Under the pieces are notes generated by a model. It was given only the letters and a program-made list of their open reading frames with translations, made no database searches and was not told the origin of the DNA. From Gammaproteobacteria bacterium (GTDB lineage Bacteria; Pseudomonadota; Gammaproteobacteria; JAJDYQ01), in the NCBI GenBank assembly GCA_963662865.1, contig OY759969.1:1424565-1488564 (forward strand): 64,000 bases of DNA. The letters run 5' to 3'. Each line of letters opens with the position of its first letter. Within the stretch, counting starts at the first letter, position 1. Both the position numbers and the translations under genes were made by a program. Below are positions 1 to 64,000 of the stretch, piece after piece.

Positions 1-557
1 GGGAGCGGCAGGTCAGCGTAGATTTCGCCCAGAAAAAACCAGGAACCTGCCTGTTTATTGAGCAGGTTGGTGTGCTTGCCTATCCAGCCAAGGCCGGCTT
101 TTTCGGCCAGCGGCTTTTCCATGACCGGGGCGCTATCGGCAAATACCCGGTAACCAAAAGCACCGATCCGTTTTTCTATGAATTTCGCAAGCTTCTGTAG
201 TCGGCGGCGCATCAGCTTATGATAATCACGACCCAGGGCATAACGAGAGATATAGGCTTTGTCATGCTGGGAGAGTATGGATTCCATGTCCTGGCAATCT
301 GCGGGCAGGTAATCAAGGCGGACGCTGATAATACGGATCGTATTTTCGATCAGTTTATCCGGTTGAATGCGTTTATCCACGTATCGCGCCATCCAGTCCA
401 TATCGCCATGATGGCCATCTTCGAGCCACTGCATCAGGTGGGCATCACTTTCCGTCAGATCGATATCCGTGATGCCGACCTGCTGAAAGCCAAGCACCCT
501 CCCGAACTGTTTGATTTGCTTTGCGAGCCGTTCCCAATGATGTGGCGCAGAAGACAT
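1..557 (-). CDS. queG: Epoxyqueuosine reductase QueG, N-terminal part (gene continues beyond the window start)
   Basis: Reverse-strand translation starting at the ATG at 555-557 gives MSSAPHHWERLAKQIKQFGRVLGFQQVGITDIDL...YALGRDYHKL...GWIGKHTNLLN, which is a typical QueG N-terminus. It sits divergent from nnr/yjeF, as in E. coli. The plus-strand ORF 219..572 is its antisense shadow. Confidence 0.8.
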   Translation of the reverse strand, partial: MSSAPHHWERLAKQIKQFGRVLGFQQVGITDIDLTESDAHLMQWLEDGHHGDMDWMARYVDKRIQPDKLIENTIRIISVRLDYLPADCQDMESILSQHDKAYISRYALGRDYHKLMRRRLQKLAKFIEKRIGAFGYRVFADSAPVMEKPLAEKAGLGWIGKHTNLLNKQAGSWFFLGEIYADLPL

Positions 558-587
558 AACCCGGGATTGTAACGCTATAATGAGCCA

Positions 588-2060
588 ATGAGCGTAAATC
601 AGAATGTCCTGTATTCAGTTGATCAGGTCAGAGAGCTTGACCGTCTGGCGATAGAAGACACCGGGATTTCCGGATATGAACTAATGTGTCGCGCCGGCCA
701 GGCCGCTTTCGACCAGATACGGCAACGATGGCCGGAAGCCAGGCGGCTTACCGTTTTTTGCGGCGCCGGGAATAATGCCGGTGACGGCTATGTCATTGCC
801 AGACTGGCGCATGAAAATAATATGTCAGTACACGTTTATTATCTTTCCGCCCCTGCGGGGCTGGCAAACGATGCGCAACGAGCCTGGCAGAATGTAGACG
901 AGTCGGGCGTATCCATTGAACAGTTTATCTCCGGCATACGCCTTGATGCCGGCGTGATTGTTGATGCCTTACTGGGCACAGGTATCCGGCACGATCTCAA
1001 AGGGGACTGGCTGACCGCGATCAATTGTATGAATGCCAGCCCCCAGCCAGTGGTTTCAATTGATATACCCTCAGGTATTCACGCGGATACCGGGCAGGTA
1101 ATGGGTGCCGCAGTTCATGCCCGGATGACCATATCGTTCATTGGCATGAAAAAAGGGCTTTTCACAGCCGATGCCCCGGACTATTGCGGCAACGTAGTAT
1201 TCGACGATCTGGGTGTACCGGACAATGTTTACCGGCAGGTTGCCAGTGAGGGGCGTTTACTTTGCGATACGGTTCGGTGCGCCCTGAATCCCCGTCCTAG
1301 AACGGCGCACAAAGGCGACAACGGTCATGTTCTCATCATAGGTGGGAACAGCGGGATGGCCGGTTCCGTCATTCTCGCTGGCCGGGCCGCCCTAAGCTCT
1401 GGTGCCGGGCTGGTCAGCATCGCCACTCGCCCGGAACACATCATTGCCGCAGTAGCCGCCTGCCCCGAGCTAATGGTTCATGGCGTGAATGGAAAGTCGG
1501 ATCTAAAACCACTCCTTGAGAAAGCAACCACCGTGATCATAGGTCCTGGCCTGGGTCAGGATGAATGGGCGTTGTCGCTACTGGGTGCCGTACTGGAAAG
1601 GCATATGCCTACCGTAGTTGATGCGGATGCGTTAAACCTGCTGGCGCGGGAACCCTGTCGTTGCGAAAACCGAGTTTTGACGCCTCACCCGGCGGAAGCG
1701 GGCCGTTTGCTTGGCATATCGACAAAAGAGATAACGGCAGATAGATACGAGGCAGTTAAATTACTCCAGAAAAAGTATGCCGGAATCGTTTTGCTGAAAG
1801 GGGCAGGAACGTTAATTGCTGAACCGGAAATCAGGGTATGTGCCGGCGGCAATCCGGGCATGGCTACCGCCGGTATGGGTGACGTATTGTCGGGAGTTAT
1901 CGCGGCACTGATAGCTCAGGGGCTCACAATGGCTCATGCCGTCGAACTGGGTGTCTGGGTCCACGCCAGCGCGGCCGATATGCAGGCGCGTGCAAGAGGC
2001 GAACGTGGTATGTTGGCTGGCGACTTACTGCCCTCTATACGTCAACTGGTCAATGTCTGA
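588..2060 (+). CDS. nnr: Bifunctional NAD(P)H-hydrate repair enzyme Nnr (YjeF N-terminal epimerase plus C-terminal ADP-dependent dehydratase)
   Basis: The 490-aa product has a YjeF_N motif (FCGAGNNAGDGYV) and a carbohydrate-kinase-like C-terminal domain (GDNGHVLIIGG...GMATAGMGDVLSG). The nnr-tsaE-amiB synteny is conserved. Confidence 0.85.
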   Translation: MSVNQNVLYSVDQVRELDRLAIEDTGISGYELMCRAGQAAFDQIRQRWPEARRLTVFCGAGNNAGDGYVIARLAHENNMSVHVYYLSAPAGLANDAQRAWQNVDESGVSIEQFISGIRLDAGVIVDALLGTGIRHDLKGDWLTAINCMNASPQPVVSIDIPSGIHADTGQVMGAAVHARMTISFIGMKKGLFTADAPDYCGNVVFDDLGVPDNVYRQVASEGRLLCDTVRCALNPRPRTAHKGDNGHVLIIGGNSGMAGSVILAGRAALSSGAGLVSIATRPEHIIAAVAACPELMVHGVNGKSDLKPLLEKATTVIIGPGLGQDEWALSLLGAVLERHMPTVVDADALNLLAREPCRCENRVLTPHPAEAGRLLGISTKEITADRYEAVKLLQKKYAGIVLLKGAGTLIAEPEIRVCAGGNPGMATAGMGDVLSGVIAALIAQGLTMAHAVELGVWVHASAADMQARARGERGMLAGDLLPSIRQLVNV

Positions 2061-2514
2061 AGAATTTATCCGGTATTTACCGGACGAACAGTCAACGGTA
2101 ACATTTGGAGGGCGGTTGTCCCCGCTTGATGGCCTGATCTTCCTGCACGGAGAATTGGGGTCAGGAAAAACAACATTGGTCAGAGGGTTCCTGCGCGCCC
2201 TGGGATATCAGGGGGTCGTTCGAAGCCCGACATATACGCTGGTTGAACCTTATGAACTTTCCAGTCGCCGGATATTTCATCTGGACATTTACCGCCTGAG
2301 CGATCCGATTGAACTCGACTATCTCGGTATCAGAGACGAACAATCGGGAGACAGCACGCTACTGGTGGAGTGGCCTGACCGTGCCTGCAACGCGCTTGGC
2401 ACCCCCAGCGCAGAGATATTCATGGAGTACGACGGCGCGGCACGCAAAGCGACTGTCAGGGGCCTGTCCGAACCGGCAATCTTGATAGTTAAAGCATTTT
2501 CTGTACAAAAATAG
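2053..2514 (+). CDS. tsaE: tRNA threonylcarbamoyladenosine biosynthesis protein TsaE (YjeE)
   Basis: Start MSEEFIRY overlaps the nnr stop (ATGTCTGA). It has a P-loop (GELGSGKTTLVRG) and a YTLVEPYEL...HLDIYRL motif typical of TsaE. Confidence 0.8.
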   Translation: MSEEFIRYLPDEQSTVTFGGRLSPLDGLIFLHGELGSGKTTLVRGFLRALGYQGVVRSPTYTLVEPYELSSRRIFHLDIYRLSDPIELDYLGIRDEQSGDSTLLVEWPDRACNALGTPSAEIFMEYDGAARKATVRGLSEPAILIVKAFSVQK

Positions 2515-2673
2515 TCAGTATTATTAAGTGGTTATCTAATAAATCATATGACCTGTATAACAATATCTTGTATCTATACGTTTTATAAGATTATTTTTAT
2601 TGAAAAAACCCGTTGAAAGCCTTGCATCTCCCGCAAAGTATTGTATATAGACAGATAGCAGGGCAAATTAATA

Positions 2674-3978
2674 ATGAAGAAACTACTTAATTTTCTGTTT
2701 TTTATGTCGCTGATTCATGCCCCCCTTCAGGCATTCGCTGAAAAGGCGGAGGTCAATGGCGTACGTTTGTGGGTCGCCCCCGACAATACCAGAGTCGTCT
2801 TCGATCTAACCCAGCCCGTTGATTACCACCTCTTTACCCTGCAGGACCCAAACCGGATCGTTATCGACCTCAAGAATGCCAACTGGGATGACAAGGCCGG
2901 TCGCCAACTCAGCACCAAAGGTTATGTCCAAGGGTTACGCAGCGCAAACAAGGGACAAGGCTTGCGCCTTGTTCTGGATGCTGATCGCGGGGTAAAACCG
3001 AAAAGCTTTCTGCTCAAACCCAATGATCACTATGGGCATCGGCTGGTCGTTGATTTATACGAAGAATCGCCGGGGCCTGCAAAAGCAGTCAAAACCATAA
3101 AACTTAACAATCATGGGTACCGGGACGTTGTTGTGGCCATTGATGCCGGTCATGGTGGCGAGGACCCGGGCGCAATCGGACGCAAAGGAACTCGGGAAAA
3201 ATATATTACCCTGCAGGTCGCACGTAAATTAGCGGCGGAAATCAATAAGCAACCCGGAATGAAGGCCGTAATGGTACGTGATGGAGATTATTATCTGAAA
3301 TTACGGCAACGGATCAAAAAAGCACGTGAACACCGTGCGGACCTGTTTATTTCATTACATGCGGATGCCTTTCACAGCCCAAACGTAAAGGGTTCTTCCG
3401 TTTACATCCTGTCCGAGCGCGGCGCATCTTCCGAAGCCGCCAAATGGCTGGCAAAGAAAGAAAACCTGTCGGATGAGCTAATGGGTGGCGTTACCCTGGA
3501 TGATAAGGACGATGTGCTGGCGTCCGTGCTGCTTGATCTTTCACAGGCGGCAACTATTGAGGCCAGTGCGGGTATTGCACAGAGTACGCTTAAGGAACTG
3601 AAAACGGTGGGTAAGGTTCACAAGCGACACGTTGAACGGGCGGGCTTTGCGGTTCTCAAGTCACCTGACATTCCCTCCATTCTCGTGGAACTGGCATTTA
3701 TATCCAATCCGACGGAAGAGAAAAAGCTCGGTAGTCGGGACCACCAGCGTAAGATCGCCAGGGCAATTACACGCGGATTAAAACGATACTTTGAACGTCG
3801 GCCGCCGGGTGGTTCCCTGTTTGCCGGAAAGACACACATAATCAAGCGTGGCGATACACTCTCGGTGCTGGCGCAGAAGTACCGGACAACTTCGCAACGG
3901 TTAATGGCGGTGAATGACCTTAAATCAGATAACCTGAAGGTAGGTCAGGTTATCCGTATCCCATATAAAGGCGGTTAG
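2674..3978 (+). CDS. amiB: N-acetylmuramoyl-L-alanine amidase (AmiB/AmiC type) with a C-terminal LysM domain
   Basis: It has a signal peptide, an AMIN-like N-terminus, an Amidase_3 core (VAIDAGHGGEDPGAIG...HADA) and a C-terminal LysM (IIKRGDTLSVLAQKY...GQVIRIP). It lies downstream of nnr-tsaE, as in E. coli yjeF-yjeE-amiB. Confidence 0.8.
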   Translation: MKKLLNFLFFMSLIHAPLQAFAEKAEVNGVRLWVAPDNTRVVFDLTQPVDYHLFTLQDPNRIVIDLKNANWDDKAGRQLSTKGYVQGLRSANKGQGLRLVLDADRGVKPKSFLLKPNDHYGHRLVVDLYEESPGPAKAVKTIKLNNHGYRDVVVAIDAGHGGEDPGAIGRKGTREKYITLQVARKLAAEINKQPGMKAVMVRDGDYYLKLRQRIKKAREHRADLFISLHADAFHSPNVKGSSVYILSERGASSEAAKWLAKKENLSDELMGGVTLDDKDDVLASVLLDLSQAATIEASAGIAQSTLKELKTVGKVHKRHVERAGFAVLKSPDIPSILVELAFISNPTEEKKLGSRDHQRKIARAITRGLKRYFERRPPGGSLFAGKTHIIKRGDTLSVLAQKYRTTSQRLMAVNDLKSDNLKVGQVIRIPYKGG

Positions 3979-4120
3979 GGGTTCAATATGCTTTCTTCAG
4001 CAAGGGGCGGAGAAGAAGAACCTGGCCAGAAAAAAATGGAGTTGGGCATTGCAGAATCAAAATCGAAGTACAAAGCGAGAGATAGCAGCTAACAAGGCAC
4101 TGCATCGAATATCAATTCCG

Positions 4121-4951
4121 CTACGCTTCATTGTCGCCAGTAAGCTTGGTTAATCTGCCTGCCAGTATCTCCATCAGCAATGGATGCTCGCTGGCCAATG
4201 GCGATATTTCAACCTGAAAACCAGAATTATCATCCATGGCTTTCTGACAGATGTCTGCCACATCACCGCCCGGCCCGGCATGGCGACCCGGCAGCAAAAA
4301 CTGCATTATTACGATGGCGCTCGCGGCTCTCGAATCCGCCATTTCCTGCAATCGGTCACTCAGCAATGGTCCGTTGAAATCGTATTTCTTACCCGGGCGA
4401 CGCTCCATAACCGCTTCAGATAACAGCACGTCATCATCCAGCCTTGCCCTGAGCTGTTCTGCCAGATGGTTTCTGACCCTGGTAACGCGCTCCTCCGGTG
4501 AACCATGATCAACCAGCACCAGATTTTGTAACGGCAAGCCCTGCGCCTCAGCGGTCCACACGGCATGCTCATGGAGGATTTGTATCAGGCACGGATCGCC
4601 ATCAGGCAAAGGATAAAGCACATCGCTCATTGAGATTTCAAAGCCGCCATATTCTAGTTGCAATTTTCCAGCCACCTCAGGTACAAAAGATGTAAGCGCC
4701 CGGCTGCACGCAAAAAACAGCGGCAATATTTTGAAATCACGCACACCCGCTTCGAGTTGCCTTTTCAGAAAGTCCGGGAACACATCGGCAGGTATGCCCT
4801 GCAGTTCAGCCGGGTCAATCCGGTCTGCATGCTGTAGGGAAACCGGATAAACTGCTCCACCAACACGGGTTGTCAACTGTTCGGCAAGCGCCCTGAGCCG
4901 CAATGTCGCCGCAGCCCTTTTTGAGCCGTTATCAATCAGTAATATCGCCAA
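4121..4951 (-). CDS. CbiX-family (sirohydrochlorin) chelatase-like protein
   Basis: 276 aa with two CbiX-like halves (MAILLIDNGS...; LVLVDHGSPEE...). The assignment is by motif only. Confidence 0.5.
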   Translation of the reverse strand: MAILLIDNGSKRAAATLRLRALAEQLTTRVGGAVYPVSLQHADRIDPAELQGIPADVFPDFLKRQLEAGVRDFKILPLFFACSRALTSFVPEVAGKLQLEYGGFEISMSDVLYPLPDGDPCLIQILHEHAVWTAEAQGLPLQNLVLVDHGSPEERVTRVRNHLAEQLRARLDDDVLLSEAVMERRPGKKYDFNGPLLSDRLQEMADSRAASAIVIMQFLLPGRHAGPGGDVADICQKAMDDNSGFQVEISPLASEHPLLMEILAGRLTKLTGDNEA

Positions 4952-5123
4952 GCCGATAACCTTTCATGAAATCAATTCCGACATACAATAACGGATATAG
5001 GACCCGTCACCCAAATATCCCGGGCAGATACTCTCAATATCGGATGAAAAACAAAATCGGTAATGGCTTATACTGCCGACCCCGCTTGATGCAGACCACA
5101 AAGAAAGCCGTATTTATTCCCAT

Positions 5124-6230
5124 ATGCTCACCAGGAATCGTTTACTTTATAACCGACCGGGATTTATGCCAGGCCTGCTGGTTTCCCTGCTTGTCGTATT
5201 CTCACCGGTTACGAATGCCAGACAGAAAGGCACGCCGCTTATTGTTGCCGACGCAGTAAAAACCGCGACCATCATCGAGGAAATACCGTTGTCTGGCACC
5301 GTCTCTTCCCCTCGACTTGCCAATATCTCCAGTGAGGTCAGCGGCCTGATCAAGCGGGTTCTTGTCGATGTCGGCAGCCAGGTCAATGGCGGAGATACCC
5401 TGGTAACCCTGAGCACTGACTTGAAAGAGCTTGATCTCAAGGCCGCCCGCGCAGCCACGGCGCAAGCCAGAGAAGAACTTACTGACGCAGAACGTCGGCT
5501 GGCCGACGCCAGACGACTGGCAGAAAAACAAACCATTTCTGACAATGAACGGCAATCACTGGAAACCGAAGTCAAAATCGCCAGGGCATCCGTGCAGCGA
5601 TACAGCGCCGAACAGGCCCTGCAGGAAGCACGCCTGCGGCGTCACAGCATCAAGGCTCCATTTACGGGCCTGATCAGCAAGAAATATGTCGCCAGCGGTG
5701 AATGGGTACAACCTGGCACCCATATCGTACAACTGGTCGCTATCGATAATTTGCGAATTGACTTCCAGATGCCGCAACACATTTATCCGCGCATTAATGA
5801 ATCATCGGAAATCTACATTCATTTCGATGCCTTTCCCGACCGGGAATTGAAAGCCGACATCGAAACGATTGTCCCCTTCAGCGATGACAGTGCGCGAACA
5901 ATGTTGATTCGCGTTACATTAAAAGACAGCGACGTGAAAATAGTCCCGGGCATGTCAGCCAGCGCCGCTCTGCGCATTACCAAAAATACAAGCGGCACCG
6001 TTGTACCACGCGACGCAATACTGAGGTACCCGGACGGCCGCATAACGGCCTGGGTCATCGACAGGAAAGAAGATAAAACCATCGTTACCGAGCGCCATAT
6101 CAAAACCGGCCTGACCTTCAATGGCCAGATCGAAATCCTTGATGGCCTGCAACCCGGAGAACAGGTCGTGATTGAAGGGAACGAGTCGCTGAAAAACAAT
6201 CAGTCAGTACGCATTTCCACAAACCGATAG
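5124..6230 (+). CDS. RND efflux periplasmic adaptor subunit (HlyD/membrane-fusion-protein family)
   Basis: Signal/TM N-terminus, coiled-coil segment and beta-barrel/lipoyl motifs typical of membrane-fusion proteins, immediately upstream of the RND pump. The true start may be the internal Met at about 5166. Confidence 0.8.
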   Translation: MLTRNRLLYNRPGFMPGLLVSLLVVFSPVTNARQKGTPLIVADAVKTATIIEEIPLSGTVSSPRLANISSEVSGLIKRVLVDVGSQVNGGDTLVTLSTDLKELDLKAARAATAQAREELTDAERRLADARRLAEKQTISDNERQSLETEVKIARASVQRYSAEQALQEARLRRHSIKAPFTGLISKKYVASGEWVQPGTHIVQLVAIDNLRIDFQMPQHIYPRINESSEIYIHFDAFPDRELKADIETIVPFSDDSARTMLIRVTLKDSDVKIVPGMSASAALRITKNTSGTVVPRDAILRYPDGRITAWVIDRKEDKTIVTERHIKTGLTFNGQIEILDGLQPGEQVVIEGNESLKNNQSVRISTNR

Positions 6231-6243
6231 CCACTATTCGACG

Positions 6244-9200
6244 ATGCTGGAAACGATTATCAAGCGAGGCATCCTGACAACCGTAGCGACGTCAATACTG
6301 TGCGTCCTTGGCATAGTCGCCGCAACAAAAATACCGGTGCAGATGATCCCTGATCTTGAGGTAAGAACCATATCAATACGAACTAACTGGCCCGGGGCGA
6401 CACCCCAGGATATTGAAAAAGAAATCATCATTGAACAAGAGGAACACCTCCGCAATGTTCCCTCCCTGTCAAGAATGATCTCCACTACGTCTTTTGGTTC
6501 CGCCCGAATACAACTTGAATTCCCATTTGGCATCGATATCAACGATGTGCTGATTGATGTCGGTAATGCGCTGAACCGCGTACCTTCGTATCCTGACAAC
6601 GTAAGGGAGCCCAGGATATTCACCACGTCATTCTCAGACAATGCCTTTATGTTCCTCAGGGTCATGCCCCTGCCGGGCAATCCCCGCAATATTAATATGG
6701 TACCTCTGCAAGAATATGTTAAAGACAATGTGGCATCCAGACTCGAAACCATATCCGGCGTATCCGAAGTTCGGGTTTATGGTGGCGCCGAGCGCCAGAT
6801 CCAGATCCAGATAAACCCGCAACGTCTCGCAGAGCGGCAACTTACCGTTGCCCGTGTTCGTGCCGCGATACGCGCCCGTAACCGGGATATTTCCGGTGGG
6901 GAAATCGAGTCCGGAAAACGCCGCTATCTGCTGCGGACAATTGGACGCTTTCGGGATATTGAAGGCCTGAAACAGCTCATTCTGCAAAGAGAAGGAGATT
7001 CCGTCACCCGGCTTGGCGAAGTGGCCGATATCCGAATAGGCCACTTCACACAAAACCGACTGTCCTACACCGACGGTCAGGCCGTCATCGGCATGTCCGT
7101 CAGGCGTGAAGCCGGATCCAATGTTATAGACATCAAAGAAAACATGTTGTCCCGAATGGGAGACATCAACAAGAACCTGTTAAACCCTGCGGGCATGGTC
7201 ATGCGGCTTGTCGCCGATGATGTCGGCTATGTGCAAGCCTCAATCTTTAATGTCTGGAAAAATCTGGCCATAGGCGCGGTACTGGCCAGCATCATCATGT
7301 TCCTGTTCTTACGTTCAGGCCGGGCAACCCTGGTTGGCGTCATGGGCATACCCATTTGCACGATTGCCGCCTTTCTGGGGCTGATGCTCGCCGGGCGAAC
7401 CATCAATGTCATATCACTGGCCGGCATTGCCTTTGCCATCGGCATGACCCTGGATAACAGCATAGTCGTGCTGGAAAGTATCGAGCTGGCGAGGCGCAAA
7501 GGGGTCAGTCGCATACGCGCAGCGATTGACGGGGTTATGAAAGTCTGGCCCGCCGTGCTGGCATCAACCCTGACCACTATCCTGGTATTTTTCCCGATCA
7601 TATTTATTTCACAAAAGGCCGGCCAGCTATATTCTGACATCGCTATCGCGATTGCGGCATCCATTACCGCCTCTATGCTGGTAGCCATTACCATACTTCC
7701 GGCAGCGACTACGCGCCTGGCACTTGGTACGGACAGTAGAAATTTTGTTTCAAAACCGAATTGGCGGGACAGGATTGTCGGCGCGGTCGAATGGATAATC
7801 AGCGGCAAAGCCAGGCAGATTGGCGTCATCTCAATCGTTATTGCAATCAGCAGTGCCACCATTCTCTTCCTGACCCCTCCCGCAGAATATCTGCCGGAAG
7901 GCGAAGAACCGAAGGCATTTGCAAATCTGAACTCGCCGCCGGGATATAACCTGAAGACCATGGCTGGAATTGGCCTGGAACTACAGAAATATTTCGCGCC
8001 CTACCTCAATGATGACCCCGAAATGTTTGAGCGGGGAGAAACCAAAGTGCCCGCCATGGCCTATTTCAACCTCAGTATTGACGCATCAAAAATCCGCATC
8101 ATTACCCAACCCAAAGACCCCCGTTATATCAAGCCACTGATGGACGCCATCAGAAAGCAGTACGGGCATTATCCGGCCATGCGCAGCTTTGTGTCACGAG
8201 GATCAATCATTACCAGTAACAGTGGCGGTACGCGCAGCATTAACCTGGACATCTCAGGCTCATCGCTGGAAAAAATATTCGATGTAACACAAGCCCTGGA
8301 CAATCAGGCAAAAGAAATATTTGACAATCCCAGGGTTCGAGCGCGCCCCTCCACCCTCACCCTGACACAGCCCATGATTGAAATATACCCGCAATGGGGC
8401 CGGTTAGCAGAGACCGGAATGTCCGGAGGCGATCTTGGCTTTATGGTCTCGGCAATGACAGACGGGGCATTCGTTGACGAATTTTTTCTGGACGACGAGA
8501 AAGTGGACATATACCTATACAACGATAATCAAAATCGTGCCGAGGTCGATCATCTCCGACAGCTATCCGTATATACCCCAACAGGCTCTGTAATACCATT
8601 GTCCTCAATCGCAGAAATTGAGGAAAAGGTTGACACAAACAGTATTCGCAGAGTTGACGGCAGACGAACCGTAACGCTTAATATCATCCCCCCGGACGAT
8701 ATTGCACTGGAAACGGGAGTAAAAATTGTCAGGGAACAGATTGTAAACCACCTTAAAGATGGCGGCGCCATACCCCAGGACATTGATATTAAAATTTCCG
8801 GCGCCGGTAATGAGCTTGACGAAACACGTAAGGCACTGTCTGCTAATTACATTGTCGCGCTGATCATTATCTATCTTCTGCTGGTTGCCATATTTACCCA
8901 TTGGATTTATCCATTGCTGATCATGACCACGATCCCGCTTGGAGTAGCCGGTGGCATCGTCGGTCTGTGGCTGTTTAATTTGATTGGCAGCAACGTCAAT
9001 ATCAGTCAGGCCTTCGATATGATTACCATGCTGGGATTTTTAATTCTCATGGGCACGGTCGTAAACAATCCTATCCTTATCGTTCATCAATCCATGATAA
9101 ATATCCGCGAAGGACTGCCACCCAGGCTTGCAGTACGCAATGCAGTTGAAACCCGGTTACGGCCCATCGCCATGTCAACACTGACAACCATATTTGGCCT

Positions 9201-9378
9201 GGCGCCACTGGTTTTTCTCTCCGGTGAAGGCACTGAGCTGTATCGAGGTGTAGGCATTGTTGTACTGACCGGATTATTAGGCACCGCAATCGTTAGTCTC
9301 ACCTACCTTCCCGCCCTGACACTGCTTTTTTTGGACAGAGCCAATACAAAAAACACGGAATCCGAAAAATTCGAATGA
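6244..9378 (+). CDS. RND family efflux transporter permease (AcrB/AcrD/AcrF-like)
   Basis: 1044 aa with 12 predicted TM segments and two large periplasmic loops. The AcrB-family signature is conserved throughout. It pairs with the upstream adaptor. Confidence 0.9.
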   Translation: MLETIIKRGILTTVATSILCVLGIVAATKIPVQMIPDLEVRTISIRTNWPGATPQDIEKEIIIEQEEHLRNVPSLSRMISTTSFGSARIQLEFPFGIDINDVLIDVGNALNRVPSYPDNVREPRIFTTSFSDNAFMFLRVMPLPGNPRNINMVPLQEYVKDNVASRLETISGVSEVRVYGGAERQIQIQINPQRLAERQLTVARVRAAIRARNRDISGGEIESGKRRYLLRTIGRFRDIEGLKQLILQREGDSVTRLGEVADIRIGHFTQNRLSYTDGQAVIGMSVRREAGSNVIDIKENMLSRMGDINKNLLNPAGMVMRLVADDVGYVQASIFNVWKNLAIGAVLASIIMFLFLRSGRATLVGVMGIPICTIAAFLGLMLAGRTINVISLAGIAFAIGMTLDNSIVVLESIELARRKGVSRIRAAIDGVMKVWPAVLASTLTTILVFFPIIFISQKAGQLYSDIAIAIAASITASMLVAITILPAATTRLALGTDSRNFVSKPNWRDRIVGAVEWIISGKARQIGVISIVIAISSATILFLTPPAEYLPEGEEPKAFANLNSPPGYNLKTMAGIGLELQKYFAPYLNDDPEMFERGETKVPAMAYFNLSIDASKIRIITQPKDPRYIKPLMDAIRKQYGHYPAMRSFVSRGSIITSNSGGTRSINLDISGSSLEKIFDVTQALDNQAKEIFDNPRVRARPSTLTLTQPMIEIYPQWGRLAETGMSGGDLGFMVSAMTDGAFVDEFFLDDEKVDIYLYNDNQNRAEVDHLRQLSVYTPTGSVIPLSSIAEIEEKVDTNSIRRVDGRRTVTLNIIPPDDIALETGVKIVREQIVNHLKDGGAIPQDIDIKISGAGNELDETRKALSANYIVALIIIYLLLVAIFTHWIYPLLIMTTIPLGVAGGIVGLWLFNLIGSNVNISQAFDMITMLGFLILMGTVVNNPILIVHQSMINIREGLPPRLAVRNAVETRLRPIAMSTLTTIFGLAPLVFLSGEGTELYRGVGIVVLTGLLGTAIVSLTYLPALTLLFLDRANTKNTESEKFE

Positions 9379-9400
9379 ACACCAATCAGCGTTATCATAG

Positions 9401-10066
9401 TTGGTTATCGTGTCGTGGCCGTCGCCTCGGTTGAATCAGATGAACAATCATACTGATCGACAAATCACAAACTACATTCTGATTGACTATGAGAATGTGC
9501 AGCCGAAAAGGCTGACCGTACTGCAAAGCTCTCCGAATCAGATGTTCCGAATCATGTTGTTTGTCGGTTCCAGCCAGTCAAAGATTCCGACCGAACTGGC
9601 GTTGTCGATGCAGAGCTTCGGGGACAAAGCCAAATATATCCGGGTCACCGACAGTGGAAAGAACGCCCTCGACTTCTACATTGCCTATTATCTCGGAACT
9701 CTGGTCGAGCGCGACCACGAGGCGTACTTTCACGTCATTTCCAAGGACACCGGCTACGATCCGTTAATCAAATACCTGAAAAGCGAGAAAATTAATGTGG
9801 TGAGACGGAGAGATCTGTTCGACATTCCCTGGCTGTCGTCGATCATTAAAGAGTCGGTGAATGAAAAGATTGATGCAATCGTGAAGAACCTGTCTGGGCG
9901 CGTTTCCTCGCGCCCCCGCAAGGTAAAGACGCTGAAGAACGCCATCAACTCCATGTTCGGCAACAAGATCGATCAAGAAGAGATCGACACTCTCGTAAAG
10001 GGCCTGGAAAAACGGGGATATGTCGTCATCAATAAGGAGAAAAAGGTCACCTACCAGAAAACGTAG
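9401..10066 (+). CDS. NYN (LabA-like PIN-related) domain protein with a ~80-aa C-terminal extension
   Basis: Motifs ILIDYENV, GKNALDFYIAYYLG and VISKDTGYDPLIKYLKSEKINVV match the NYN ribonuclease-like fold (D/N metal site and the SGDsDF-like segment). The start may be the Met at about 9440. Confidence 0.5.
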   Translation: MVIVSWPSPRLNQMNNHTDRQITNYILIDYENVQPKRLTVLQSSPNQMFRIMLFVGSSQSKIPTELALSMQSFGDKAKYIRVTDSGKNALDFYIAYYLGTLVERDHEAYFHVISKDTGYDPLIKYLKSEKINVVRRRDLFDIPWLSSIIKESVNEKIDAIVKNLSGRVSSRPRKVKTLKNAINSMFGNKIDQEEIDTLVKGLEKRGYVVINKEKKVTYQKT

Positions 10067-10194
10067 AAGAACATGACGATCACATCATCCAGATTGAAAC
10101 GGACAACTCCCAAGGGACAGTTCTCCGGCCAAAAGAGCACTCACCATTTATCGCTCAATGAGACATCCATTGCTTCCTGCTAAAATCCCACTCC

Positions 10195-11313
10195 ATGAAA
10201 TTCGACGATCTCCCGCAACTGGATGATTATGCTTGGCTGCTCCTGAACGATACACCCATGCTGGATGTGCGTGCACCTGTGGAATTTCGGCAGGGGGCAT
10301 TTCCTAACACCGAGAACATACCACTCATGGATGACGGGGACCGTCATGAAATCGGTATTAAATACAGCCAACAAGGTCAGGATGCGGCCATTGCACTTGG
10401 CTATGAGCGCGTGAGCGGTGCGGTAAAAGAAGTGCGCATAAACGACTGGGCCGATTTCATGTCCAGGCACTCCGATGGCGCACTGTACTGCTTTCGTGGT
10501 GGTATGCGTTCAAAAATCTCACAACAATGGATTTATGAAAAAACGGGAATCGCCTATCCCCGAGTCAAGGGTGGTTATAAGGCATTGCGTCGATTTCTGA
10601 TTGATCAACTCGAAGAAACGGTAAATCGGATACACCCTGTTATTCTCGGTGGTCGTACCGGTACGGGCAAAACAATCCTGCTGCAAAAAATCAAATATAT
10701 GATTGACCTTGAGGGCATATACAACCATCGTGGTTCAGTATTTGGTGCTCATGCCACGCCTCAACCCAGCCAGATTGACGCCGAAAATCGTCTGTCTATT
10801 GACCTCCTGAAACTCCGCCATCAGGGCGTAAAAAGTATCGTGTTTGAAGATGAATCAGCCAACATCGGTTCCCGCCGTATCCCGCAAAATCTCTACGTTC
10901 TAATGAAACAGTCGCCTATTGTGTTACTGGATGCCACAGATGAGGAACGAGTCGATATAACCTTCGATGAATACATTACCAATGCACTCAGTGAGTACCG
11001 GCAACTGTATGGAAACGAAAAAGGCTCTGACCGCTGGGCCAATTATCTAGTGATATCAATTGACAGAATCCGAAGCCGTCTCGGCGACGTACGTCACAAG
11101 GAACTGCGACAACTGATGGCAACCGCCATTAAACAGCATCGTGAACATGATGACTTATCCGCTCACAGGCAATGGATTTACAGACTGCTGGTCGACTACT
11201 ACGACCCCATGTACGACTACCAGCTCAGTAAAAAACGGGATCGTATTGCATTTAAGGGTAACAGTGAGCAGGTCCTGTCATATCTCCGGGCATCATATCG
11301 CCAGGCCGAGTAA
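10195..11313 (+). CDS. mnmH: tRNA 2-selenouridine synthase MnmH (SelU/YbbB): rhodanese domain plus P-loop domain
   Basis: It has an N-terminal rhodanese fold (LLDVRAPVEF...CFRGGMRSK) and a P-loop (GGRTGTGKT). The length, 372 aa, is typical. Confidence 0.8.
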   Translation: MKFDDLPQLDDYAWLLLNDTPMLDVRAPVEFRQGAFPNTENIPLMDDGDRHEIGIKYSQQGQDAAIALGYERVSGAVKEVRINDWADFMSRHSDGALYCFRGGMRSKISQQWIYEKTGIAYPRVKGGYKALRRFLIDQLEETVNRIHPVILGGRTGTGKTILLQKIKYMIDLEGIYNHRGSVFGAHATPQPSQIDAENRLSIDLLKLRHQGVKSIVFEDESANIGSRRIPQNLYVLMKQSPIVLLDATDEERVDITFDEYITNALSEYRQLYGNEKGSDRWANYLVISIDRIRSRLGDVRHKELRQLMATAIKQHREHDDLSAHRQWIYRLLVDYYDPMYDYQLSKKRDRIAFKGNSEQVLSYLRASYRQAE

Positions 11314-11827
11314 ATCCAATGCTGCGTTCTATTACCAGTATCACGACATGATCGGGAATAGATAAGGTTTAGGGACTATCTCGGATAGCCGGCCCATTTC
11401 ACCCTTAGCCCATTGAGTTAAGGAAACTCTGATCAAGTCCATCCTTGAGTTTGTTTGGAGCTTCTCCGGATAAAATCCAGCTATCCAAGACAGTCTCCAT
11501 CATAATTCACGCCTCACAGGCATGAAAATATGTTCTTGCTCGAAGCGAGATAGGCCATAGAATCGTGCAAAAAAATCAACGCTGACAAAAACATGGCAAT
11601 AAATCCTGTTCAGTCATACTATTTAGCTATTGTGATGGCACGATTCACTTTAGCCTCTGATTGTCAATAATCATTTTTTAATATGAATCAATAGTTAAAA
11701 TATCCTAAATGAGGGGTAACACTATTTTTTGAGGGCTGATATGGTTTATAGTAGCTATTGTGTACTCAAGAACTGAATAAATGTTTGCGGACGGAATCCG
11801 CCCGTCTGAATGTAGGGGCATACTATT

Positions 11828-11962
11828 ATGCGTAAGTTTTTTTTGATTCTAATGACTCTGTTTCTCACTGCCGGTATCCCTGCGGTTCACGCAGAAAACA
11901 GCGAAGACACCCCCCGCGATGAAGCCGAGCCTGAAGATGAAGACGAGCCTGAATGCGATTAA
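11828..11962 (+). CDS. Small secreted acidic peptide (44 aa), hypothetical
   Basis: MRKFFLILMTLFLTAGIPAVHA|ENSEDTPRDEAEPEDEDEPECD. It has a clear signal peptide with AXA-like cleavage, then a 22-residue D/E-rich tail ending in Cys-Asp. A GGGG SD-like element lies about 8 nt upstream. It sits in an AT-rich 0.8-kb gap and is not in the ORF track because it is shorter than 60 aa. Confidence 0.3.
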   Translation: MRKFFLILMTLFLTAGIPAVHAENSEDTPRDEAEPEDEDEPECD

Positions 11963-12100
11963 ACATTGAAACACGAACTTAAAGAATTCTTATGCCGGGC
12001 TGCGACTAGCAGGTCGGTGAGAATGTAATAATCCGGTAGATTATTTAATGACCTGATGTAACGAAATGTAACCGAGAAAATCCTAAGGAGGAGTAAGTCG

Positions 12101-12757
12101 ATGAAATTCACTAAAGTACTGGCGTCTGGTGCCGTTGTTATCAGTCTGGTTCTGTCTGGCGCTGCTTCAGCCCAAAAGCTGAGAGTAGGCATCACACCGA
12201 CCGAAGATTCTTACACTGTTAGGCACAATGGTAAGAATCACAAAATCATTCGTGACCAAAACGAGAAAGCAACTGTTATTCCGGCTTTCGCTAAAACTTC
12301 ACGCAAATGTCCCCCCTTCTGCATCCAACCTTCAACTCTGGCTCCCGGCGTGGAAACGATCGGCGAAGTTGAAGTCATCAACTACGCAGTCAAAATGTCT
12401 AATGGCGACGACAGCATCATCGTAGTTGACTCCCGTACGCCTGACTGGGTTGCTAAAGGGACGATCCCTTCGGCTAAAAACCTGCCTTGGACCAAGCTGA
12501 ACCCTGCTAAAGGTGCCGACCCTATCTCCATCGGTGAGATCATGGAAGACGAGTTTGGCGCAACTCAGCAGGAAGGTCTGTGGGACTTTTCTAACGCCAA
12601 AACCGCTGTAATGTTCTGCAACGGCATGTGGTGCGGCCAATCTCCAAACAACATCAAGAACCTGCTGAGATTTGGCTACCCGGCTCACAAGATCAAGTGG
12701 TACCGTGGCGGGATGCAGGACTGGGCTATTCTGGGTCTGACTACCACCAAGCCTTAA
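12101..12757 (+). CDS. Periplasmic rhodanese-like domain protein (sulfurtransferase family)
   Basis: Strong RBS AAGGAGG at 12085-12091, signal peptide (ASGAVVISLVLSGAASA), and a rhodanese-like fold with a Cys-containing loop (FCNGMWCGQS). Confidence 0.65.
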   Translation: MKFTKVLASGAVVISLVLSGAASAQKLRVGITPTEDSYTVRHNGKNHKIIRDQNEKATVIPAFAKTSRKCPPFCIQPSTLAPGVETIGEVEVINYAVKMSNGDDSIIVVDSRTPDWVAKGTIPSAKNLPWTKLNPAKGADPISIGEIMEDEFGATQQEGLWDFSNAKTAVMFCNGMWCGQSPNNIKNLLRFGYPAHKIKWYRGGMQDWAILGLTTTKP

Positions 12758-12828
12758 TTCACTGCAAGGTCTGAAAGAAAATCAGAGCATAGCGATTCCA
12801 CTCTCCCCGGTTATCCGGGATTTACTTA

Positions 12829-12858
12829 CGGCGGTGATGATGCACCGCCTTTTTTTGT
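12829..12858 (+). terminator. Rho-independent terminator after the rhodanese gene
   Basis: GGCGGTGATGATGCACCGCC hairpin followed by a TTTTTTT run. Confidence 0.6.
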
Positions 12859-13039
12859 CCGAAGGTCTGTCAGCATGAATGATTGGCCATTATCTGGCAG
12901 GCCTCATACACCGATCAATTCCCGACAAGGCAGTAGTTTAGTTGCTGCTATCTGTGTCATTTCCTCCCACTCCTATTGATGCACGGTTAATTACAAATCA
13001 GGTAATATTCCGCCCCCGTATTACTCCACACCAATATCA

Positions 13040-15814
13040 ATGTCGATTTATTACCCTGGCCAACGCTGGCTGAGTGAAACCGAAATAGAATATGGTATTG
13101 GTACCATTCTGGCCGTGGAAAACAGGCGCGTTACCGTACTTTATCGCACCGCTATGGAGACCCGCGTCTATGCGCAACACAACGCACCGCTTACCCGAGT
13201 CAAGTTTGAGGCGGGCGACACGATTACCACCAACAACGGCACAAGTCTCCATATCGATAAAATAATCACTAATGAACATGGCGTGATCACTTATGTGGGG
13301 CGGGGTCAGAACAATGAACCTGACAAAGTCAATGAGGTGGACATTGATCACCGCTTGCCCATTCATGGTCCCGCCAGTCGATTACTAAGTGGCCAGATTG
13401 ATGACGCCCACTGGTTTACCCTCAGACTCCAGGCCCGGCATTTTGAAGGCATGATCTGGCGATCCCCCGTCCGAGGGCTTCAGGGCGCACGTATGGCCCT
13501 GGTGCCCCATCAGCTTTACATCGCTGAGCGCATTACCCAAAAGCGAAACGCCCGCGCCCTGCTGGCTGATGAAGTAGGACTGGGGAAAACCATTGAAGCC
13601 TGCCTCGTATTACATCGCCGCATTGTTCGGGGACAATGCAAACGCGCATTAATCATCGTCCCTCCGGCACTTGTCAATCAGTGGCTGGTTGAATTACTGC
13701 GTCGCTTTAACCTGTCGTTTTCTATTTTTAATGAGGAGCGCTGCCAGGACCTGGAATCCGGCGGACAAAATCCATTTATTCAATCGCAATTCGTGTTGTG
13801 CTCATTGTCGCTATTCGATAATACCTCTCGCCTGCAACAGGCACTGGAAGCGGGTTGGGATATGCTCATAGTCGATGAAGCACACCATCTTCACTGGACA
13901 CCTGAAGGGGCAGACCGGGACTACGCCAGCACTGAACTTCTAAGTGAAAACATACCCTCTGTTTTACTGCTCACAGCAACGCCGGAACAGCTCGGCAGAC
14001 AGGGCCACTTTGCACGATTGCGGCTACTTGACCCAAAGAGGTTCCATGATCTGGGGAAACTCACTGCCGAAGAACAGGAGTTTGAACCTGTGGCCAATCT
14101 CGCTGAAGCCATACTGACTGAGGTCGGTTCGACTGACTCTTTGGCCAAGCAGCTTGCAGATTATGGGATTCAAATCACCGCTGATGAATTGCCTGTGGGC
14201 CGGGAAAGCCTGGCTCGACAGCTTGTCGATTTACATGGCACAAGCCGCCTTTTATTTCGCAATACTCGAAAAACCATCAGCGGATTCCCCCAACGGGCGG
14301 CATACACTTACCCACTGGAGCATGCGTCAACACGACCTGATCAGGCAGTATCGGCCATTTATGAAGAAATTCTCAATAACGATCCCAGGATACCCTGGTT
14401 GATCGAAACGGTACGCAAACTCCGGCCGGAGAAAAGCCTGTTAATTTGCTCCCGGGCAGATACCGCCTTGGCTCTGGAGGGATACCTGCAAAAAAAAGAG
14501 GGCATACGCTGCATCACCTTCCATGAAAGACTTAGCATTATCCGGCGTGATCGTGCGGCTGCCTGGTTTGCTGAAGAAAACGGTGCGGAGATTCTTCTGT
14601 GTTCAGAAATTGGTAGCGAGGGGCGAAACTTCCAGTTTGCCCACCATTTGCTTTTATTCGACCTTCCCATGAATCCGGATCTCCTGGAACAGCGTATTGG
14701 TCGCCTGGACAGAATTGGCCAACAAACGCAGGTCAATCTACATATCCCTTATATAAAAGACAGCGCACATCAACACTTACTGGAATGGTATCAGCGGGTA
14801 ACTCACATTTTTCAGGAACCGGATGCCGTAGCCGCATCGGTCTATGAGCAGAATTCAAATTTCAGACTGAACCTGTTTTCAGGCTCTGAAAAACGAATCG
14901 ATACATTGATAAAGGAAGACGCCACAGCCGCTAAACACATGAGAGAGGGCCTGCGTAAAGGTCGTGACCGGCTGCTGTCTCTATCCTCTTTTAATGAACT
15001 TGATGCGCTGGCTATCGTCCGGGAAATCAGAACACTGGACGCAGATAAGCGGCTTATTTCCTTCATGGAATCCATCTATGACATGTTCGGCATAGAAAGC
15101 GAACACCATTCCGAACTCAGAGAGGTGATCCGCCCGGGCGATCATATGCTGGAGGGACATTTCCCTTTTCTGGCCGATGACGGCACTTTAATCACCTATG
15201 ATCGCGATACCGCTCTAATCCATGAGGACACCCAATTCCTGACCTGGGACCATCCAATGGTGACTGGTGCCATAGATACGGTCACCAGTGGCAAGTTCGG
15301 CAACAGCGCTCTGAGTCTGGTGTACTGCGACGCCCTGCCCGCAGGCGCGTCTCTGCTGGAGTTAATATACCGGGTGGACTGCCCCAGTCCGGCCGACCTG
15401 CCCGCTCTTCGCTATATCGAGCAACCCATATTGAGACTCCTGCTTGATAACAGAGGACGCAACATGGCAAACAAGCTATCACACGAGAACCTGACCGAGA
15501 CGACATATCGAATTGACAGAGTCGTCGCCAAACAGGCTATCAAGGCTCAGGCCAGAGAGATCGGAGATCTCATCAAAAAGAGTAAGAAACTTGCTGACCG
15601 GAAGCTGGTCATGGTCATCAAACAGGCCCAAAAAACCCTGCAAAAGCATTCCAGTGAAGAGGTACAGCGGCTTGCCGTGTTAAAGAAACACAATCCGAAT
15701 ATCACGGCCGCGGACGTAAGGTCTCAGATCGAATATCGTGATGAAATACTCCGGTTACTGGAGCAGGCCACTATTAAACTTGATGCGATCAGGCTTATCG
15801 TTATCTCTGATTAG
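13040..15814 (+). CDS. rapA: RNA polymerase-associated SNF2-family ATPase RapA (HepA)
   Basis: The N-terminus MSIYYPGQRWLSETEIEYGIGTIL parallels E. coli RapA (GQRWISDTESELGLGTV). Helicase motifs are DEVGLGKTIEA and DEAHHL, with a C-terminal SNF2 helicase domain. Length is 924 aa. Confidence 0.9.
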   Translation: MSIYYPGQRWLSETEIEYGIGTILAVENRRVTVLYRTAMETRVYAQHNAPLTRVKFEAGDTITTNNGTSLHIDKIITNEHGVITYVGRGQNNEPDKVNEVDIDHRLPIHGPASRLLSGQIDDAHWFTLRLQARHFEGMIWRSPVRGLQGARMALVPHQLYIAERITQKRNARALLADEVGLGKTIEACLVLHRRIVRGQCKRALIIVPPALVNQWLVELLRRFNLSFSIFNEERCQDLESGGQNPFIQSQFVLCSLSLFDNTSRLQQALEAGWDMLIVDEAHHLHWTPEGADRDYASTELLSENIPSVLLLTATPEQLGRQGHFARLRLLDPKRFHDLGKLTAEEQEFEPVANLAEAILTEVGSTDSLAKQLADYGIQITADELPVGRESLARQLVDLHGTSRLLFRNTRKTISGFPQRAAYTYPLEHASTRPDQAVSAIYEEILNNDPRIPWLIETVRKLRPEKSLLICSRADTALALEGYLQKKEGIRCITFHERLSIIRRDRAAAWFAEENGAEILLCSEIGSEGRNFQFAHHLLLFDLPMNPDLLEQRIGRLDRIGQQTQVNLHIPYIKDSAHQHLLEWYQRVTHIFQEPDAVAASVYEQNSNFRLNLFSGSEKRIDTLIKEDATAAKHMREGLRKGRDRLLSLSSFNELDALAIVREIRTLDADKRLISFMESIYDMFGIESEHHSELREVIRPGDHMLEGHFPFLADDGTLITYDRDTALIHEDTQFLTWDHPMVTGAIDTVTSGKFGNSALSLVYCDALPAGASLLELIYRVDCPSPADLPALRYIEQPILRLLLDNRGRNMANKLSHENLTETTYRIDRVVAKQAIKAQAREIGDLIKKSKKLADRKLVMVIKQAQKTLQKHSSEEVQRLAVLKKHNPNITAADVRSQIEYRDEILRLLEQATIKLDAIRLIVISD

Positions 15815-15970
15815 ATGATCCGGGGCGACAAACCAGTTTCTATTCGGAGATTTTCCCGATTAATCCGCATTAATTTCAGCAAAAAATATGCGGAACAGTG
15901 CCCAAAATCTCTCTGGTTTAGTCTAAAATGCGCCCCCGAATTTTTGCACATACATAATATGGAGTTTTGA

Positions 15971-16702
15971 GTGGACCAAGCAAATATTGAACGACAGCTA
16001 AAGATATGGAAAGAGCTTGCGGCCAGCAAGCAGTTACTGATTCGCGCAGCGACTGATGCTCTGGACCTTGACTCTGATTGCGGAGCTGATGTCCTGAAAA
16101 GCAAGCTTGATGAAGCAATCAAACGCTCCATGGAGGCTGACGCCAGTATTGAACACGCCCGAGAGCAGGCGCGTATTGCGGTAGAAGTCATGGAGAAAAA
16201 GATGGCTGACAGCAATAAGGCTGCCGAAAAAGCGCGTGAAGCGGAAAAAGCTGCTGAAAAAGAACAAGAAAAACTCCAGCAAAACATGAAAGCCATGCGT
16301 AGCACCAATGCAGACGAAGTAAGGAAAGCCAAAGCCACCATTGCCGAAAAAGACAAGACCCTCAAGGCGATCAATAAGGCCCTGGCCGATACACCTGAGA
16401 ATGTCTTCAAAAAATTAAATTCTTTGAAAAAACAGAAAGCTGATGCCATCAAAGCGCAAAAACAAGCCGAAGCAACGACACGTACCACGCGCAAGGAAAA
16501 ACAACAGACTCAACAAAAGCTGAATAGTGTGCAGAACGCAGCGAGAACGCTGACCAAACAGTTTCGTAACCTGCACCAGGTCTGCACCGATATTCGGAAA
16601 CAACTCAAACCGTTGCTTAAAGACGATAGCAGTGTACCCGAGATCCCTGAGCCGGACGAAAAAATCCTGAAAAGCCTCGAAAAGGCCGAGAATGAGGATT
16701 GA
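15971..16702 (+). CDS. Hypothetical K/E/A-rich coiled-coil protein
   Basis: 243 aa, almost entirely low-complexity heptad-like KAxEKA repeats. No enzymatic motif. Codon usage is consistent with coding. Confidence 0.45.
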   Translation: MDQANIERQLKIWKELAASKQLLIRAATDALDLDSDCGADVLKSKLDEAIKRSMEADASIEHAREQARIAVEVMEKKMADSNKAAEKAREAEKAAEKEQEKLQQNMKAMRSTNADEVRKAKATIAEKDKTLKAINKALADTPENVFKKLNSLKKQKADAIKAQKQAEATTRTTRKEKQQTQQKLNSVQNAARTLTKQFRNLHQVCTDIRKQLKPLLKDDSSVPEIPEPDEKILKSLEKAENED

Positions 16703-17320
16703 AGACAGTGTTGGTAACATTCTTCGAACCAGCAATATGCCTATGCCGATTGCTTCATTTTGAATGAATTCACTTTGTATCGGTTTAGAAGCCTTTGCTC
16801 TCTGGAACCAAAAGGACTGCCATATACAACACAATCAGTGATCTGATGCCTTTTGGGGGCAATACATACAGCCGGATGCCCAGGTACTATACAGATTGTT
16901 TCAAATTCGTCGCGGAACTCACTACCGCCATCTACCTGGATTGAAGTCAGATCAAACGGGAGTTATTCGACAAGACAGGTCAGAGAGTCTACGGTGTGCA
17001 ACTGAGCTTGCGAATCAATTAACTCTCAATTCGCCGCTATTTGTTAAGGACCGGCTGTTGAACCGGTTCCAGATCCACACCCGGATTATGCCTGCAACTT
17101 GTACTGCTTTAGTCCCATTCGGGACGAATTACAAGCCTTTGTATGAATTTTCCACATATTACTTTTTTGTTGCTGCTTATCAATAGCAATGCACGGTGGC
17201 TCACCGCCCCGGCTCTCCGGGTGCTTTCTGTCGGATATGCCGGGTTTGGAAGTCAAGAACCAGCTAAAGCACCCCGGGAGCAACTATGGAGAGCAGTTCA
17301 AGCCTTCAGCGGGATGGTAG

Positions 17321-17668
17321 CTACATCGTGTGAGTGGAGCGATCTGATTCAAGTGCTCCGGCCAGAAAGCCTTCAATCTTGTTTTTTGTAGTGCTTTTAT
17401 CCTGTTCGCCAAACTGAACACCTATTCCTGCCTGTCGACCTCCCTGCGCACCCTCAGGTGTCACCCAGACAATTTTACCGGCAACGGGAGTTTTCTCCTT
17501 GGAATCCATTAAGGTTACCAGCATGAAAACTTCATCACCAAGCTTATAAGAGGATTTTCTGGTCGGTATGAACAGACCACCATTTTTAATAAAAGGCATA
17601 TATGCTGCGTACAGTGCCGCCTTGTCCTTGATTGATAAAGACAATAAACTTTGCAATCCGGTTGACAT
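17321..17668 (-). CDS. pilZ: Type IV pilus assembly PilZ-domain protein
   Basis: 115 aa immediately downstream of holB. This is the conserved holB-pilZ arrangement of Pseudomonas and Xanthomonas. It has a PilZ-like beta-barrel sequence. Confidence 0.65.
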   Translation of the reverse strand: MSTGLQSLLSLSIKDKAALYAAYMPFIKNGGLFIPTRKSSYKLGDEVFMLVTLMDSKEKTPVAGKIVWVTPEGAQGGRQAGIGVQFGEQDKSTTKNKIEGFLAGALESDRSTHTM

Positions 17669-17671
17669 AAT

Positions 17672-18691
17672 TTACACCTCTGTCGTTTTGCTCGACGGTC
17701 CAAGCGCGAACCAGCGAGACAGAATTTGTTCTATAAATAACTCGCGATTGAGATTTGCAGTCAAGTCAAGAGAAGCCTGATTCAAATAATCAAGATACTC
17801 GTACAGCTTAATCAAGTCTATTGTATCAGTTGATATTTTCAAGTCTCTCAGGAAATAAGAGAGTCTAATAGATGTAGAATTACCACCCATCAAGTGACGA
17901 ATAAGGTCGATCACAAGTTGTCTGAGCCATGCGATACATATACTCAAATCAAAATTTTTCCAGCGTTGCGCCACAGAAAAAACCGATAACTTACTCTGAT
18001 AAAGCAAGGCAATATCTTTCAATACTTCATCCTGCTGAGAAGCCATTCCTCGGTCATGGAACTCCCTGGCTGTAACCGGTGACCCATTCGCCAGCTCAAG
18101 ATATCGCTCGGCATTCCCCCCAATATCCTGCTGAAGCCAATCTACGGCAGTCTGATGCTGCGGAAGCCCCACAACCGTGCGATGACACCGACTCCTGATC
18201 GTCGGTGGCAATAAACCGGCGTTATGGCTGATAAGGATGATAACAGTGTCACCTACCGGTTCCTCAAGCGTTTTCAACAACGCATTTGTAGCGGCATCAT
18301 GCATGGCCTCAGCCGGTCTGATTAGAACAACCTTATGCGTTGAAAACTGCGCCATGAGGGATAATCGGGAAATGAGATCACGTACCTGATCGACAGAAAT
18401 CAGGGTCTTGTCTTCAATGGGGAGAAGCTCCACATAGTCAGGATGCGTTCCGGCTGCAAATAGCTCAAATGCCCTGTTTTCGCTAATATTTGATGAATTG
18501 ATCAGCACAGATAAGGCAAGGCTGCGCCCTAATTCATGCTTTCCAATACCCTGCGGGCCTGTAAGCAACAAGGCGTGAGGCAGGTGCCCACTTTGCTGAA
18601 CACGGACCAGGCTCTCATAACTCTGGTGCAACCAGGGATAGAGATTTGCTTTAGGGTTCACTGGTTCTTCCATTGCCTTTGCTGTTTGCAA
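17672..18691 (-). CDS. holB: DNA polymerase III delta-prime subunit HolB
   Basis: AAA+ clamp-loader fold with LLTGPQGIGKHELGRSLA and SRC-like motifs. Length is 339 aa. Confidence 0.8.
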   Translation of the reverse strand: MQTAKAMEEPVNPKANLYPWLHQSYESLVRVQQSGHLPHALLLTGPQGIGKHELGRSLALSVLINSSNISENRAFELFAAGTHPDYVELLPIEDKTLISVDQVRDLISRLSLMAQFSTHKVVLIRPAEAMHDAATNALLKTLEEPVGDTVIILISHNAGLLPPTIRSRCHRTVVGLPQHQTAVDWLQQDIGGNAERYLELANGSPVTAREFHDRGMASQQDEVLKDIALLYQSKLSVFSVAQRWKNFDLSICIAWLRQLVIDLIRHLMGGNSTSIRLSYFLRDLKISTDTIDLIKLYEYLDYLNQASLDLTANLNRELFIEQILSRWFALGPSSKTTEV

Positions 18692-19089
18692 ATATACATG
18701 GGTCCTTCATTATAAAAGCCACAAACTAACTCAGGCAACCTTAGCATACGTGCCTGACTCCGGGAGCCGATTCCCTGAAAAACGCAGGAGAAGCTAAAAG
18801 TTCTCCATATTTTCAGAAGACCGGCTATTCGCAGACCTTCAGGCGCTCTATCGGGTGACTGACTGACCGATGACAATACGCACTACTGGCAGCACCCACA
18901 ATGATAGTATCAACCTGCAATCTCCGCTGCAATGGCCCGCCCTCGCCCCGAGCGCCAAGGCGACCGACTGATACAAATGCTGTAAAAGCGGTATAATTCG
19001 GTGATATACTCAAGAAGTCAATTACAGGGCTTTGTCTTCACATTGTCACACATACTTTGGAAATATATCAGTTTTAAGGAAAATGCTGC

Positions 19090-20154
19090 ATGAATTCAGC
19101 CACCGTAGATAAGCAGGTTCTTCGTACTTTAGTGCCAATTAACGGACTGAATCCAGAGCGTTTTTCTGAATTGACCGAGAAAGTTACCGTCGATACGGTA
19201 ACTCAGGGTCGATACGCTTTCAAACGAGGAGATGAGGACAAAAAATCAGTTTATGTTATTGATGGCGAGGTCGAACTGCTTAATCAAGACGGGCAGGTTC
19301 TGAAAAACATTAAAGGCGGCACCCCTAATGCCACTCACCCTCTTGCGCCTTTACAACCCCGCCAACTCAGTGCCCGTATTGTTAAGGATGCAACCTTTGT
19401 CCGCGTAGATAGCGATCTGCTTGATCTAATGCTTACCTGGGATCAGACGGGCAGCTATGACGTCGTCGAACTCAACAAAAAGCAGGATATTGAGAATGAA
19501 GACAGTGGCGACTGGATGACCAAGATATTGCGAGCAAAGGCATTTCACCGCGTCCCTCCTGCCAATATTCAAACCATGTTCATGGCGATGAAAGCAGTTG
19601 GTTTTAGTCAGGGTGACACCGTCATTAAACAGGGAGAAGAAGGAGATTATTTTTATATCATCAGCAAAGGCAAATGTCAGGTAGTCCGCGAAACTCCCAA
19701 TAAACCCGAAGGCGTACGATTGGCTATTCTGTCTGAAGGAGACAGTTTTGGTGAAGAAGCGCTAATATCCTCCGCCAGACGTAATGCAACCATCAAAATG
19801 GCTGCCGATGGAACATTAATGCGCCTTTCCAAGGACGACTTCGAGACGCTGCTCAAAGAGCCTCTTATGAAAACCGCCACCCTGAACGAAGCCAAAAAAA
19901 TGATTGCAAAGGGTGCAAAACTACTGGATGTTCGTCTTCCAAAAGAATTCGAAAAATGGAACATCAAAGGCAGCATCAATATCCCTTTGTATTTTCTGCG
20001 AGAAAAAATTGATACATTACAGGAGTCGCAACGATATATCGTTGCATGCGATACCGGAAGACGCAGCTCCTCAGCAGGCTATATTCTGAGTGAAAGAGGT
20101 TTCGATGCCTATGTCCTGAAAGGTGGTCTGCAACAGGCAATGCCTCAGACTTAA
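19090..20154 (+). CDS. Tandem cyclic-nucleotide-binding (CAP_ED x2) protein fused to a C-terminal rhodanese domain
   Basis: Two cNMP-binding signatures (GDSFGEEALISSARRNATIKMAADGTLMRLSKDDF and an upstream degenerate copy), then a rhodanese fold (LLDVRLPKEF...YIVACDTGRRSSSAGYIL). Confidence 0.75.
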   Translation: MNSATVDKQVLRTLVPINGLNPERFSELTEKVTVDTVTQGRYAFKRGDEDKKSVYVIDGEVELLNQDGQVLKNIKGGTPNATHPLAPLQPRQLSARIVKDATFVRVDSDLLDLMLTWDQTGSYDVVELNKKQDIENEDSGDWMTKILRAKAFHRVPPANIQTMFMAMKAVGFSQGDTVIKQGEEGDYFYIISKGKCQVVRETPNKPEGVRLAILSEGDSFGEEALISSARRNATIKMAADGTLMRLSKDDFETLLKEPLMKTATLNEAKKMIAKGAKLLDVRLPKEFEKWNIKGSINIPLYFLREKIDTLQESQRYIVACDTGRRSSSAGYILSERGFDAYVLKGGLQQAMPQT

Positions 20155-20298
20155 ACCAGTACAGCGTTTCAGGAATCAGTTTGCCCGAACGCCGGGGCAG
20201 AATATTACTCAGCTTCGTAATTATTGTGTTGCTTCTGCCACACAAGGTAAGCAGCAGATCATCAACTTTTCATTACTCATTACTATTGATCAAATAGA

Positions 20299-21000
20299 TC
20301 AGGCACATACTGCCTGCTTGCCGGCTACAGCCCTGATATCCGCTGCTTTTATTACTGCCGTCAATACATGAGTTGATCCTGAGCAATAAAAACCATGGTA
20401 TTGAACCACGGCATTAGTTTCGACATGGATGAATTTCAGTCCATGGTTTCCTTCCAGTCGAATTTCAATCTCAGTAAAGCCGATATATTTTTTGTTTAAT
20501 GGAAAATCACATTTGTAGAAAGATTCCTTGGCACTGAACATGATGGCAGCCTGCCGTCTTTGTTCAATCGGATCATTGATATAATTTAACCTTTCGATCT
20601 CGTGTGGAATAAACAAACGAGGCCATAGATCGGATTTCAGACGCTCGCTTTCTTCCAGATCGATACCTATGGAAGCAATGCCAGCAGTTGCACCTGCTGC
20701 GGCGATACAGTAATTGCTGGTATGACTGATACTGCCGACTATACCTTCCGGCCATTGAGGACAGCCAGCCTTATCTCGATCTATTACGGGAACATCATGC
20801 CCAAAGCTTTGCAATACTTGATGAATATAATATCGACCACAGGCAAATTCGCGCTGGCGCTTTATAACGGCCGATTCAATTAAAGCTGATTCAGCTCGAT
20901 TTACATCCAGGACCTGTTTTGAGATCACACCACCGAATATCACACAGCGTCTCGGCACGAGGGTGCCTAATGTATCAATAAGCCGAGAAATTTCTTCCAT
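20299..21000 (-). CDS. 4'-phosphopantetheinyl transferase (EntD/Sfp family)
   Basis: Motifs GSISHT, IGIDLE and FSAKESFYK are PPTase signatures. Confidence 0.7.
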   Translation of the reverse strand: MEEISRLIDTLGTLVPRRCVIFGGVISKQVLDVNRAESALIESAVIKRQREFACGRYYIHQVLQSFGHDVPVIDRDKAGCPQWPEGIVGSISHTSNYCIAAAGATAGIASIGIDLEESERLKSDLWPRLFIPHEIERLNYINDPIEQRRQAAIMFSAKESFYKCDFPLNKKYIGFTEIEIRLEGNHGLKFIHVETNAVVQYHGFYCSGSTHVLTAVIKAADIRAVAGKQAVCA

Positions 21001-21031
21001 CGATTTTAAGAAAAAGCAGTTATTATTTTAT

Positions 21032-21487
21032 TCATACATGTTGCTTGAGCTGCATGGACATCCACTTCAGCAAAGCCTGCAACACTTGTCTCTCCTTTCT
21101 CTCGCATCCCTCTCTCATTGCAACCAGCCTTTCCTGTACTTCCGCAGTGAGCACTTTATATGACTCCAGCTCTGCACGGACGTCAATCAGCTCTACCTGC
21201 AACCTGTGTATCTGGCTAGCCAGCACTGATTCATTATTAGTTTCATCAGTGTTATATTTATTCATGGCATTATTTTGTAATCGCTTCACTCTCTCCAGCA
21301 TGGCAGAGGCCTCGGGATCAACGTCCGGATAGACCTTCGCCAGGGCAGACATGCGGACATGGCCTTCAAAAGACTCAAGATAACCGTCCTGGATTTTTTC
21401 CTGGATAGTGCGACGGCTAACCCCAGCGAGCTTGGCGGCTTTCGATAGATTCAGTAAGTGGTCCATTCGTTCTCTACGCACATTCAT
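21032..21487 (-). CDS. Helix-turn-helix DNA-binding protein with a C-terminal coiled coil
   Basis: N-terminal HTH (LSKAAKLAGVSRRTIQEKIQDGYL) followed by a heptad-rich tail. It lies downstream of purF in the same orientation. Confidence 0.45.
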   Translation of the reverse strand: MNVRRERMDHLLNLSKAAKLAGVSRRTIQEKIQDGYLESFEGHVRMSALAKVYPDVDPEASAMLERVKRLQNNAMNKYNTDETNNESVLASQIHRLQVELIDVRAELESYKVLTAEVQERLVAMREGCERKERQVLQALLKWMSMQLKQHV

Positions 21488-21564
21488 TTACAGGGTAACA
21501 GCCATATATCTCTACCAGGCATGTTACGTTGAAATCAGCGAAGGTCAATAATGCGGAGTAAACA

Positions 21565-23067
21565 CTACGAAACATTATGAATTTCAATGGGTTCACCGAG
21601 CTGATCAGTGCGCCTGCCCGTTTCACAGCGCTGCCTGGCGACCTCATCAAGATACTCGGAGGTTACTTCGCCGGTCAGATATTTCCCGGTAAAGACAGAA
21701 TCTTCCAATTCGGTAATGTCTGAATTCCCCTTAAATACAGCCTGCCTCAGATCTTCAAGATTTTGATAAAACAAACGATCCGCACCTATGTATTTGCCAA
21801 CTTCGTCATCAGTGCGTCCATGTGCCACCAGCTCATCAACCGTTGGCATGTCAATTCCATAAACATTCGGATATCTGACCGCCGGCGCGGCAGAGGCAAA
21901 GTAAACGCTCCTGGCACCTGCCTGTCGTGCCATATCAATAATCTGTCTTGAGGTTGTTCCACGAACTATGGAATCGTCCACCAGTAAAATATTCTTGCCT
22001 TTGAATTCAAGGCCAATTGCATTGAGCTTTTGCCGTACCGACTTTGAGCGCTGTTCCCCGGACATAATGAATGTACGACCTATGTATCGGTTTTTGATAA
22101 ACCCCTCTCGGTATTTTATACCTAATTTGTATGCCAGAGGTAACGCCGCCGTGCGTGACGTATCTGGGATAGGTATAACAACGTCAATATCATGATTGGG
22201 CCATTCCCGCAGAATATTTTCAGCCAATGCCTCCCCCATTCTCAGACGGGCTTTATACACTGCCACCTTATCAATAATTGTGTCAGGGCGGGCAAGATAA
22301 ACATATTCAAAAAGACAGGGACATAGCTGTGGATTGTCATGGCACTGCTGCCGAAATGTCACACCCGTATTTTCGATAAAGACGGCTTCACCGGGATGAA
22401 TATCATCAATCAACTCGTATTCCAATGATTGAAGGGCAACATTTTCAGACGCTATCATACATTCAGGGCCAGCATTCGTATCCCGTTTGCCGTAACAAAG
22501 CGGACGTATGCCATAGGGATCGCGAAAACCGAGCACGCCATACCCCATAATCATCGCCACAACGGCGTACCCACCTTTACAGCGTTTATGCACGCCTTTC
22601 ACTGCTTTGAATATGTCGGCGGGTGTGATTTTCAATTTACCTATACGCTGCAGTTCCTGTGCTAACACATTAAGGAGGATCTCTGAATCGGAATCCGTAT
22701 TGATATGTCTCATCTCATCAATAAATAATTCACGCTTTAACTCACTGGTATTCGTCAGGTTACCGTTATGAGCGAGTGTTATGCCATAAGGGGAATTTAC
22801 ATAAAACGGCTGTGCCTCGGCTGAACTGTCACAGCCTGCGGTGGGGTAACGGACGTGTCCAATGCCCATGTTTCCAGGCAGCTTCAACATGTGGCGCGCA
22901 TGAAACACGTCTCGAACCAGACCGTTATCTTTACGCAAATACATACGGTCATTATCCGCCGTAACGATACCAGCCGCATCCTGACCACGATGCTGAAGCA
23001 CGGTCAAAGCATCATATAAGCTCTGGTTAACCGCCGAACGGCTGACAATACCCGTAATTCCACACAT
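21565..23067 (-). CDS. purF: Amidophosphoribosyltransferase PurF
   Basis: The mature N-terminus MCGITGIV gives the catalytic Cys1 after Met removal, so the ORF-track start MSGNM is probably too long. It has a Ntn glutaminase domain and a PRTase domain ([11 protein letters not shown]). Confidence 0.9.
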
Positions 23068-23088
23068 ATTGCCTGACAACCCCTGCTG

Positions 23089-23670
23089 CTAGATGTTATT
23101 TAAAGGATAGGTGTTCATTGCCGGTTCCGCAGGCCGGGCCGGGCTATCTTCACTCTGAGTTGATTCAGCGCCACGAGTAAAATCAAAATTCTCTGCAACC
23201 TCCTCAGGAAGATATGCCTTGTAGGCAGTAATTTTTTCCTGGAAAACCGGCAATAATGTGGATTCCTTCCACCAGGGGTCCTGTGGTATGGGCGTCAGAC
23301 TGGCCAGCATCACGATTAAAGCAACAACCAGAACTCCCCTGAGGATACCGAAAACGGCCCCCAGAGTCCTATCCGTACCTGAAAAACCGGTCTTTTCAAC
23401 AAGTTGGCTCACAATATAGTTCGCGAGGGCACCTACTATCAAGGTAGCAACAAACAGTACCAGCGCTGCAATTCCTATTCTGACGGAGGGAATATCTATC
23501 GTCTCTGTTAGCATACCGGCGACAAAGGGGGTGTATTTCAGCGCCACCCAAACGGCTAACACCCAGGTCGCCAAGGATACTGCTTCCTTGATAAAGCCGC
23601 GGATCAGGCTGACGAGCGTGGAGAGTAGTACAATGCCGATGACGGCAAAGTCAGCCCAGTTAAGTTCCAT
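23089..23670 (-). CDS. cvpA: Colicin V production membrane protein CvpA
   Basis: 193-aa polytopic membrane protein immediately upstream of purF. This is the conserved cvpA-purF operon. Confidence 0.8.
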   Translation of the reverse strand: MELNWADFAVIGIVLLSTLVSLIRGFIKEAVSLATWVLAVWVALKYTPFVAGMLTETIDIPSVRIGIAALVLFVATLIVGALANYIVSQLVEKTGFSGTDRTLGAVFGILRGVLVVALIVMLASLTPIPQDPWWKESTLLPVFQEKITAYKAYLPEEVAENFDFTRGAESTQSEDSPARPAEPAMNTYPLNNI

Positions 23671-23850
23671 GGTTCTCTGTACCGGTGGTGTACTGGTTGA
23701 TCCAGAATCGGGATTCTAGCAAATCAATCTCGTAGTGTCTCACATGTGTATCAATCCAATACCTGTTGTGGTCAAATCTATCCGGACACATTGATTTTTA
23801 TTTTAACGAAGGTGATTACCTGAATCAAAAAATTCAGTCATCGCAGCAGA

Positions 23851-24678
23851 TTAACGTCTAACCGGCAATAACCTCTCTACATTACCATTAGCGATCATCC
23901 TGGCCGCTTGCGGGCTTAATTGTGCCAACCATTCCTGGATATACCGGGCATGTTCACGAACCTCACCCCAGCGGGCTTCCTTATAGGTGTCAATCGCCAC
24001 CATAAACCGGTCGGGGTATTCTTCCATCAAGGCCTTCCATTCCGGCGTCAGGTTATCGTCTTCATCCACCAGTTTTTCATACAGCGACATATCACAGTGT
24101 GCGGTTGGGTACTGCTTAACCAGGGCGCGAATTTCATGCGCCTCGTAGGAGAAGCCGCAGTGCGCCCAGACAATGGGCACCGTCGGCTGCATCTTAATCA
24201 ACGCCTCGATGGTTTCAATATCGGTATGTGCGCTGACAACCCAGTTCTGTTCGGCTGATATCCGCATCAATTCCGGCACTATCGACTTGCCATCCAGATG
24301 CTTGAACCACATATGAAATTCTCCAAAGCCACGATAAATGCCCTTGGCCGCCTGCTCGCGAATATAGTCCAGAATTTCCGGGTCATGGTGCCAGACCAAT
24401 ACGTCATCATATGATCGGTAGGGTCGGATAAAAGGAATAACAAGATCAGGAGCTATCTCATAGAGCATCTCGGTACCCCTCTCCGGCGTACTGGAAAACA
24501 CGGCTCGCCGGATGTTGTTCTCTATCAGAAACTTTATAGCCTGTTCGGGCGGCAGACGTTTCCAGACATTCTGATTGTAATGCAGGTGCATATCATAGAG
24601 TTCATAGCCCTGTACCGGACTGAATGCACATACCAGAATAAAACACAGTCGGGAAAGGTTTGAAGTGGACTTGCTCAT
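23851..24678 (-). CDS. Secreted amidohydrolase-family (TIM-barrel metal-dependent hydrolase) protein
   Basis: Signal peptide, HLHY...H...H...D metal-ligand pattern (amidohydrolase_2-like). 275 aa. Confidence 0.55.
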   Translation of the reverse strand: MSKSTSNLSRLCFILVCAFSPVQGYELYDMHLHYNQNVWKRLPPEQAIKFLIENNIRRAVFSSTPERGTEMLYEIAPDLVIPFIRPYRSYDDVLVWHHDPEILDYIREQAAKGIYRGFGEFHMWFKHLDGKSIVPELMRISAEQNWVVSAHTDIETIEALIKMQPTVPIVWAHCGFSYEAHEIRALVKQYPTAHCDMSLYEKLVDEDDNLTPEWKALMEEYPDRFMVAIDTYKEARWGEVREHARYIQEWLAQLSPQAARMIANGNVERLLPVRR

Positions 24679-24944
24679 GTCACTATTTTAGCACCCGATA
24701 TATGTTCATGTGACACTTTCACTCGCACCGGGCACGAAGTGGTGTGGCTCTCGAATACAACAAGGAACGGGACCATGGCAGCCTTGGAGGCTGGCTATCC
24801 TTCGAGGCCCCTGAGAACGCCGGATCTTCTACTTTTGAGCTGTCCTCTTGACAGGGTAGCTTACGCATCGGGATTACAAACCCAGTGCAGTATATGATCA
24901 ACTACAATAATAAAGTGCAATATGTGGCGAACTCATACAATACG

Positions 24945-24973
24945 TTGACAATTCCGGTTTGCGCCGGTAGATT
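24945..24973 (+). promoter_or_regulatory. Sigma70-type promoter for the tRNA-Leu locus
   Basis: TTGACA (24945-24950), a 17-nt spacer, TAGATT (24968-24973), then a GC-rich discriminator GCGCGGCC. It sits about 20 nt upstream of the tRNA-like fragment. Confidence 0.5.
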
Positions 24974-24993
24974 GCGCGGCCTTCGCACTTCGA

Positions 24994-25040
24994 GCCGAGG
25001 TGGTGAAATTGGTAGACACGCTAGCTTCAGGTGCTACCAG
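24994..25040 (+). pseudogene. 5' fragment of a tRNA-Leu (acceptor 5' strand, D-arm and anticodon arm only, no T-arm or 3' acceptor)
   Basis: GCCGAGGTGGTGAAATTGGTAGACACGCTAGCTTCAGGTGCTAC parallels the first ~45 nt of the downstream tRNA-Leu (GCCCAGGTGGCGGAATTGGTAGACGCGCCAGCTTCAGGTGCTGG). It then diverges. No TTCAAGT T-loop and no complementary 3' acceptor strand follow. Confidence 0.4.
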
Positions 25041-25180
25041 GGCTAAGTGGGTAGGTGCAGGAATTAAGCGTATAATCACGCGGTTACATACGGTGGGTGA
25101 CCTGAGGTTTGTTAACCCCCATCGTTTTTGTAGTAATTGCGGGTACGCATCAGTTATCCAGAACGATGCGTGTAAGGAAT

Positions 25181-25267
25181 GCCCAGGTGGCGGAATTGGT
25201 AGACGCGCCAGCTTCAGGTGCTGGTCTACGTAAGTAGGTGGAGGTTCAAGTCCTCTCCTGGGCACCA
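25181..25267 (+). tRNA. tRNA-Leu (anticodon CAG), 87 nt including CCA
   Basis: Full cloverleaf: acceptor GCCCAGG/CCTGGGC, D-loop AATTGGTAG, anticodon stem CCAGC/GCTGG with loop TTCAGGT (CAG), long variable arm, T-arm GGAGG-TTCAAGT-CCTCC, and 3' CACCA. Confidence 0.85.
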
Positions 25268-25294
25268 TTTTGAAAAACGTCGAAAGACGACGAG

Positions 25295-25331
25295 AAACCG
25301 CTTAAGACTATGATTTTAAGCGGTTTTTTGC
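25295..25331 (+). terminator. Rho-independent terminator after tRNA-Leu
   Basis: AAACCGCTTAA...TTAAGCGGTTT hairpin followed by TTTT. Confidence 0.5.
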
Positions 25332-25724
25332 CTATTGTTTTGCATCGTAGCCCCTCATAGTTTCCGTTAGCCTCAAAAATGGAGCGCGTATGGAGCGTGA
25401 GTGGAGCGCGTTTTACCATCTACAACCACTCACATAACAGGCTATCTAACGCTCCACACTGATTTTAAGTATCCGACTGTATGGCCCCACTTAGGGGTTC
25501 CAGGTTGGGCAATGGAATACTGATTACCAAATAGCCTCACTCGATTATCTATCTTTCAGAGGCAGTTGAAGCATATGAGATGTCAGGGAAACGATGATTC
25601 CATTTTATCGATAAACTTCTGGACATTATTCACCTCCCAATTCCTAGCGATATAATAACCAGCACCATCGAAGCTAATTTCAGATTCTTTATTGAAGCGA
25701 TATTTAGAATACCTTTTCTCAGTT

Positions 25725-28700
25725 TCAGTCATCTAACCCAGATAATTTCTTCCACACTGTTTGGTAATCCCCCCCAGACATAGTTGCGGATTGTGGCTTC
25801 ATTCTCTCCCAGTCGGATGCCTGCAAAGACTTCAGATACTCATTAGCAGTAGCGGGAGTAAAATTATCTGAATGAACCCTCTTAAACTCGGCTCCAGTTG
25901 CTTCGGCAATACTTCGAGGAACAGAACTCATCCTCATTAATACTGCTTCTTCGGTTTTTACGCCGTGATAAATCATCGCTGGGAGATTGTTCAGGCTTCT
26001 TTTTTCCTCATCCGACATCTCTTCAAAATTAAGACCTGAAGTAGGCATTTTACTTAAAGCGGACAAACCCCAAGCGGCATTATTTGCGAGGTCTCGGTAT
26101 ACCGCTTTACATGCCTTTGAAATCCTGGTTGTAAAGTCACCACTGTCGAAAAATGAATCTGCAATATCAGCCAAACTCTTTCCAGATACCCACGCTTGAG
26201 TAATATCAGCTAGTTTTCGATAACCTACGCCATCTTTTGTTAATTCCTCTAAACTAGATTTGAGCTGAGGAATTTTCATCATGATTCCCATTAAGTCTGG
26301 TAAAGTTTTGCTATTACTATCACCAAACAGACTAGACGGCTCCCAGCTCTCAATTGACAAATTATTTTCTAATTGCCCCATTCCCAATAATGCAGAACGA
26401 ACCCCTTCAGGAGAAAAACCAGTTGCATCTGCTAGCGTTGCATTTTCAGGATACTCAGCTAAAACTTTTACATAACTTCGAGTGGCCTTTAAAAGTGCTT
26501 CGGCTTTTTGAAAAGATGAGTCGTCACTTTTTGCGCGCAGCGCACTAAATCCTAAAGTATTACGTAGCGTTTGCTCTGCCTCTCCGATAACAATATCTAA
26601 ATTGCGTTTTTCATTCCATAGGTGAGCGATATAACTACGAAAATCCACCCACTGATCTTCCTTTATTAACGTGGAAAGATTGTTTAACTCACCAGCCTTA
26701 TACAATTCATCAAGTAATGACTCCATTCTAGAAATTAACTCTTCAATCGCTTCATTAACATAGTCTCGCACTGCTTTTTGATCCTTACCTGCTGCAATAC
26801 CTACAACTCCAACACTATTTTGACCTATTCGTCCAGTGCGCCCAGCTAAATTCCAGAAAGCGCGGTGAGACATTTGGATACCGTAAGGGTATTTCGTGGT
26901 CGCCAAAAACACGGATGAAACTGGAAAGTTCAGACCTTGCGCAATCGTTGTAGTCGCGCACATCACACGTATATGGCCAGCTTCAGTTAGCCATTCTATT
27001 AAGGCTAAGACTTCTGCTGGCAGCCCCGCATGATGAACTACAACACCTTTGGACAGCATATTAATAAGTTCGAACTTCTCACTAACTTCTGTTGCCAAGA
27101 ATCGTTGAACAAGTGCCACTTCACTTGGTACTTGTTCAAAAGCCGGAAGCTCTGCGGCTACCTTTCTGGCGATACTCCATACATCAGGTATTGTTTGAGC
27201 AATTGCTATACTCGTGCCGCGATCCGAAAATGATTTCGCCATGGCGACAGCTTGTGCAGAGAGGCTTCCTTGAACCTTTGAGTAATTAAGCTTTTTGAGT
27301 GGTCTAACGCCGTTGATCTCATGTATCCCATGTAAATGAATAGTTCTTTGAGTTGTTGTCAGTGTTTCGAAATTAAGATGCCAGTCGCCTTGCCTTTCAC
27401 CTCTATCAGAATCAAAAGGTGTGACATTAAACATACCAACCAATCTCTCGTTAGGCTGCCATGCTGTGGTCCCCAGGCTTATTGTTCTGCCTCTATCAGC
27501 GGCTAACCACTGCGCCAAATCTTCTGTATTAGGAACAAAAGGCATCATTAACAGGAAATTTGCACTTGGAGATTCCTGTTTGATCGTTGCAAGAAGCAGC
27601 TCTATTCTTAGACCGCGCTCTTTATCCTCTATGTTATGGGCTTCATCCATGACGACTAATGCCAGAGGTCGAGCAATTTTCTTGTTGCGCATTACAAGTT
27701 GTAATTTTTCAGGAGTCGCGACCAATACTTGAAATGCTTGCCGTTCTCTCAAAAGAGTTTCCTCAAATGCATCAACCTCAATAGCTCCCGACAATTGTTC
27801 TACATGAATATTTAGAGGCTCAAAATCTGAACGCAGCCTTCTAGTGATCTGCGAAACCAGAGCGCGAGTAGGCGCAACATAGGCTACCCAGCCATTATCT
27901 TGATCAAACTGGTTCAGGGCTTGCAACATCCTAAATTGAGACAGCTGTGTTTTCCCACTGGATGTAGGCAGATCTACAACAACCGCTCTACTTGCCTGAT
28001 CTAGTAATCCTTGCTCCTGTAAAGCTGCTCTTTGCGGAGGAAAAAGCTCAAACATTCCTCGATGCTTTGTTACGTGATTAACAAATTTCTTCACTCTTGA
28101 ATTCACAGTATGAGCAACCCACCATAAAGAACCTTCAGCCATTTTCCGACTAGCTAAATGAAGCCAATTCAGTACCATTTCTAACTGTACATCACGGCTA
28201 CTTTTAGCAGCTTTTACTGCTGCCTCAAAATGTTGATCAAGTTCTGAATCAATGGCTGCTGGCTCACCTTGCAGCATATAAACAGCAAGTCTTTCAGTGG
28301 CTTTGGCAAAATGGTATAGGGCAATCAATTGTAAAGCGGTAGCTTTACCCGCTGCTCCAGACTGCTCTTCGACCAGGAGAGATTCAAAGCGGGATTGATC
28401 ATTACGTAAACCAAGAACTATTTCTGATACTTTGCCTAAATCATCCCAGTCACTCTTCCGAAGCAGTCGAATCCAGCAGTCAAACAGTCTGTACAGCAAT
28501 CGTTTATCCCATTGAACATCGTCCACAGGAGGAATTGCAATTGCTTTTGGGAAATCAGAAAACCAGCGTTTTAAATCCGTCCAGCGTTCACCACAATATG
28601 CTAGCCCTGCTAAATGAAGCACATTAAATATTCGATAATCTGTATCGGTTGGAATTGGCAGAACGCGATATAAACCAAATGCCCTATAAGCGCCAGCTTG

Positions 28701-28976
28701 AGCTTGGTTTTTTAGCTTGACATTCTCTTCGCCTGTTGACGAGCGCAATACTGCTGATAAACCCTCTATGGCGGCCATCTCATAGGCTGTTGCAACATTT
28801 TCTATCTCTTTATCTGTTACCTCTGACAGATAAGTATTGTGCAGAACCTGATCTAATGCTGCTCTAATCAATCGTTCATCCGCGGCTTCAAATACTCTGT
28901 CTTGTATTTCACTAGGTATAGCTTGTACAGCCCAGTGCTGATCTATATTTTTGAGATCATGCAAGGTAAGTGTCAT
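25725..28976 (-). CDS. Ski2/Hel308-like SF2 DEAD/DEAH-box helicase, 1083 aa (HamB-like candidate defense helicase)
   Basis: Walker A (VVVDLPTSSGKTQLS), DEAH (VVMDEAHNIED), and HHAGL...ATTTIAQGLNFP motif V/VI typical of Ski2/Hel308-type helicases. The helicase core is flanked by ~320-aa N-terminal and ~350-aa C-terminal regions of unknown function. Its start overlaps the stop of the upstream 277-aa gene by 4 nt. The region is AT-rich. Confidence 0.6.
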   Translation of the reverse strand: MTLTLHDLKNIDQHWAVQAIPSEIQDRVFEAADERLIRAALDQVLHNTYLSEVTDKEIENVATAYEMAAIEGLSAVLRSSTGEENVKLKNQAQAGAYRAFGLYRVLPIPTDTDYRIFNVLHLAGLAYCGERWTDLKRWFSDFPKAIAIPPVDDVQWDKRLLYRLFDCWIRLLRKSDWDDLGKVSEIVLGLRNDQSRFESLLVEEQSGAAGKATALQLIALYHFAKATERLAVYMLQGEPAAIDSELDQHFEAAVKAAKSSRDVQLEMVLNWLHLASRKMAEGSLWWVAHTVNSRVKKFVNHVTKHRGMFELFPPQRAALQEQGLLDQASRAVVVDLPTSSGKTQLSQFRMLQALNQFDQDNGWVAYVAPTRALVSQITRRLRSDFEPLNIHVEQLSGAIEVDAFEETLLRERQAFQVLVATPEKLQLVMRNKKIARPLALVVMDEAHNIEDKERGLRIELLLATIKQESPSANFLLMMPFVPNTEDLAQWLAADRGRTISLGTTAWQPNERLVGMFNVTPFDSDRGERQGDWHLNFETLTTTQRTIHLHGIHEINGVRPLKKLNYSKVQGSLSAQAVAMAKSFSDRGTSIAIAQTIPDVWSIARKVAAELPAFEQVPSEVALVQRFLATEVSEKFELINMLSKGVVVHHAGLPAEVLALIEWLTEAGHIRVMCATTTIAQGLNFPVSSVFLATTKYPYGIQMSHRAFWNLAGRTGRIGQNSVGVVGIAAGKDQKAVRDYVNEAIEELISRMESLLDELYKAGELNNLSTLIKEDQWVDFRSYIAHLWNEKRNLDIVIGEAEQTLRNTLGFSALRAKSDDSSFQKAEALLKATRSYVKVLAEYPENATLADATGFSPEGVRSALLGMGQLENNLSIESWEPSSLFGDSNSKTLPDLMGIMMKIPQLKSSLEELTKDGVGYRKLADITQAWVSGKSLADIADSFFDSGDFTTRISKACKAVYRDLANNAAWGLSALSKMPTSGLNFEEMSDEEKRSLNNLPAMIYHGVKTEEAVLMRMSSVPRSIAEATGAEFKRVHSDNFTPATANEYLKSLQASDWERMKPQSATMSGGDYQTVWKKLSGLDD

Positions 28977-29806
28977 TGCTCATCCCCACGCAAAGCCTCT
29001 TGTGCTTTGTCTTTCAATAGAGAAATAGCGTTCTCGGGAAAATATAACGCATAAAGCGAGATACTAGTTAAGTCAGGGCAACCATTCGCTAGAGATTTCG
29101 CACAACATGAAAGGTCTGATTCATTAGGTTCTATATCACGAATGAGAACTCCGAATATCGCAACATCTCTAAGCGCAGAGCTTAAATACCGCTTTGTAGC
29201 GCTTTTAAACATATACCACCATGATGCGTTTATGGCGTGATGCCCTAGGTACCGAATCAGGCTTTTCTTTGTCCGATGAGAGTCTCTCAACCCTTCAAGC
29301 TGGTTTTTTAACCCTGTTCGACTGTACATAACACGAGGCGGAGAATGTTCATCACTCGATGTTTTTACTTCACCAAAGGCAAATCTGTAGGGATTTTCAG
29401 TATCGTCTGTCTCTTGAAAGCCTGTCAAATCTGCCCCAGCAGGGCTAGCTTCTGGATTTTTCAGGTCTCTGCCCGTTGGCCAAGGAAAAGTACAATTATT
29501 ATGATCGGCTACATAAGCTTCGGCTAGGGCTTCACCTACCAGCCAATTTTTGGGTTCTTGCTCTGCCTGCAACAGCTGACTGATTTGTGCTGGTTCAAAT
29601 TCAGTGGGGGCCAGACCAGCAAGCATGTCATTTAGTTCAGCAGTTCCTGTAGTATCAAGCAGCAAATCTTTAACGGCGCCATTGATTGCCCCATCTAGCT
29701 GCTCTTCATTATAGGCCAGCCCTCGTGCAATGACGGGCGTGCTGTCCACACTATAACTAGGCGTTGCTTCAGGTATGAGCATGTGAATAAGTCCTTTTAG
29801 TTTCAA
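28973..29806 (-). CDS. Hypothetical 277-aa protein translationally coupled to the downstream helicase (HamA/DUF1837-like candidate; possible PD-(D/E)xK fold)
   Basis: No catalytic motif can be assigned with certainty. A candidate acidic-x-Lys element (DD...FAFGEVKTS) could be a PD-(D/E)xK core. Gene size and order (small protein then large helicase, overlapping) match Hachiman HamA-HamB. Confidence 0.35.
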   Translation of the reverse strand: MKLKGLIHMLIPEATPSYSVDSTPVIARGLAYNEEQLDGAINGAVKDLLLDTTGTAELNDMLAGLAPTEFEPAQISQLLQAEQEPKNWLVGEALAEAYVADHNNCTFPWPTGRDLKNPEASPAGADLTGFQETDDTENPYRFAFGEVKTSSDEHSPPRVMYSRTGLKNQLEGLRDSHRTKKSLIRYLGHHAINASWWYMFKSATKRYLSSALRDVAIFGVLIRDIEPNESDLSCCAKSLANGCPDLTSISLYALYFPENAISLLKDKAQEALRGDEQ

Positions 29807-29835
29807 TGCTACTGATGGAAAAAATGTATATTATT

Positions 29836-31053
29836 TCAAGCTATTCCTTGAGCCAATACAGCTTTTTTATGGTCATATACATGATCAGTTATACTGCCAT
29901 CTTTAATCTTTTCCACCACCTCATCAATAATAAAGAGCGGCACTAAAAACCATTCTTTGGGTGAAACAGGATTTCCGAATCTATCATCAATGGTTATATC
30001 TAGCTTTGCATTTTCAAAGAACCTGTGAAGAAGATTTTCCAGCTTTACTCGATTTATATTGAATAACTCGTAGGTTGCGACCACCTCTACATCAGCCATC
30101 AAAAACGTAGGATCAACCTTTGCATTTGCAATACGCTTTTCAACTTCTCCACCCGTTACACCAATTTTATGAATAACATCCCGACTTTTGTTCACAACCG
30201 GATGGTCTAGTTTGCTCCTCAGAACATAGATTGTTCCGCTCTCAGCGTCATCTTCACCAATTACATCATCGAATAATGACCCCGCTGAAAGAGAAACAAT
30301 TCTACGGCCAGCCTCATCTTCGTAGAGCGCCTTTTGAAGCGAGCGTAAAAGTAAATCACTTTCTGTACGGTTGTCATAAATTACGCGCAGCCTGTAGTCA
30401 TTCTTATCAAAGCCGTGATTTCGCTCTTTACTGAATTCAGCGACATATGCCTTTTGCCCATTGACTATAAACCAATCACCTTGCTCGATTTTCGCCATGT
30501 AATCACGATCTTTTTGATCTTTAAGCAACTGAGCTTCCACAAGCCCATGCTTTAAATCACTTTGAACCTTATCGAATAACGGTTTGAACTTGTCAAAGTC
30601 TTCGCAAGGAGTACGGTTTGCTATTTCTTCTGCCGCTTTTTTGTCTGCTTGAGACTTCACATGTTTCAGGTAAGTGATATCACCTTCTTTAGGTGCTTCG
30701 ACACCTAGCTCTGCCAATAACTCTTCATCTGTATTGTATTCGGCAGGCGGCTCAGCTACTAGCAAACCTCCAGCTAAAAGCCCTTGATGGTCAGTTTCTT
30801 CAACAAGATTTCGACACCCTTCCTTCTTTCGAATCTGATCAAGCCTTGTGGCGTACAAGCGTTCAAAGATATCTTTGTTCTCACCATGCTCTGGAGCATG
30901 CCCATGTTCTTCTACGAACCGCTGTATTTCCTCAAACCCTGCAATAATTCGCTCTTCTTTTGGTGTTCTGGCCGTTTTTTTCTCTTGCTTGATTTCTACA
31001 CCAAGCTCAGCCAACAGCTCTTTCTTGGTTTTACTTTGCTTTGCCTCAGCCAT
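29836..31053 (-). CDS. T5orf172 (GIY-YIG-like) domain protein, 405 aa (YeeC-like)
   Basis: The C-terminal domain carries the T5orf172 signature: TIYVLRS...IHKIGVTGGEVEKRI...LENLLHRFF...SPKEWFLV. The N-terminal half has two copies of an (E/K)ELLAELGVE-containing helical repeat. Its start overlaps the upstream helicase stop by 8 nt. Confidence 0.7.
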   Translation of the reverse strand: MAEAKQSKTKKELLAELGVEIKQEKKTARTPKEERIIAGFEEIQRFVEEHGHAPEHGENKDIFERLYATRLDQIRKKEGCRNLVEETDHQGLLAGGLLVAEPPAEYNTDEELLAELGVEAPKEGDITYLKHVKSQADKKAAEEIANRTPCEDFDKFKPLFDKVQSDLKHGLVEAQLLKDQKDRDYMAKIEQGDWFIVNGQKAYVAEFSKERNHGFDKNDYRLRVIYDNRTESDLLLRSLQKALYEDEAGRRIVSLSAGSLFDDVIGEDDAESGTIYVLRSKLDHPVVNKSRDVIHKIGVTGGEVEKRIANAKVDPTFLMADVEVVATYELFNINRVKLENLLHRFFENAKLDITIDDRFGNPVSPKEWFLVPLFIIDEVVEKIKDGSITDHVYDHKKAVLAQGIA

Positions 31054-33097
31054 TACTTTCCTCCATCACTTTACGTTGAAGGAAGGCAATACCTTCTGCC
31101 ATACGCTTTTCCCAAGGATCAGCTGCGGTGATCTCCGGTAAGCGCCCACGCTCCTTTTTGAACTTCAAAGCTCGTTCTGCAAGCTCCCGTGCCTCTTCTT
31201 CGGTAAGATTGATTTTTTTTGCTGCAATAACAGCAGCCACCTGCTTTAAGCTATCTTCAGTCATTGCTTTAGCGAGAATTGCATAGGCCTCGCTGAATGG
31301 ATTGATTCGGTCAATTAAATCAATGTCCAGATCAGTCACATTCATAGCATATTTTCTTACGCCGTCGATAAAGGCAGTACTGCCCCCACGCTCAATATCA
31401 TCATCTTGGCTAGCAATTTCTTTGGCTTTTTGAGTAAGGTTAAGCGCAGCAACAGCATGCTGCCTTACAGCCTCCTGATCTTCCGCATCTAGTTCTGGGT
31501 ATTTATCTTTAACGATTTTCCCCATACGTAACTGCGTTAATTCTTCAGGCACCATCTCTTCGTCAAACAGGCCTCGCTCAAGAGCGTTTTTGTCTTGAAC
31601 GAAAGCGGTAATTACTTCGTTCAAATCTTCCTGACAGATTCGCTGTGCATCTTTGCTTTTAGGCTCGAACAAGCCATTTATCTCTATCTGGAACTGCCCT
31701 GTAGAGGGGTTAAATCCCACATTATTGCCATTCGGATCATAACCATTCTCACCGTAGTCAAAGCCTTCTGCGGGGGTTCCTTGGCTATTTTTGGGTGTGA
31801 AGTTAAATTTAGGCGCTAACACCTGTTCCATAAGGAGGCTGGCAGCAATCGCTTTTAAAGTATCGTTAACTGCATCAGTGACAGCTTCCTCTGAAGCATC
31901 TGGCTCTGCAATCAAGTTAGTAAATCGAGAATGGGTTTTACCTTCAGCATCACGGGTTGCTCGACCGATAATCTGTATAATTTCAGTAAGGCTAGAGCGG
32001 TAGCCAACGGTTAGGGCATGCTCGCACCAAATCCAGTCAAAGCCTTCCTTCGCCATACCTAGCGCGATAATAATGTCGACATGATCTCGATTGCTTTTGG
32101 CTTCAGGAAGTTTTAACGAAGCGGAAACCTGATCACGCTTTGATGAATCATCAACCAAATCCGCTATCTTGAGTATTTTGCCACTTGTTGTTTTTACTAA
32201 TTGGAATCCAGTATCTAAATCTACACCCTGCCACTCGCCAAGCTCATCAATAATATGCTCAACTTCCGTGTTTTTACCACGCTTGGTGCTCTCACGAGAA
32301 TTCACATTGGGGATATGAATGATGGTTTTTTCGTTCGGGTCTAATACGTTCAAAATATCATCTGCGTATGAGTCGGAATAAAAGTAATACCCAATATCCA
32401 AGGTTTTTAGATATTCATAACCGTTAAGCTGTTCGTAGTAGGTATACGTGACCGTATCAAAGTTAGCTTCATCCTGTGGCGAAAGAACAGCTTTTGCATC
32501 ACCTCTAAAATATGAACCTGTCATTGCGACGAGATGTACTTTGTCACGGGCGATAAATTGCCCTAAATGAGCGCCGAGCTTATTGTCTGGGTTAGCGCTA
32601 ACATGGTGAAACTCATCTACGGCGATCAGGCAATCATCAAAGGCAGGCACGCCCAGGCGATCTACCGCAAAACGAAAGGTCGCATGGGTGCAAACCAATA
32701 TTTGATCATCCCCATCAAGAAAGACTTTTACTGAGTTGACTTTACCGCCACCTTCTCCGGGGGAATTACACAAATTCCATTTCGGCTCGACACTCCAATC
32801 CCAGTAGAACCCAAAGTCCGAAAGCGGCTCATTGTTAAAGCTGGCACCAATGGATTTTTCAGGAACTACGATAATGGCTTTTTTAACGCCTTGATTATTG
32901 AGCTTATCTAAAGCCACAAACATCAAAGCACGGCTCTTACCAGAAGCAGGGGGAGACTTGATAAGTAGATATTGCTCACCACGCTTTTCGTAAACGCGCT
33001 CTTGCATCACCAGCATACCTAGTTCATTGGGTTTTTTAGAACTCCCATTGCTGGCATAATTAACAGATACTGAGGGTATAGATTTATGTTCCGTCAT
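31046..33097 (-). CDS. SF2 DEAD/DEAH helicase, type III restriction Res-like (YeeB-like), 683 aa
   Basis: Walker A (SPPASGKS), DEFH (AVDEFHHV), QIIGRATR motif VI, plus a ~230-aa C-terminal extension. It lies between the methyltransferase and the T5orf172 gene with short gaps or overlaps. Confidence 0.75.
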   Translation of the reverse strand: MTEHKSIPSVSVNYASNGSSKKPNELGMLVMQERVYEKRGEQYLLIKSPPASGKSRALMFVALDKLNNQGVKKAIIVVPEKSIGASFNNEPLSDFGFYWDWSVEPKWNLCNSPGEGGGKVNSVKVFLDGDDQILVCTHATFRFAVDRLGVPAFDDCLIAVDEFHHVSANPDNKLGAHLGQFIARDKVHLVAMTGSYFRGDAKAVLSPQDEANFDTVTYTYYEQLNGYEYLKTLDIGYYFYSDSYADDILNVLDPNEKTIIHIPNVNSRESTKRGKNTEVEHIIDELGEWQGVDLDTGFQLVKTTSGKILKIADLVDDSSKRDQVSASLKLPEAKSNRDHVDIIIALGMAKEGFDWIWCEHALTVGYRSSLTEIIQIIGRATRDAEGKTHSRFTNLIAEPDASEEAVTDAVNDTLKAIAASLLMEQVLAPKFNFTPKNSQGTPAEGFDYGENGYDPNGNNVGFNPSTGQFQIEINGLFEPKSKDAQRICQEDLNEVITAFVQDKNALERGLFDEEMVPEELTQLRMGKIVKDKYPELDAEDQEAVRQHAVAALNLTQKAKEIASQDDDIERGGSTAFIDGVRKYAMNVTDLDIDLIDRINPFSEAYAILAKAMTEDSLKQVAAVIAAKKINLTEEEARELAERALKFKKERGRLPEITAADPWEKRMAEGIAFLQRKVMEESNG

Positions 33098-33099
33098 GC

Positions 33100-35874
33100 T
33101 CAGGATACCTTTTTCTTAGAGTTGGAAGTGGATTTGGTCATTTTTGTATAGAGATCAAAAAGCTTTTCAAGGCGCTCAGTGTCATTCTTAAAACGACGAC
33201 CGATGTAAATGCGCTCTAGTACTTCATCATTACGCTCATGTGCCCTACGTAAATCGTCGAGCATTTTTTCAGGGTCATAAAGATCAGCAATTGTTGCAGG
33301 AAAATGAGCTTCGCGGGCTAAAAGAATATCTTCAGCAGATTTCGTTAAGTCTTCTTTATTTTTTACAGTCAGCTTAGGAACAGGAAAAGTGTTCCAGCCG
33401 AGGGTATTGGAATAGTTAAAACGCATTTCCAATCGCCCGCAGACCGTACCAATCCATACCCAATGAACACGTGAGGTAATAAGTGAAAAATTCCATAAAG
33501 GCGCGTCATACATCGCAAAGTTACGGTTACCAACTATTGAATCACCTTCGATATAACCTACTGGCAAAAAATTTCTGTTTTCTGAGCTAACACAAGGAAC
33601 AACTATGACACTAGAGCATTTCTGATATCGGATTTCACCGAATTTATGAGGTGTACTTGCGACTGCGACTGTTTGAGATTTGGAACTTGTAGACCGCATA
33701 TTTTTAACAATTTCAAATCTATCTTCTATTGACTTTAGACGTCTCGCTTCTGCGACATTCTGATCATCGACCCATAAGCAATATCGTTGCTTTCCGTTTA
33801 TAAGCTCCTCTGAACCGATAAATTTGCGAATAAATTTACATACAGCTTCTCGCGACTCACGCTCTATTAAGCTTACGTCCGAACTATCCAGCAACAACCC
33901 CCCACCATCAGTAGGCTTGCTTCCCCAAACCATAGCCCCCCTATCATCTCCAGCCTTCAATACTGGATAAACAATTATATTAGGTGCTGCTATCAAATAA
34001 GCATTTATGTTATTTACCTTCTTTTCTATGGACTCACCATCGTCGGAGATTGAAAATAGGCGTCGCGCCTTACCAGCTTTATTTGATATCCCGACGATCA
34101 CAACGGTAATGCCTGCATTGTGACTAGCCAAATTAGCCCACTTGAAAGAAGTATGTGCAAAAGATATCTCATACCCTGACGAAAAAATCAAAGGCCACAA
34201 TATGAATACTTGCTCTCCTTGGTTTATTGAATTTGTCGATACGAACGCTGATACGGCATCTGTTTTTGTTCCGAAGTCTGCTGCTTTCATGAACCAACCA
34301 GCTACATAATCTAATGACTTCCATTTTTTTGTACGGTGAGAGAAGATATCTTTCAAATCAGATTTTTGCTCTTTGGATTGCCGAGCTTTACCGATATATG
34401 GTGGATTACCACAAATATAAGTTTCGCTTCCTTCATTTTCGAAGTCGATTTCAGCTTGGTCTAGCGGAGAACTGAATAGGTCATCAGCTTGAAGCTTAAC
34501 GCCTAGCCCAGTAGGGGGACATATACTGAACCAATTAAGCCGAAGTGCATTACCGCAAATAATCCAATTCTTTGCATCGAGGGGCAGGAATTCTACTAAC
34601 GCCTCTTTCTGCCCCAGATAGAGAACATCGCATTGGTATTCGGCAATAATTAGAGCGAGACGCGCAATTTCTGCCGGAAAGTCTCGGAGCTCTATACCGC
34701 GATAGTTGGTCAATGGAATATCTGACTTCCTACCAGATTCACCTCTACGTTTATTTATCTCGGCTTCAATGGCTCGCATTTCTTTGTAAGAAATAACGAG
34801 GAAATTTCCCGATCCGCAGGCAGGATCAAAAACTCGGATTTTCGCCATGCGTTTGCGAAGATTGAGCAGCTTTTGAGGACTATCACCAGCCTCTTCAAGC
34901 CTTGCTCTGAGGTCATCCAGAAAGAGTGGATTTAAGACTTTGAGAATGTTTGGAACGGATGTGTAATGAAGCCCTAGCGCGCCACGCTCTTCTTCGTCAG
35001 TTACGGCTTGGATCATTGAGCCAAAGATATCTGGATTGATTTTCGTCCAGTTCAAATTCCCGATATGAATAAGATAAGACCGAGCAATCTTACTAAAGCT
35101 CGGCACATCAGTATTGCCAGAAAATAGGTCACCATTCACGTAGGGGAAGGTATCAGCCCATCCAGGTAACTTAGCGCTTGCTCTTTTTTCAATGGCGGTA
35201 TCCATTGCACGGAATATTTCACTCATAACTTCATGAGTATTTGAGGAGTCCCGCACACTCATTTGCTCAATGGTTTTGGTGAAGAGCCCTTCACCATTGA
35301 AGATATCGGTATCTTCTGCAAAGAAACAGAAAATCAGGCGCGCCATAAAGTGATTCATATCATGACGGCGCTCTGCTGTACCCCAATCAGGGTTATTTCT
35401 TAGCAGCTCAACATAGAGTTTGTTTAAGCGGCTGGTGGCGCGAATATCAAAGGAACTTTCACGGATTTGTTTAACCGTGCTTATACCAGCCAACGGCAGG
35501 AAAAAACCAAAGTGATTAGGGAAGTCACTATAGTCACAGGCAACTGTTTCGCCTGAAGCAATCTCTTCAGCTTCAAAATTTACGCCGTCTGTTGCCAGAA
35601 TGAATTGGGCTTTAGCCTTGGTAGTCGCAGAGCTATCCTTGAGTCTATTTAGGGTGGCAGAAACCTCACCCTCTTCGCACGCTAGAATATGAATATTGCT
35701 GCGCTGTAAAACCCCACCATCAATATCGGAAGCATTAGTGGAGTCACTCTTCAGGCGCTTAATAGTGGTCGCCTTGTTGCCGAATGCTTCCAAGAAGGCA
35801 TAGGGGAAGCTAGCCGCATCAAAAGCTTGCTTGGCTAAATTACTTATCGCTTCTTCTATCTCAACAGCGTTCAA
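33100..35874 (-). CDS. Gamma-class N6-adenine DNA methyltransferase of the MmeI/PglX-like (type IIG/IIL-like) family, 924 aa (YeeA-like)
   Basis: SAM motif I (FDPACGSGNFLV) and catalytic motif IV (YICGNPPYIGK). Family-typical blocks are LIFCFFAEDT, FPYVNGDLF, FVSTNSINQGEQV, KPTDGG, CLWVDD, SSENRNFLPVGY, GRLEMRFNYS, NTFP, LYDP..M..L..AHE..D. A C-terminal TRD-like region is present. The N-terminal ~150 aa lack a clear D-x-ExK nuclease motif. Confidence 0.8.
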   Translation of the reverse strand: MNAVEIEEAISNLAKQAFDAASFPYAFLEAFGNKATTIKRLKSDSTNASDIDGGVLQRSNIHILACEEGEVSATLNRLKDSSATTKAKAQFILATDGVNFEAEEIASGETVACDYSDFPNHFGFFLPLAGISTVKQIRESSFDIRATSRLNKLYVELLRNNPDWGTAERRHDMNHFMARLIFCFFAEDTDIFNGEGLFTKTIEQMSVRDSSNTHEVMSEIFRAMDTAIEKRASAKLPGWADTFPYVNGDLFSGNTDVPSFSKIARSYLIHIGNLNWTKINPDIFGSMIQAVTDEEERGALGLHYTSVPNILKVLNPLFLDDLRARLEEAGDSPQKLLNLRKRMAKIRVFDPACGSGNFLVISYKEMRAIEAEINKRRGESGRKSDIPLTNYRGIELRDFPAEIARLALIIAEYQCDVLYLGQKEALVEFLPLDAKNWIICGNALRLNWFSICPPTGLGVKLQADDLFSSPLDQAEIDFENEGSETYICGNPPYIGKARQSKEQKSDLKDIFSHRTKKWKSLDYVAGWFMKAADFGTKTDAVSAFVSTNSINQGEQVFILWPLIFSSGYEISFAHTSFKWANLASHNAGITVVIVGISNKAGKARRLFSISDDGESIEKKVNNINAYLIAAPNIIVYPVLKAGDDRGAMVWGSKPTDGGGLLLDSSDVSLIERESREAVCKFIRKFIGSEELINGKQRYCLWVDDQNVAEARRLKSIEDRFEIVKNMRSTSSKSQTVAVASTPHKFGEIRYQKCSSVIVVPCVSSENRNFLPVGYIEGDSIVGNRNFAMYDAPLWNFSLITSRVHWVWIGTVCGRLEMRFNYSNTLGWNTFPVPKLTVKNKEDLTKSAEDILLAREAHFPATIADLYDPEKMLDDLRRAHERNDEVLERIYIGRRFKNDTERLEKLFDLYTKMTKSTSNSKKKVS

Positions 35875-35880
35875 CGAAAA

Positions 35881-36183
35881 TCACCCTTTCTGCCCATTCT
35901 TACCACTACCCGTCTTCTGACTGTTTATCCAACTCTGGACATCTTCTCGCCTGAAACGCCAGCTACCACCCACCTTAGAACCGGGCAATTTACCTTCAGC
36001 AGCAAGGCGATAAGCCGTTTTTTCAGCTAATTTAAGATATTCTGCAACCTCTTTTTTGACCAGACCAACATCATAACAGCGATTTAGCGCCAGATTGACC
36101 TGGGATTTACTGATTCCTGTCTCCTGCTCCAGGGGCTGGGCGGTATAGCGCGAGGATTCCGCTTCCTCCTTTTGCAGGGCCAC
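35881..36183 (-). CDS. Excisionase/AlpA-type helix-turn-helix protein, 100 aa (candidate regulator of the downstream module)
   Basis: C-terminal motif LPGSKVGGSWRFRREDVQSWI is typical of the excisionase-family HTH. It ends 6 nt before the methyltransferase start. Its start overlaps the toxin stop. Confidence 0.5.
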   Translation of the reverse strand: MALQKEEAESSRYTAQPLEQETGISKSQVNLALNRCYDVGLVKKEVAEYLKLAEKTAYRLAAEGKLPGSKVGGSWRFRREDVQSWINSQKTGSGKNGQKG

Positions 36184-36437
36184 TAGTTAGTGACCAGAAT
36201 AATCTTCCCGTCTTGCATCTCCAGCTCCAGCACAATCCGATAACTCATATTGATCGAAACTGACGATAGATCCTTCAGGCGACCTTCCAGGCTGTGCAGC
36301 CTTAATAAGGGGTGGTAAGGGTCTAACTCCAGCAGTTCGAGTGTTTTCCTGTATTGGTTGTGTATCTCTGGATGCTTCCGCAAGAATTTCTTGGCGCGCC
36401 TGATATAGCTATACGGGTATATCAGTGTGTATGGCAT
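36183..36437 (-). CDS. Type II toxin, RelE/ParE superfamily
   Basis: 84 aa. HSLEGRLKDLSSVSINMSYRIVLEL...IILV matches the RelE/ParE core (H.L.G.L...S..I...YRI). Its start overlaps the upstream antitoxin stop by 1 nt. Confidence 0.6.
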   Translation of the reverse strand: MPYTLIYPYSYIRRAKKFLRKHPEIHNQYRKTLELLELDPYHPLLRLHSLEGRLKDLSSVSINMSYRIVLELEMQDGKIILVTN

Positions 36438-36688
36438 CAGCCCAGTACTCGCTTCATATGCTCATCTACGCTTCCGGTTTTGTAGTTACCGTTGGCTATA
36501 TCGCTACGGGCTTCCTGGAGAGCGATATCCAGCTCGTATTCGCGCAGTTTGTTGTAGGTATTGAAGTCGAGAACAACGTACTTACGTTCGCCGCGCACAG
36601 TAATGACGGCTTCCTCGTCCTGCTGGAGGGCGGATTCGACAACGGATACGCCTTTGGTCTTGAGATCGCTGGCGGTGATGCTGGTCAT
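36437..36688 (-). CDS. Type II antitoxin, Phd/YefM family
   Basis: 83 aa. The N-terminus (MTSITASDLKTK...VITVRGERKYVVLDFNTYNKL) is the Phd/YefM fold. It sits immediately upstream of the RelE/ParE gene. Confidence 0.6.
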   Translation of the reverse strand: MTSITASDLKTKGVSVVESALQQDEEAVITVRGERKYVVLDFNTYNKLREYELDIALQEARSDIANGNYKTGSVDEHMKRVLG

Positions 36689-36996
36689 GAGTTGACCCCC
36701 AATAAAGCTATCAATCGTGCTTTTAATAGTACTCTATATGGTACAGTTTGGCCAGTTTTAGAGAGTGCTAACAGTGCTGCCCCTGTTTTGTGGTGCAAGG
36801 TGTGCTCATTTTTCCCGACTATTGAGAGGGTGCGCTTTATATCTGCTCAAAAACGGTATTTTATGAGAAGGCTAAACATATCGATATAAGATGCCTAATG
36901 TGTCGATAGCATCGACATTATCATGCGTGAGTTGGGCTTGAGGTTGGCAAGGAGGGGTTGGTAAATCAAGGGGCAGATGTGCAGTTGCTTATTCTT

Positions 36997-37230
36997 CTAT
37001 ATTCCCTTATTCTCTGGTGTCGTTGACCTGAGCGAAATAAACAAATCAACGTCTGTAGATAGGTTGTTAGCTGTCTCTTTAGCGAAGGACCCGGAGAATT
37101 CCCAACTGGAGAGATAAGCTCCAGCCCATTGACAAATCGAAGGCACAACTGCATTCGCCGCAGCTTTTGCCGAGTCGTAGTTGACAGCATACTTAGCAAG
37201 TACCGATTGAACGTATTGATCTTCGGTCAC
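36997..37230 (-). pseudogene. Truncated minimal nucleotidyltransferase (pol-beta superfamily/MNT-like) remnant, 77 aa
   Basis: It has the GS-x(n)-DxD nucleotidyltransferase motif: FSGSFAKETANNLSTDVDLFISL. The ORF ends after ~30 more residues, shorter than typical 95-140-aa MNT proteins. No HEPN partner is evident. Confidence 0.3.
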
Positions 37231-37312
37231 CGCAAATCTCCGCTTGACTGCATAGACAGGCTCCTGCGAGCACTAATAAGCAGATGCGCAAACACCATAT
37301 TTACCAATTCTA

Positions 37313-40300
37313 TCAATGCACCGCTCCCGACTGAGCTGCCCACTTACTGTTATTAATAGCCAGATCAAGCGTCAGCTCGAATAGCGCGTCTCGCTTTTCC
37401 TTGAATAGCTCTTTGTCATAGCTATCCTCCGGAAGATGCTCATCGAGGACCTTGCCAACCCGATCTCTCACACGTAGACGGGTGTCACTGGTCTTATACC
37501 AATCCTGCACCAACACCTTCGGTTTCTCCTCGGTCAGGCGCTTCAGTAAAGCCTTGGCGGCCAGGCGAAGTGTTTGCTCCTCGGCCTTGGTCATCTTGTC
37601 TTTGCGGAGCAGGTCATAGATCTCGAGCTCATCTTCGGTGAGCCCTTCCCGGATGTGCCGCTCGTTTTCTTCTTTCAGGTCCTGCGCGAATTTCACCAGC
37701 TCGGCGAAGGCGGCATCGGCTGAGGTGCTGCCGGCGTTGTAGTTGTCGATGATGTCTTGCAGGCGTTCGGCAAAATCGCGGCGGGTGCGGTTCTGGTTGA
37801 GCATGTCATTAAGTTTTTTCTCAAGAAAGGCCCGGAGGTCGGCAATCTCAATGTTCTTGTAGCTAGCCTGTTTGAAGTCTTTTTTGAGCTTATCGAAATC
37901 GACTTTACTGAGATCCCAGCCCTGCCCCTTCTGCTCAATTTTGTAACCGACCTTGCCCTCTTTAACGCCCTTGAAGTCCGCATCATCAACAATCACGCTT
38001 TCATCTAGCAGTTCGTTGATCTGCTTGACGGCTGAGTCGATGTCCTGCTGCTCGATGATGCTGTCGACCACGCCGCACAGATACTGGAATACGACTACTT
38101 TACGGACCACCGGCTGGCCGAGTACCTCGGGCTTACTGGCCTCGTAGAGCGCTGAGATGGTGTTCTGATAAACCTTGAAAGACTTACGCCACTCATCTTT
38201 AGTCAACAGCTGATCAGCCCAGGTTTTGAACAGCCCTACTTTGGTGAAGATGTCACCGGTTGCCAACGCTTCATCAATATCGATGTCCCGCTCGGCACAA
38301 AAGACCGTGCCCTGTTCAATCGCTTCGTCGAGTAAGCGAAACAGTTCGTCTTTATCTTTCACCGGCGGATCGTCGGTACCTGCATCGCCCTGGCCGTAGT
38401 CCTTGATGGCCTTTTTCAGCCGCCCGATGACGCCGTAGTAGTCAACGATCTCGCCGTTCTTTTTCTCAACACCGTTAATTCGGTAGGAACACACACGGTT
38501 GGCTCGGGCGATGGTCTGCATCAGCGTGTGGTCTTTCTGCGGCTTGTCGAGGTACAGCGTTGACACGGTCGGTGCATCGAACCCGGTCAGCCACATGGCA
38601 CAGACAAACACGAGCTGCAGCGGGTGCTCGGGGTCTTTGAAGTTGTACTCGAGATCATGGCCGTGCTCATCGACGTGTTCCATGCGCTTGCGGTGCGGTC
38701 GCATGTCGAGGTCCTGCTCGTCGAACTTCTCTTCTTCGCCGTTCTCGGCACTGACGACTACGGCCATTTCGACCTTGCGCATATAGTCGATCGTCTTCTT
38801 GAGCCGGGCTTTATGAACTTCATCCTGTGACGTCTTAAGCTCGCCGCGCAGCTTCTTAATCTCCTGCTTCCATCGCAGCTTTACTTTGTCGTGCATCTTC
38901 ACCGCCGTGAACTTGTCCACGGCGATCACCATGCCTTTACCCAAATAACCCCGGCGCGGGAAGTGAAAGACGATGTCATCGGCGATGGTGTCCAGGCGGT
39001 CATCCCGCTTGATCACCTCGAGCTCGCTGGCGAACTTGCGCTCCAGCTTCTCCTGCTGGGCGTCATCGAGGTTCTCGTCCTCGAGAATCTCGCAGAACTC
39101 CTCGCTCAGGTCTTCGTTCTGGTTCAGCACCTTGGGCACACGCTTCTTATAAAAGAGTGGCACGGTGGTGCCGTCGTCCATCGACTGGCTGAAGTTGTAC
39201 TCAGAGACGTATTCGCCAAACCATTCGTTGGTCTTGCGGTCGCGGCCCAGCAATGGTGTACCGGTAAAGGCCAAATACTGGGCCTTGGGCAGAGCCGCCC
39301 GCAGGTTCTCGGCCAGTGACTTGTATTGGGTGCGATGGGCCTCGTCGACAATGACGATGATGTCGTCGCGATTGGACAGCAACGGATAGTCCTGACCTTT
39401 CGGCCAGCGAAATTTCTGAATCAGCGTAAACACCAGCCGCTTGTTCTGCCCGAGGAAGGTACGCATCTGCTCGCTGTCCTTCGGCTGTGCGGCATCGGAC
39501 TTTTTGACGGTGTTGGTGTTGAGGAAATTGCGGTAGATCTGACCGTCGAGATCGTCCCGATCGGTAATTACTACGAAACTGTAGTTACCCTGGCATTTGC
39601 GGAAGATCTTCCGCGCATAGAAAATCATCGAGAAACTTTTACCCGAGCCCTGGGTGTGCCAGAACACACCGAGCTTGCCGCCGAATTCCTCGCGGCGCAG
39701 GAATTTGTCGAAGCCCTTGTTCACACCGATGAACTGATGGTTCTGGGCGATGATCTTCTGCGTCTCTTTGTGATAGATGACGAAGTTCTCGATGTAGTCG
39801 AGCAGCTTGTCATGCGGACACAGGCCGGCGAGAAAACGCTCCGCGCTGGTGCCGTTCTCGCTGATCTGCTCGCGCTTGATCTTTTCCTTCTCGTCGTCGG
39901 GGCGGAGCCAGTGGAAGAAATGCTCCCACTCGGCCGTCAGGCTGCCGACGCGCGTTTCGATACCATTGGAGAACACACACAGCGCGTTGGCGAGGAACAG
40001 CTGCGGGATATCGGCCTTGTAGTTGGTCAGGTTGTCGTCGTAAGCCGAGCGCAGTTTGATGTTGGAGTTTTTCAGCTCGATGAACACCAGCGGCAGTCCG
40101 TTGATGTAGAGCAGAATATCCGGGCGCCGATAGCTCGCCTTGGCCGCCGCACTCGTGCTCTGAATCCACAACTGAGTGACGGCTAGAAACTGGTTGTGCG
40201 GTGAGGCGGGGTCATTGAAATCGATGACCTTGACTCGTTCCTTGCGGTTTCGGCCTTGCTCATCTTTGAACTCGACCCGCACGCCGTCGCGAATCTGGCC

Positions 40301-40588
40301 GTCCACCTCGCGATTGGCGGCAATCATGGACATCGCCTGACGCTTGTCGCACAGCTGTTTGAGTGCATCATCAATCGCGGATTCGGGGATGCCAGGATTC
40401 AACGCGATGGCCGCAGCCTTTAAGCGGTCGTGCAGGATGACATCGCGTTTGTCCTTGCGCCCGGACTTATCGTTGTTCAAGTCGGCGGGATCAGAAGTGA
40501 AGCAATTCAGCGTGTCGTAGCCATAATCATCACGCAGGCGTTGCAACATCGCCTGTTCGATATCGTCTTCCGATATGAAGTTAGGCAT
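37313..40588 (-). CDS. hsdR: Type I restriction enzyme R subunit HsdR
   Basis: 1091 aa. N-terminus MPNFISEDDIEQAMLQRL is typical of HsdR. It has a PD-(D/E)xK nuclease region, SF2 translocase motifs (TQGSGKS, DEAH-like VDEAHRTQ) and a C-terminal helical domain. Confidence 0.9.
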   Translation of the reverse strand: MPNFISEDDIEQAMLQRLRDDYGYDTLNCFTSDPADLNNDKSGRKDKRDVILHDRLKAAAIALNPGIPESAIDDALKQLCDKRQAMSMIAANREVDGQIRDGVRVEFKDEQGRNRKERVKVIDFNDPASPHNQFLAVTQLWIQSTSAAAKASYRRPDILLYINGLPLVFIELKNSNIKLRSAYDDNLTNYKADIPQLFLANALCVFSNGIETRVGSLTAEWEHFFHWLRPDDEKEKIKREQISENGTSAERFLAGLCPHDKLLDYIENFVIYHKETQKIIAQNHQFIGVNKGFDKFLRREEFGGKLGVFWHTQGSGKSFSMIFYARKIFRKCQGNYSFVVITDRDDLDGQIYRNFLNTNTVKKSDAAQPKDSEQMRTFLGQNKRLVFTLIQKFRWPKGQDYPLLSNRDDIIVIVDEAHRTQYKSLAENLRAALPKAQYLAFTGTPLLGRDRKTNEWFGEYVSEYNFSQSMDDGTTVPLFYKKRVPKVLNQNEDLSEEFCEILEDENLDDAQQEKLERKFASELEVIKRDDRLDTIADDIVFHFPRRGYLGKGMVIAVDKFTAVKMHDKVKLRWKQEIKKLRGELKTSQDEVHKARLKKTIDYMRKVEMAVVVSAENGEEEKFDEQDLDMRPHRKRMEHVDEHGHDLEYNFKDPEHPLQLVFVCAMWLTGFDAPTVSTLYLDKPQKDHTLMQTIARANRVCSYRINGVEKKNGEIVDYYGVIGRLKKAIKDYGQGDAGTDDPPVKDKDELFRLLDEAIEQGTVFCAERDIDIDEALATGDIFTKVGLFKTWADQLLTKDEWRKSFKVYQNTISALYEASKPEVLGQPVVRKVVVFQYLCGVVDSIIEQQDIDSAVKQINELLDESVIVDDADFKGVKEGKVGYKIEQKGQGWDLSKVDFDKLKKDFKQASYKNIEIADLRAFLEKKLNDMLNQNRTRRDFAERLQDIIDNYNAGSTSADAAFAELVKFAQDLKEENERHIREGLTEDELEIYDLLRKDKMTKAEEQTLRLAAKALLKRLTEEKPKVLVQDWYKTSDTRLRVRDRVGKVLDEHLPEDSYDKELFKEKRDALFELTLDLAINNSKWAAQSGAVH

Positions 40589-41921
40589 GGGCGGCCTCGG
40601 GTTCAGTGGTCTCTTCCTGCATGCTCGGCGGGAACTGTATGTCGAGGTCTTCCACCGAGAGCTTGCCGGAGATCAGGCGTGGGAGGAGAAGATCACGGGT
40701 TTGTGTTGCAACAGTATTTTCAAGTCCAATCTGATCTTTAAGATCCAGTATTGGCTTCACAGCATCTTCAAATTGCTGCTGAAGAGTAGCGGGAGGAGTC
40801 AACATCTTATGGTGTTTGAGAAAACTCTCAAACTGATAATTACTGATCCCTGTGGATTGAACTTGAAATATCCCGACGAGCCCTTGCTCATAAAACAACT
40901 TCAGATACTGCTGCATCAGATACGGCGAAACCTTTTGACGGTCGAATCGAATCAACTTACAGAAACTGGCTGGAATCACCGTTTCCGGAAGGGAGCTCAA
41001 AAGCGAACTAGATACTCGAACGTTTCGTCCAAGCAACTGATTCTTGCTACCACCAGATACTTCGAACACAAAATCATCTGGCTGCATGATGCGGGACTTG
41101 AGATTTGACGCCGTATGAAAACGAAACGGCATTGAAGACAAGTCCGCTCGCTGGACCTTTGGAATGTCTGTTCCGCGAATCACAAATGCCGACTCGCTGT
41201 ACCCAGATGTCTGATCCTCTTCACCCCAGCCCCCTCCAATGTAGTGCTCGATGAGGGCTCCCATGCTCTTCGGTTCCCAACCTTCAGGCACACCTTTGAC
41301 GAACTTGGCGGCTTGGTGGCCAGGGAAGCGCATGCGGACGAACCATTCGCGGTAGAGCTCCTCGGCCATCTTTTCGAGCAGGGCGATGCGGCGTTTGTTG
41401 GTCTCGATCAGGTCGTCATACGCCGACAGAATTGCAGCGATTCGTCGCTTCGCCTCTGGGCTGGGCGCTATTACCGGAACCTTACGTAAATCCGTTAACC
41501 CAACGAACTGCTGGCTGGTCCCAGTAAGGAAGGTGTCAAGAGCCGCCTGACCAATGGAGCTTGTAAGATAGTAGTATAACCACATACCGTCATCTCGGCT
41601 GCGGCTTTTGAATAACCCAATATTTTTGATCGCGAAATTAGGTCTATCTCGGACAAGCGCCATCTGACCGACGGTTCCGATCATTGAGAACAAGACATCC
41701 CATTGATCCACTTTGCTACGTTTATTAACCGCATCAAAATCAGCAGTGCTGATGTTGTAGGCGCCATCAAGTTTGATCTGACCTTCTTTTAAATTCTTGG
41801 ATGTAATGAGGGGATACCCATCATCTGCAGGCTTTGGCGTGTCGTGAGTCCCGTCCGCCACACGAAGACAAAAGTCGGACGACTTTTCCACAGTCCACCC
41901 AGCTGGAAGTACAGCTTTCAT
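40581..41921 (-). CDS. hsdS: Type I restriction-modification specificity subunit HsdS (two target-recognition domains)
   Basis: 446 aa. Its stop and start overlap hsdR and hsdM. It has conserved central and C-terminal coiled-coil spacer motifs (LPRLISGKLSV). Confidence 0.8.
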   Translation of the reverse strand: MKAVLPAGWTVEKSSDFCLRVADGTHDTPKPADDGYPLITSKNLKEGQIKLDGAYNISTADFDAVNKRSKVDQWDVLFSMIGTVGQMALVRDRPNFAIKNIGLFKSRSRDDGMWLYYYLTSSIGQAALDTFLTGTSQQFVGLTDLRKVPVIAPSPEAKRRIAAILSAYDDLIETNKRRIALLEKMAEELYREWFVRMRFPGHQAAKFVKGVPEGWEPKSMGALIEHYIGGGWGEEDQTSGYSESAFVIRGTDIPKVQRADLSSMPFRFHTASNLKSRIMQPDDFVFEVSGGSKNQLLGRNVRVSSSLLSSLPETVIPASFCKLIRFDRQKVSPYLMQQYLKLFYEQGLVGIFQVQSTGISNYQFESFLKHHKMLTPPATLQQQFEDAVKPILDLKDQIGLENTVATQTRDLLLPRLISGKLSVEDLDIQFPPSMQEETTEPEAAHA

Positions 41922-44002
41922 TCGTTGTTCGCCAGCTCTTGAACATTAGCGAGGATTACATCTTCCAAGCCCTTGGAAACCTGACTTATCGAGGCAAGGT
42001 CGTCACTCATTCTTACTAGGTCATCGATGAACTCCTCCTCCGTCTTACCGTCCTCCTCAATCACAACGCCGACATAGCGGCCCGGGTTGAGTGAGTAGTC
42101 CTGCTCCTTGACCTCGTCGAGATCAGCCAGTTTGCACAGGCCGGTAACGTCTTCGTATTTGGCCTCGGGGAAACGTTCCTGTAGCCAGTGGATGTGGCCG
42201 AAGAAGCTTTCGGCATTCTTAACCTCTGCATGCAGAGTTTCGAGGGCAGTCTTGAGGTATTTGGTGGCGCGATCAGACGTCTGGCGTTTGCCCGCCTCCT
42301 TGGCGTTCTCCGCAAGTGTTTTCTCGTGACGGCGCACAGACTTATCGATCTGCTTCAGACAGCCGTGCAGTTGAGTGAAGAAGGGATCGAAGGTGGTGCG
42401 CAGTGCCTGCTGGGCGGCGTTCTGCTTGTCAGCTGTCGTTTTACCACCGTTAATCTTTTGATAAGCGGCGTAAGCCTTCTGAAGCGAGTCGAGATCATCC
42501 CAAGTTTCTACCAGGCTGGCGACGGCGTCTTTACCCGTTTTGTCAGCGAGAACTTCTAAAATCTGTGCCGACACCGGCTCTACTTGAGATTTGTTCTCGG
42601 CGAGGCGTTTCATGCCCGCAGCGAAATAACCATCGATAAGGTTCAAGAACTCGTCGCGACGACCTTTGTGCAGGCGGCTGATGATGGCGATGTTCTGAAT
42701 CTGTTCCGCCGAGAACTCGCGATGGGCGCGATCGATCTGGGTGAATATGTTGCGGGCGTCGATGAACAGGATGCGATCGTCGGTCTTGCCCTTGTCGAAG
42801 AACCAGAGCGTGGCCGGCAGGGTGACGGTGTAGAACATGTTCGACGGCAGAGTAAGCATGCCGTAGATAAGACCCTTTTCTATGAGGGTCTGACGAATAT
42901 CGGCCTCTGAATGACGGGCATCGGAGGCGGAATTGGCCATGACGAGCGCGGCACGGCCAGAACCCTCTTTCAGCGAGGTGGCGAAGAGATTGATCCAGAG
43001 GTAATTGGCGTTGGGGACGGTTTCCTTGCCCTTGTCCGACTTTTTGGCCTTGGTTTTCTTGCGTGGGATACCGTATTCGTTGAAGCGCGGGTCATTCTCC
43101 ACGTCTGCAAGCGAGACCTCATCCACGTTGAACGGGGGATTGGCGAGCACGTAGTCGAACTTGCCGAGCGAATCAAAATGATCCTCGTAATAGGTGATGC
43201 CCTGCTTGATCTCGCCGCGCAGGCCGTTGACTGCGAGGTTCATACGGGCGAGCTTGACGGTTTCGCTCTCTTTCTCCTGCCCCGATACGAACACACTGGT
43301 ATCGGTGCCCTGCGCTTCCAGCTCCTTGCGGTGCTCTTCGATAAACTGCGCCGACTGCACGAACATACCGCCCGAGCCGCAAGCCGGGTCGAAGACCGTG
43401 CCGCCGTGGGGCTCGATGATCTCGACCATGAGCCGCACCACCGAGCGGGGCGTAAAGAAGGTGCCGCCGCCCTGTCCTTCGGCCAGTGCGAACTTGCCGA
43501 GGAAGTATTCGTAGATGTGACCAAAAATATCGCCGGTTGTGTGGTCCGGAATGTTGTCGAACTGCCGGAGCAAATCGAACGGCAGCGTCTTCATCTGCTC
43601 GGTGCGGGTGAGGCGGTGGTACTCGTCCTTCGGCAGGCTGCCTTCGAGCTCGGGCTTGTAGGTCTCGATGGACTCCATCGCCTCTTCCAGCGCCTTGGCG
43701 ATGTCCTGATCTTCGGGCAGATCGAGCAGGTAGCTGTAGCGGGCGTGACCCGGGAGGTAGAAACCACACTTGGCAATGGCGATTTCTTCGATCGGTTTCT
43801 CGCGACGGGTGCCTTTGAGCTTGTCGAACTCGGCCTGGATGGCTTTTTCATGCCGACGGTAGTTGATGTCGGCGAACTTGAGGAAGATCAGGCCGAGGAC
43901 AGGGGTGCCATATTCCGAGGCTTTGAGGTCGGAGTTGGCGCGGAGGTTGTCGGCGGCAGACCAGAGGTCGTCTTGAAGTTGTTTTAGTTGTTCCGGGGTC
44001 AT
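41918..44002 (-). CDS. hsdM: Type I restriction-modification N6-adenine methyltransferase HsdM (long form, 694 aa)
   Basis: HsdM_N domain, SAM motif (DPACGSGGMFV) and catalytic NPPF (VLANPPFN). Its start overlaps hsdS by 4 nt. Confidence 0.9.
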   Translation of the reverse strand: MTPEQLKQLQDDLWSAADNLRANSDLKASEYGTPVLGLIFLKFADINYRRHEKAIQAEFDKLKGTRREKPIEEIAIAKCGFYLPGHARYSYLLDLPEDQDIAKALEEAMESIETYKPELEGSLPKDEYHRLTRTEQMKTLPFDLLRQFDNIPDHTTGDIFGHIYEYFLGKFALAEGQGGGTFFTPRSVVRLMVEIIEPHGGTVFDPACGSGGMFVQSAQFIEEHRKELEAQGTDTSVFVSGQEKESETVKLARMNLAVNGLRGEIKQGITYYEDHFDSLGKFDYVLANPPFNVDEVSLADVENDPRFNEYGIPRKKTKAKKSDKGKETVPNANYLWINLFATSLKEGSGRAALVMANSASDARHSEADIRQTLIEKGLIYGMLTLPSNMFYTVTLPATLWFFDKGKTDDRILFIDARNIFTQIDRAHREFSAEQIQNIAIISRLHKGRRDEFLNLIDGYFAAGMKRLAENKSQVEPVSAQILEVLADKTGKDAVASLVETWDDLDSLQKAYAAYQKINGGKTTADKQNAAQQALRTTFDPFFTQLHGCLKQIDKSVRRHEKTLAENAKEAGKRQTSDRATKYLKTALETLHAEVKNAESFFGHIHWLQERFPEAKYEDVTGLCKLADLDEVKEQDYSLNPGRYVGVVIEEDGKTEEEFIDDLVRMSDDLASISQVSKGLEDVILANVQELANNE

Positions 44003-44037
44003 AATTTCTCTAATTCCACGGTCTTATTCATAGGCGC

Positions 44038-45876
44038 TCATACTCGCTCCGCAAGATCCCGCTCTAACCAAGCCGGATCCCAAATCTCTTCCGCGAGCTG
44101 GCGGTATAGCGCTTGGCGTGAGTCCATATCAGCTTTCTTGAAATCCTTGTGGGCCTTGAAGGGCAGCGCCGACTCCTTGATAAAGTGCTTAAAGCCCGGA
44201 TTGTGACTGTAAGCGCCTTCATGGAGGCTCCGCGCCAGCAGATTCTGACCGTTGTAGTGCTCCAGTTTTTTCATGTAGGGCAAATCGCCATAGCTGGCAT
44301 TGAAGCTCTTCGGCAACAGCAGGAGTCCGCCGATTCGATCCCGGTACTCCAAGAAATCCGCTGGATGAATAAATTCATCTGTGTGCCGTTCCGGCTGATT
44401 GGCCCAGATATGTTCGATTTCGTATCCGTTTTTGCCTTTACGCTGAATGTATTCGGGGTAGTGGGATGCTCCACCCGCTGAGGTTTCAATGAAGTCCGTC
44501 ATTCGCGCCAGCATCCTGTGAATCTGCTGCTTATTCATGCCGTGCATGCTAAATCGATCATTTGACGCGAATGTTTCCGTTTCGCTGGCCAGCCTCTTTT
44601 CAAGTAGCTCAACAAGTTCAGATGCCGATTTACTCCGAATCTCTTTGATCACCAGAAACATAGCGTACTGCAGGTTCGAGTAACTAATCGCCCGCCAATT
44701 CCACACGCGCCGCGCAATCAGGATATTCAGATATCTCGAGACGATCCGGAGCTTCTGGCGAATCTGGTCTTCCGAGTCCGCCATCTTGAGGGGCGCTAGC
44801 AAGACCGGATACTGCAGGGTGAAGTTGTTCTGCGCATTGAAGTGAATGCACTCGAGCCCTGCGGTTAACGCGTTAGCTGCCTCACGGACCTTTTTGTACC
44901 AACGGGCGTAGAACGAGAATTCATTCTGGATGAACTCCGCGAAATCCGAATCGGTCGCCAGCCCGAGGGCGTCCTCATGCGCGCGGACCCAGCGGTGAAA
45001 CTCGGTACCGATCAGATCGAAGTCCTGAGGCAGGGCGCCCCGCTTGCGCTCGCGAATGCTCTTAGCATGCTGACTGCGCAGCCAGGATTTAATCGCATCG
45101 GAGTCTTCCTCCTTGCCCAGGGTTTGCAGCTCGGCAATCATCTTGCGCCAGACCACGCTAGCCTGATTGCGTTTGTCCGGATCTGAGATATTGGCGAGCA
45201 AATAGCCCTTCAGCATATCGGTGGCCGTCAATGACAGGCCACGATCATTCATCGTCTCGAAGATCGTATAAGCGTCATCATCCGAGTACGCAGTGATCTC
45301 GACCAGATGCACGTTTTCGATCAGCCAATCCGTGAAATACGGCAAGGCCTGTTGCTCAAGCTCCTCGGGGAATTGATCCTCGATATCGCGATGGCGTGCC
45401 AGAATATTGGCGACGGATTCTGGCTGGTCCGCCTCATCGAACGGCGAACCGGTAAACAGCGCCTCCATGCAGTCGTTGCGCTCGGGGACATCAAGATTGA
45501 ACGAGCGTTTGCCGTACTTCTGCGAAAAAATCAGCTCGGCGAGCTGACCCTGCTGATTGGCGTCGTCTAACAGTTTGTGGAGATAGACGAGCAGTAAGGT
45601 CAGCGTGGTGAGGCGCTGCTGGCCGTCGATAATGAATTTCTGGCCGTCGCGGTCACTAATGATGATCGAGCCGAGAAAATAGTGGCCGTATTTTTCAACC
45701 TCTGAGCGTTTGTGGGTCGCGTCGTAGCTTTCCCGGAACTTCTCGACTAGATCATCGATCAGCTCTTGGACTTGCTTGGGCTGCCAACGGTATTCGCGCT
45801 GGTAGTAGTCGATGGCGTACTTTGAGCCACCGAGGAGTTTTCGGAGGTTTTGCGCGTCGCCGCGGATTTCTTTCAT
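44038..45876 (-). CDS. GmrSD-like type IV (modification-dependent) restriction endonuclease: DUF262 (ParB-like NTPase) N-domain plus DUF1524 (His-Me/HNH-like) C-domain
   Basis: DUF262 signature IIDGQQRLTTL near the N-terminus. C-terminal His-Me finger block GYEIEHIWANQ. 612 aa. It is first in the operon with hsdM-hsdS-hsdR (36-nt gap to hsdM). Confidence 0.75.
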   Translation of the reverse strand: MKEIRGDAQNLRKLLGGSKYAIDYYQREYRWQPKQVQELIDDLVEKFRESYDATHKRSEVEKYGHYFLGSIIISDRDGQKFIIDGQQRLTTLTLLLVYLHKLLDDANQQGQLAELIFSQKYGKRSFNLDVPERNDCMEALFTGSPFDEADQPESVANILARHRDIEDQFPEELEQQALPYFTDWLIENVHLVEITAYSDDDAYTIFETMNDRGLSLTATDMLKGYLLANISDPDKRNQASVVWRKMIAELQTLGKEEDSDAIKSWLRSQHAKSIRERKRGALPQDFDLIGTEFHRWVRAHEDALGLATDSDFAEFIQNEFSFYARWYKKVREAANALTAGLECIHFNAQNNFTLQYPVLLAPLKMADSEDQIRQKLRIVSRYLNILIARRVWNWRAISYSNLQYAMFLVIKEIRSKSASELVELLEKRLASETETFASNDRFSMHGMNKQQIHRMLARMTDFIETSAGGASHYPEYIQRKGKNGYEIEHIWANQPERHTDEFIHPADFLEYRDRIGGLLLLPKSFNASYGDLPYMKKLEHYNGQNLLARSLHEGAYSHNPGFKHFIKESALPFKAHKDFKKADMDSRQALYRQLAEEIWDPAWLERDLAERV

Positions 45877-45973
45877 TAATGCCTCTATCTTTTCAAGTGG
45901 CTTTCTGAAGATGGACTCTACTAAGTTCAGTCTGGTAAGAACATCCTGGTAAGAACATCGGTGAACAGGTCAA

Positions 45974-47350
45974 TCAGGGTAACACCCTGTCTAAGCCGTG
46001 ATAATAACGATACAGCAACCATTGCCCTATCCTGCGCAGTGGCCTTAATGGATGCTCAGGGAGCTGCGAGTTATATATAGGGAGCGTCTCTAAGCTCTTA
46101 TCAAATACTCCGGCTACTTTTTGTGCCATCCGTTTGCCGGCCTGCGCTGAAAAGGAGACACCATTACCGCCGTAACCAAGCGCATAAAAAATATTTTTTC
46201 CGTCTATCTCTGCAACTCTAGGCATCATATCGTGGCTTACGTCCACCCAGCCCCACCATGAATAATCAATCGTTGCCGACCTGAGAGCCGGGAATTTTTG
46301 ATACAGGCCATCAATCAGCAAATCGTAGTGTTTTTTGTTATCAGCATCGCTACCAACAATAGCGCTGCGCGTCCCAATTTGCATACGGCCATCCGGTAAT
46401 AAGCGATAATAAAATCTGAGGATGCGCGTATCGGTCATAACCATATTGGTTTTTATACCGGACTCTTCTAACTGGCTTGCCGTTAAAACGCTGGTCACGA
46501 CGCTGTTAGAGAGTATGGGCATATAGCGATAAGATAAATAAGGGTTGAGCGAGGCGTGGGTATAAGCACCTGTGGCAACCGCAACTCTTCTTGCTCTAAC
46601 GATGCCTTTTGGCGTTACAAGACAGTGATATCCCTGCTTTTCTTCCCAGGCAATAACGGGACTGGACGTGTAAATTTTTGCTCCATATTTTCTGGCTGCT
46701 CCGGCATAGCCGTATGCCAGTTTAGCAGGGTGCACACCAAACCCTATTGGTTCCAGCAGGGCGCCATGGCTGTGGCGCTCGTCCACATACTCAGCCTTTA
46801 GCCTATGGGGACTGATTATCTCGGTATTATAGGAAAATACCCTGTTATTTAATTCCGACTCGCTGCTTAATCTGGCGAATATGCCTGGCTTGTGGGCAAT
46901 GTACAGGTGCCCTCTATCGGTCAGGTCGCAGGCAATATCTTCATCTTTGATAATAGCCTCAAAGGTGGCAAAACCCTGGCAGATCTCCTCGTGCAGTGCT
47001 TTGGCTGTTGTCTCTCCCCATTTTCTAAGCCACTGACTGCGACCAAGCCTGCCGGCTGCCAGTTGTGCTTGTCCACCATTTCTGCTGGTGCACCCCCAAC
47101 TCAGGCAATTAGCCTCCAATACTGCTGTTTCAATATGGTGCTCTTTAGCCAGAAAAAGTGCCGTAGCAAGGCCGGTGAACCCTGAACCAATCACTGCGGT
47201 GTCAACCGTTATATCTGCCGTAACAGTACCGTCATCCTCAGGCTTTATCCCGGCAGAATCAACCCAGTAAGTTGGCGCATAATCCGTGCCACAGCCGGGC
47301 GTTTTATCAACTAAGGGGTCGTAGTGCGGATTGTATTCCTTAAGAGGCAT
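45974..47350 (-). CDS. FAD-dependent oxidoreductase (DadA/PuuB-like amine oxidase family)
   Basis: N-terminal FAD dinucleotide-binding motif VIGSGFTGLATALFLA. 458 aa. Confidence 0.7.
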   Translation of the reverse strand: MPLKEYNPHYDPLVDKTPGCGTDYAPTYWVDSAGIKPEDDGTVTADITVDTAVIGSGFTGLATALFLAKEHHIETAVLEANCLSWGCTSRNGGQAQLAAGRLGRSQWLRKWGETTAKALHEEICQGFATFEAIIKDEDIACDLTDRGHLYIAHKPGIFARLSSESELNNRVFSYNTEIISPHRLKAEYVDERHSHGALLEPIGFGVHPAKLAYGYAGAARKYGAKIYTSSPVIAWEEKQGYHCLVTPKGIVRARRVAVATGAYTHASLNPYLSYRYMPILSNSVVTSVLTASQLEESGIKTNMVMTDTRILRFYYRLLPDGRMQIGTRSAIVGSDADNKKHYDLLIDGLYQKFPALRSATIDYSWWGWVDVSHDMMPRVAEIDGKNIFYALGYGGNGVSFSAQAGKRMAQKVAGVFDKSLETLPIYNSQLPEHPLRPLRRIGQWLLYRYYHGLDRVLP

Positions 47351-47353
47351 TAT

Positions 47354-47752
47354 TCAGGTGCTAACCTGCTTTCTAAAGGCGTTTTTGACCGATATTTTGC
47401 CATCTCTAAAGGTAAAAATATCACAGCCTTGTGCCTTAATACAGTTACCATCTTTATCGGTTCCGCTAAATATCCACTCAGCCAGACCGCGATTTTCACA
47501 AACAAAGATATCACCAGCCTCCCAGCAGGCATCGGGCATTGCCTCCCAAACTGCTGTAAACGCGGATTTAATCGCATCTCTACCATGGATTTTGTTGCCA
47601 TAAACCGTTGTTCCGGCCACTGTATAAAAGCAGGCATCCTCTGTCATCATCGCCACCAGTGCATCGGCATCGTGGCGGTTAAAAGCCTGACCAAAATCAG
47701 TCAATAATTGGTAATAGTTTGTATCCATTGTATGTATTTGCCTATAAAACAA
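47354..47752 (-). CDS. NTF2/SnoaL-like (ketosteroid-isomerase-fold) small protein
   Basis: ~125-132 aa alpha+beta cone-fold pattern. It is immediately downstream of the oxidoreductase with a 3-nt gap. The start may be the internal MDTNYY. Confidence 0.45.
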   Translation of the reverse strand: MFYRQIHTMDTNYYQLLTDFGQAFNRHDADALVAMMTEDACFYTVAGTTVYGNKIHGRDAIKSAFTAVWEAMPDACWEAGDIFVCENRGLAEWIFSGTDKDGNCIKAQGCDIFTFRDGKISVKNAFRKQVST

Positions 47753-47955
47753 GAAGAGAATTAATACAGTAATCCATAGATCACTGAAAGTGAACCAGTC
47801 GCTATTTTCTGTTCTGTTTCTATCCGGCCGATTTCAGTTTCCATGTCTCGTATGGCTGATCCGGTTCCGACGAAAACATTTGCCTGAAGGGCTTGATTAT
47901 AATAATTTTCCAGGGATTATTGCGGACTATATGTATCGTTTCCAATAAGGTTATG

Positions 47956-48813
47956 CTAGTTTGACTTACCTCGCCAAGGCACCAAACGGGCCTCCATGGT
48001 GCGCATAAAAATATCAATAGCATAAGCAACCAAGCTAATTAAAATCACACCAAGAACGACAATATCTGTTGATAAAAATTTACTGGCAACCATAATCATC
48101 ATTCCAATTCCCGACTCGGCCGCAACCAGTTCCGCCGCCACCACAGTTCCCCAGCAAACACCCATTGAAACACGCATACCTGTAAAAATCTCTGGTAAGG
48201 CATTAGGCAGTATAATGCGGAGCAAAATTTGCCTTTTATTGGCGTTTAGAGTGTAGGCAGCATAAACCTTGGCGATATTGGTTGATAGCGCCCCTGAACG
48301 AGTTGCCAGTGCCATAATCCAAAGCGCTGCCAGGAACAGCAAAAATATTTTCGCGCTCTCACCAATACCCAACCACAAGATAACCAGTGGAATCAGGGCC
48401 AGCGGAGGCATTGGACGAAAAAATTCGACAATCGGATCGAAAATTCTGTTCATTATCTTGGACAGCGCCAGAGCAAAGCCGAGTGGAATACCAACCAGAC
48501 AGCCCAATAAAAACCCCATTAACACCCTGTAAACACTGATACCAACATGTTCCAGCAGAGTGGCGTTACGATAGCCTTCTGAGGCAATAACATTTAACTG
48601 GTGCCAGACATCGCCAATCGGTGGCCAGAACAATGGTTTAACCCAACCAAAAATGTCTGAAAAAATCCATAGTAATAGCAAAAAGGCAATACTGGCAAAA
48701 GTCCAAATACGCCCACCCGGTGCTTCCACCAGAGAGGAATCACCAAAACTAACCGTTTTGCGCTGGTTCTCCGCATTTTTAGCATTCAATGCCTTTAAAA
48801 TAGCCTTCATCGT
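47956..48813 (-). CDS. ABC transporter permease, NitT/TauT family (TauC/SsuC-like)
   Basis: Six TM segments. The likely start MKAILKAL overlaps the stop of the ATPase gene, so the ORF-track start at 48855 is probably too long. Confidence 0.8.
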   Translation of the reverse strand, partial: TMKAILKALNAKNAENQRKTVSFGDSSLVEAPGGRIWTFASIAFLLLLWIFSDIFGWVKPLFWPPIGDVWHQLNVIASEGYRNATLLEHVGISVYRVLMGFLLGCLVGIPLGFALALSKIMNRIFDPIVEFFRPMPPLALIPLVILWLGIGESAKIFLLFLAALWIMALATRSGALSTNIAKVYAAYTLNANKRQILLRIILPNALPEIFTGMRVSMGVCWGTVVAAELVAAESGIGMMIMVASKFLSTDIVVLGVILISLVAYAIDIFMRTMEARLVPWRGKSN

Positions 48814-49613
48814 CCCTCCTCCTGACGCCCCATAATTTCTTCCTCCATTGCCCAAATCATACCGATAATTTCTTCGCGAACCTGTACAAAATCAGATTGT
48901 GCTTTGATTTTTCTGCTATCTCCCACCACACCCTGCCCGGCGAAGGGCAGCCTGTATTCTTTTTCTATTCTTCCCGGTCTGGGCGCCATTACAAACAACC
49001 GTTCACCCAGTATGAGAGCCTCTTCAACACTGTGTGTAATCAAGATAACTGTCTTACCGGTCTCTTTCCAGAGTTCCAGCAGCAACCCTTGCATCTTTTC
49101 CCGTGTCAGGGCATCCAGCGCCCCCAGAGGCTCATCCATCAAAATCAGGCCGGGGTTATTTGCCAGACAACGAGCCAGCGCTACTCTTTGTTGCATACCT
49201 CCGGACAGCTCATAAACCGGTTTTTTACCAAAACCGGATAAGCCTACAGTTTCCAGCCAGTATTGAGTGTTTTTTCTAATTTCCGCACCAGGCTTTGGTT
49301 TATCTGCCATTCTTGGACCAAAGCTGACATTTTTCTCCACCGACATCCATTCAAACAAAGCCCCCTGTTGAAAAACCATACCGCGCTGAGGGCTGGGTCC
49401 TGAAACCAATTCATCGTCAAAGACCGCTTCACCCTGAGTTGGCTGTAGAAAACCGGCGATAATATTAAGGAGCGTAGTTTTGCCGCAACCAGAAGGCCCC
49501 AGGATGGTTAAAAACTCACCTTTTTCCAGCGTGAAAGAAACATTCAACAGAGCCGAGATTTCCTCTCCTTTAGGCGTCTGATAAACCATCGACAAATCGT
49601 TAACTTCAAGCAT
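48807..49613 (-). CDS. ABC transporter ATP-binding protein, NitT/TauT family (TauB/SsuB-like)
   Basis: Walker A GPSGCGKTT, ABC signature LSGGMQQRVALAR, Walker B ILMDEPLGALD. Confidence 0.85.
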   Translation of the reverse strand: MLEVNDLSMVYQTPKGEEISALLNVSFTLEKGEFLTILGPSGCGKTTLLNIIAGFLQPTQGEAVFDDELVSGPSPQRGMVFQQGALFEWMSVEKNVSFGPRMADKPKPGAEIRKNTQYWLETVGLSGFGKKPVYELSGGMQQRVALARCLANNPGLILMDEPLGALDALTREKMQGLLLELWKETGKTVILITHSVEEALILGERLFVMAPRPGRIEKEYRLPFAGQGVVGDSRKIKAQSDFVQVREEIIGMIWAMEEEIMGRQEEGR

Positions 49614-49699
49614 AGCGGGTTGTCAATCAAGGAAAATTATTGAACAAGTGGATTGAGTCTGCAAACATGGTCCGCCACCCATGTGGCGGACCATGTGGA

Positions 49700-50689
49700 C
49701 TATTTGACTTCAGCTAAAAAACTGGGGTCAATGGTTTTGTTGTATTGTTCCTGACTCAAAGCGCCGGATAATTGCCCCTGTTCAACAAAGAAATCAGCCA
49801 CTTCCTTGGTGAATTCCTGTATCCCTCCCAGCATCCATCTGGCAGAAAGCTGCTCCGACCTGTCAAGAAATGTAAATTTCCCCAAGGTGTCAATTGTGTC
49901 TTCCAGCTTCATACCAGAGGCCTTAGACAATGTTTGGTGAAAACGCTGGGGAGCGCGATTATAGGCAAGGTTTGCGTCTTCGGTAATCTGCATAAACTGC
50001 TTAACCATATCAGGATGTTTTCCTGCAAAATCGCCGGTTACTGAGACAATATCAAACACCTTAAGCCCGATTGCTTCTTGCTCAGCACCAGTCATAACAA
50101 GCGAACCCTCTTTTTTCATGCGATTAAGAGAACCGCCGAAACCGCAAGCCATATCAACATCGCCTCGCAAAAATGCCGCAGAAGCGTCGGCATTACTCAT
50201 ACTAAGGATACGGGTATCGTTCTTATTCACTCCCAGATAATCCAGCATCTTCAGCAACTTGTAGTGAGTCACATTGCCTGTCGGAGTGCCGATCTTCTTG
50301 CCGGCCAGTTTGGTTTTTGCATTTTTTTGGGTAATGCCTAAACTTTTATTGGCGACACAGTTATCGTTCTCAGAATAAGTCATGGCAACGCCAATCAATT
50401 TCAGGTCTGCTCCTTTGCTGACACCGACAACAAAAGGTACAAAGCCCTGCGAGTAGGCAATATCAATATCCCCTGCCAGCATCGCCGCGGTCATCGCATT
50501 GCCATTATCAAATGAGCGCCAATTAACTTTCAGCCCCATGCGTTTGTCATAAGTCTCCTCTAACTGTGCTACTTGATTAGCAGAAGGCCACTCCAGAAAA
50601 TAAGCAACATTCAACTCATCAAGTGCAAAAGACGGTAAACTGACGGCACTAAAAAGCACCGCCGCCACTATTTTGTGTATTACTCCCAT
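49700..50689 (-). CDS. ABC transporter periplasmic substrate-binding protein, NMT1/TauA-like (sulfonate/taurine/nitrate family)
   Basis: Signal peptide and SBP fold. It is first gene of the three-gene transporter operon. Confidence 0.7.
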   Translation of the reverse strand: MGVIHKIVAAVLFSAVSLPSFALDELNVAYFLEWPSANQVAQLEETYDKRMGLKVNWRSFDNGNAMTAAMLAGDIDIAYSQGFVPFVVGVSKGADLKLIGVAMTYSENDNCVANKSLGITQKNAKTKLAGKKIGTPTGNVTHYKLLKMLDYLGVNKNDTRILSMSNADASAAFLRGDVDMACGFGGSLNRMKKEGSLVMTGAEQEAIGLKVFDIVSVTGDFAGKHPDMVKQFMQITEDANLAYNRAPQRFHQTLSKASGMKLEDTIDTLGKFTFLDRSEQLSARWMLGGIQEFTKEVADFFVEQGQLSGALSQEQYNKTIDPSFLAEVK

Positions 50690-51040
50690 GCTCTATCCCC
50701 TTACTTTAAATTTAATTAACGGACTCTCATTATATCAGGCTTGAACAGAAATACAAATGTTGTATGGGTCCACCACAAACTGCACTTTTTGTTGTGGTTA
50801 ATAATGTGCTGCACTGGGCCTTGTAATCCCAGCCCTTAAATATATGGACGAAGGCCGTTGCATTTGACCAGTTTTGGTTAAACAATTTCAGCTGTGAGCA
50901 GCGCGTCCCTGTGAGCGCTCGCGCACGACATTCGTTTTAAGACCCCAGGATAAGTCCACAGGCGGAATAGAAGCACGGATAGAAGCGAACAGGGCGGTCG
51001 GTACTGCCGGGGGTGATACCCCCGACGACCATGCCGAATG

Positions 51041-54000
51041 CTACCAGCGCAGCTTCCACTGTGCGCCGATGCCGTGGTTGGTTTTGCCTTCACCGTCCCG
51101 GCGGCGCAGCGCCTTGACGTCCAGCTCGGTATCCAGGTCACCCGGTGCCGACAGCAGGCGCCAGCCCAGGGTCAGGTCGTACCCGGAATCGGACGACGAC
51201 AGGCCCGCATACGGGATGCCGGTGGCGCCGTCCTTCAGGGCCAGGCCCCACTCGCCCTCCAGGCTCCAGCGACCGGAGGCCGGGCCGGGTTGCGATGAAT
51301 CCTCCTCCAGTGCGTCCGACAGCGAATCCGACAACAGCCGATCCAGGCCGCCCGAGGCCGGAGCGGTGCCGTATTCCTGACGTAGACTCAGCGACGGCCC
51401 ATGAGCGGAACCCGGCTGCCGGTCGTAGCGCAGCGAACCGGACACGCCCCATTCACGCCGCTCGTCGGCCTCATGATCCAGCAGGCGCCGGCCACGCAGG
51501 TCAATGGTCAAGCCCTTGGAGGGCAACTGCCAACTGATACCGCCGCCCAGTTCCACGCCCAGGCCGTCGCTGGTATCGCCGCCGTCATAGCGCATCCCCA
51601 ACTCCAGTTCCGGAATCAGTCGGCCACCGTCCGCCTGCGGCAACTGCCAGGACCACTCCAGACCCATTCGGAAACGCTCCGTGTCCGCCGACATACCCGA
51701 TACACCGTCGGCATCGTCCGACTCAATACGCGCCAATGCCGCATCCGAGATCAGCGTCAGCGTCAGGCCGCCCTCTTCCATCGGGCGCTCCAGCAGTATC
51801 CCGCGCACACCGGCCGAGGCCGATCTCTGCTCGATGTCATGCTCCGTACTCATCGTGGCCGAAGTCTGCTCCAGGGTCTGCTCCAGCTCGCCACGGCCAT
51901 AACTCGCCGCCGCCCACACCTGTAATCGCTGCGTTACGTTATGCCGGATATACGGCAGCAGCGAGGTCAGTGTGCTCGACAACTCGCCCTGTGCCGAAGT
52001 GCCGCTCCAATCGCCATCGCCGTCGCTGTACGACAGCGCCAGACCCAGCAGCGTGCGGCCATTGTCACGATCCACGCCCAGCATGCCGGTGGTCACATCG
52101 CCATCCACCGTGATGCCGTCCTGGCCATCCTCGTAGCGCGAGTACGACGCCTGACCCCACACCGAAACTCCGTTCTCCCCGCCGCGGTGCACAAAGCGGC
52201 TGCCGCGCAGCATATCGCGCAGCGACAGTGTCCTGGACAGATTCAATAGCCGGTCAACCGAACCGGCGCCCAGGCCATCACCGCCGCCTCCGCCCTGGCC
52301 GAAGCCGTCCGTGCCCAAACCATATCCCGTGCCGGTTGCATTACCGCCCCCATGCAGCGCTCGACCAGCGGACAGGCCGCTCACATTGCCCGACAGCCCA
52401 GGTTGATCGGCCACCGAAAAGCGGTAATCCAGGCCGCCCAGCAGATGCTCTATCGCCGTCAGGCCGAAGCGCGGCAACCAGGCTTCCTGTGCCGCCTGCA
52501 TCGCCCCCGTACCGACCGCCACGTCGTCGGTGACCGTGACTGCCACTGTGGCTATGGCCAGACCATCCGGGTAACCCGCACCGTCGCCGTCGCCGCTGTC
52601 TATACTATGGCTGATGATCGCCGTGCGGTTACCGTTACCGCCAACGTTGTCGTTGACGCCCGTCACCGTCACCGTCTGCGCCGTACTCCAGTTGCCCGCC
52701 GTGAACGTCAGGCTCAGCGGCGCCACGGTCGCCGCACTGGTCATGTTCGATTCCACCGTAATCTCCACATCGCCGGCTGGTCGTGTGTTCAGCACCAGGG
52801 TGTAGATGTCTGTACCGTCAGGCTCAGCGACCGTTACCCTGGCATCGCTGACGATCACGCCCGGGTCGTTGTCGGCGATCGTCAGTGTGTGCACACGATC
52901 GGTGCCCACCGTGTAACCCGAACCTGCGGCCAGGGTCAGTATGACCGTCTCGCTGCCCTCTTGTGTGCTGTCATCGGTGATGGCCACGGGAATATTAACG
53001 CTGGACGCGCTCGCAGACGCCACGACCGTGCCGGTCAGCTCGGTGTAGTCGGTATCGGGTGTCGCTGTGCCGGCCACGGTGTAGGTGATCGTGGTGTTCG
53101 CGGCTGGCACCGGACTTAGATTGACCACTACGTTGTACGTGCCCGAGCCTTCGTTGGTAGTAAAACCGGGCACGGCGAACGAGGCGACCGGCACGTCGTC
53201 GTCGGTGACCGTGACTGCCACCGTGTCTATGGCCAGACCATCCGGGTAACCCGCACCGTCGCCGTCGCCGCTTTCTATACTATGGCTGATGGTCGCCGTG
53301 CGGTCACCGACAACGCTGTCGTTGACGCCCGTCACCGTCACGGTTTGCGCCGTATTCCAGTTGCCCGCCGCGAACGTCAGGCTGGCTGCGCTCACGGTCG
53401 CCGCACTGGTCGTGCCGGATTCCACCGTAATCACCACGTTACCAGCCGGCTGTGTGTTCAGCACCAGGGTGTAGGTGCCCATCGCATTCTCTGCAACCGT
53501 TAAGCTGGCCTCGCTGACGGTCACGCCCGCGGAGGCGGCGACAATGTCGAAGGCATCCAGGTTATCCGTGCCGTCCGCGCCGCCGCCCAGGCCGGTGCCG
53601 GAGTCACCGTCCAGGGTGCCCAGGTCGATGTCCACTGTGCCAGCGTTGACTGCGCTCAGGGTCAGCGTGGCGGTGGTGGCCGTCATGCCCGAAGACGGGC
53701 CGGTGAAGGTCACCATGGCGCTGGCACTGTTCAGGCCGCTGTAGGCGACGCCGGTCGCCGTGGCGCCGGTCACGGTGTAATCCGTGCCCGGTGTCGCGCT
53801 ACCGCCAAAGGTCAGCGGCACCGGCAGTATCTCACCGTCTTCCAGACCGCGCCCCAGGGTCACGGTGATTGCCCTGGTGTCGCCTTCTGTGATGTCGCCT
53901 GACGCGCCCGCCAGGGTCACGGTGGTGGCGTCGTTGTCGGTGATCGTCAGTGTGTGAACATCGGGGGAACCTGACCCGTAAACGCCAGGGCGTACTCCCA

Positions 54001-57000
54001 GAGTCAGCCCGATTGTCTCGCTGGTCTCGTCTGCGCTGTCATTGGTGATGGCCACGGGGATATTGGCGCTGGTCATGTTTGCGGCCACCACGACCATGCC
54101 GGTCAGCGCGGTGTAGTCGTCGCCGGGGGTTGCCAAATTGGCGCTGCCCGTCGCCACGGTGTACATGATCGTCGTGGCCGCGGTCGGCGCCGGGCTCAGA
54201 TTGACCACCACGTTGTGTGTGCCCGAACCCTCGTTTGCCATGGACGTGCCAGCCGCGAAGCTCGCTACCGGCAAGTCATTGTCGGTAATGGTCAGTGTGT
54301 GCACACGACCGGTGCCCACCGTGTAACCCGTGCCGGTGCCCAGAATCAGTATCACCGTCTCGCTGCCCTCTTGTGTGCTGTCATCGGTGATGATCACGGG
54401 AATCTCGACGCTGGACGCACTCGCAGACGCCATGACCGTGCCGGTCAGCGCGGTGTAGTCGGTGTTCATCGACGCCGTGCTGGTGCCGGCCACCGTGTAG
54501 GTGATCGTGGTGGCCACGGCTGGCGCCGGACTCAGATCGACCACTACGTTGTAGGTACCCGATCCTTCGTTGGTGGTGAAGCTGGCCGCGGCGAACGAGG
54601 CGACCGGTTCGTCGTCGTCGGTGACCGTGACTGCCACCGTGGCTATGGCCAGACCATCCGGGTAACCCGCACCGTCGCCGTCGCCGCTTGCTATACTATG
54701 GCTGATGGTCGCCGTGCGGTTACCGCCAACGTTGTCGTTGACGCCCGTCACCGTCACGGTTTGCACCCTGTTCCAGTTGCCCGCCGCGAACGTCAGGCTG
54801 GCTGGGCTCACGGTCGCCGCACTGGTCGTGTCGGAGGCCACCGTAATCTCCACATCGCCGGCTGGTTGTGTGTTCAGCACCACGGTGTACATGTCTTCAC
54901 CGGCAGGCTCAGCGACCGTTATCCTGGCCTCGCTGACGGTGACGCCCGCCGTGTCGTTGTCGGCGATCGTCAGTGTGTGCACACGATCGGTGCCCAGCGT
55001 GTAACCCGAACCTGCGGTCAGGTTCAGTATGACCGTCTCGCTGGTCTCGGTCATGCTGTCGTCGGTGATGGCCACGGGAATATTAACGCTGGATGCGTCC
55101 ACGGACGCCACGACTGTGCCGGTCAGCGTGGTGTAGTCGGTGCCGGGTGTCGCTGTGCCGCCCACCGTGTAGGTGATCGTGGTGGCCACGGCTGGCGCCG
55201 GAGTCAGATTGACCGCTACGTTGTAGGTGCCCGAGCCTTCGCCGGTGGTGAAGCTGGTCATGGCGAACGAGGCGACCGGCAGGTCATCGTCGTCGATCGT
55301 CACTACTACTGCACCCGTTATCCCGCTATAGGCTGTTGTGCCCGAGGCCGTGTGCGTCAGCGTCACGGTGTCGTCCGCTGCGTCGGCGTCCTCAGCCGCC
55401 GACACCATCACCGTCTGTACCGTGTCCCAGTCGGTCATTGTGAACGTCAGACTGGTTGCGTCCGGCGTCAGGTCGGTGCTGGAGTGACCGGTGACTGTCA
55501 CCGTGACAGCCCCCGTCGGGGCGGTGGCCAGGGATACCGGGTAACCGACACTGTCACCTTCAGTGACCGTCAGGGTCGGCGGCAGCACGATGGCCGGTAC
55601 CTGCGGTCCCATGATTGTAAATATGTCCAGGTTGTCCGTACCACTCGCGCCGCCGCCCAGGCCGGTGCCGGAGTTGCTGTTCAGGGTGCCCAGGCTGATG
55701 TCCACTGTCTCGCCGTCGGCCGGTCTCGTCTCTGTTGTTTGTGCGCTCAGGGTCAGGGTGGCGGTAGTGGCCGTTGTACCCGAAGACGGGCCGGTGAAGG
55801 TCACCGAACCTCTGTTTCTTTGGTCCGGGCTGCTGAAGGTAACGCCGGTCGCGTCTGCGATGGACAGACTGTAGTCCACTAATAAATTATTCGATACCCC
55901 TAGCCTTGGCCTTTCGGGTCTCGCCATGCCGCCAAAGGTCAGTTGCACCGTCAGGCTCTCGCCGGCTACCAGGCCACGGCTCAGGGTGACGGTGATTTCT
56001 TTGGTGCCGCCTTCTGTGATGTCGCCTGACGCGCCCGCCAGGGTCACTGTGGTCGGCTCGTCGTCGATCACCGTCGCCGTGACGGAGTCCGGGGTGAGGC
56101 GGTTGTAGCGGGCGTCCGTGGAGGTGGCGGCGTGGGTAATGGTGACTTCCTGGTTGGCGGCGTCGGCGTTGTTATCTTCCCCGGCGACGGTGATGGTCTG
56201 GACCGTGTTCCAGTTGGCGCTGGTGAAGGTCAGGGCGGACGGGCTGACCGTGGCGGTGGCCAACGTACCCGAGGTGGGCGTGATGGTCACTGCTGCGCTG
56301 GGTTGGGTGGCCAGCACTACGGTGTACGTGCCCTCATCGCCCTCTGTAATCGTTATCGCCGTCTCGCTGATGGTGATGGCCGCTATGTCGGGGTCGGTGA
56401 TGCTGACCCTGATAACCGCCGTCAATGCGTCGTAGTTGCCGCCGGTGGCCGTGTGCATCAGCGTCACCTCATCGGTGTCGGCGTCGTCGTCTTCACCCGC
56501 CGTGACCGTGACCATTTGCGCCGTGTCCCAGTTGCTCATCGTGAATTCCAGGCTGGCGGTATCCAGCATCAGGTCGGTGCCGGAGTCTCCCGTGACCGCT
56601 ATCGTGGTACTCATCGTCGGGGCGGTTGCCAGTACCACCGAGTAGCTGGCGCTGTCACCTTCTTCGACCGTCAGGGTCGACGGCCGCAGCGCGATGGTCG
56701 GCTGCTCCATGATGGTGAAGTCCGTCAGGCTGTCTGTGCCGTCCGCGCCGCCTTCCAGGTTGGTGCCGGAGTCTGCGTCCAGGGTGCCCAGATCGATGTC
56801 GATGGTCTCGCTGGCGTCGGACGTGGTGTCGATCTGCACGGTCAGGGTCAGGGTGGCGGTGGCCGGGGCCGGGCCGGTAAATGTCACCGTGCCCATGTTG
56901 CCGGTGTCCGGGATATTGTAGGCGATATTGTTCGCCGCGGTGCCGGTCAGGGTGTAGTCCGTGCCCCGTGTCGCGGTGCCGCCCAGGGTCAGCGGTACCG

Positions 57001-60000
57001 GCAGCACCTCGCCGCTGACCAGCTCGCGGCCCAGGGTGACGGTGATGTCTGCGCTGGCGCCCTCGTTGATGTTACCCGCCGTGCCCCCCAGGGTCACGGT
57101 GGTCGGATCGTCGTCAATGACCGTAAAGATCACGGTGCTGGGATCGCCCGGGGTGACACCGGAACCGGCGTTGATGCCGGTGGTTACTGTCCGCCCCGGC
57201 GGGTCGTCCATGTTGTTTTCGTCGGGACGGTCGAAAACTACCCGAATTGTTTGCATCGGGGTTTCGCCAGTGAGAAAGGTATTAACTGTCTCGACGAACA
57301 AGTCATCAAATAGAATAGGGGACCCGTAACTCACTAAACCGTCAATGGGGATGTCGGAGGTCACGACGATGGTGCGCTGGTCGCCATTCTCGACGAGGGT
57401 CGTGTGTCCGTCCCGCACCGATACCGTCACCACCGGCACGTCGTCGTCGGTGACGGTGGCTTCCACGTCGTCGATGTCGAGGCTGGAACCGTAATCGGTG
57501 TCTGTGGACGCCGCTGCGTGGCTGATGGTCGCTATGCGTCGGTTCATGGCGTCATCCCGGTTGTTGTCGATGCCCGTCACCGTGAAGGTCTGGGCCGCAT
57601 TCCAGTTGGCCGTGGTGAAGGTCAGGGTCGTCGGGGTCACGGTGGCCGCACTTGTTGTGTTGGAGGTCGCCGTAATCGTCACGCTGCCGGTCGGCTGCGT
57701 GCTCAACCTTATGCCGTAGTTGTCCGTGCCGCCGGCTTCGGCCACTGTGGTGCCACCCTGCGTCTCGGTGACGGTGACGCCCGGGGTGACAATGTCGAAG
57801 TCCGCCAGGTTGTCCGTGCCGTCCGCGCCGCCTTCCAGGCCGGTGCCGGAGTCGGCGTCCAGGGTGCCCAGGTCGATGTCCACTGTGACGCCGGCGTTGA
57901 CTGCGCTCAGGGTCAGGGTGGCGGTGGTGGCCGTGGTGCCCGAGGCCGGGCCGGTGAAGGTCACCGTGCCGACGGCGCCGCCCAGGCCGGTGTAGGTGAT
58001 ACCGGTCGCCGCGGCGCCGGTCACGGTGTAGTCGGTGCCCGGCGTCGCGCTACCGCCAAAGGTCAGCGGCACCGGCAGTATCTCGCCGTTCACCAGACCG
58101 CGGCCCAGGGTGACCGTGATCTGCTTGTCGTCTCCTGCGAGAATATCACTCTCTGCGCCCGCCAGGGTCACGGTGGTCGGATCGTCGTCGATCACGGTCG
58201 CTGTGACGGAGGCCGGGGTGAGGTTGTAGTCGGTGTCTGTGGAGGTGGCGGCGTGGCTAATGGTGACTGCCTGATTGACGGCGTCGTCGTCGTTATCCAC
58301 TCCGGTGACGGTGATGCTCTGCGCCATGTTCCAGTTGGTGCTGGTGAATACCAGGCTGCCGGGGTTGACCGTGGCGGTGGTCGGTGTGCCTGAGGTGGCT
58401 GTGATGGTCACGTCTGCGGTCGGTTGTGTGTCCAGCGTCATGCCGTAGTTGTCCGTGGTGCCGCCTTCGATGGGCCTGGTGTTGCCGCCCGTCTGGGTGA
58501 TGGTTACGCTCGCTGGAGGAGGGTCGTTGACCCGCAGGTCGAAGCTGTTGGCGCTGCCGCTCGGGTCGGCACCGCCGCCGACATTGGTGTTCAGGGTTGA
58601 GCGGTCAAAGCCGTTGGTGGTGGCGTCGTTCGGGCCGAGGGCGATGGCGTAGGTCTCGAAACCGTCGCCCTCGGCGGTGTCGTCGTCTGCCGGTGTCAGT
58701 GCCAGGACGGCGTTCTGGGCGCCTGCACCCGAAAAGGTCACTTGCGGGGTGGGCGTGGTCGCGGCCGACAGGGTCACTCCGGTATTGAGGCCGCCAGCGG
58801 TCCCGGCTGCCAGGCCCCAGTCGGCCGGGGTCACCCCCGTACCACCGATGGACAGCGGCACGTCAATGGTTTCGCTATCAGTCAGTGGTCGAGACAGGGA
58901 GACGAGAATGGATATTTCACCGCCTTCAGTAATGGTGGTGCCACCAATACGGCCGAGGGAGACGACCGTGGGGTCGTCGTCGATCACGGTCGCTGTGACG
59001 GGGTCCGGGGTGAGGCTGTTGTAGCGGGTGTCCGTGGAGGTGGCGGCGTGGGTAATGGTGACTGCCTGGTTGGCGGCGTCGGCGTTGTTATCCACCCCGG
59101 TGACGGTGATGCTCTGGGCCATGTTCCAGTTGGCGCTGGTGAAGGTCAGGCTGCCGCTGACCGTGGCGGTGCCCGGTGTGCCTGAGGTGGCTGTGATGGT
59201 CACGTCTGCGGTGGGTTGTGTGTCCAGCGTCATGCCGTAGTTGTCCGTGGTGCCGCCTTCGATGGGCGCGGTGGTGCCGCCCGTCTGGGTGATGATTACG
59301 TCCACCGGGTCGTTGACCCGCACGTCGAGGCTGTTGGCGCTGCTGTCCGGGTCGGCACCGCCGCCGACATTGGTGTTCAGGGTTGAGCGGTCAAAGCCGT
59401 TGGCACCGCCGCCGTCCGGGCCGAGGGCGATGGTGTAGGTCTCGAAACCGTCGCCCTCGGCGGTGTCGTCTTCTGCCGATGTCAGTATCAGGATGGCGCC
59501 CTGGACGTCCAACCCCGAAAGGCTCACCTGCGGGGTGGGCGTGGTCGCGGCCGACAGGGTCACTCCAGTATTGGGGGTAACAGTCGAGAATCCCAGGCTC
59601 CAGTCGGCCGTGGTCACCCCCGTACCGCCGATGGACAGCGGCACGTCAATGGTTTCGCCAGCAGCCAGTCGTCGAGACAGGGTGACGACAATGGTTATTT
59701 CGCCGCCTTCGCTAATGGTGCTGGCGACACTAAAACGGGTGAGGGAAACGACCGTGGGGTCGTCGTCGATCACGGTCGCTGTGAAGGGGGCCGGGGTGAG
59801 GCCGTTGTAGCGGGTGTCTGAGGAGAGGGCGAGGTGGGCAATGGTGACTTCCCGGTTGGCGGCGTCGTCGTCGTTATTGACTCCGGTGACGGTGATGGTC
59901 TGCGCCATGTTCCAGTTGGTGCTGGTGAATACCAGGCTGCCGGGGTTGACCGTGGCCCCTGTGCTTGAGATGGCTGTGATGGTCACGTCTGCGGTCGGTT

Positions 60001-61029
60001 GTGTGTCCAGCGTCATGCCGTAGCTGTCCGTGGTGCCACCTTCGATGGGCGTGGTGCCGCCGTCCGTCTCGGTGATGGTTACGCCCGGTGGGGGTGGGTC
60101 GTTGACCCGCACGTCGAAGCTGTTGGTGGTGCTGCTCGGGTCGGCACCGCCGCCGACATTGGTGCCCAGGGTTGAGCGGTCAAAGCCGTTGGCACCGTCG
60201 CCGTCCGGGCCGAGGGCGATGGTGTAGGTCTCGAAACCGTCGCCCTCGGCGGTGTCGTCGTTTGCCGGGGTCAGTGTCAGGATGGCGGTCTGGGCGCCCA
60301 ACCCCGAAAAGCTCACCTGCGGGATGGCCGTGGTCTGACCCGACAGGGTCACTCCGGTATTGAGGCCGTCGCCAATCGCGGGCTCCAGGCGCCAGTCGGC
60401 CGTGGTCACCCCCGTACCGCCGACGGACAGCGGCACGTCAATGGTTTCGCTAGCAGTCAGTGGTCGAGACAGGTTGACGAGAAAGGCCACCAAGTCGCCT
60501 TCGCTAATGGCGCCGGTGCCACCAAAACGGGTGAGGGTAACGACCGTGGGCTCGTCGTCGATCACCGTCGCCGTGACGGGGGCCGGGGTGAGGTTGTAGT
60601 TGGTGTCTGAAGAGGTAGCGGCGTGGGTAATGGTGACTGCCTGGTTGGCGGCGTCGGCGGCATTATTCACCCCGGTGACGGTAATGCTCTGCGCCATGTT
60701 CCAGTTGGCGTTGGTGAATATCAGGCTGGTGGGGTTGACCGTGGCGGTGCCCGGTGTGCCTGAGGTGGCTGTGATGGTCACATCTGAGGTCGGTTGTGTG
60801 TCCAGCACCATGCCGTAGCGGTCCGTGGTACCGCCTTCGATGGGCCTGGTGTTGCCGCCCGTCTCGGTGATGGTTACGCCTGCCTGCGCGGCGGCTTCGG
60901 TTGTCAAACCCACCGACAACGGCAAACCAAGCAACACGGCAATCAGCCCGCGGGCCAGGAGGCTATTGCGGGCAGAGGTGAATCGACGGGCTGCCGAACG
61001 CCGCCCTGTATTGAGGGTGAGGCTCATCA
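51041..61029 (-). CDS. Giant autotransporter-type adhesin (~3330 aa from the MMSLTL start): signal peptide, at least four tandem ~263-aa repeat units containing Calx-beta-like domains, further Calx-beta/Ig-like repeats, C-terminal outer-membrane beta-barrel
   Basis: N-terminus MMSLTLNTGRRSAARRF...LPLSVGLTTEAAAQA is a signal peptide. Repeating blocks are ITETGGNTRPIEGGTTD.YGMTLDTQPTADVTITATSG...VTGV.N..DAANQ.VTI.HAATS.DT.YN, followed by Calx-beta-like TVV.LTR.GG...ISEG..I...V.LSR.L...E.IDVPLS.GGTGVT. The final ~700 aa are Gly/Ser-rich alternating beta-strands ending ...GAQWKLRW-stop with an aromatic terminal residue, as in autotransporter barrels. The gene is much more GC-rich than flanking DNA. 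The ORF-track start at 61180 would read through the poly-C tract (PPPPPPPPP) and is probably an artefact. Confidence 0.8.
57700..61020 (-). repeat. Four or more tandem near-identical ~790-bp coding repeat units in the 5' part of the autotransporter gene
   Basis: The ORF track shows near-identical antisense peptides recurring at 58449, 59241, 60030 and 60825 (MSVVPPSMG.V.PPVWVM.T...). A second series recurs at 57498, 59028, 59814 and 60600. The spacing is 786-795 bp. Confidence 0.75.
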
Positions 61030-61052
61030 TAAACCCCTTAATTTTGTAGAGA

Positions 61053-61080
61053 AGGGGGGGGGGGGGGGGGGGGGGGGGGG
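61053..61080. repeat. 28-nt homopolymeric G (plus) / C (coding strand) tract 23 nt upstream of the autotransporter start codon
   Basis: Direct count in the sequence: G x28 at 61053-61080. On the coding strand this is C28-TTCTCTACAAAATTAAGGGGTTT-ATGATG, with AAGGGG as the likely SD. Confidence 0.9.
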
Positions 61081-61520
61081 TATTAAATTGTGTATGTCGC
61101 CTGTAGCGCGTTTCAGGGGCATTGTGACCACGTTTATCTCCTGTGTCTTGACGGTGTGCAACCGGCCTTGTGGGCCGCATTTATTTCCAATCTGTTTCAA
61201 CTTGCTCTACTCCGGGTTCTGTATACCGATGTTGTCTCTGTTCAGGCCCGGCCTGCGGGCCGGTTCCGAATTCAGGCCCGGATTTATGCCGGCAATTTGA
61301 GCTACTTTAGACCCATTCTTGACGAATTACAACCCCTTTTTTCTGATTTGGTTGCTGACTGAGATAAAATCAGCGGTCTGCACCGCAGCGGCAAATCCGG
61401 CGACATATTAATGGGACCGGTGGAGCGAATATATCTGGCCTGACAAAATCGGCGATGCCACGAATAGTTTTTCATTGTATTAACCGTCGCTTGTCTCTGG
61501 CTGGCCGATGCCTCTTTGTT

Positions 61521-61895
61521 TCAAAAGTGCCTGCCAAGCATGGCGCCTGCCCATGCCCCGGCGACGCATAGAACGACGCTAAGCAGGATATTCAGCGCGG
61601 CTTTTGATAATTCGCCATTTTCAATCAGGTTTAGCGTTTCCACGGAAAATGTGGAGAAGGTGGTGAACGCACCGAGCAGGCCGATCAGAATGGCTGAACG
61701 CAGTTCAGGATTGATTTGTACCCGGTCCATAAACAGGACGTAGCATAACCCCATTAGCAGGCTGCCGCTGACGTTGACGATTAATGTGCCATAGGGAAAT
61801 TCTTTACCGAGTAAAGTATGGATGCCGGTCGATACATAGAAGCGCAGCAGTGTGCCAATCGCGCCACCACCCGCTATGGCCAGCGCCTGCATCAT
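61521..61895 (-). CDS. crcB: Fluoride ion channel CrcB (FluC)
   Basis: 124 aa with four TM segments. It has the CrcB signature GAFTTFSTFS and N-terminal GGAIGTLLR. Its start overlaps the rarA stop by 4 nt. Confidence 0.85.
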   Translation of the reverse strand: MMQALAIAGGGAIGTLLRFYVSTGIHTLLGKEFPYGTLIVNVSGSLLMGLCYVLFMDRVQINPELRSAILIGLLGAFTTFSTFSVETLNLIENGELSKAALNILLSVVLCVAGAWAGAMLGRHF

Positions 61896-63256
61896 GCTTT
61901 CGTCTCCTGCTTTGCCTGCTCTGCATATAGTGTGTCCAGTTCTTTCAGGCGCTGTAATTTTTCCCTGATCCTGGTCTCCAGTCCTCGATTGACCGGCTGA
62001 TAGTATTCACGTGGTGACATATCGTCAGGGAGATACTGCTCGCCTGCCGCATAGGCTTCGGGTTCATCGTGTGCGTAGCGGTAATCCCGGCCATGGCCCA
62101 GTTCTTTCATCAGTCTGGTCGGGGCATTACATAAATGAATCGGGACCGGGGCGCTGCCACCGGCCTTTACGTCCCGCATGGCGGCTTTATATGCCATATA
62201 AACGGCATTGCTCTTTGGTGCGCAGGCCATGTAGGTAACCGCCTGTGCAATCGCCAGCTCGCCTTCCGGGCTGCCGAGCCGTTCGCAGGTCTCCCAGGCG
62301 TCCAGCGCTATTCTTAGAGCCCGAGGGTCGGCATTGCCAATGTCTTCGCTTGCCATGCGTACAACGCGGCGGGCGATGTAGAACGGGTCGCATCCTCCGT
62401 CAATCATTCGGGTAAACCAGTATAGTGAGGCATCCGGGCTGGAGCCGCGCACGGATTTATGCAGGGCTGATATCTGGTCATAAAAGGCATCACCACCTTT
62501 GTCGAATCTCCGGAGGCTGTCTGATACGACATCGGTCAGAATTTCATCGGAAATAATGTATTTTTCTTCTTCATTCAAACGACAGATATCGACAGCCAGT
62601 TCCAGCAGGTTGAGTGCTCTTCTGGCGTCTCCATCGGCAAATCCGGCCAATCGCTCAATCTGTTCTTCGGTTATCTCGATATCCAGATGCTTCAGCCCTT
62701 TTTCGTCCTTGAGGGCGCGCCGTATAACGTGCGATACGGCATTGTCATCAAGCGCTTTAAGTACGTAGGTTCGTGTACGTGATAGTAAGGCGTTGTTCAA
62801 TTGAAAGGATGGGTTTTCGGTTGTCGCTCCTATAAAGTAAATCAGGCCATTTTCTACATGCGGAAGAAATGCGTCCTGTTGCGCCTTATTAAATCGGTGA
62901 ACTTCGTCAACGAAGACTACGGTGCTTTGCAGGTGCGCCAACGCTTGTTGCGCCTGTTCCACGGCACGGCGTATTTCTTTAACGCCATCAAGTACCGCAG
63001 AGATTGATAGAAACCGGGCGTCGCTGTAATTTGCTATCAGCCGTGCCAGCGTTGTCTTGCCGGTACCGGGCGGGCCCCACAGTACCATGGAATGCAGCTT
63101 TTCCTCTTCGATGGCCTGGCGAAGGGGCTTGCCTGCATTGAGTAAATGTTCCTGCCCATACACGTGTTCCAGATATTCAGGACGCAGGCGATCTGCCAGA
63201 GGCCGCATATCCAGTCCCGATTGCTGATGCAGACCCAGTTCAGGCTTGTTAATCAC
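61892..63256 (-). CDS. rarA: Replication-associated recombination protein A (RarA/MgsA), AAA+ ATPase
   Basis: Walker A GPPGTGKTTLA, Walker B VVFVDEVHRFN, and a MgsA C-terminal helical domain. Conserved lolA-rarA synteny. Confidence 0.9.
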   Translation of the reverse strand: MINKPELGLHQQSGLDMRPLADRLRPEYLEHVYGQEHLLNAGKPLRQAIEEEKLHSMVLWGPPGTGKTTLARLIANYSDARFLSISAVLDGVKEIRRAVEQAQQALAHLQSTVVFVDEVHRFNKAQQDAFLPHVENGLIYFIGATTENPSFQLNNALLSRTRTYVLKALDDNAVSHVIRRALKDEKGLKHLDIEITEEQIERLAGFADGDARRALNLLELAVDICRLNEEEKYIISDEILTDVVSDSLRRFDKGGDAFYDQISALHKSVRGSSPDASLYWFTRMIDGGCDPFYIARRVVRMASEDIGNADPRALRIALDAWETCERLGSPEGELAIAQAVTYMACAPKSNAVYMAYKAAMRDVKAGGSAPVPIHLCNAPTRLMKELGHGRDYRYAHDEPEAYAAGEQYLPDDMSPREYYQPVNRGLETRIREKLQRLKELDTLYAEQAKQETKA

Positions 63257-63885
63257 GGCTGCTCTGTTGTGTTAATCACGTCAACACCGACAGGCGGTAC
63301 AAAGTTGAATTGGGCTTCGTCGAGATTGGAGTTCATTTCGATGTTGTGGAATGACAGGCTGTTGTGTTGGTCGAAGTTGTCGTAGAACTCTATTGCGACC
63401 GGCTTTTTGCCGGAAAAGGTCAATACCGTATATTTGAAACCGGCATTGTTGTCCTTCGGTATCAGCTTGATTTTCTGCTCTCCCGTTGCGCCGGGAAGCA
63501 GTTCGACTGCATAGAGTTCCAGGATTGAATCGGGATTATCGAGGATGGTCAGCGGGGAACGGGCCAGCCTGTCATCGGCAGGGCGTATGGTGACCTGCTC
63601 CAGATCTCTGTCAAAGACCCACAGGGTTCTTCCGTCTGAAACGATTTCCTGTTCATATGGTGTTTCATAAATCCAGCGAAACTTTCCGGGGCGCTTAAAA
63701 GCCATGTGCCCCAGTGACGGCTCCGCGGCGGCGGGTTCAGCGCTAATCAGGTGTTGCCTGAAGTCCGCTGAAAAAGAGTTCAGGCTGTCCAGATTCGTCA
63801 TTAATTCATCGATATCAGCAGAGGCATGGCTGCCGGACACAAGCAGCAAGGACACCAGCGTAAACAGATATTTATATCCGGACAT
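63253..63885 (-). CDS. lolA: Outer-membrane lipoprotein carrier protein LolA
   Basis: Signal peptide plus the LolA unclosed beta-barrel signature (FSADFRQ...[25 protein letters not shown]). It is downstream of ftsK, as in E. coli. Confidence 0.85.
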
Positions 63886-64000
63886 CTTGCTCGGGAGTCA
63901 GTATCTCCCTGGTGCCATTAGAACCGGGTGGCCCAACCAGACCAACCGCTTCCATTTGCTCAATCATACGGGCAGCGCGGTTATAGCCGACTTTCAGCTT
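63871..64000 (-). CDS. ftsK: DNA translocase FtsK, extreme C-terminus (gamma/winged-helix domain), partial at window edge
   Basis: Reverse translation gives ...[42 protein letters not shown]-stop, matching the FtsK gamma domain end. The stop overlaps the lolA start region. Confidence 0.7.

Follow-up and report, generated by a model that had tools for sequence, protein, structure and literature searches.

A very long homopolymer directly in front of a gene for a predicted giant surface protein raises the question of whether the tract varies in length and, if so, whether its length sets how much of the protein is made. To our knowledge, nearly all contingency loci have been described in cultured, host-adapted pathogens, usually with tracts shorter than 20 nt. 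The tract studied here precedes a 10-kb gene in the window, by which we mean the whole 64,000-nt stretch of DNA that was analyzed. The host belongs to an uncultured gammaproteobacterial lineage whose relatives fall in JAJDYQ01, the GTDB order-level clade named after one close relative (PMC11427306).

A 27-nt homopolymer lies next to the RBS of a giant gene

On the plus strand, the run comprises 27 G residues (61054 to 61080), which are read as C27 on the minus strand, the strand of the gene. The preliminary description had reported a G28 tract at 61053 to 61080. The homopolymer itself is real, but because position 61053 is an A, the run is 27 nt long rather than 28. On the minus strand, C27 is followed by TTCTCTACAAAATT (61053 to 61040), AAGGGG, TTT, and two successive ATG codons (61030 to 61028 and 61027 to 61025). 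The end of the run is 14 nt from AAGGGG and 23 nt from ATGATG; this reading bore out both the 23-nt distance and the placement just 5' of the Shine-Dalgarno-like sequence given in that description. The coordinates of the features are listed in Table 1.

TABLE 1 Coordinates and assignments of features in the window
Feature	Position	Strand	Remark
crcB	61521..61895	-	Synteny with relatives ends with this gene; no DNA homology beyond its stop codon
Terminator-like hairpin with T-rich tail	61373..61386	-	Downstream of crcB; consensus scan only
Best sigma-70-like candidate, TTGTAA-17-TAAAGT	61304..61332	-	Predicted; -10 ends 274 nt before ATG
C27 homopolymer (G27 on plus strand)	61054..61080	-	Hypermutable tract; unique in window and 1.4-Mb background
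AAGGGG, Shine-Dalgarno-like	61034..61039	-	14 nt 3' of tract; 3 or 6 nt before the two ATGs
ATGATG start of giant gene	61025..61030	-	From paralog N termini, database gene call, and GC3 shift
Giant protein gene, 3329 aa	51041..61030	-	Calx-beta and related repeats in passenger; GC 65%, GC3 0.80
49-residue extended signal peptide, MMSLTLNTGRRSAARRFTSARNSLLARGLIAVLLGLPLSVGLTTEAAAQ	60884..61030	-	Conserved in P0245 to P0248; role read from sequence only
C-terminal 486-aa domain, ...GIGAQWKLRW	51044..52501	-	Homologous to autotransporter beta-domains
DEAD/ResIII helicase	25725-28976		Defense island
ORF without Pfam match	28973-29806		Defense island
T5orf172/MUG113 protein	29836-31053		Defense island
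ORF without Pfam match	31046-33097		Defense island
MmeI-family restriction-modification enzyme	33100-35874		Defense island
Type I hsdR/hsdS/hsdM	37313-44002		Defense island
GmrSD	44038-45876		Defense island

The assessment that such a run is far beyond chance was also upheld. The next-longest runs in the window are 5 nt for G and 7 nt for C, and the longest G or C run in 1.42 Mb of background sequence (85 loci fetched from other Proteobacteria) is 10 nt. With equal base frequencies, our own arithmetic gives about 1e-11 expected G or C runs of at least 27 nt in 64 kb. Measured against these values (27 C versus 7 in the window and 10 in the background), the tract has the character of the hypermutable repeat of a contingency locus. 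The sole G or C run of at least 10 nt in the 1.4-Mb background is a G10 at positions 13521 to 13530 of locus L006, which belongs to the 'Candidatus Poriferihabitaceae' chromosome OZ243931.1.

The gene probably encodes an autotransporter of a large paralog family

The Calx-beta repeats of the giant protein are arranged as long internal repeats at the DNA level. Its C-terminal domain has 6562 relatives and always forms the C-terminal end of proteins of 600 to 6300 residues. Homologs of the domain in P0253 (67% identical), P0298, and P0299 scored 40 to 53 bits against Pfam PF03797 (Autotransporter; cutoff, 26), and the window's own C terminus gave no Pfam match at E ≤ 1, below the PF03797 threshold. 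Comparison of the domain with PDB sequences returned noise only, and its single-sequence AlphaFold model had a pLDDT of 33 and was unusable. At the other end of the protein, the N-terminal leader of 49 residues has a hydrophobic core and an AAAQ motif, and all paralogs end in ...KLRW. As read from the sequence, these are the Sec signal peptide and the C-terminal aromatic residue of type Va autotransporters. Because the protein has Calx-beta repeats and homologs of its C-terminal domain match Pfam Autotransporter, it is probably a classical autotransporter with a Calx-beta passenger; the word adhesin is suggested by this domain architecture. With a predicted signal peptide, Calx-beta repeats, and an autotransporter-type C-terminal domain, the gene is of the surface or interaction class associated with contingency loci. 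The C27 run and the domain architecture together agree with the preliminary description, which had placed a slippage substrate beside the gene of a giant secreted or surface protein.

The protein is one of many in its genome. Together with at least nine giant paralogs, it is encoded on one 2,573,357-bp contig (P0245 to P0252; fragments P0262, P0019, and P0032). The paralogs have the C-terminal domain in common, at 78 to 96% identity (84% for P0245 by tblastn). The giant paralogs range from 1400 to 6300 aa and together make up about 93 kb, roughly 3 to 4% of the 2.57-Mb genome by our own arithmetic. The family is also present in a related genome (2,513,604 bp; ENA ERZ25070917). At one locus of that genome, L087 (positions 1 to 15252 and 17133 to 18252), two giant family members (4748 aa and 4083 aa) are arranged in tandem, with fragmented Transposase_mut genes after them. 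Metagenome scans with the N-terminal 250 aa and with an alignment of the signal peptides found no relative, a profile search with the signal peptide gave no match, and the region had no match among Escherichia coli genomes and plasmids. Exact-sequence matching of the proteins of crcB and rarA, of the ABC binding protein, and of paralogs P0019, P0032, P0247, and P0248 gave nothing, whereas the protein collection has these sequences on the 2,573,357-bp contig; none of these searches brought up another carrier of the giant gene.

Homologous loci carry tracts of different lengths

Among the paralogs of the window's genome, P0248 has a gene call that begins at an upstream ATG; its sequence is MMTKPLQAATGDLHNLM-PPPPPPPP-NGVF-MLSLATDTGRRS..., with NLM before the proline run. 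Because eight prolines stand four codons before the conserved Met, the protein implies a C run of 23 to 24 nt, located 12 to 13 nt before the conserved start; these values come from the protein and not from DNA. In the related genome, the homolog P0256 has a C-terminal domain that is 63% identical, and its locus, L086, was read as DNA. It carries C20 at positions 2962 to 2981, followed by AAATGGGAGGGTATATCTG and then ATG, so that the run precedes the start by 19 nt and a GGGAGGG RBS by 4 nt. L086 and P0248 have the same motif behind the tract (N-G..., AAATGGG), and this match suggests common descent of the tract-plus-RBS unit. The upstream flanks of the window and L086 share no homology (local score of 15, compared with 14.1 ± 2 for shuffles); thus, the tract was kept while its surroundings diverged. 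In all, such a tract is present at three loci, which belong to two genomes.

A second reading of the L086 locus was available from a short ORF. A 75-aa ORF called across its tract, P0398, contains six prolines (...NTA-PPPPPP-KWEG...). Its 90%-identity cluster has one other member, P0399, which comes from a different 17,121-bp ENA contig and differs from P0398 in having nine prolines, not six, and a single R-to-K substitution close to its end; the two are otherwise identical. At the L086 locus, one assembly has C20 and a second has C29, the latter length being read from protein and not from DNA. Because proline counts reveal only differences that are multiples of three, the difference between C20 and C29 is a lower bound on the variation. 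The contig of the related genome, ctg125689_254x_c, has a name that looks like the output of an assembler for long-read metagenomes, which we presume it to be, and the exact tract lengths in that genome are therefore uncertain by a few bases; a 9-nt difference is not a base-or-two assembly error. Tract lengths at homologous positions are 27, 23 to 24, 20, and 29 nt, and they differ both at the L086 locus (C20 versus C29) and between paralogs of the same genome (27 versus 23 to 24). The comparison of tract length across isolates that the preliminary description had called for was thereby made in a related genome, at the L086 locus, and it revealed a difference.

A hypermutable leader tract is the best explanation

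Because the tract recurs, differs in length, and belongs to a surface-protein family, a slipped-strand contingency locus fits the observations. We assign a probability of roughly 55% to the following reading as a whole. The C27/G27 run would be a hypermutable homopolymer in the transcribed 5' leader, immediately 5' of the RBS, and several family members would bear their own C run of 20 to 29 nt at the same position. Slipped-strand mispairing would alter the length of each run independently, and the length changes would produce heritable but unstable variation in the amount of each paralog made. The expected behavior is that of a graded or volume-type contingency locus, not of a frameshift or promoter-spacer switch; because the latter two subtypes fail their defining tests, as described below, the leader- or RBS-proximal subtype remains. 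That length changes would alter expression has precedents in the upstream or leader homopolymers of Moraxella, Helicobacter, and Bordetella surface genes, which are compared below. Characterized switch tracts are about 6 to 18 nt long, shorter than the 20 to 29 nt seen here, and slippage at such lengths may be so frequent that the states are barely heritable.

The tract most likely lies in a long 5' leader

The best sigma-70-like candidate upstream of the gene scored 10.1, where the 95th percentile of the best scores of shuffled sequences was 10.7. It is located just downstream of the terminator-like hairpin that follows crcB. At L086, the best candidate (TTGCCA-17-TAAGAT) exceeds the 95th percentile of shuffles and lies 270 nt before the ATG, compared with 274 nt in the window. 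In addition, a weak -10-like sequence, CACAAT, is found 6 nt upstream of the tract and would place the transcription start at the tract itself. From either candidate promoter, the tract would be transcribed as a poly-C part of the leader, and its most likely location is a long 5' leader of the giant gene. An Rfam scan of the leader gave chance-level matches only, with no riboswitch or other family.

The preliminary description had also considered that length changes would alter promoter geometry. In its form as a spacer between -35 and -10 elements (about 17 nt), this idea did not hold. The tract alone measures 27 nt, which is too long for the spacer, and the promoter scan found no pair of -35 and -10 hexamers flanking it. 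The interval between the tract and the RBS is only 14 nt, too short to accommodate a -10 element and a leader.

Several other signals were noted in the intergenic region. An element of about 105 nt occurs twice in direct orientation on the minus strand (61236 to 61346 and 17040 to 17149, 44 kb apart), with 76% identity between the copies (E about 5e-15). It holds the TTGTAA-17-TAAAGT candidate (with TAAAGC instead in the other copy) and, behind it, a GC-rich hairpin; no further copy was found in 87 related loci. Candidate identities for this element are a small RNA gene, a repeated regulatory region, and a miniature repeat element. On the plus strand, a terminator-like hairpin, CGGCCTTGTGGGCCG, with a T-rich tail (61163 to 61187) points away from the giant gene. 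It lies about 85 nt beyond the G tract, and no convincing plus-strand promoter was seen either upstream of it or for an antisense RNA that would contain G27. A decayed adhesin fragment was also considered for the sequence preceding the tract, and this interpretation was rejected; a 33-nt resemblance (61094 to 61126) to an internal repeat of family D17 was treated as chance.

The leader RNA may be read by RBS pairing, Rho, or both

Under the hypermutable-tract reading, the length of the run would be read out on the mRNA. The C run would pair with the G-rich RBS, or Rho would load on C-rich, G-poor, unstructured RNA, or both would occur. C-rich, G-poor, unstructured RNA is the composition that Rho prefers, and around the tract the leader contains 41% C and 15% G and is less prone to fold than shuffled sequences (z = +1.8). 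In the window, 65% of the pairing that ViennaRNA partition functions predict for the RBS is with the tract; at L086, the share is 85%. The RBS of L086 is predicted to be unpaired with a probability of 0.55 if the tract is removed and 0.15 if it is present; the corresponding values in the window are 0.23 and 0.13. The predicted pairing between the RBS and the tract saturates at six or more C residues; because of this saturation, RBS pairing alone cannot make a tract of 20 to 29 nt length sensitive, and length-dependent RBS occlusion was rejected as the switch mechanism. Rho loading is the route that could depend on tract length.

The same data could be explained by a fixed cis-regulatory element whose length variation is incidental, which we regard as unlikely. 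In its RNA form, RBS sequestration and a Rho site in the C run would keep the 10-kb gene off by default; in its DNA form, a G-quadruplex of the template-strand G27, which satisfies the G-quadruplex motif, would impede RNA polymerase. The tract always abuts a G-rich RBS (AAGGGG, GGGAGGG, and N-G-V in P0248), and the large share of RBS pairing taken by the tract, the decrease in RBS accessibility at L086, and the composition and poor folding of the leader all speak for such an element. However, six C residues would suffice for RBS pairing, leaving a length of 20 to 29 nt unexplained, and the RBS of the window is predicted to be mostly paired even without the tract. A fixed element and a contingency locus can also coexist at the same site.

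Two further ideas extend these readings. First, a poly-C leader of 20 to 29 nt could be a dedicated regulatory module that is conserved across species, in which anti-RBS pairing is combined with length-scaled loading of Rho or a poly-C-binding factor, and slippage would set an independent, heritable volume for each paralog. We consider this proposal doubtful; if it is true, the module would be a new type of rheostat that works through the leader. Second, the G27 strand might act as a G-quadruplex that initiates recombination between paralogs, a possibility modeled on Neisseria pilE.

The giant gene is located in accessory DNA

Upstream of the giant gene, lolA, rarA, and crcB lie on the same strand. 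The closest relatives by a protein search with RarA are 87 to 89% identical, and a genome scan with RarA gave relatives of at most 68% identity among the matches listed. In the close relatives the gene order is ftsK-lolA-rarA-crcB-serS, and the giant gene is absent there. Because DNA homology stops at the crcB stop codon, the giant gene lies in accessory DNA; because crcB is followed by serS without the adhesin, the close relatives are uninformative on tract length at this site. The crcB-serS synteny (L081, L083, and L085) breaks exactly at position 61521, and serS is not in the remaining 61 kb, indicating a large insertion or rearrangement. The giant gene has a GC3 of 0.80, compared with 0.47 to 0.61 in neighboring genes, which suggests foreign origin or strong codon bias.

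This setting is compatible with a functionless runaway microsatellite that is tolerated in noncoding DNA, at the 5' margin of a gene cassette that duplicates or moves horizontally. The homology between copies begins at the tract, with unrelated upstream flanks; the composition of the giant gene appears foreign; the gene occupies the place where relatives have serS; and one paralog of the related genome, at L087, has no tract and instead a strong predicted promoter 158 nt upstream. Nevertheless, the tract has been kept 12 to 23 nt before the ATG despite C-terminal domains that are only 63% identical and flanks that have diverged, and no similar run occurs elsewhere in the approximately 1.5 Mb examined. 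A tract without function is therefore a quite improbable explanation in our judgment.

Elsewhere in the window, a low-GC (42 to 49%) defense island at 25181 to 45876 adjoins tRNA-Leu(CAG).

The evidence places the translation start downstream of the tract

The longest ORF runs from an ATG at 61180 to 51041 (3379 aa), as in the ORF call cited by the preliminary description, and the tract is indeed in frame with it. The codons across the tract are ACC, eight CCC, and the C of CTT, so the run contributes eight proline codons and not nine. This ORF raises the possibility of a frameshift switch, in which translation would start at 61180, pass through a poly-proline leader, and be turned off by indels that are not multiples of three; in a variant, an upstream ORF would control the main start. 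Upstream ATGs in frame through the tract are present in the window, P0248, and L086, and TGATG stop/start overlaps occur at both main starts (window and L086).

The evidence on the start codon points the other way. From the Met at 61030, the N terminus reads MMSLTLNTGRRSAARRF...LIAVLLGLPL...EAAAQ, a long signal-peptide-like leader. In four paralogs (P0245 to P0248), a start M-L-S-L aligns with M1, and the conserved sequence begins exactly there. The protein collection contains the 3329-aa product starting at MMSL, and the 3379-aa product is absent from it. Along the giant gene GC3 is 0.80, whereas it is 0.39 over the 100 nt that precede the tract. On the basis of the paralog N termini, the database call, the AAGGGG RBS, and the shift in GC3, we place the start of translation at 61030 and not at 61180. 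The tract is therefore not coding and lies outside the translated ORF, with the start 23 nt downstream of it, and the suggestion in the preliminary description that length changes would shift the frame of a poly-proline leader is not sustained.

The frameshift switch meets further difficulties. The N-terminal extensions show no sequence relationship to one another, the conserved Met is preceded by a separate RBS, and the predicted signal peptide begins at that Met. By chance alone, an ATG would precede a stop in roughly one frame in four. In both the window and L086, two upstream ATGs in different frames enter the tract; because of these two frames, every tract length would give a mixture and no clean states, and a clean three-state model of upstream ORFs was rejected. 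We consider the frameshift switch very improbable.

Finally, an assembly or sequencing artifact, such as a poly-G read artifact joining unrelated contigs, is barely credible: long homopolymers are error prone and the synteny with relatives breaks in the intergenic region of the tract, but a similar tract is found at two other loci of homologous genes, in three assemblies, an RBS and a start codon 23 nt away would be unlikely at a random contig end, and two-color poly-G artifacts, which sit at the 3' ends of reads, could not supply a G run that starts the downstream flank.

Comparison with known systems

If the tracts tune expression, stochastic surface variation reaches environmental or symbiotic bacteria, and it does so by a leader- or RBS-proximal design that departs from the classical promoter-spacer and frameshift types. 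Gene callers let ORFs continue across C tracts, as in P0248 and in the longest ORF of the window; for this reason, N-terminal proline runs can be used to find such tracts in protein databases.

In Bordetella, the tracts of the fim genes are located within the promoter, between activator (BvgA) sites and the -10 element, and the C stretch is said to have been described originally by Willems et al. in 1990. A poly-C tract lies upstream of each of fim2, fim3, and fimX, and its length correlates with the transcript level (PMC1891110). The window resembles this system in having coding-strand poly-C in front of a gene for a surface structure, with one tract per gene and, in fim, independent variation by slippage. 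In contrast, the fim tracts are 7 to 18 nt long and lie in the promoter, whereas those described here are 20 to 29 nt long and 0 to 14 nt from the RBS, so close that a -10 element and a leader cannot be accommodated downstream.

The tract of uspA1 in Moraxella catarrhalis is about 170 nt from the start codon. This G(n) tract of 8 to 12 nt upstream of the ORF produces graded high or low mRNA levels rather than ON/OFF expression (PMC7302503). It shares with the window a G/C homopolymer upstream of a large autotransporter-class gene; however, UspA1 is a trimeric autotransporter, and the leader RNA of the window would carry C, not G, at the RBS.

In Helicobacter pylori tlpB-hp0102, a leader repeat of 6 to 16 G residues is targeted by the small RNA RepG and acts as a posttranscriptional rheostat (PMC8295292). 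This is a variable homopolymer inside a 5' untranslated region, as is predicted for the window. The G repeat of tlpB is read by a C/U-rich loop of the small RNA, whereas the leader here carries C, and the sole G-rich partner found for it was the gene's own RBS.

One homopolymer per gene is also known from other surface-protein multigene families. In the tpr genes of Treponema pallidum and the vlp genes of Mycoplasma hyorhinis, each gene has its own upstream homopolymer, about 7 to 12 G for tpr and about 17 to 20 A for vlp, located at or upstream of the promoter. Several members of the family described here show the same arrangement, and the tpr and vlp tracts differ in being shorter and in their position at or upstream of the promoter. 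For the HMW adhesins of Haemophilus influenzae, one report describes intergenic 7-bp repeats and a 5'-untranslated-region RNA element, the effect of the tract involving 5'-untranslated-region structure and mRNA processing (PMC12721329). The HMW tract is a heptanucleotide repeat, compared with a homopolymer here.

Taken together, the system described here differs from the known ones in tracts of 20 to 29 nt that abut the RBS, would place C in the mRNA, and belong to a family of giant putative autotransporters in an uncultured environmental lineage.
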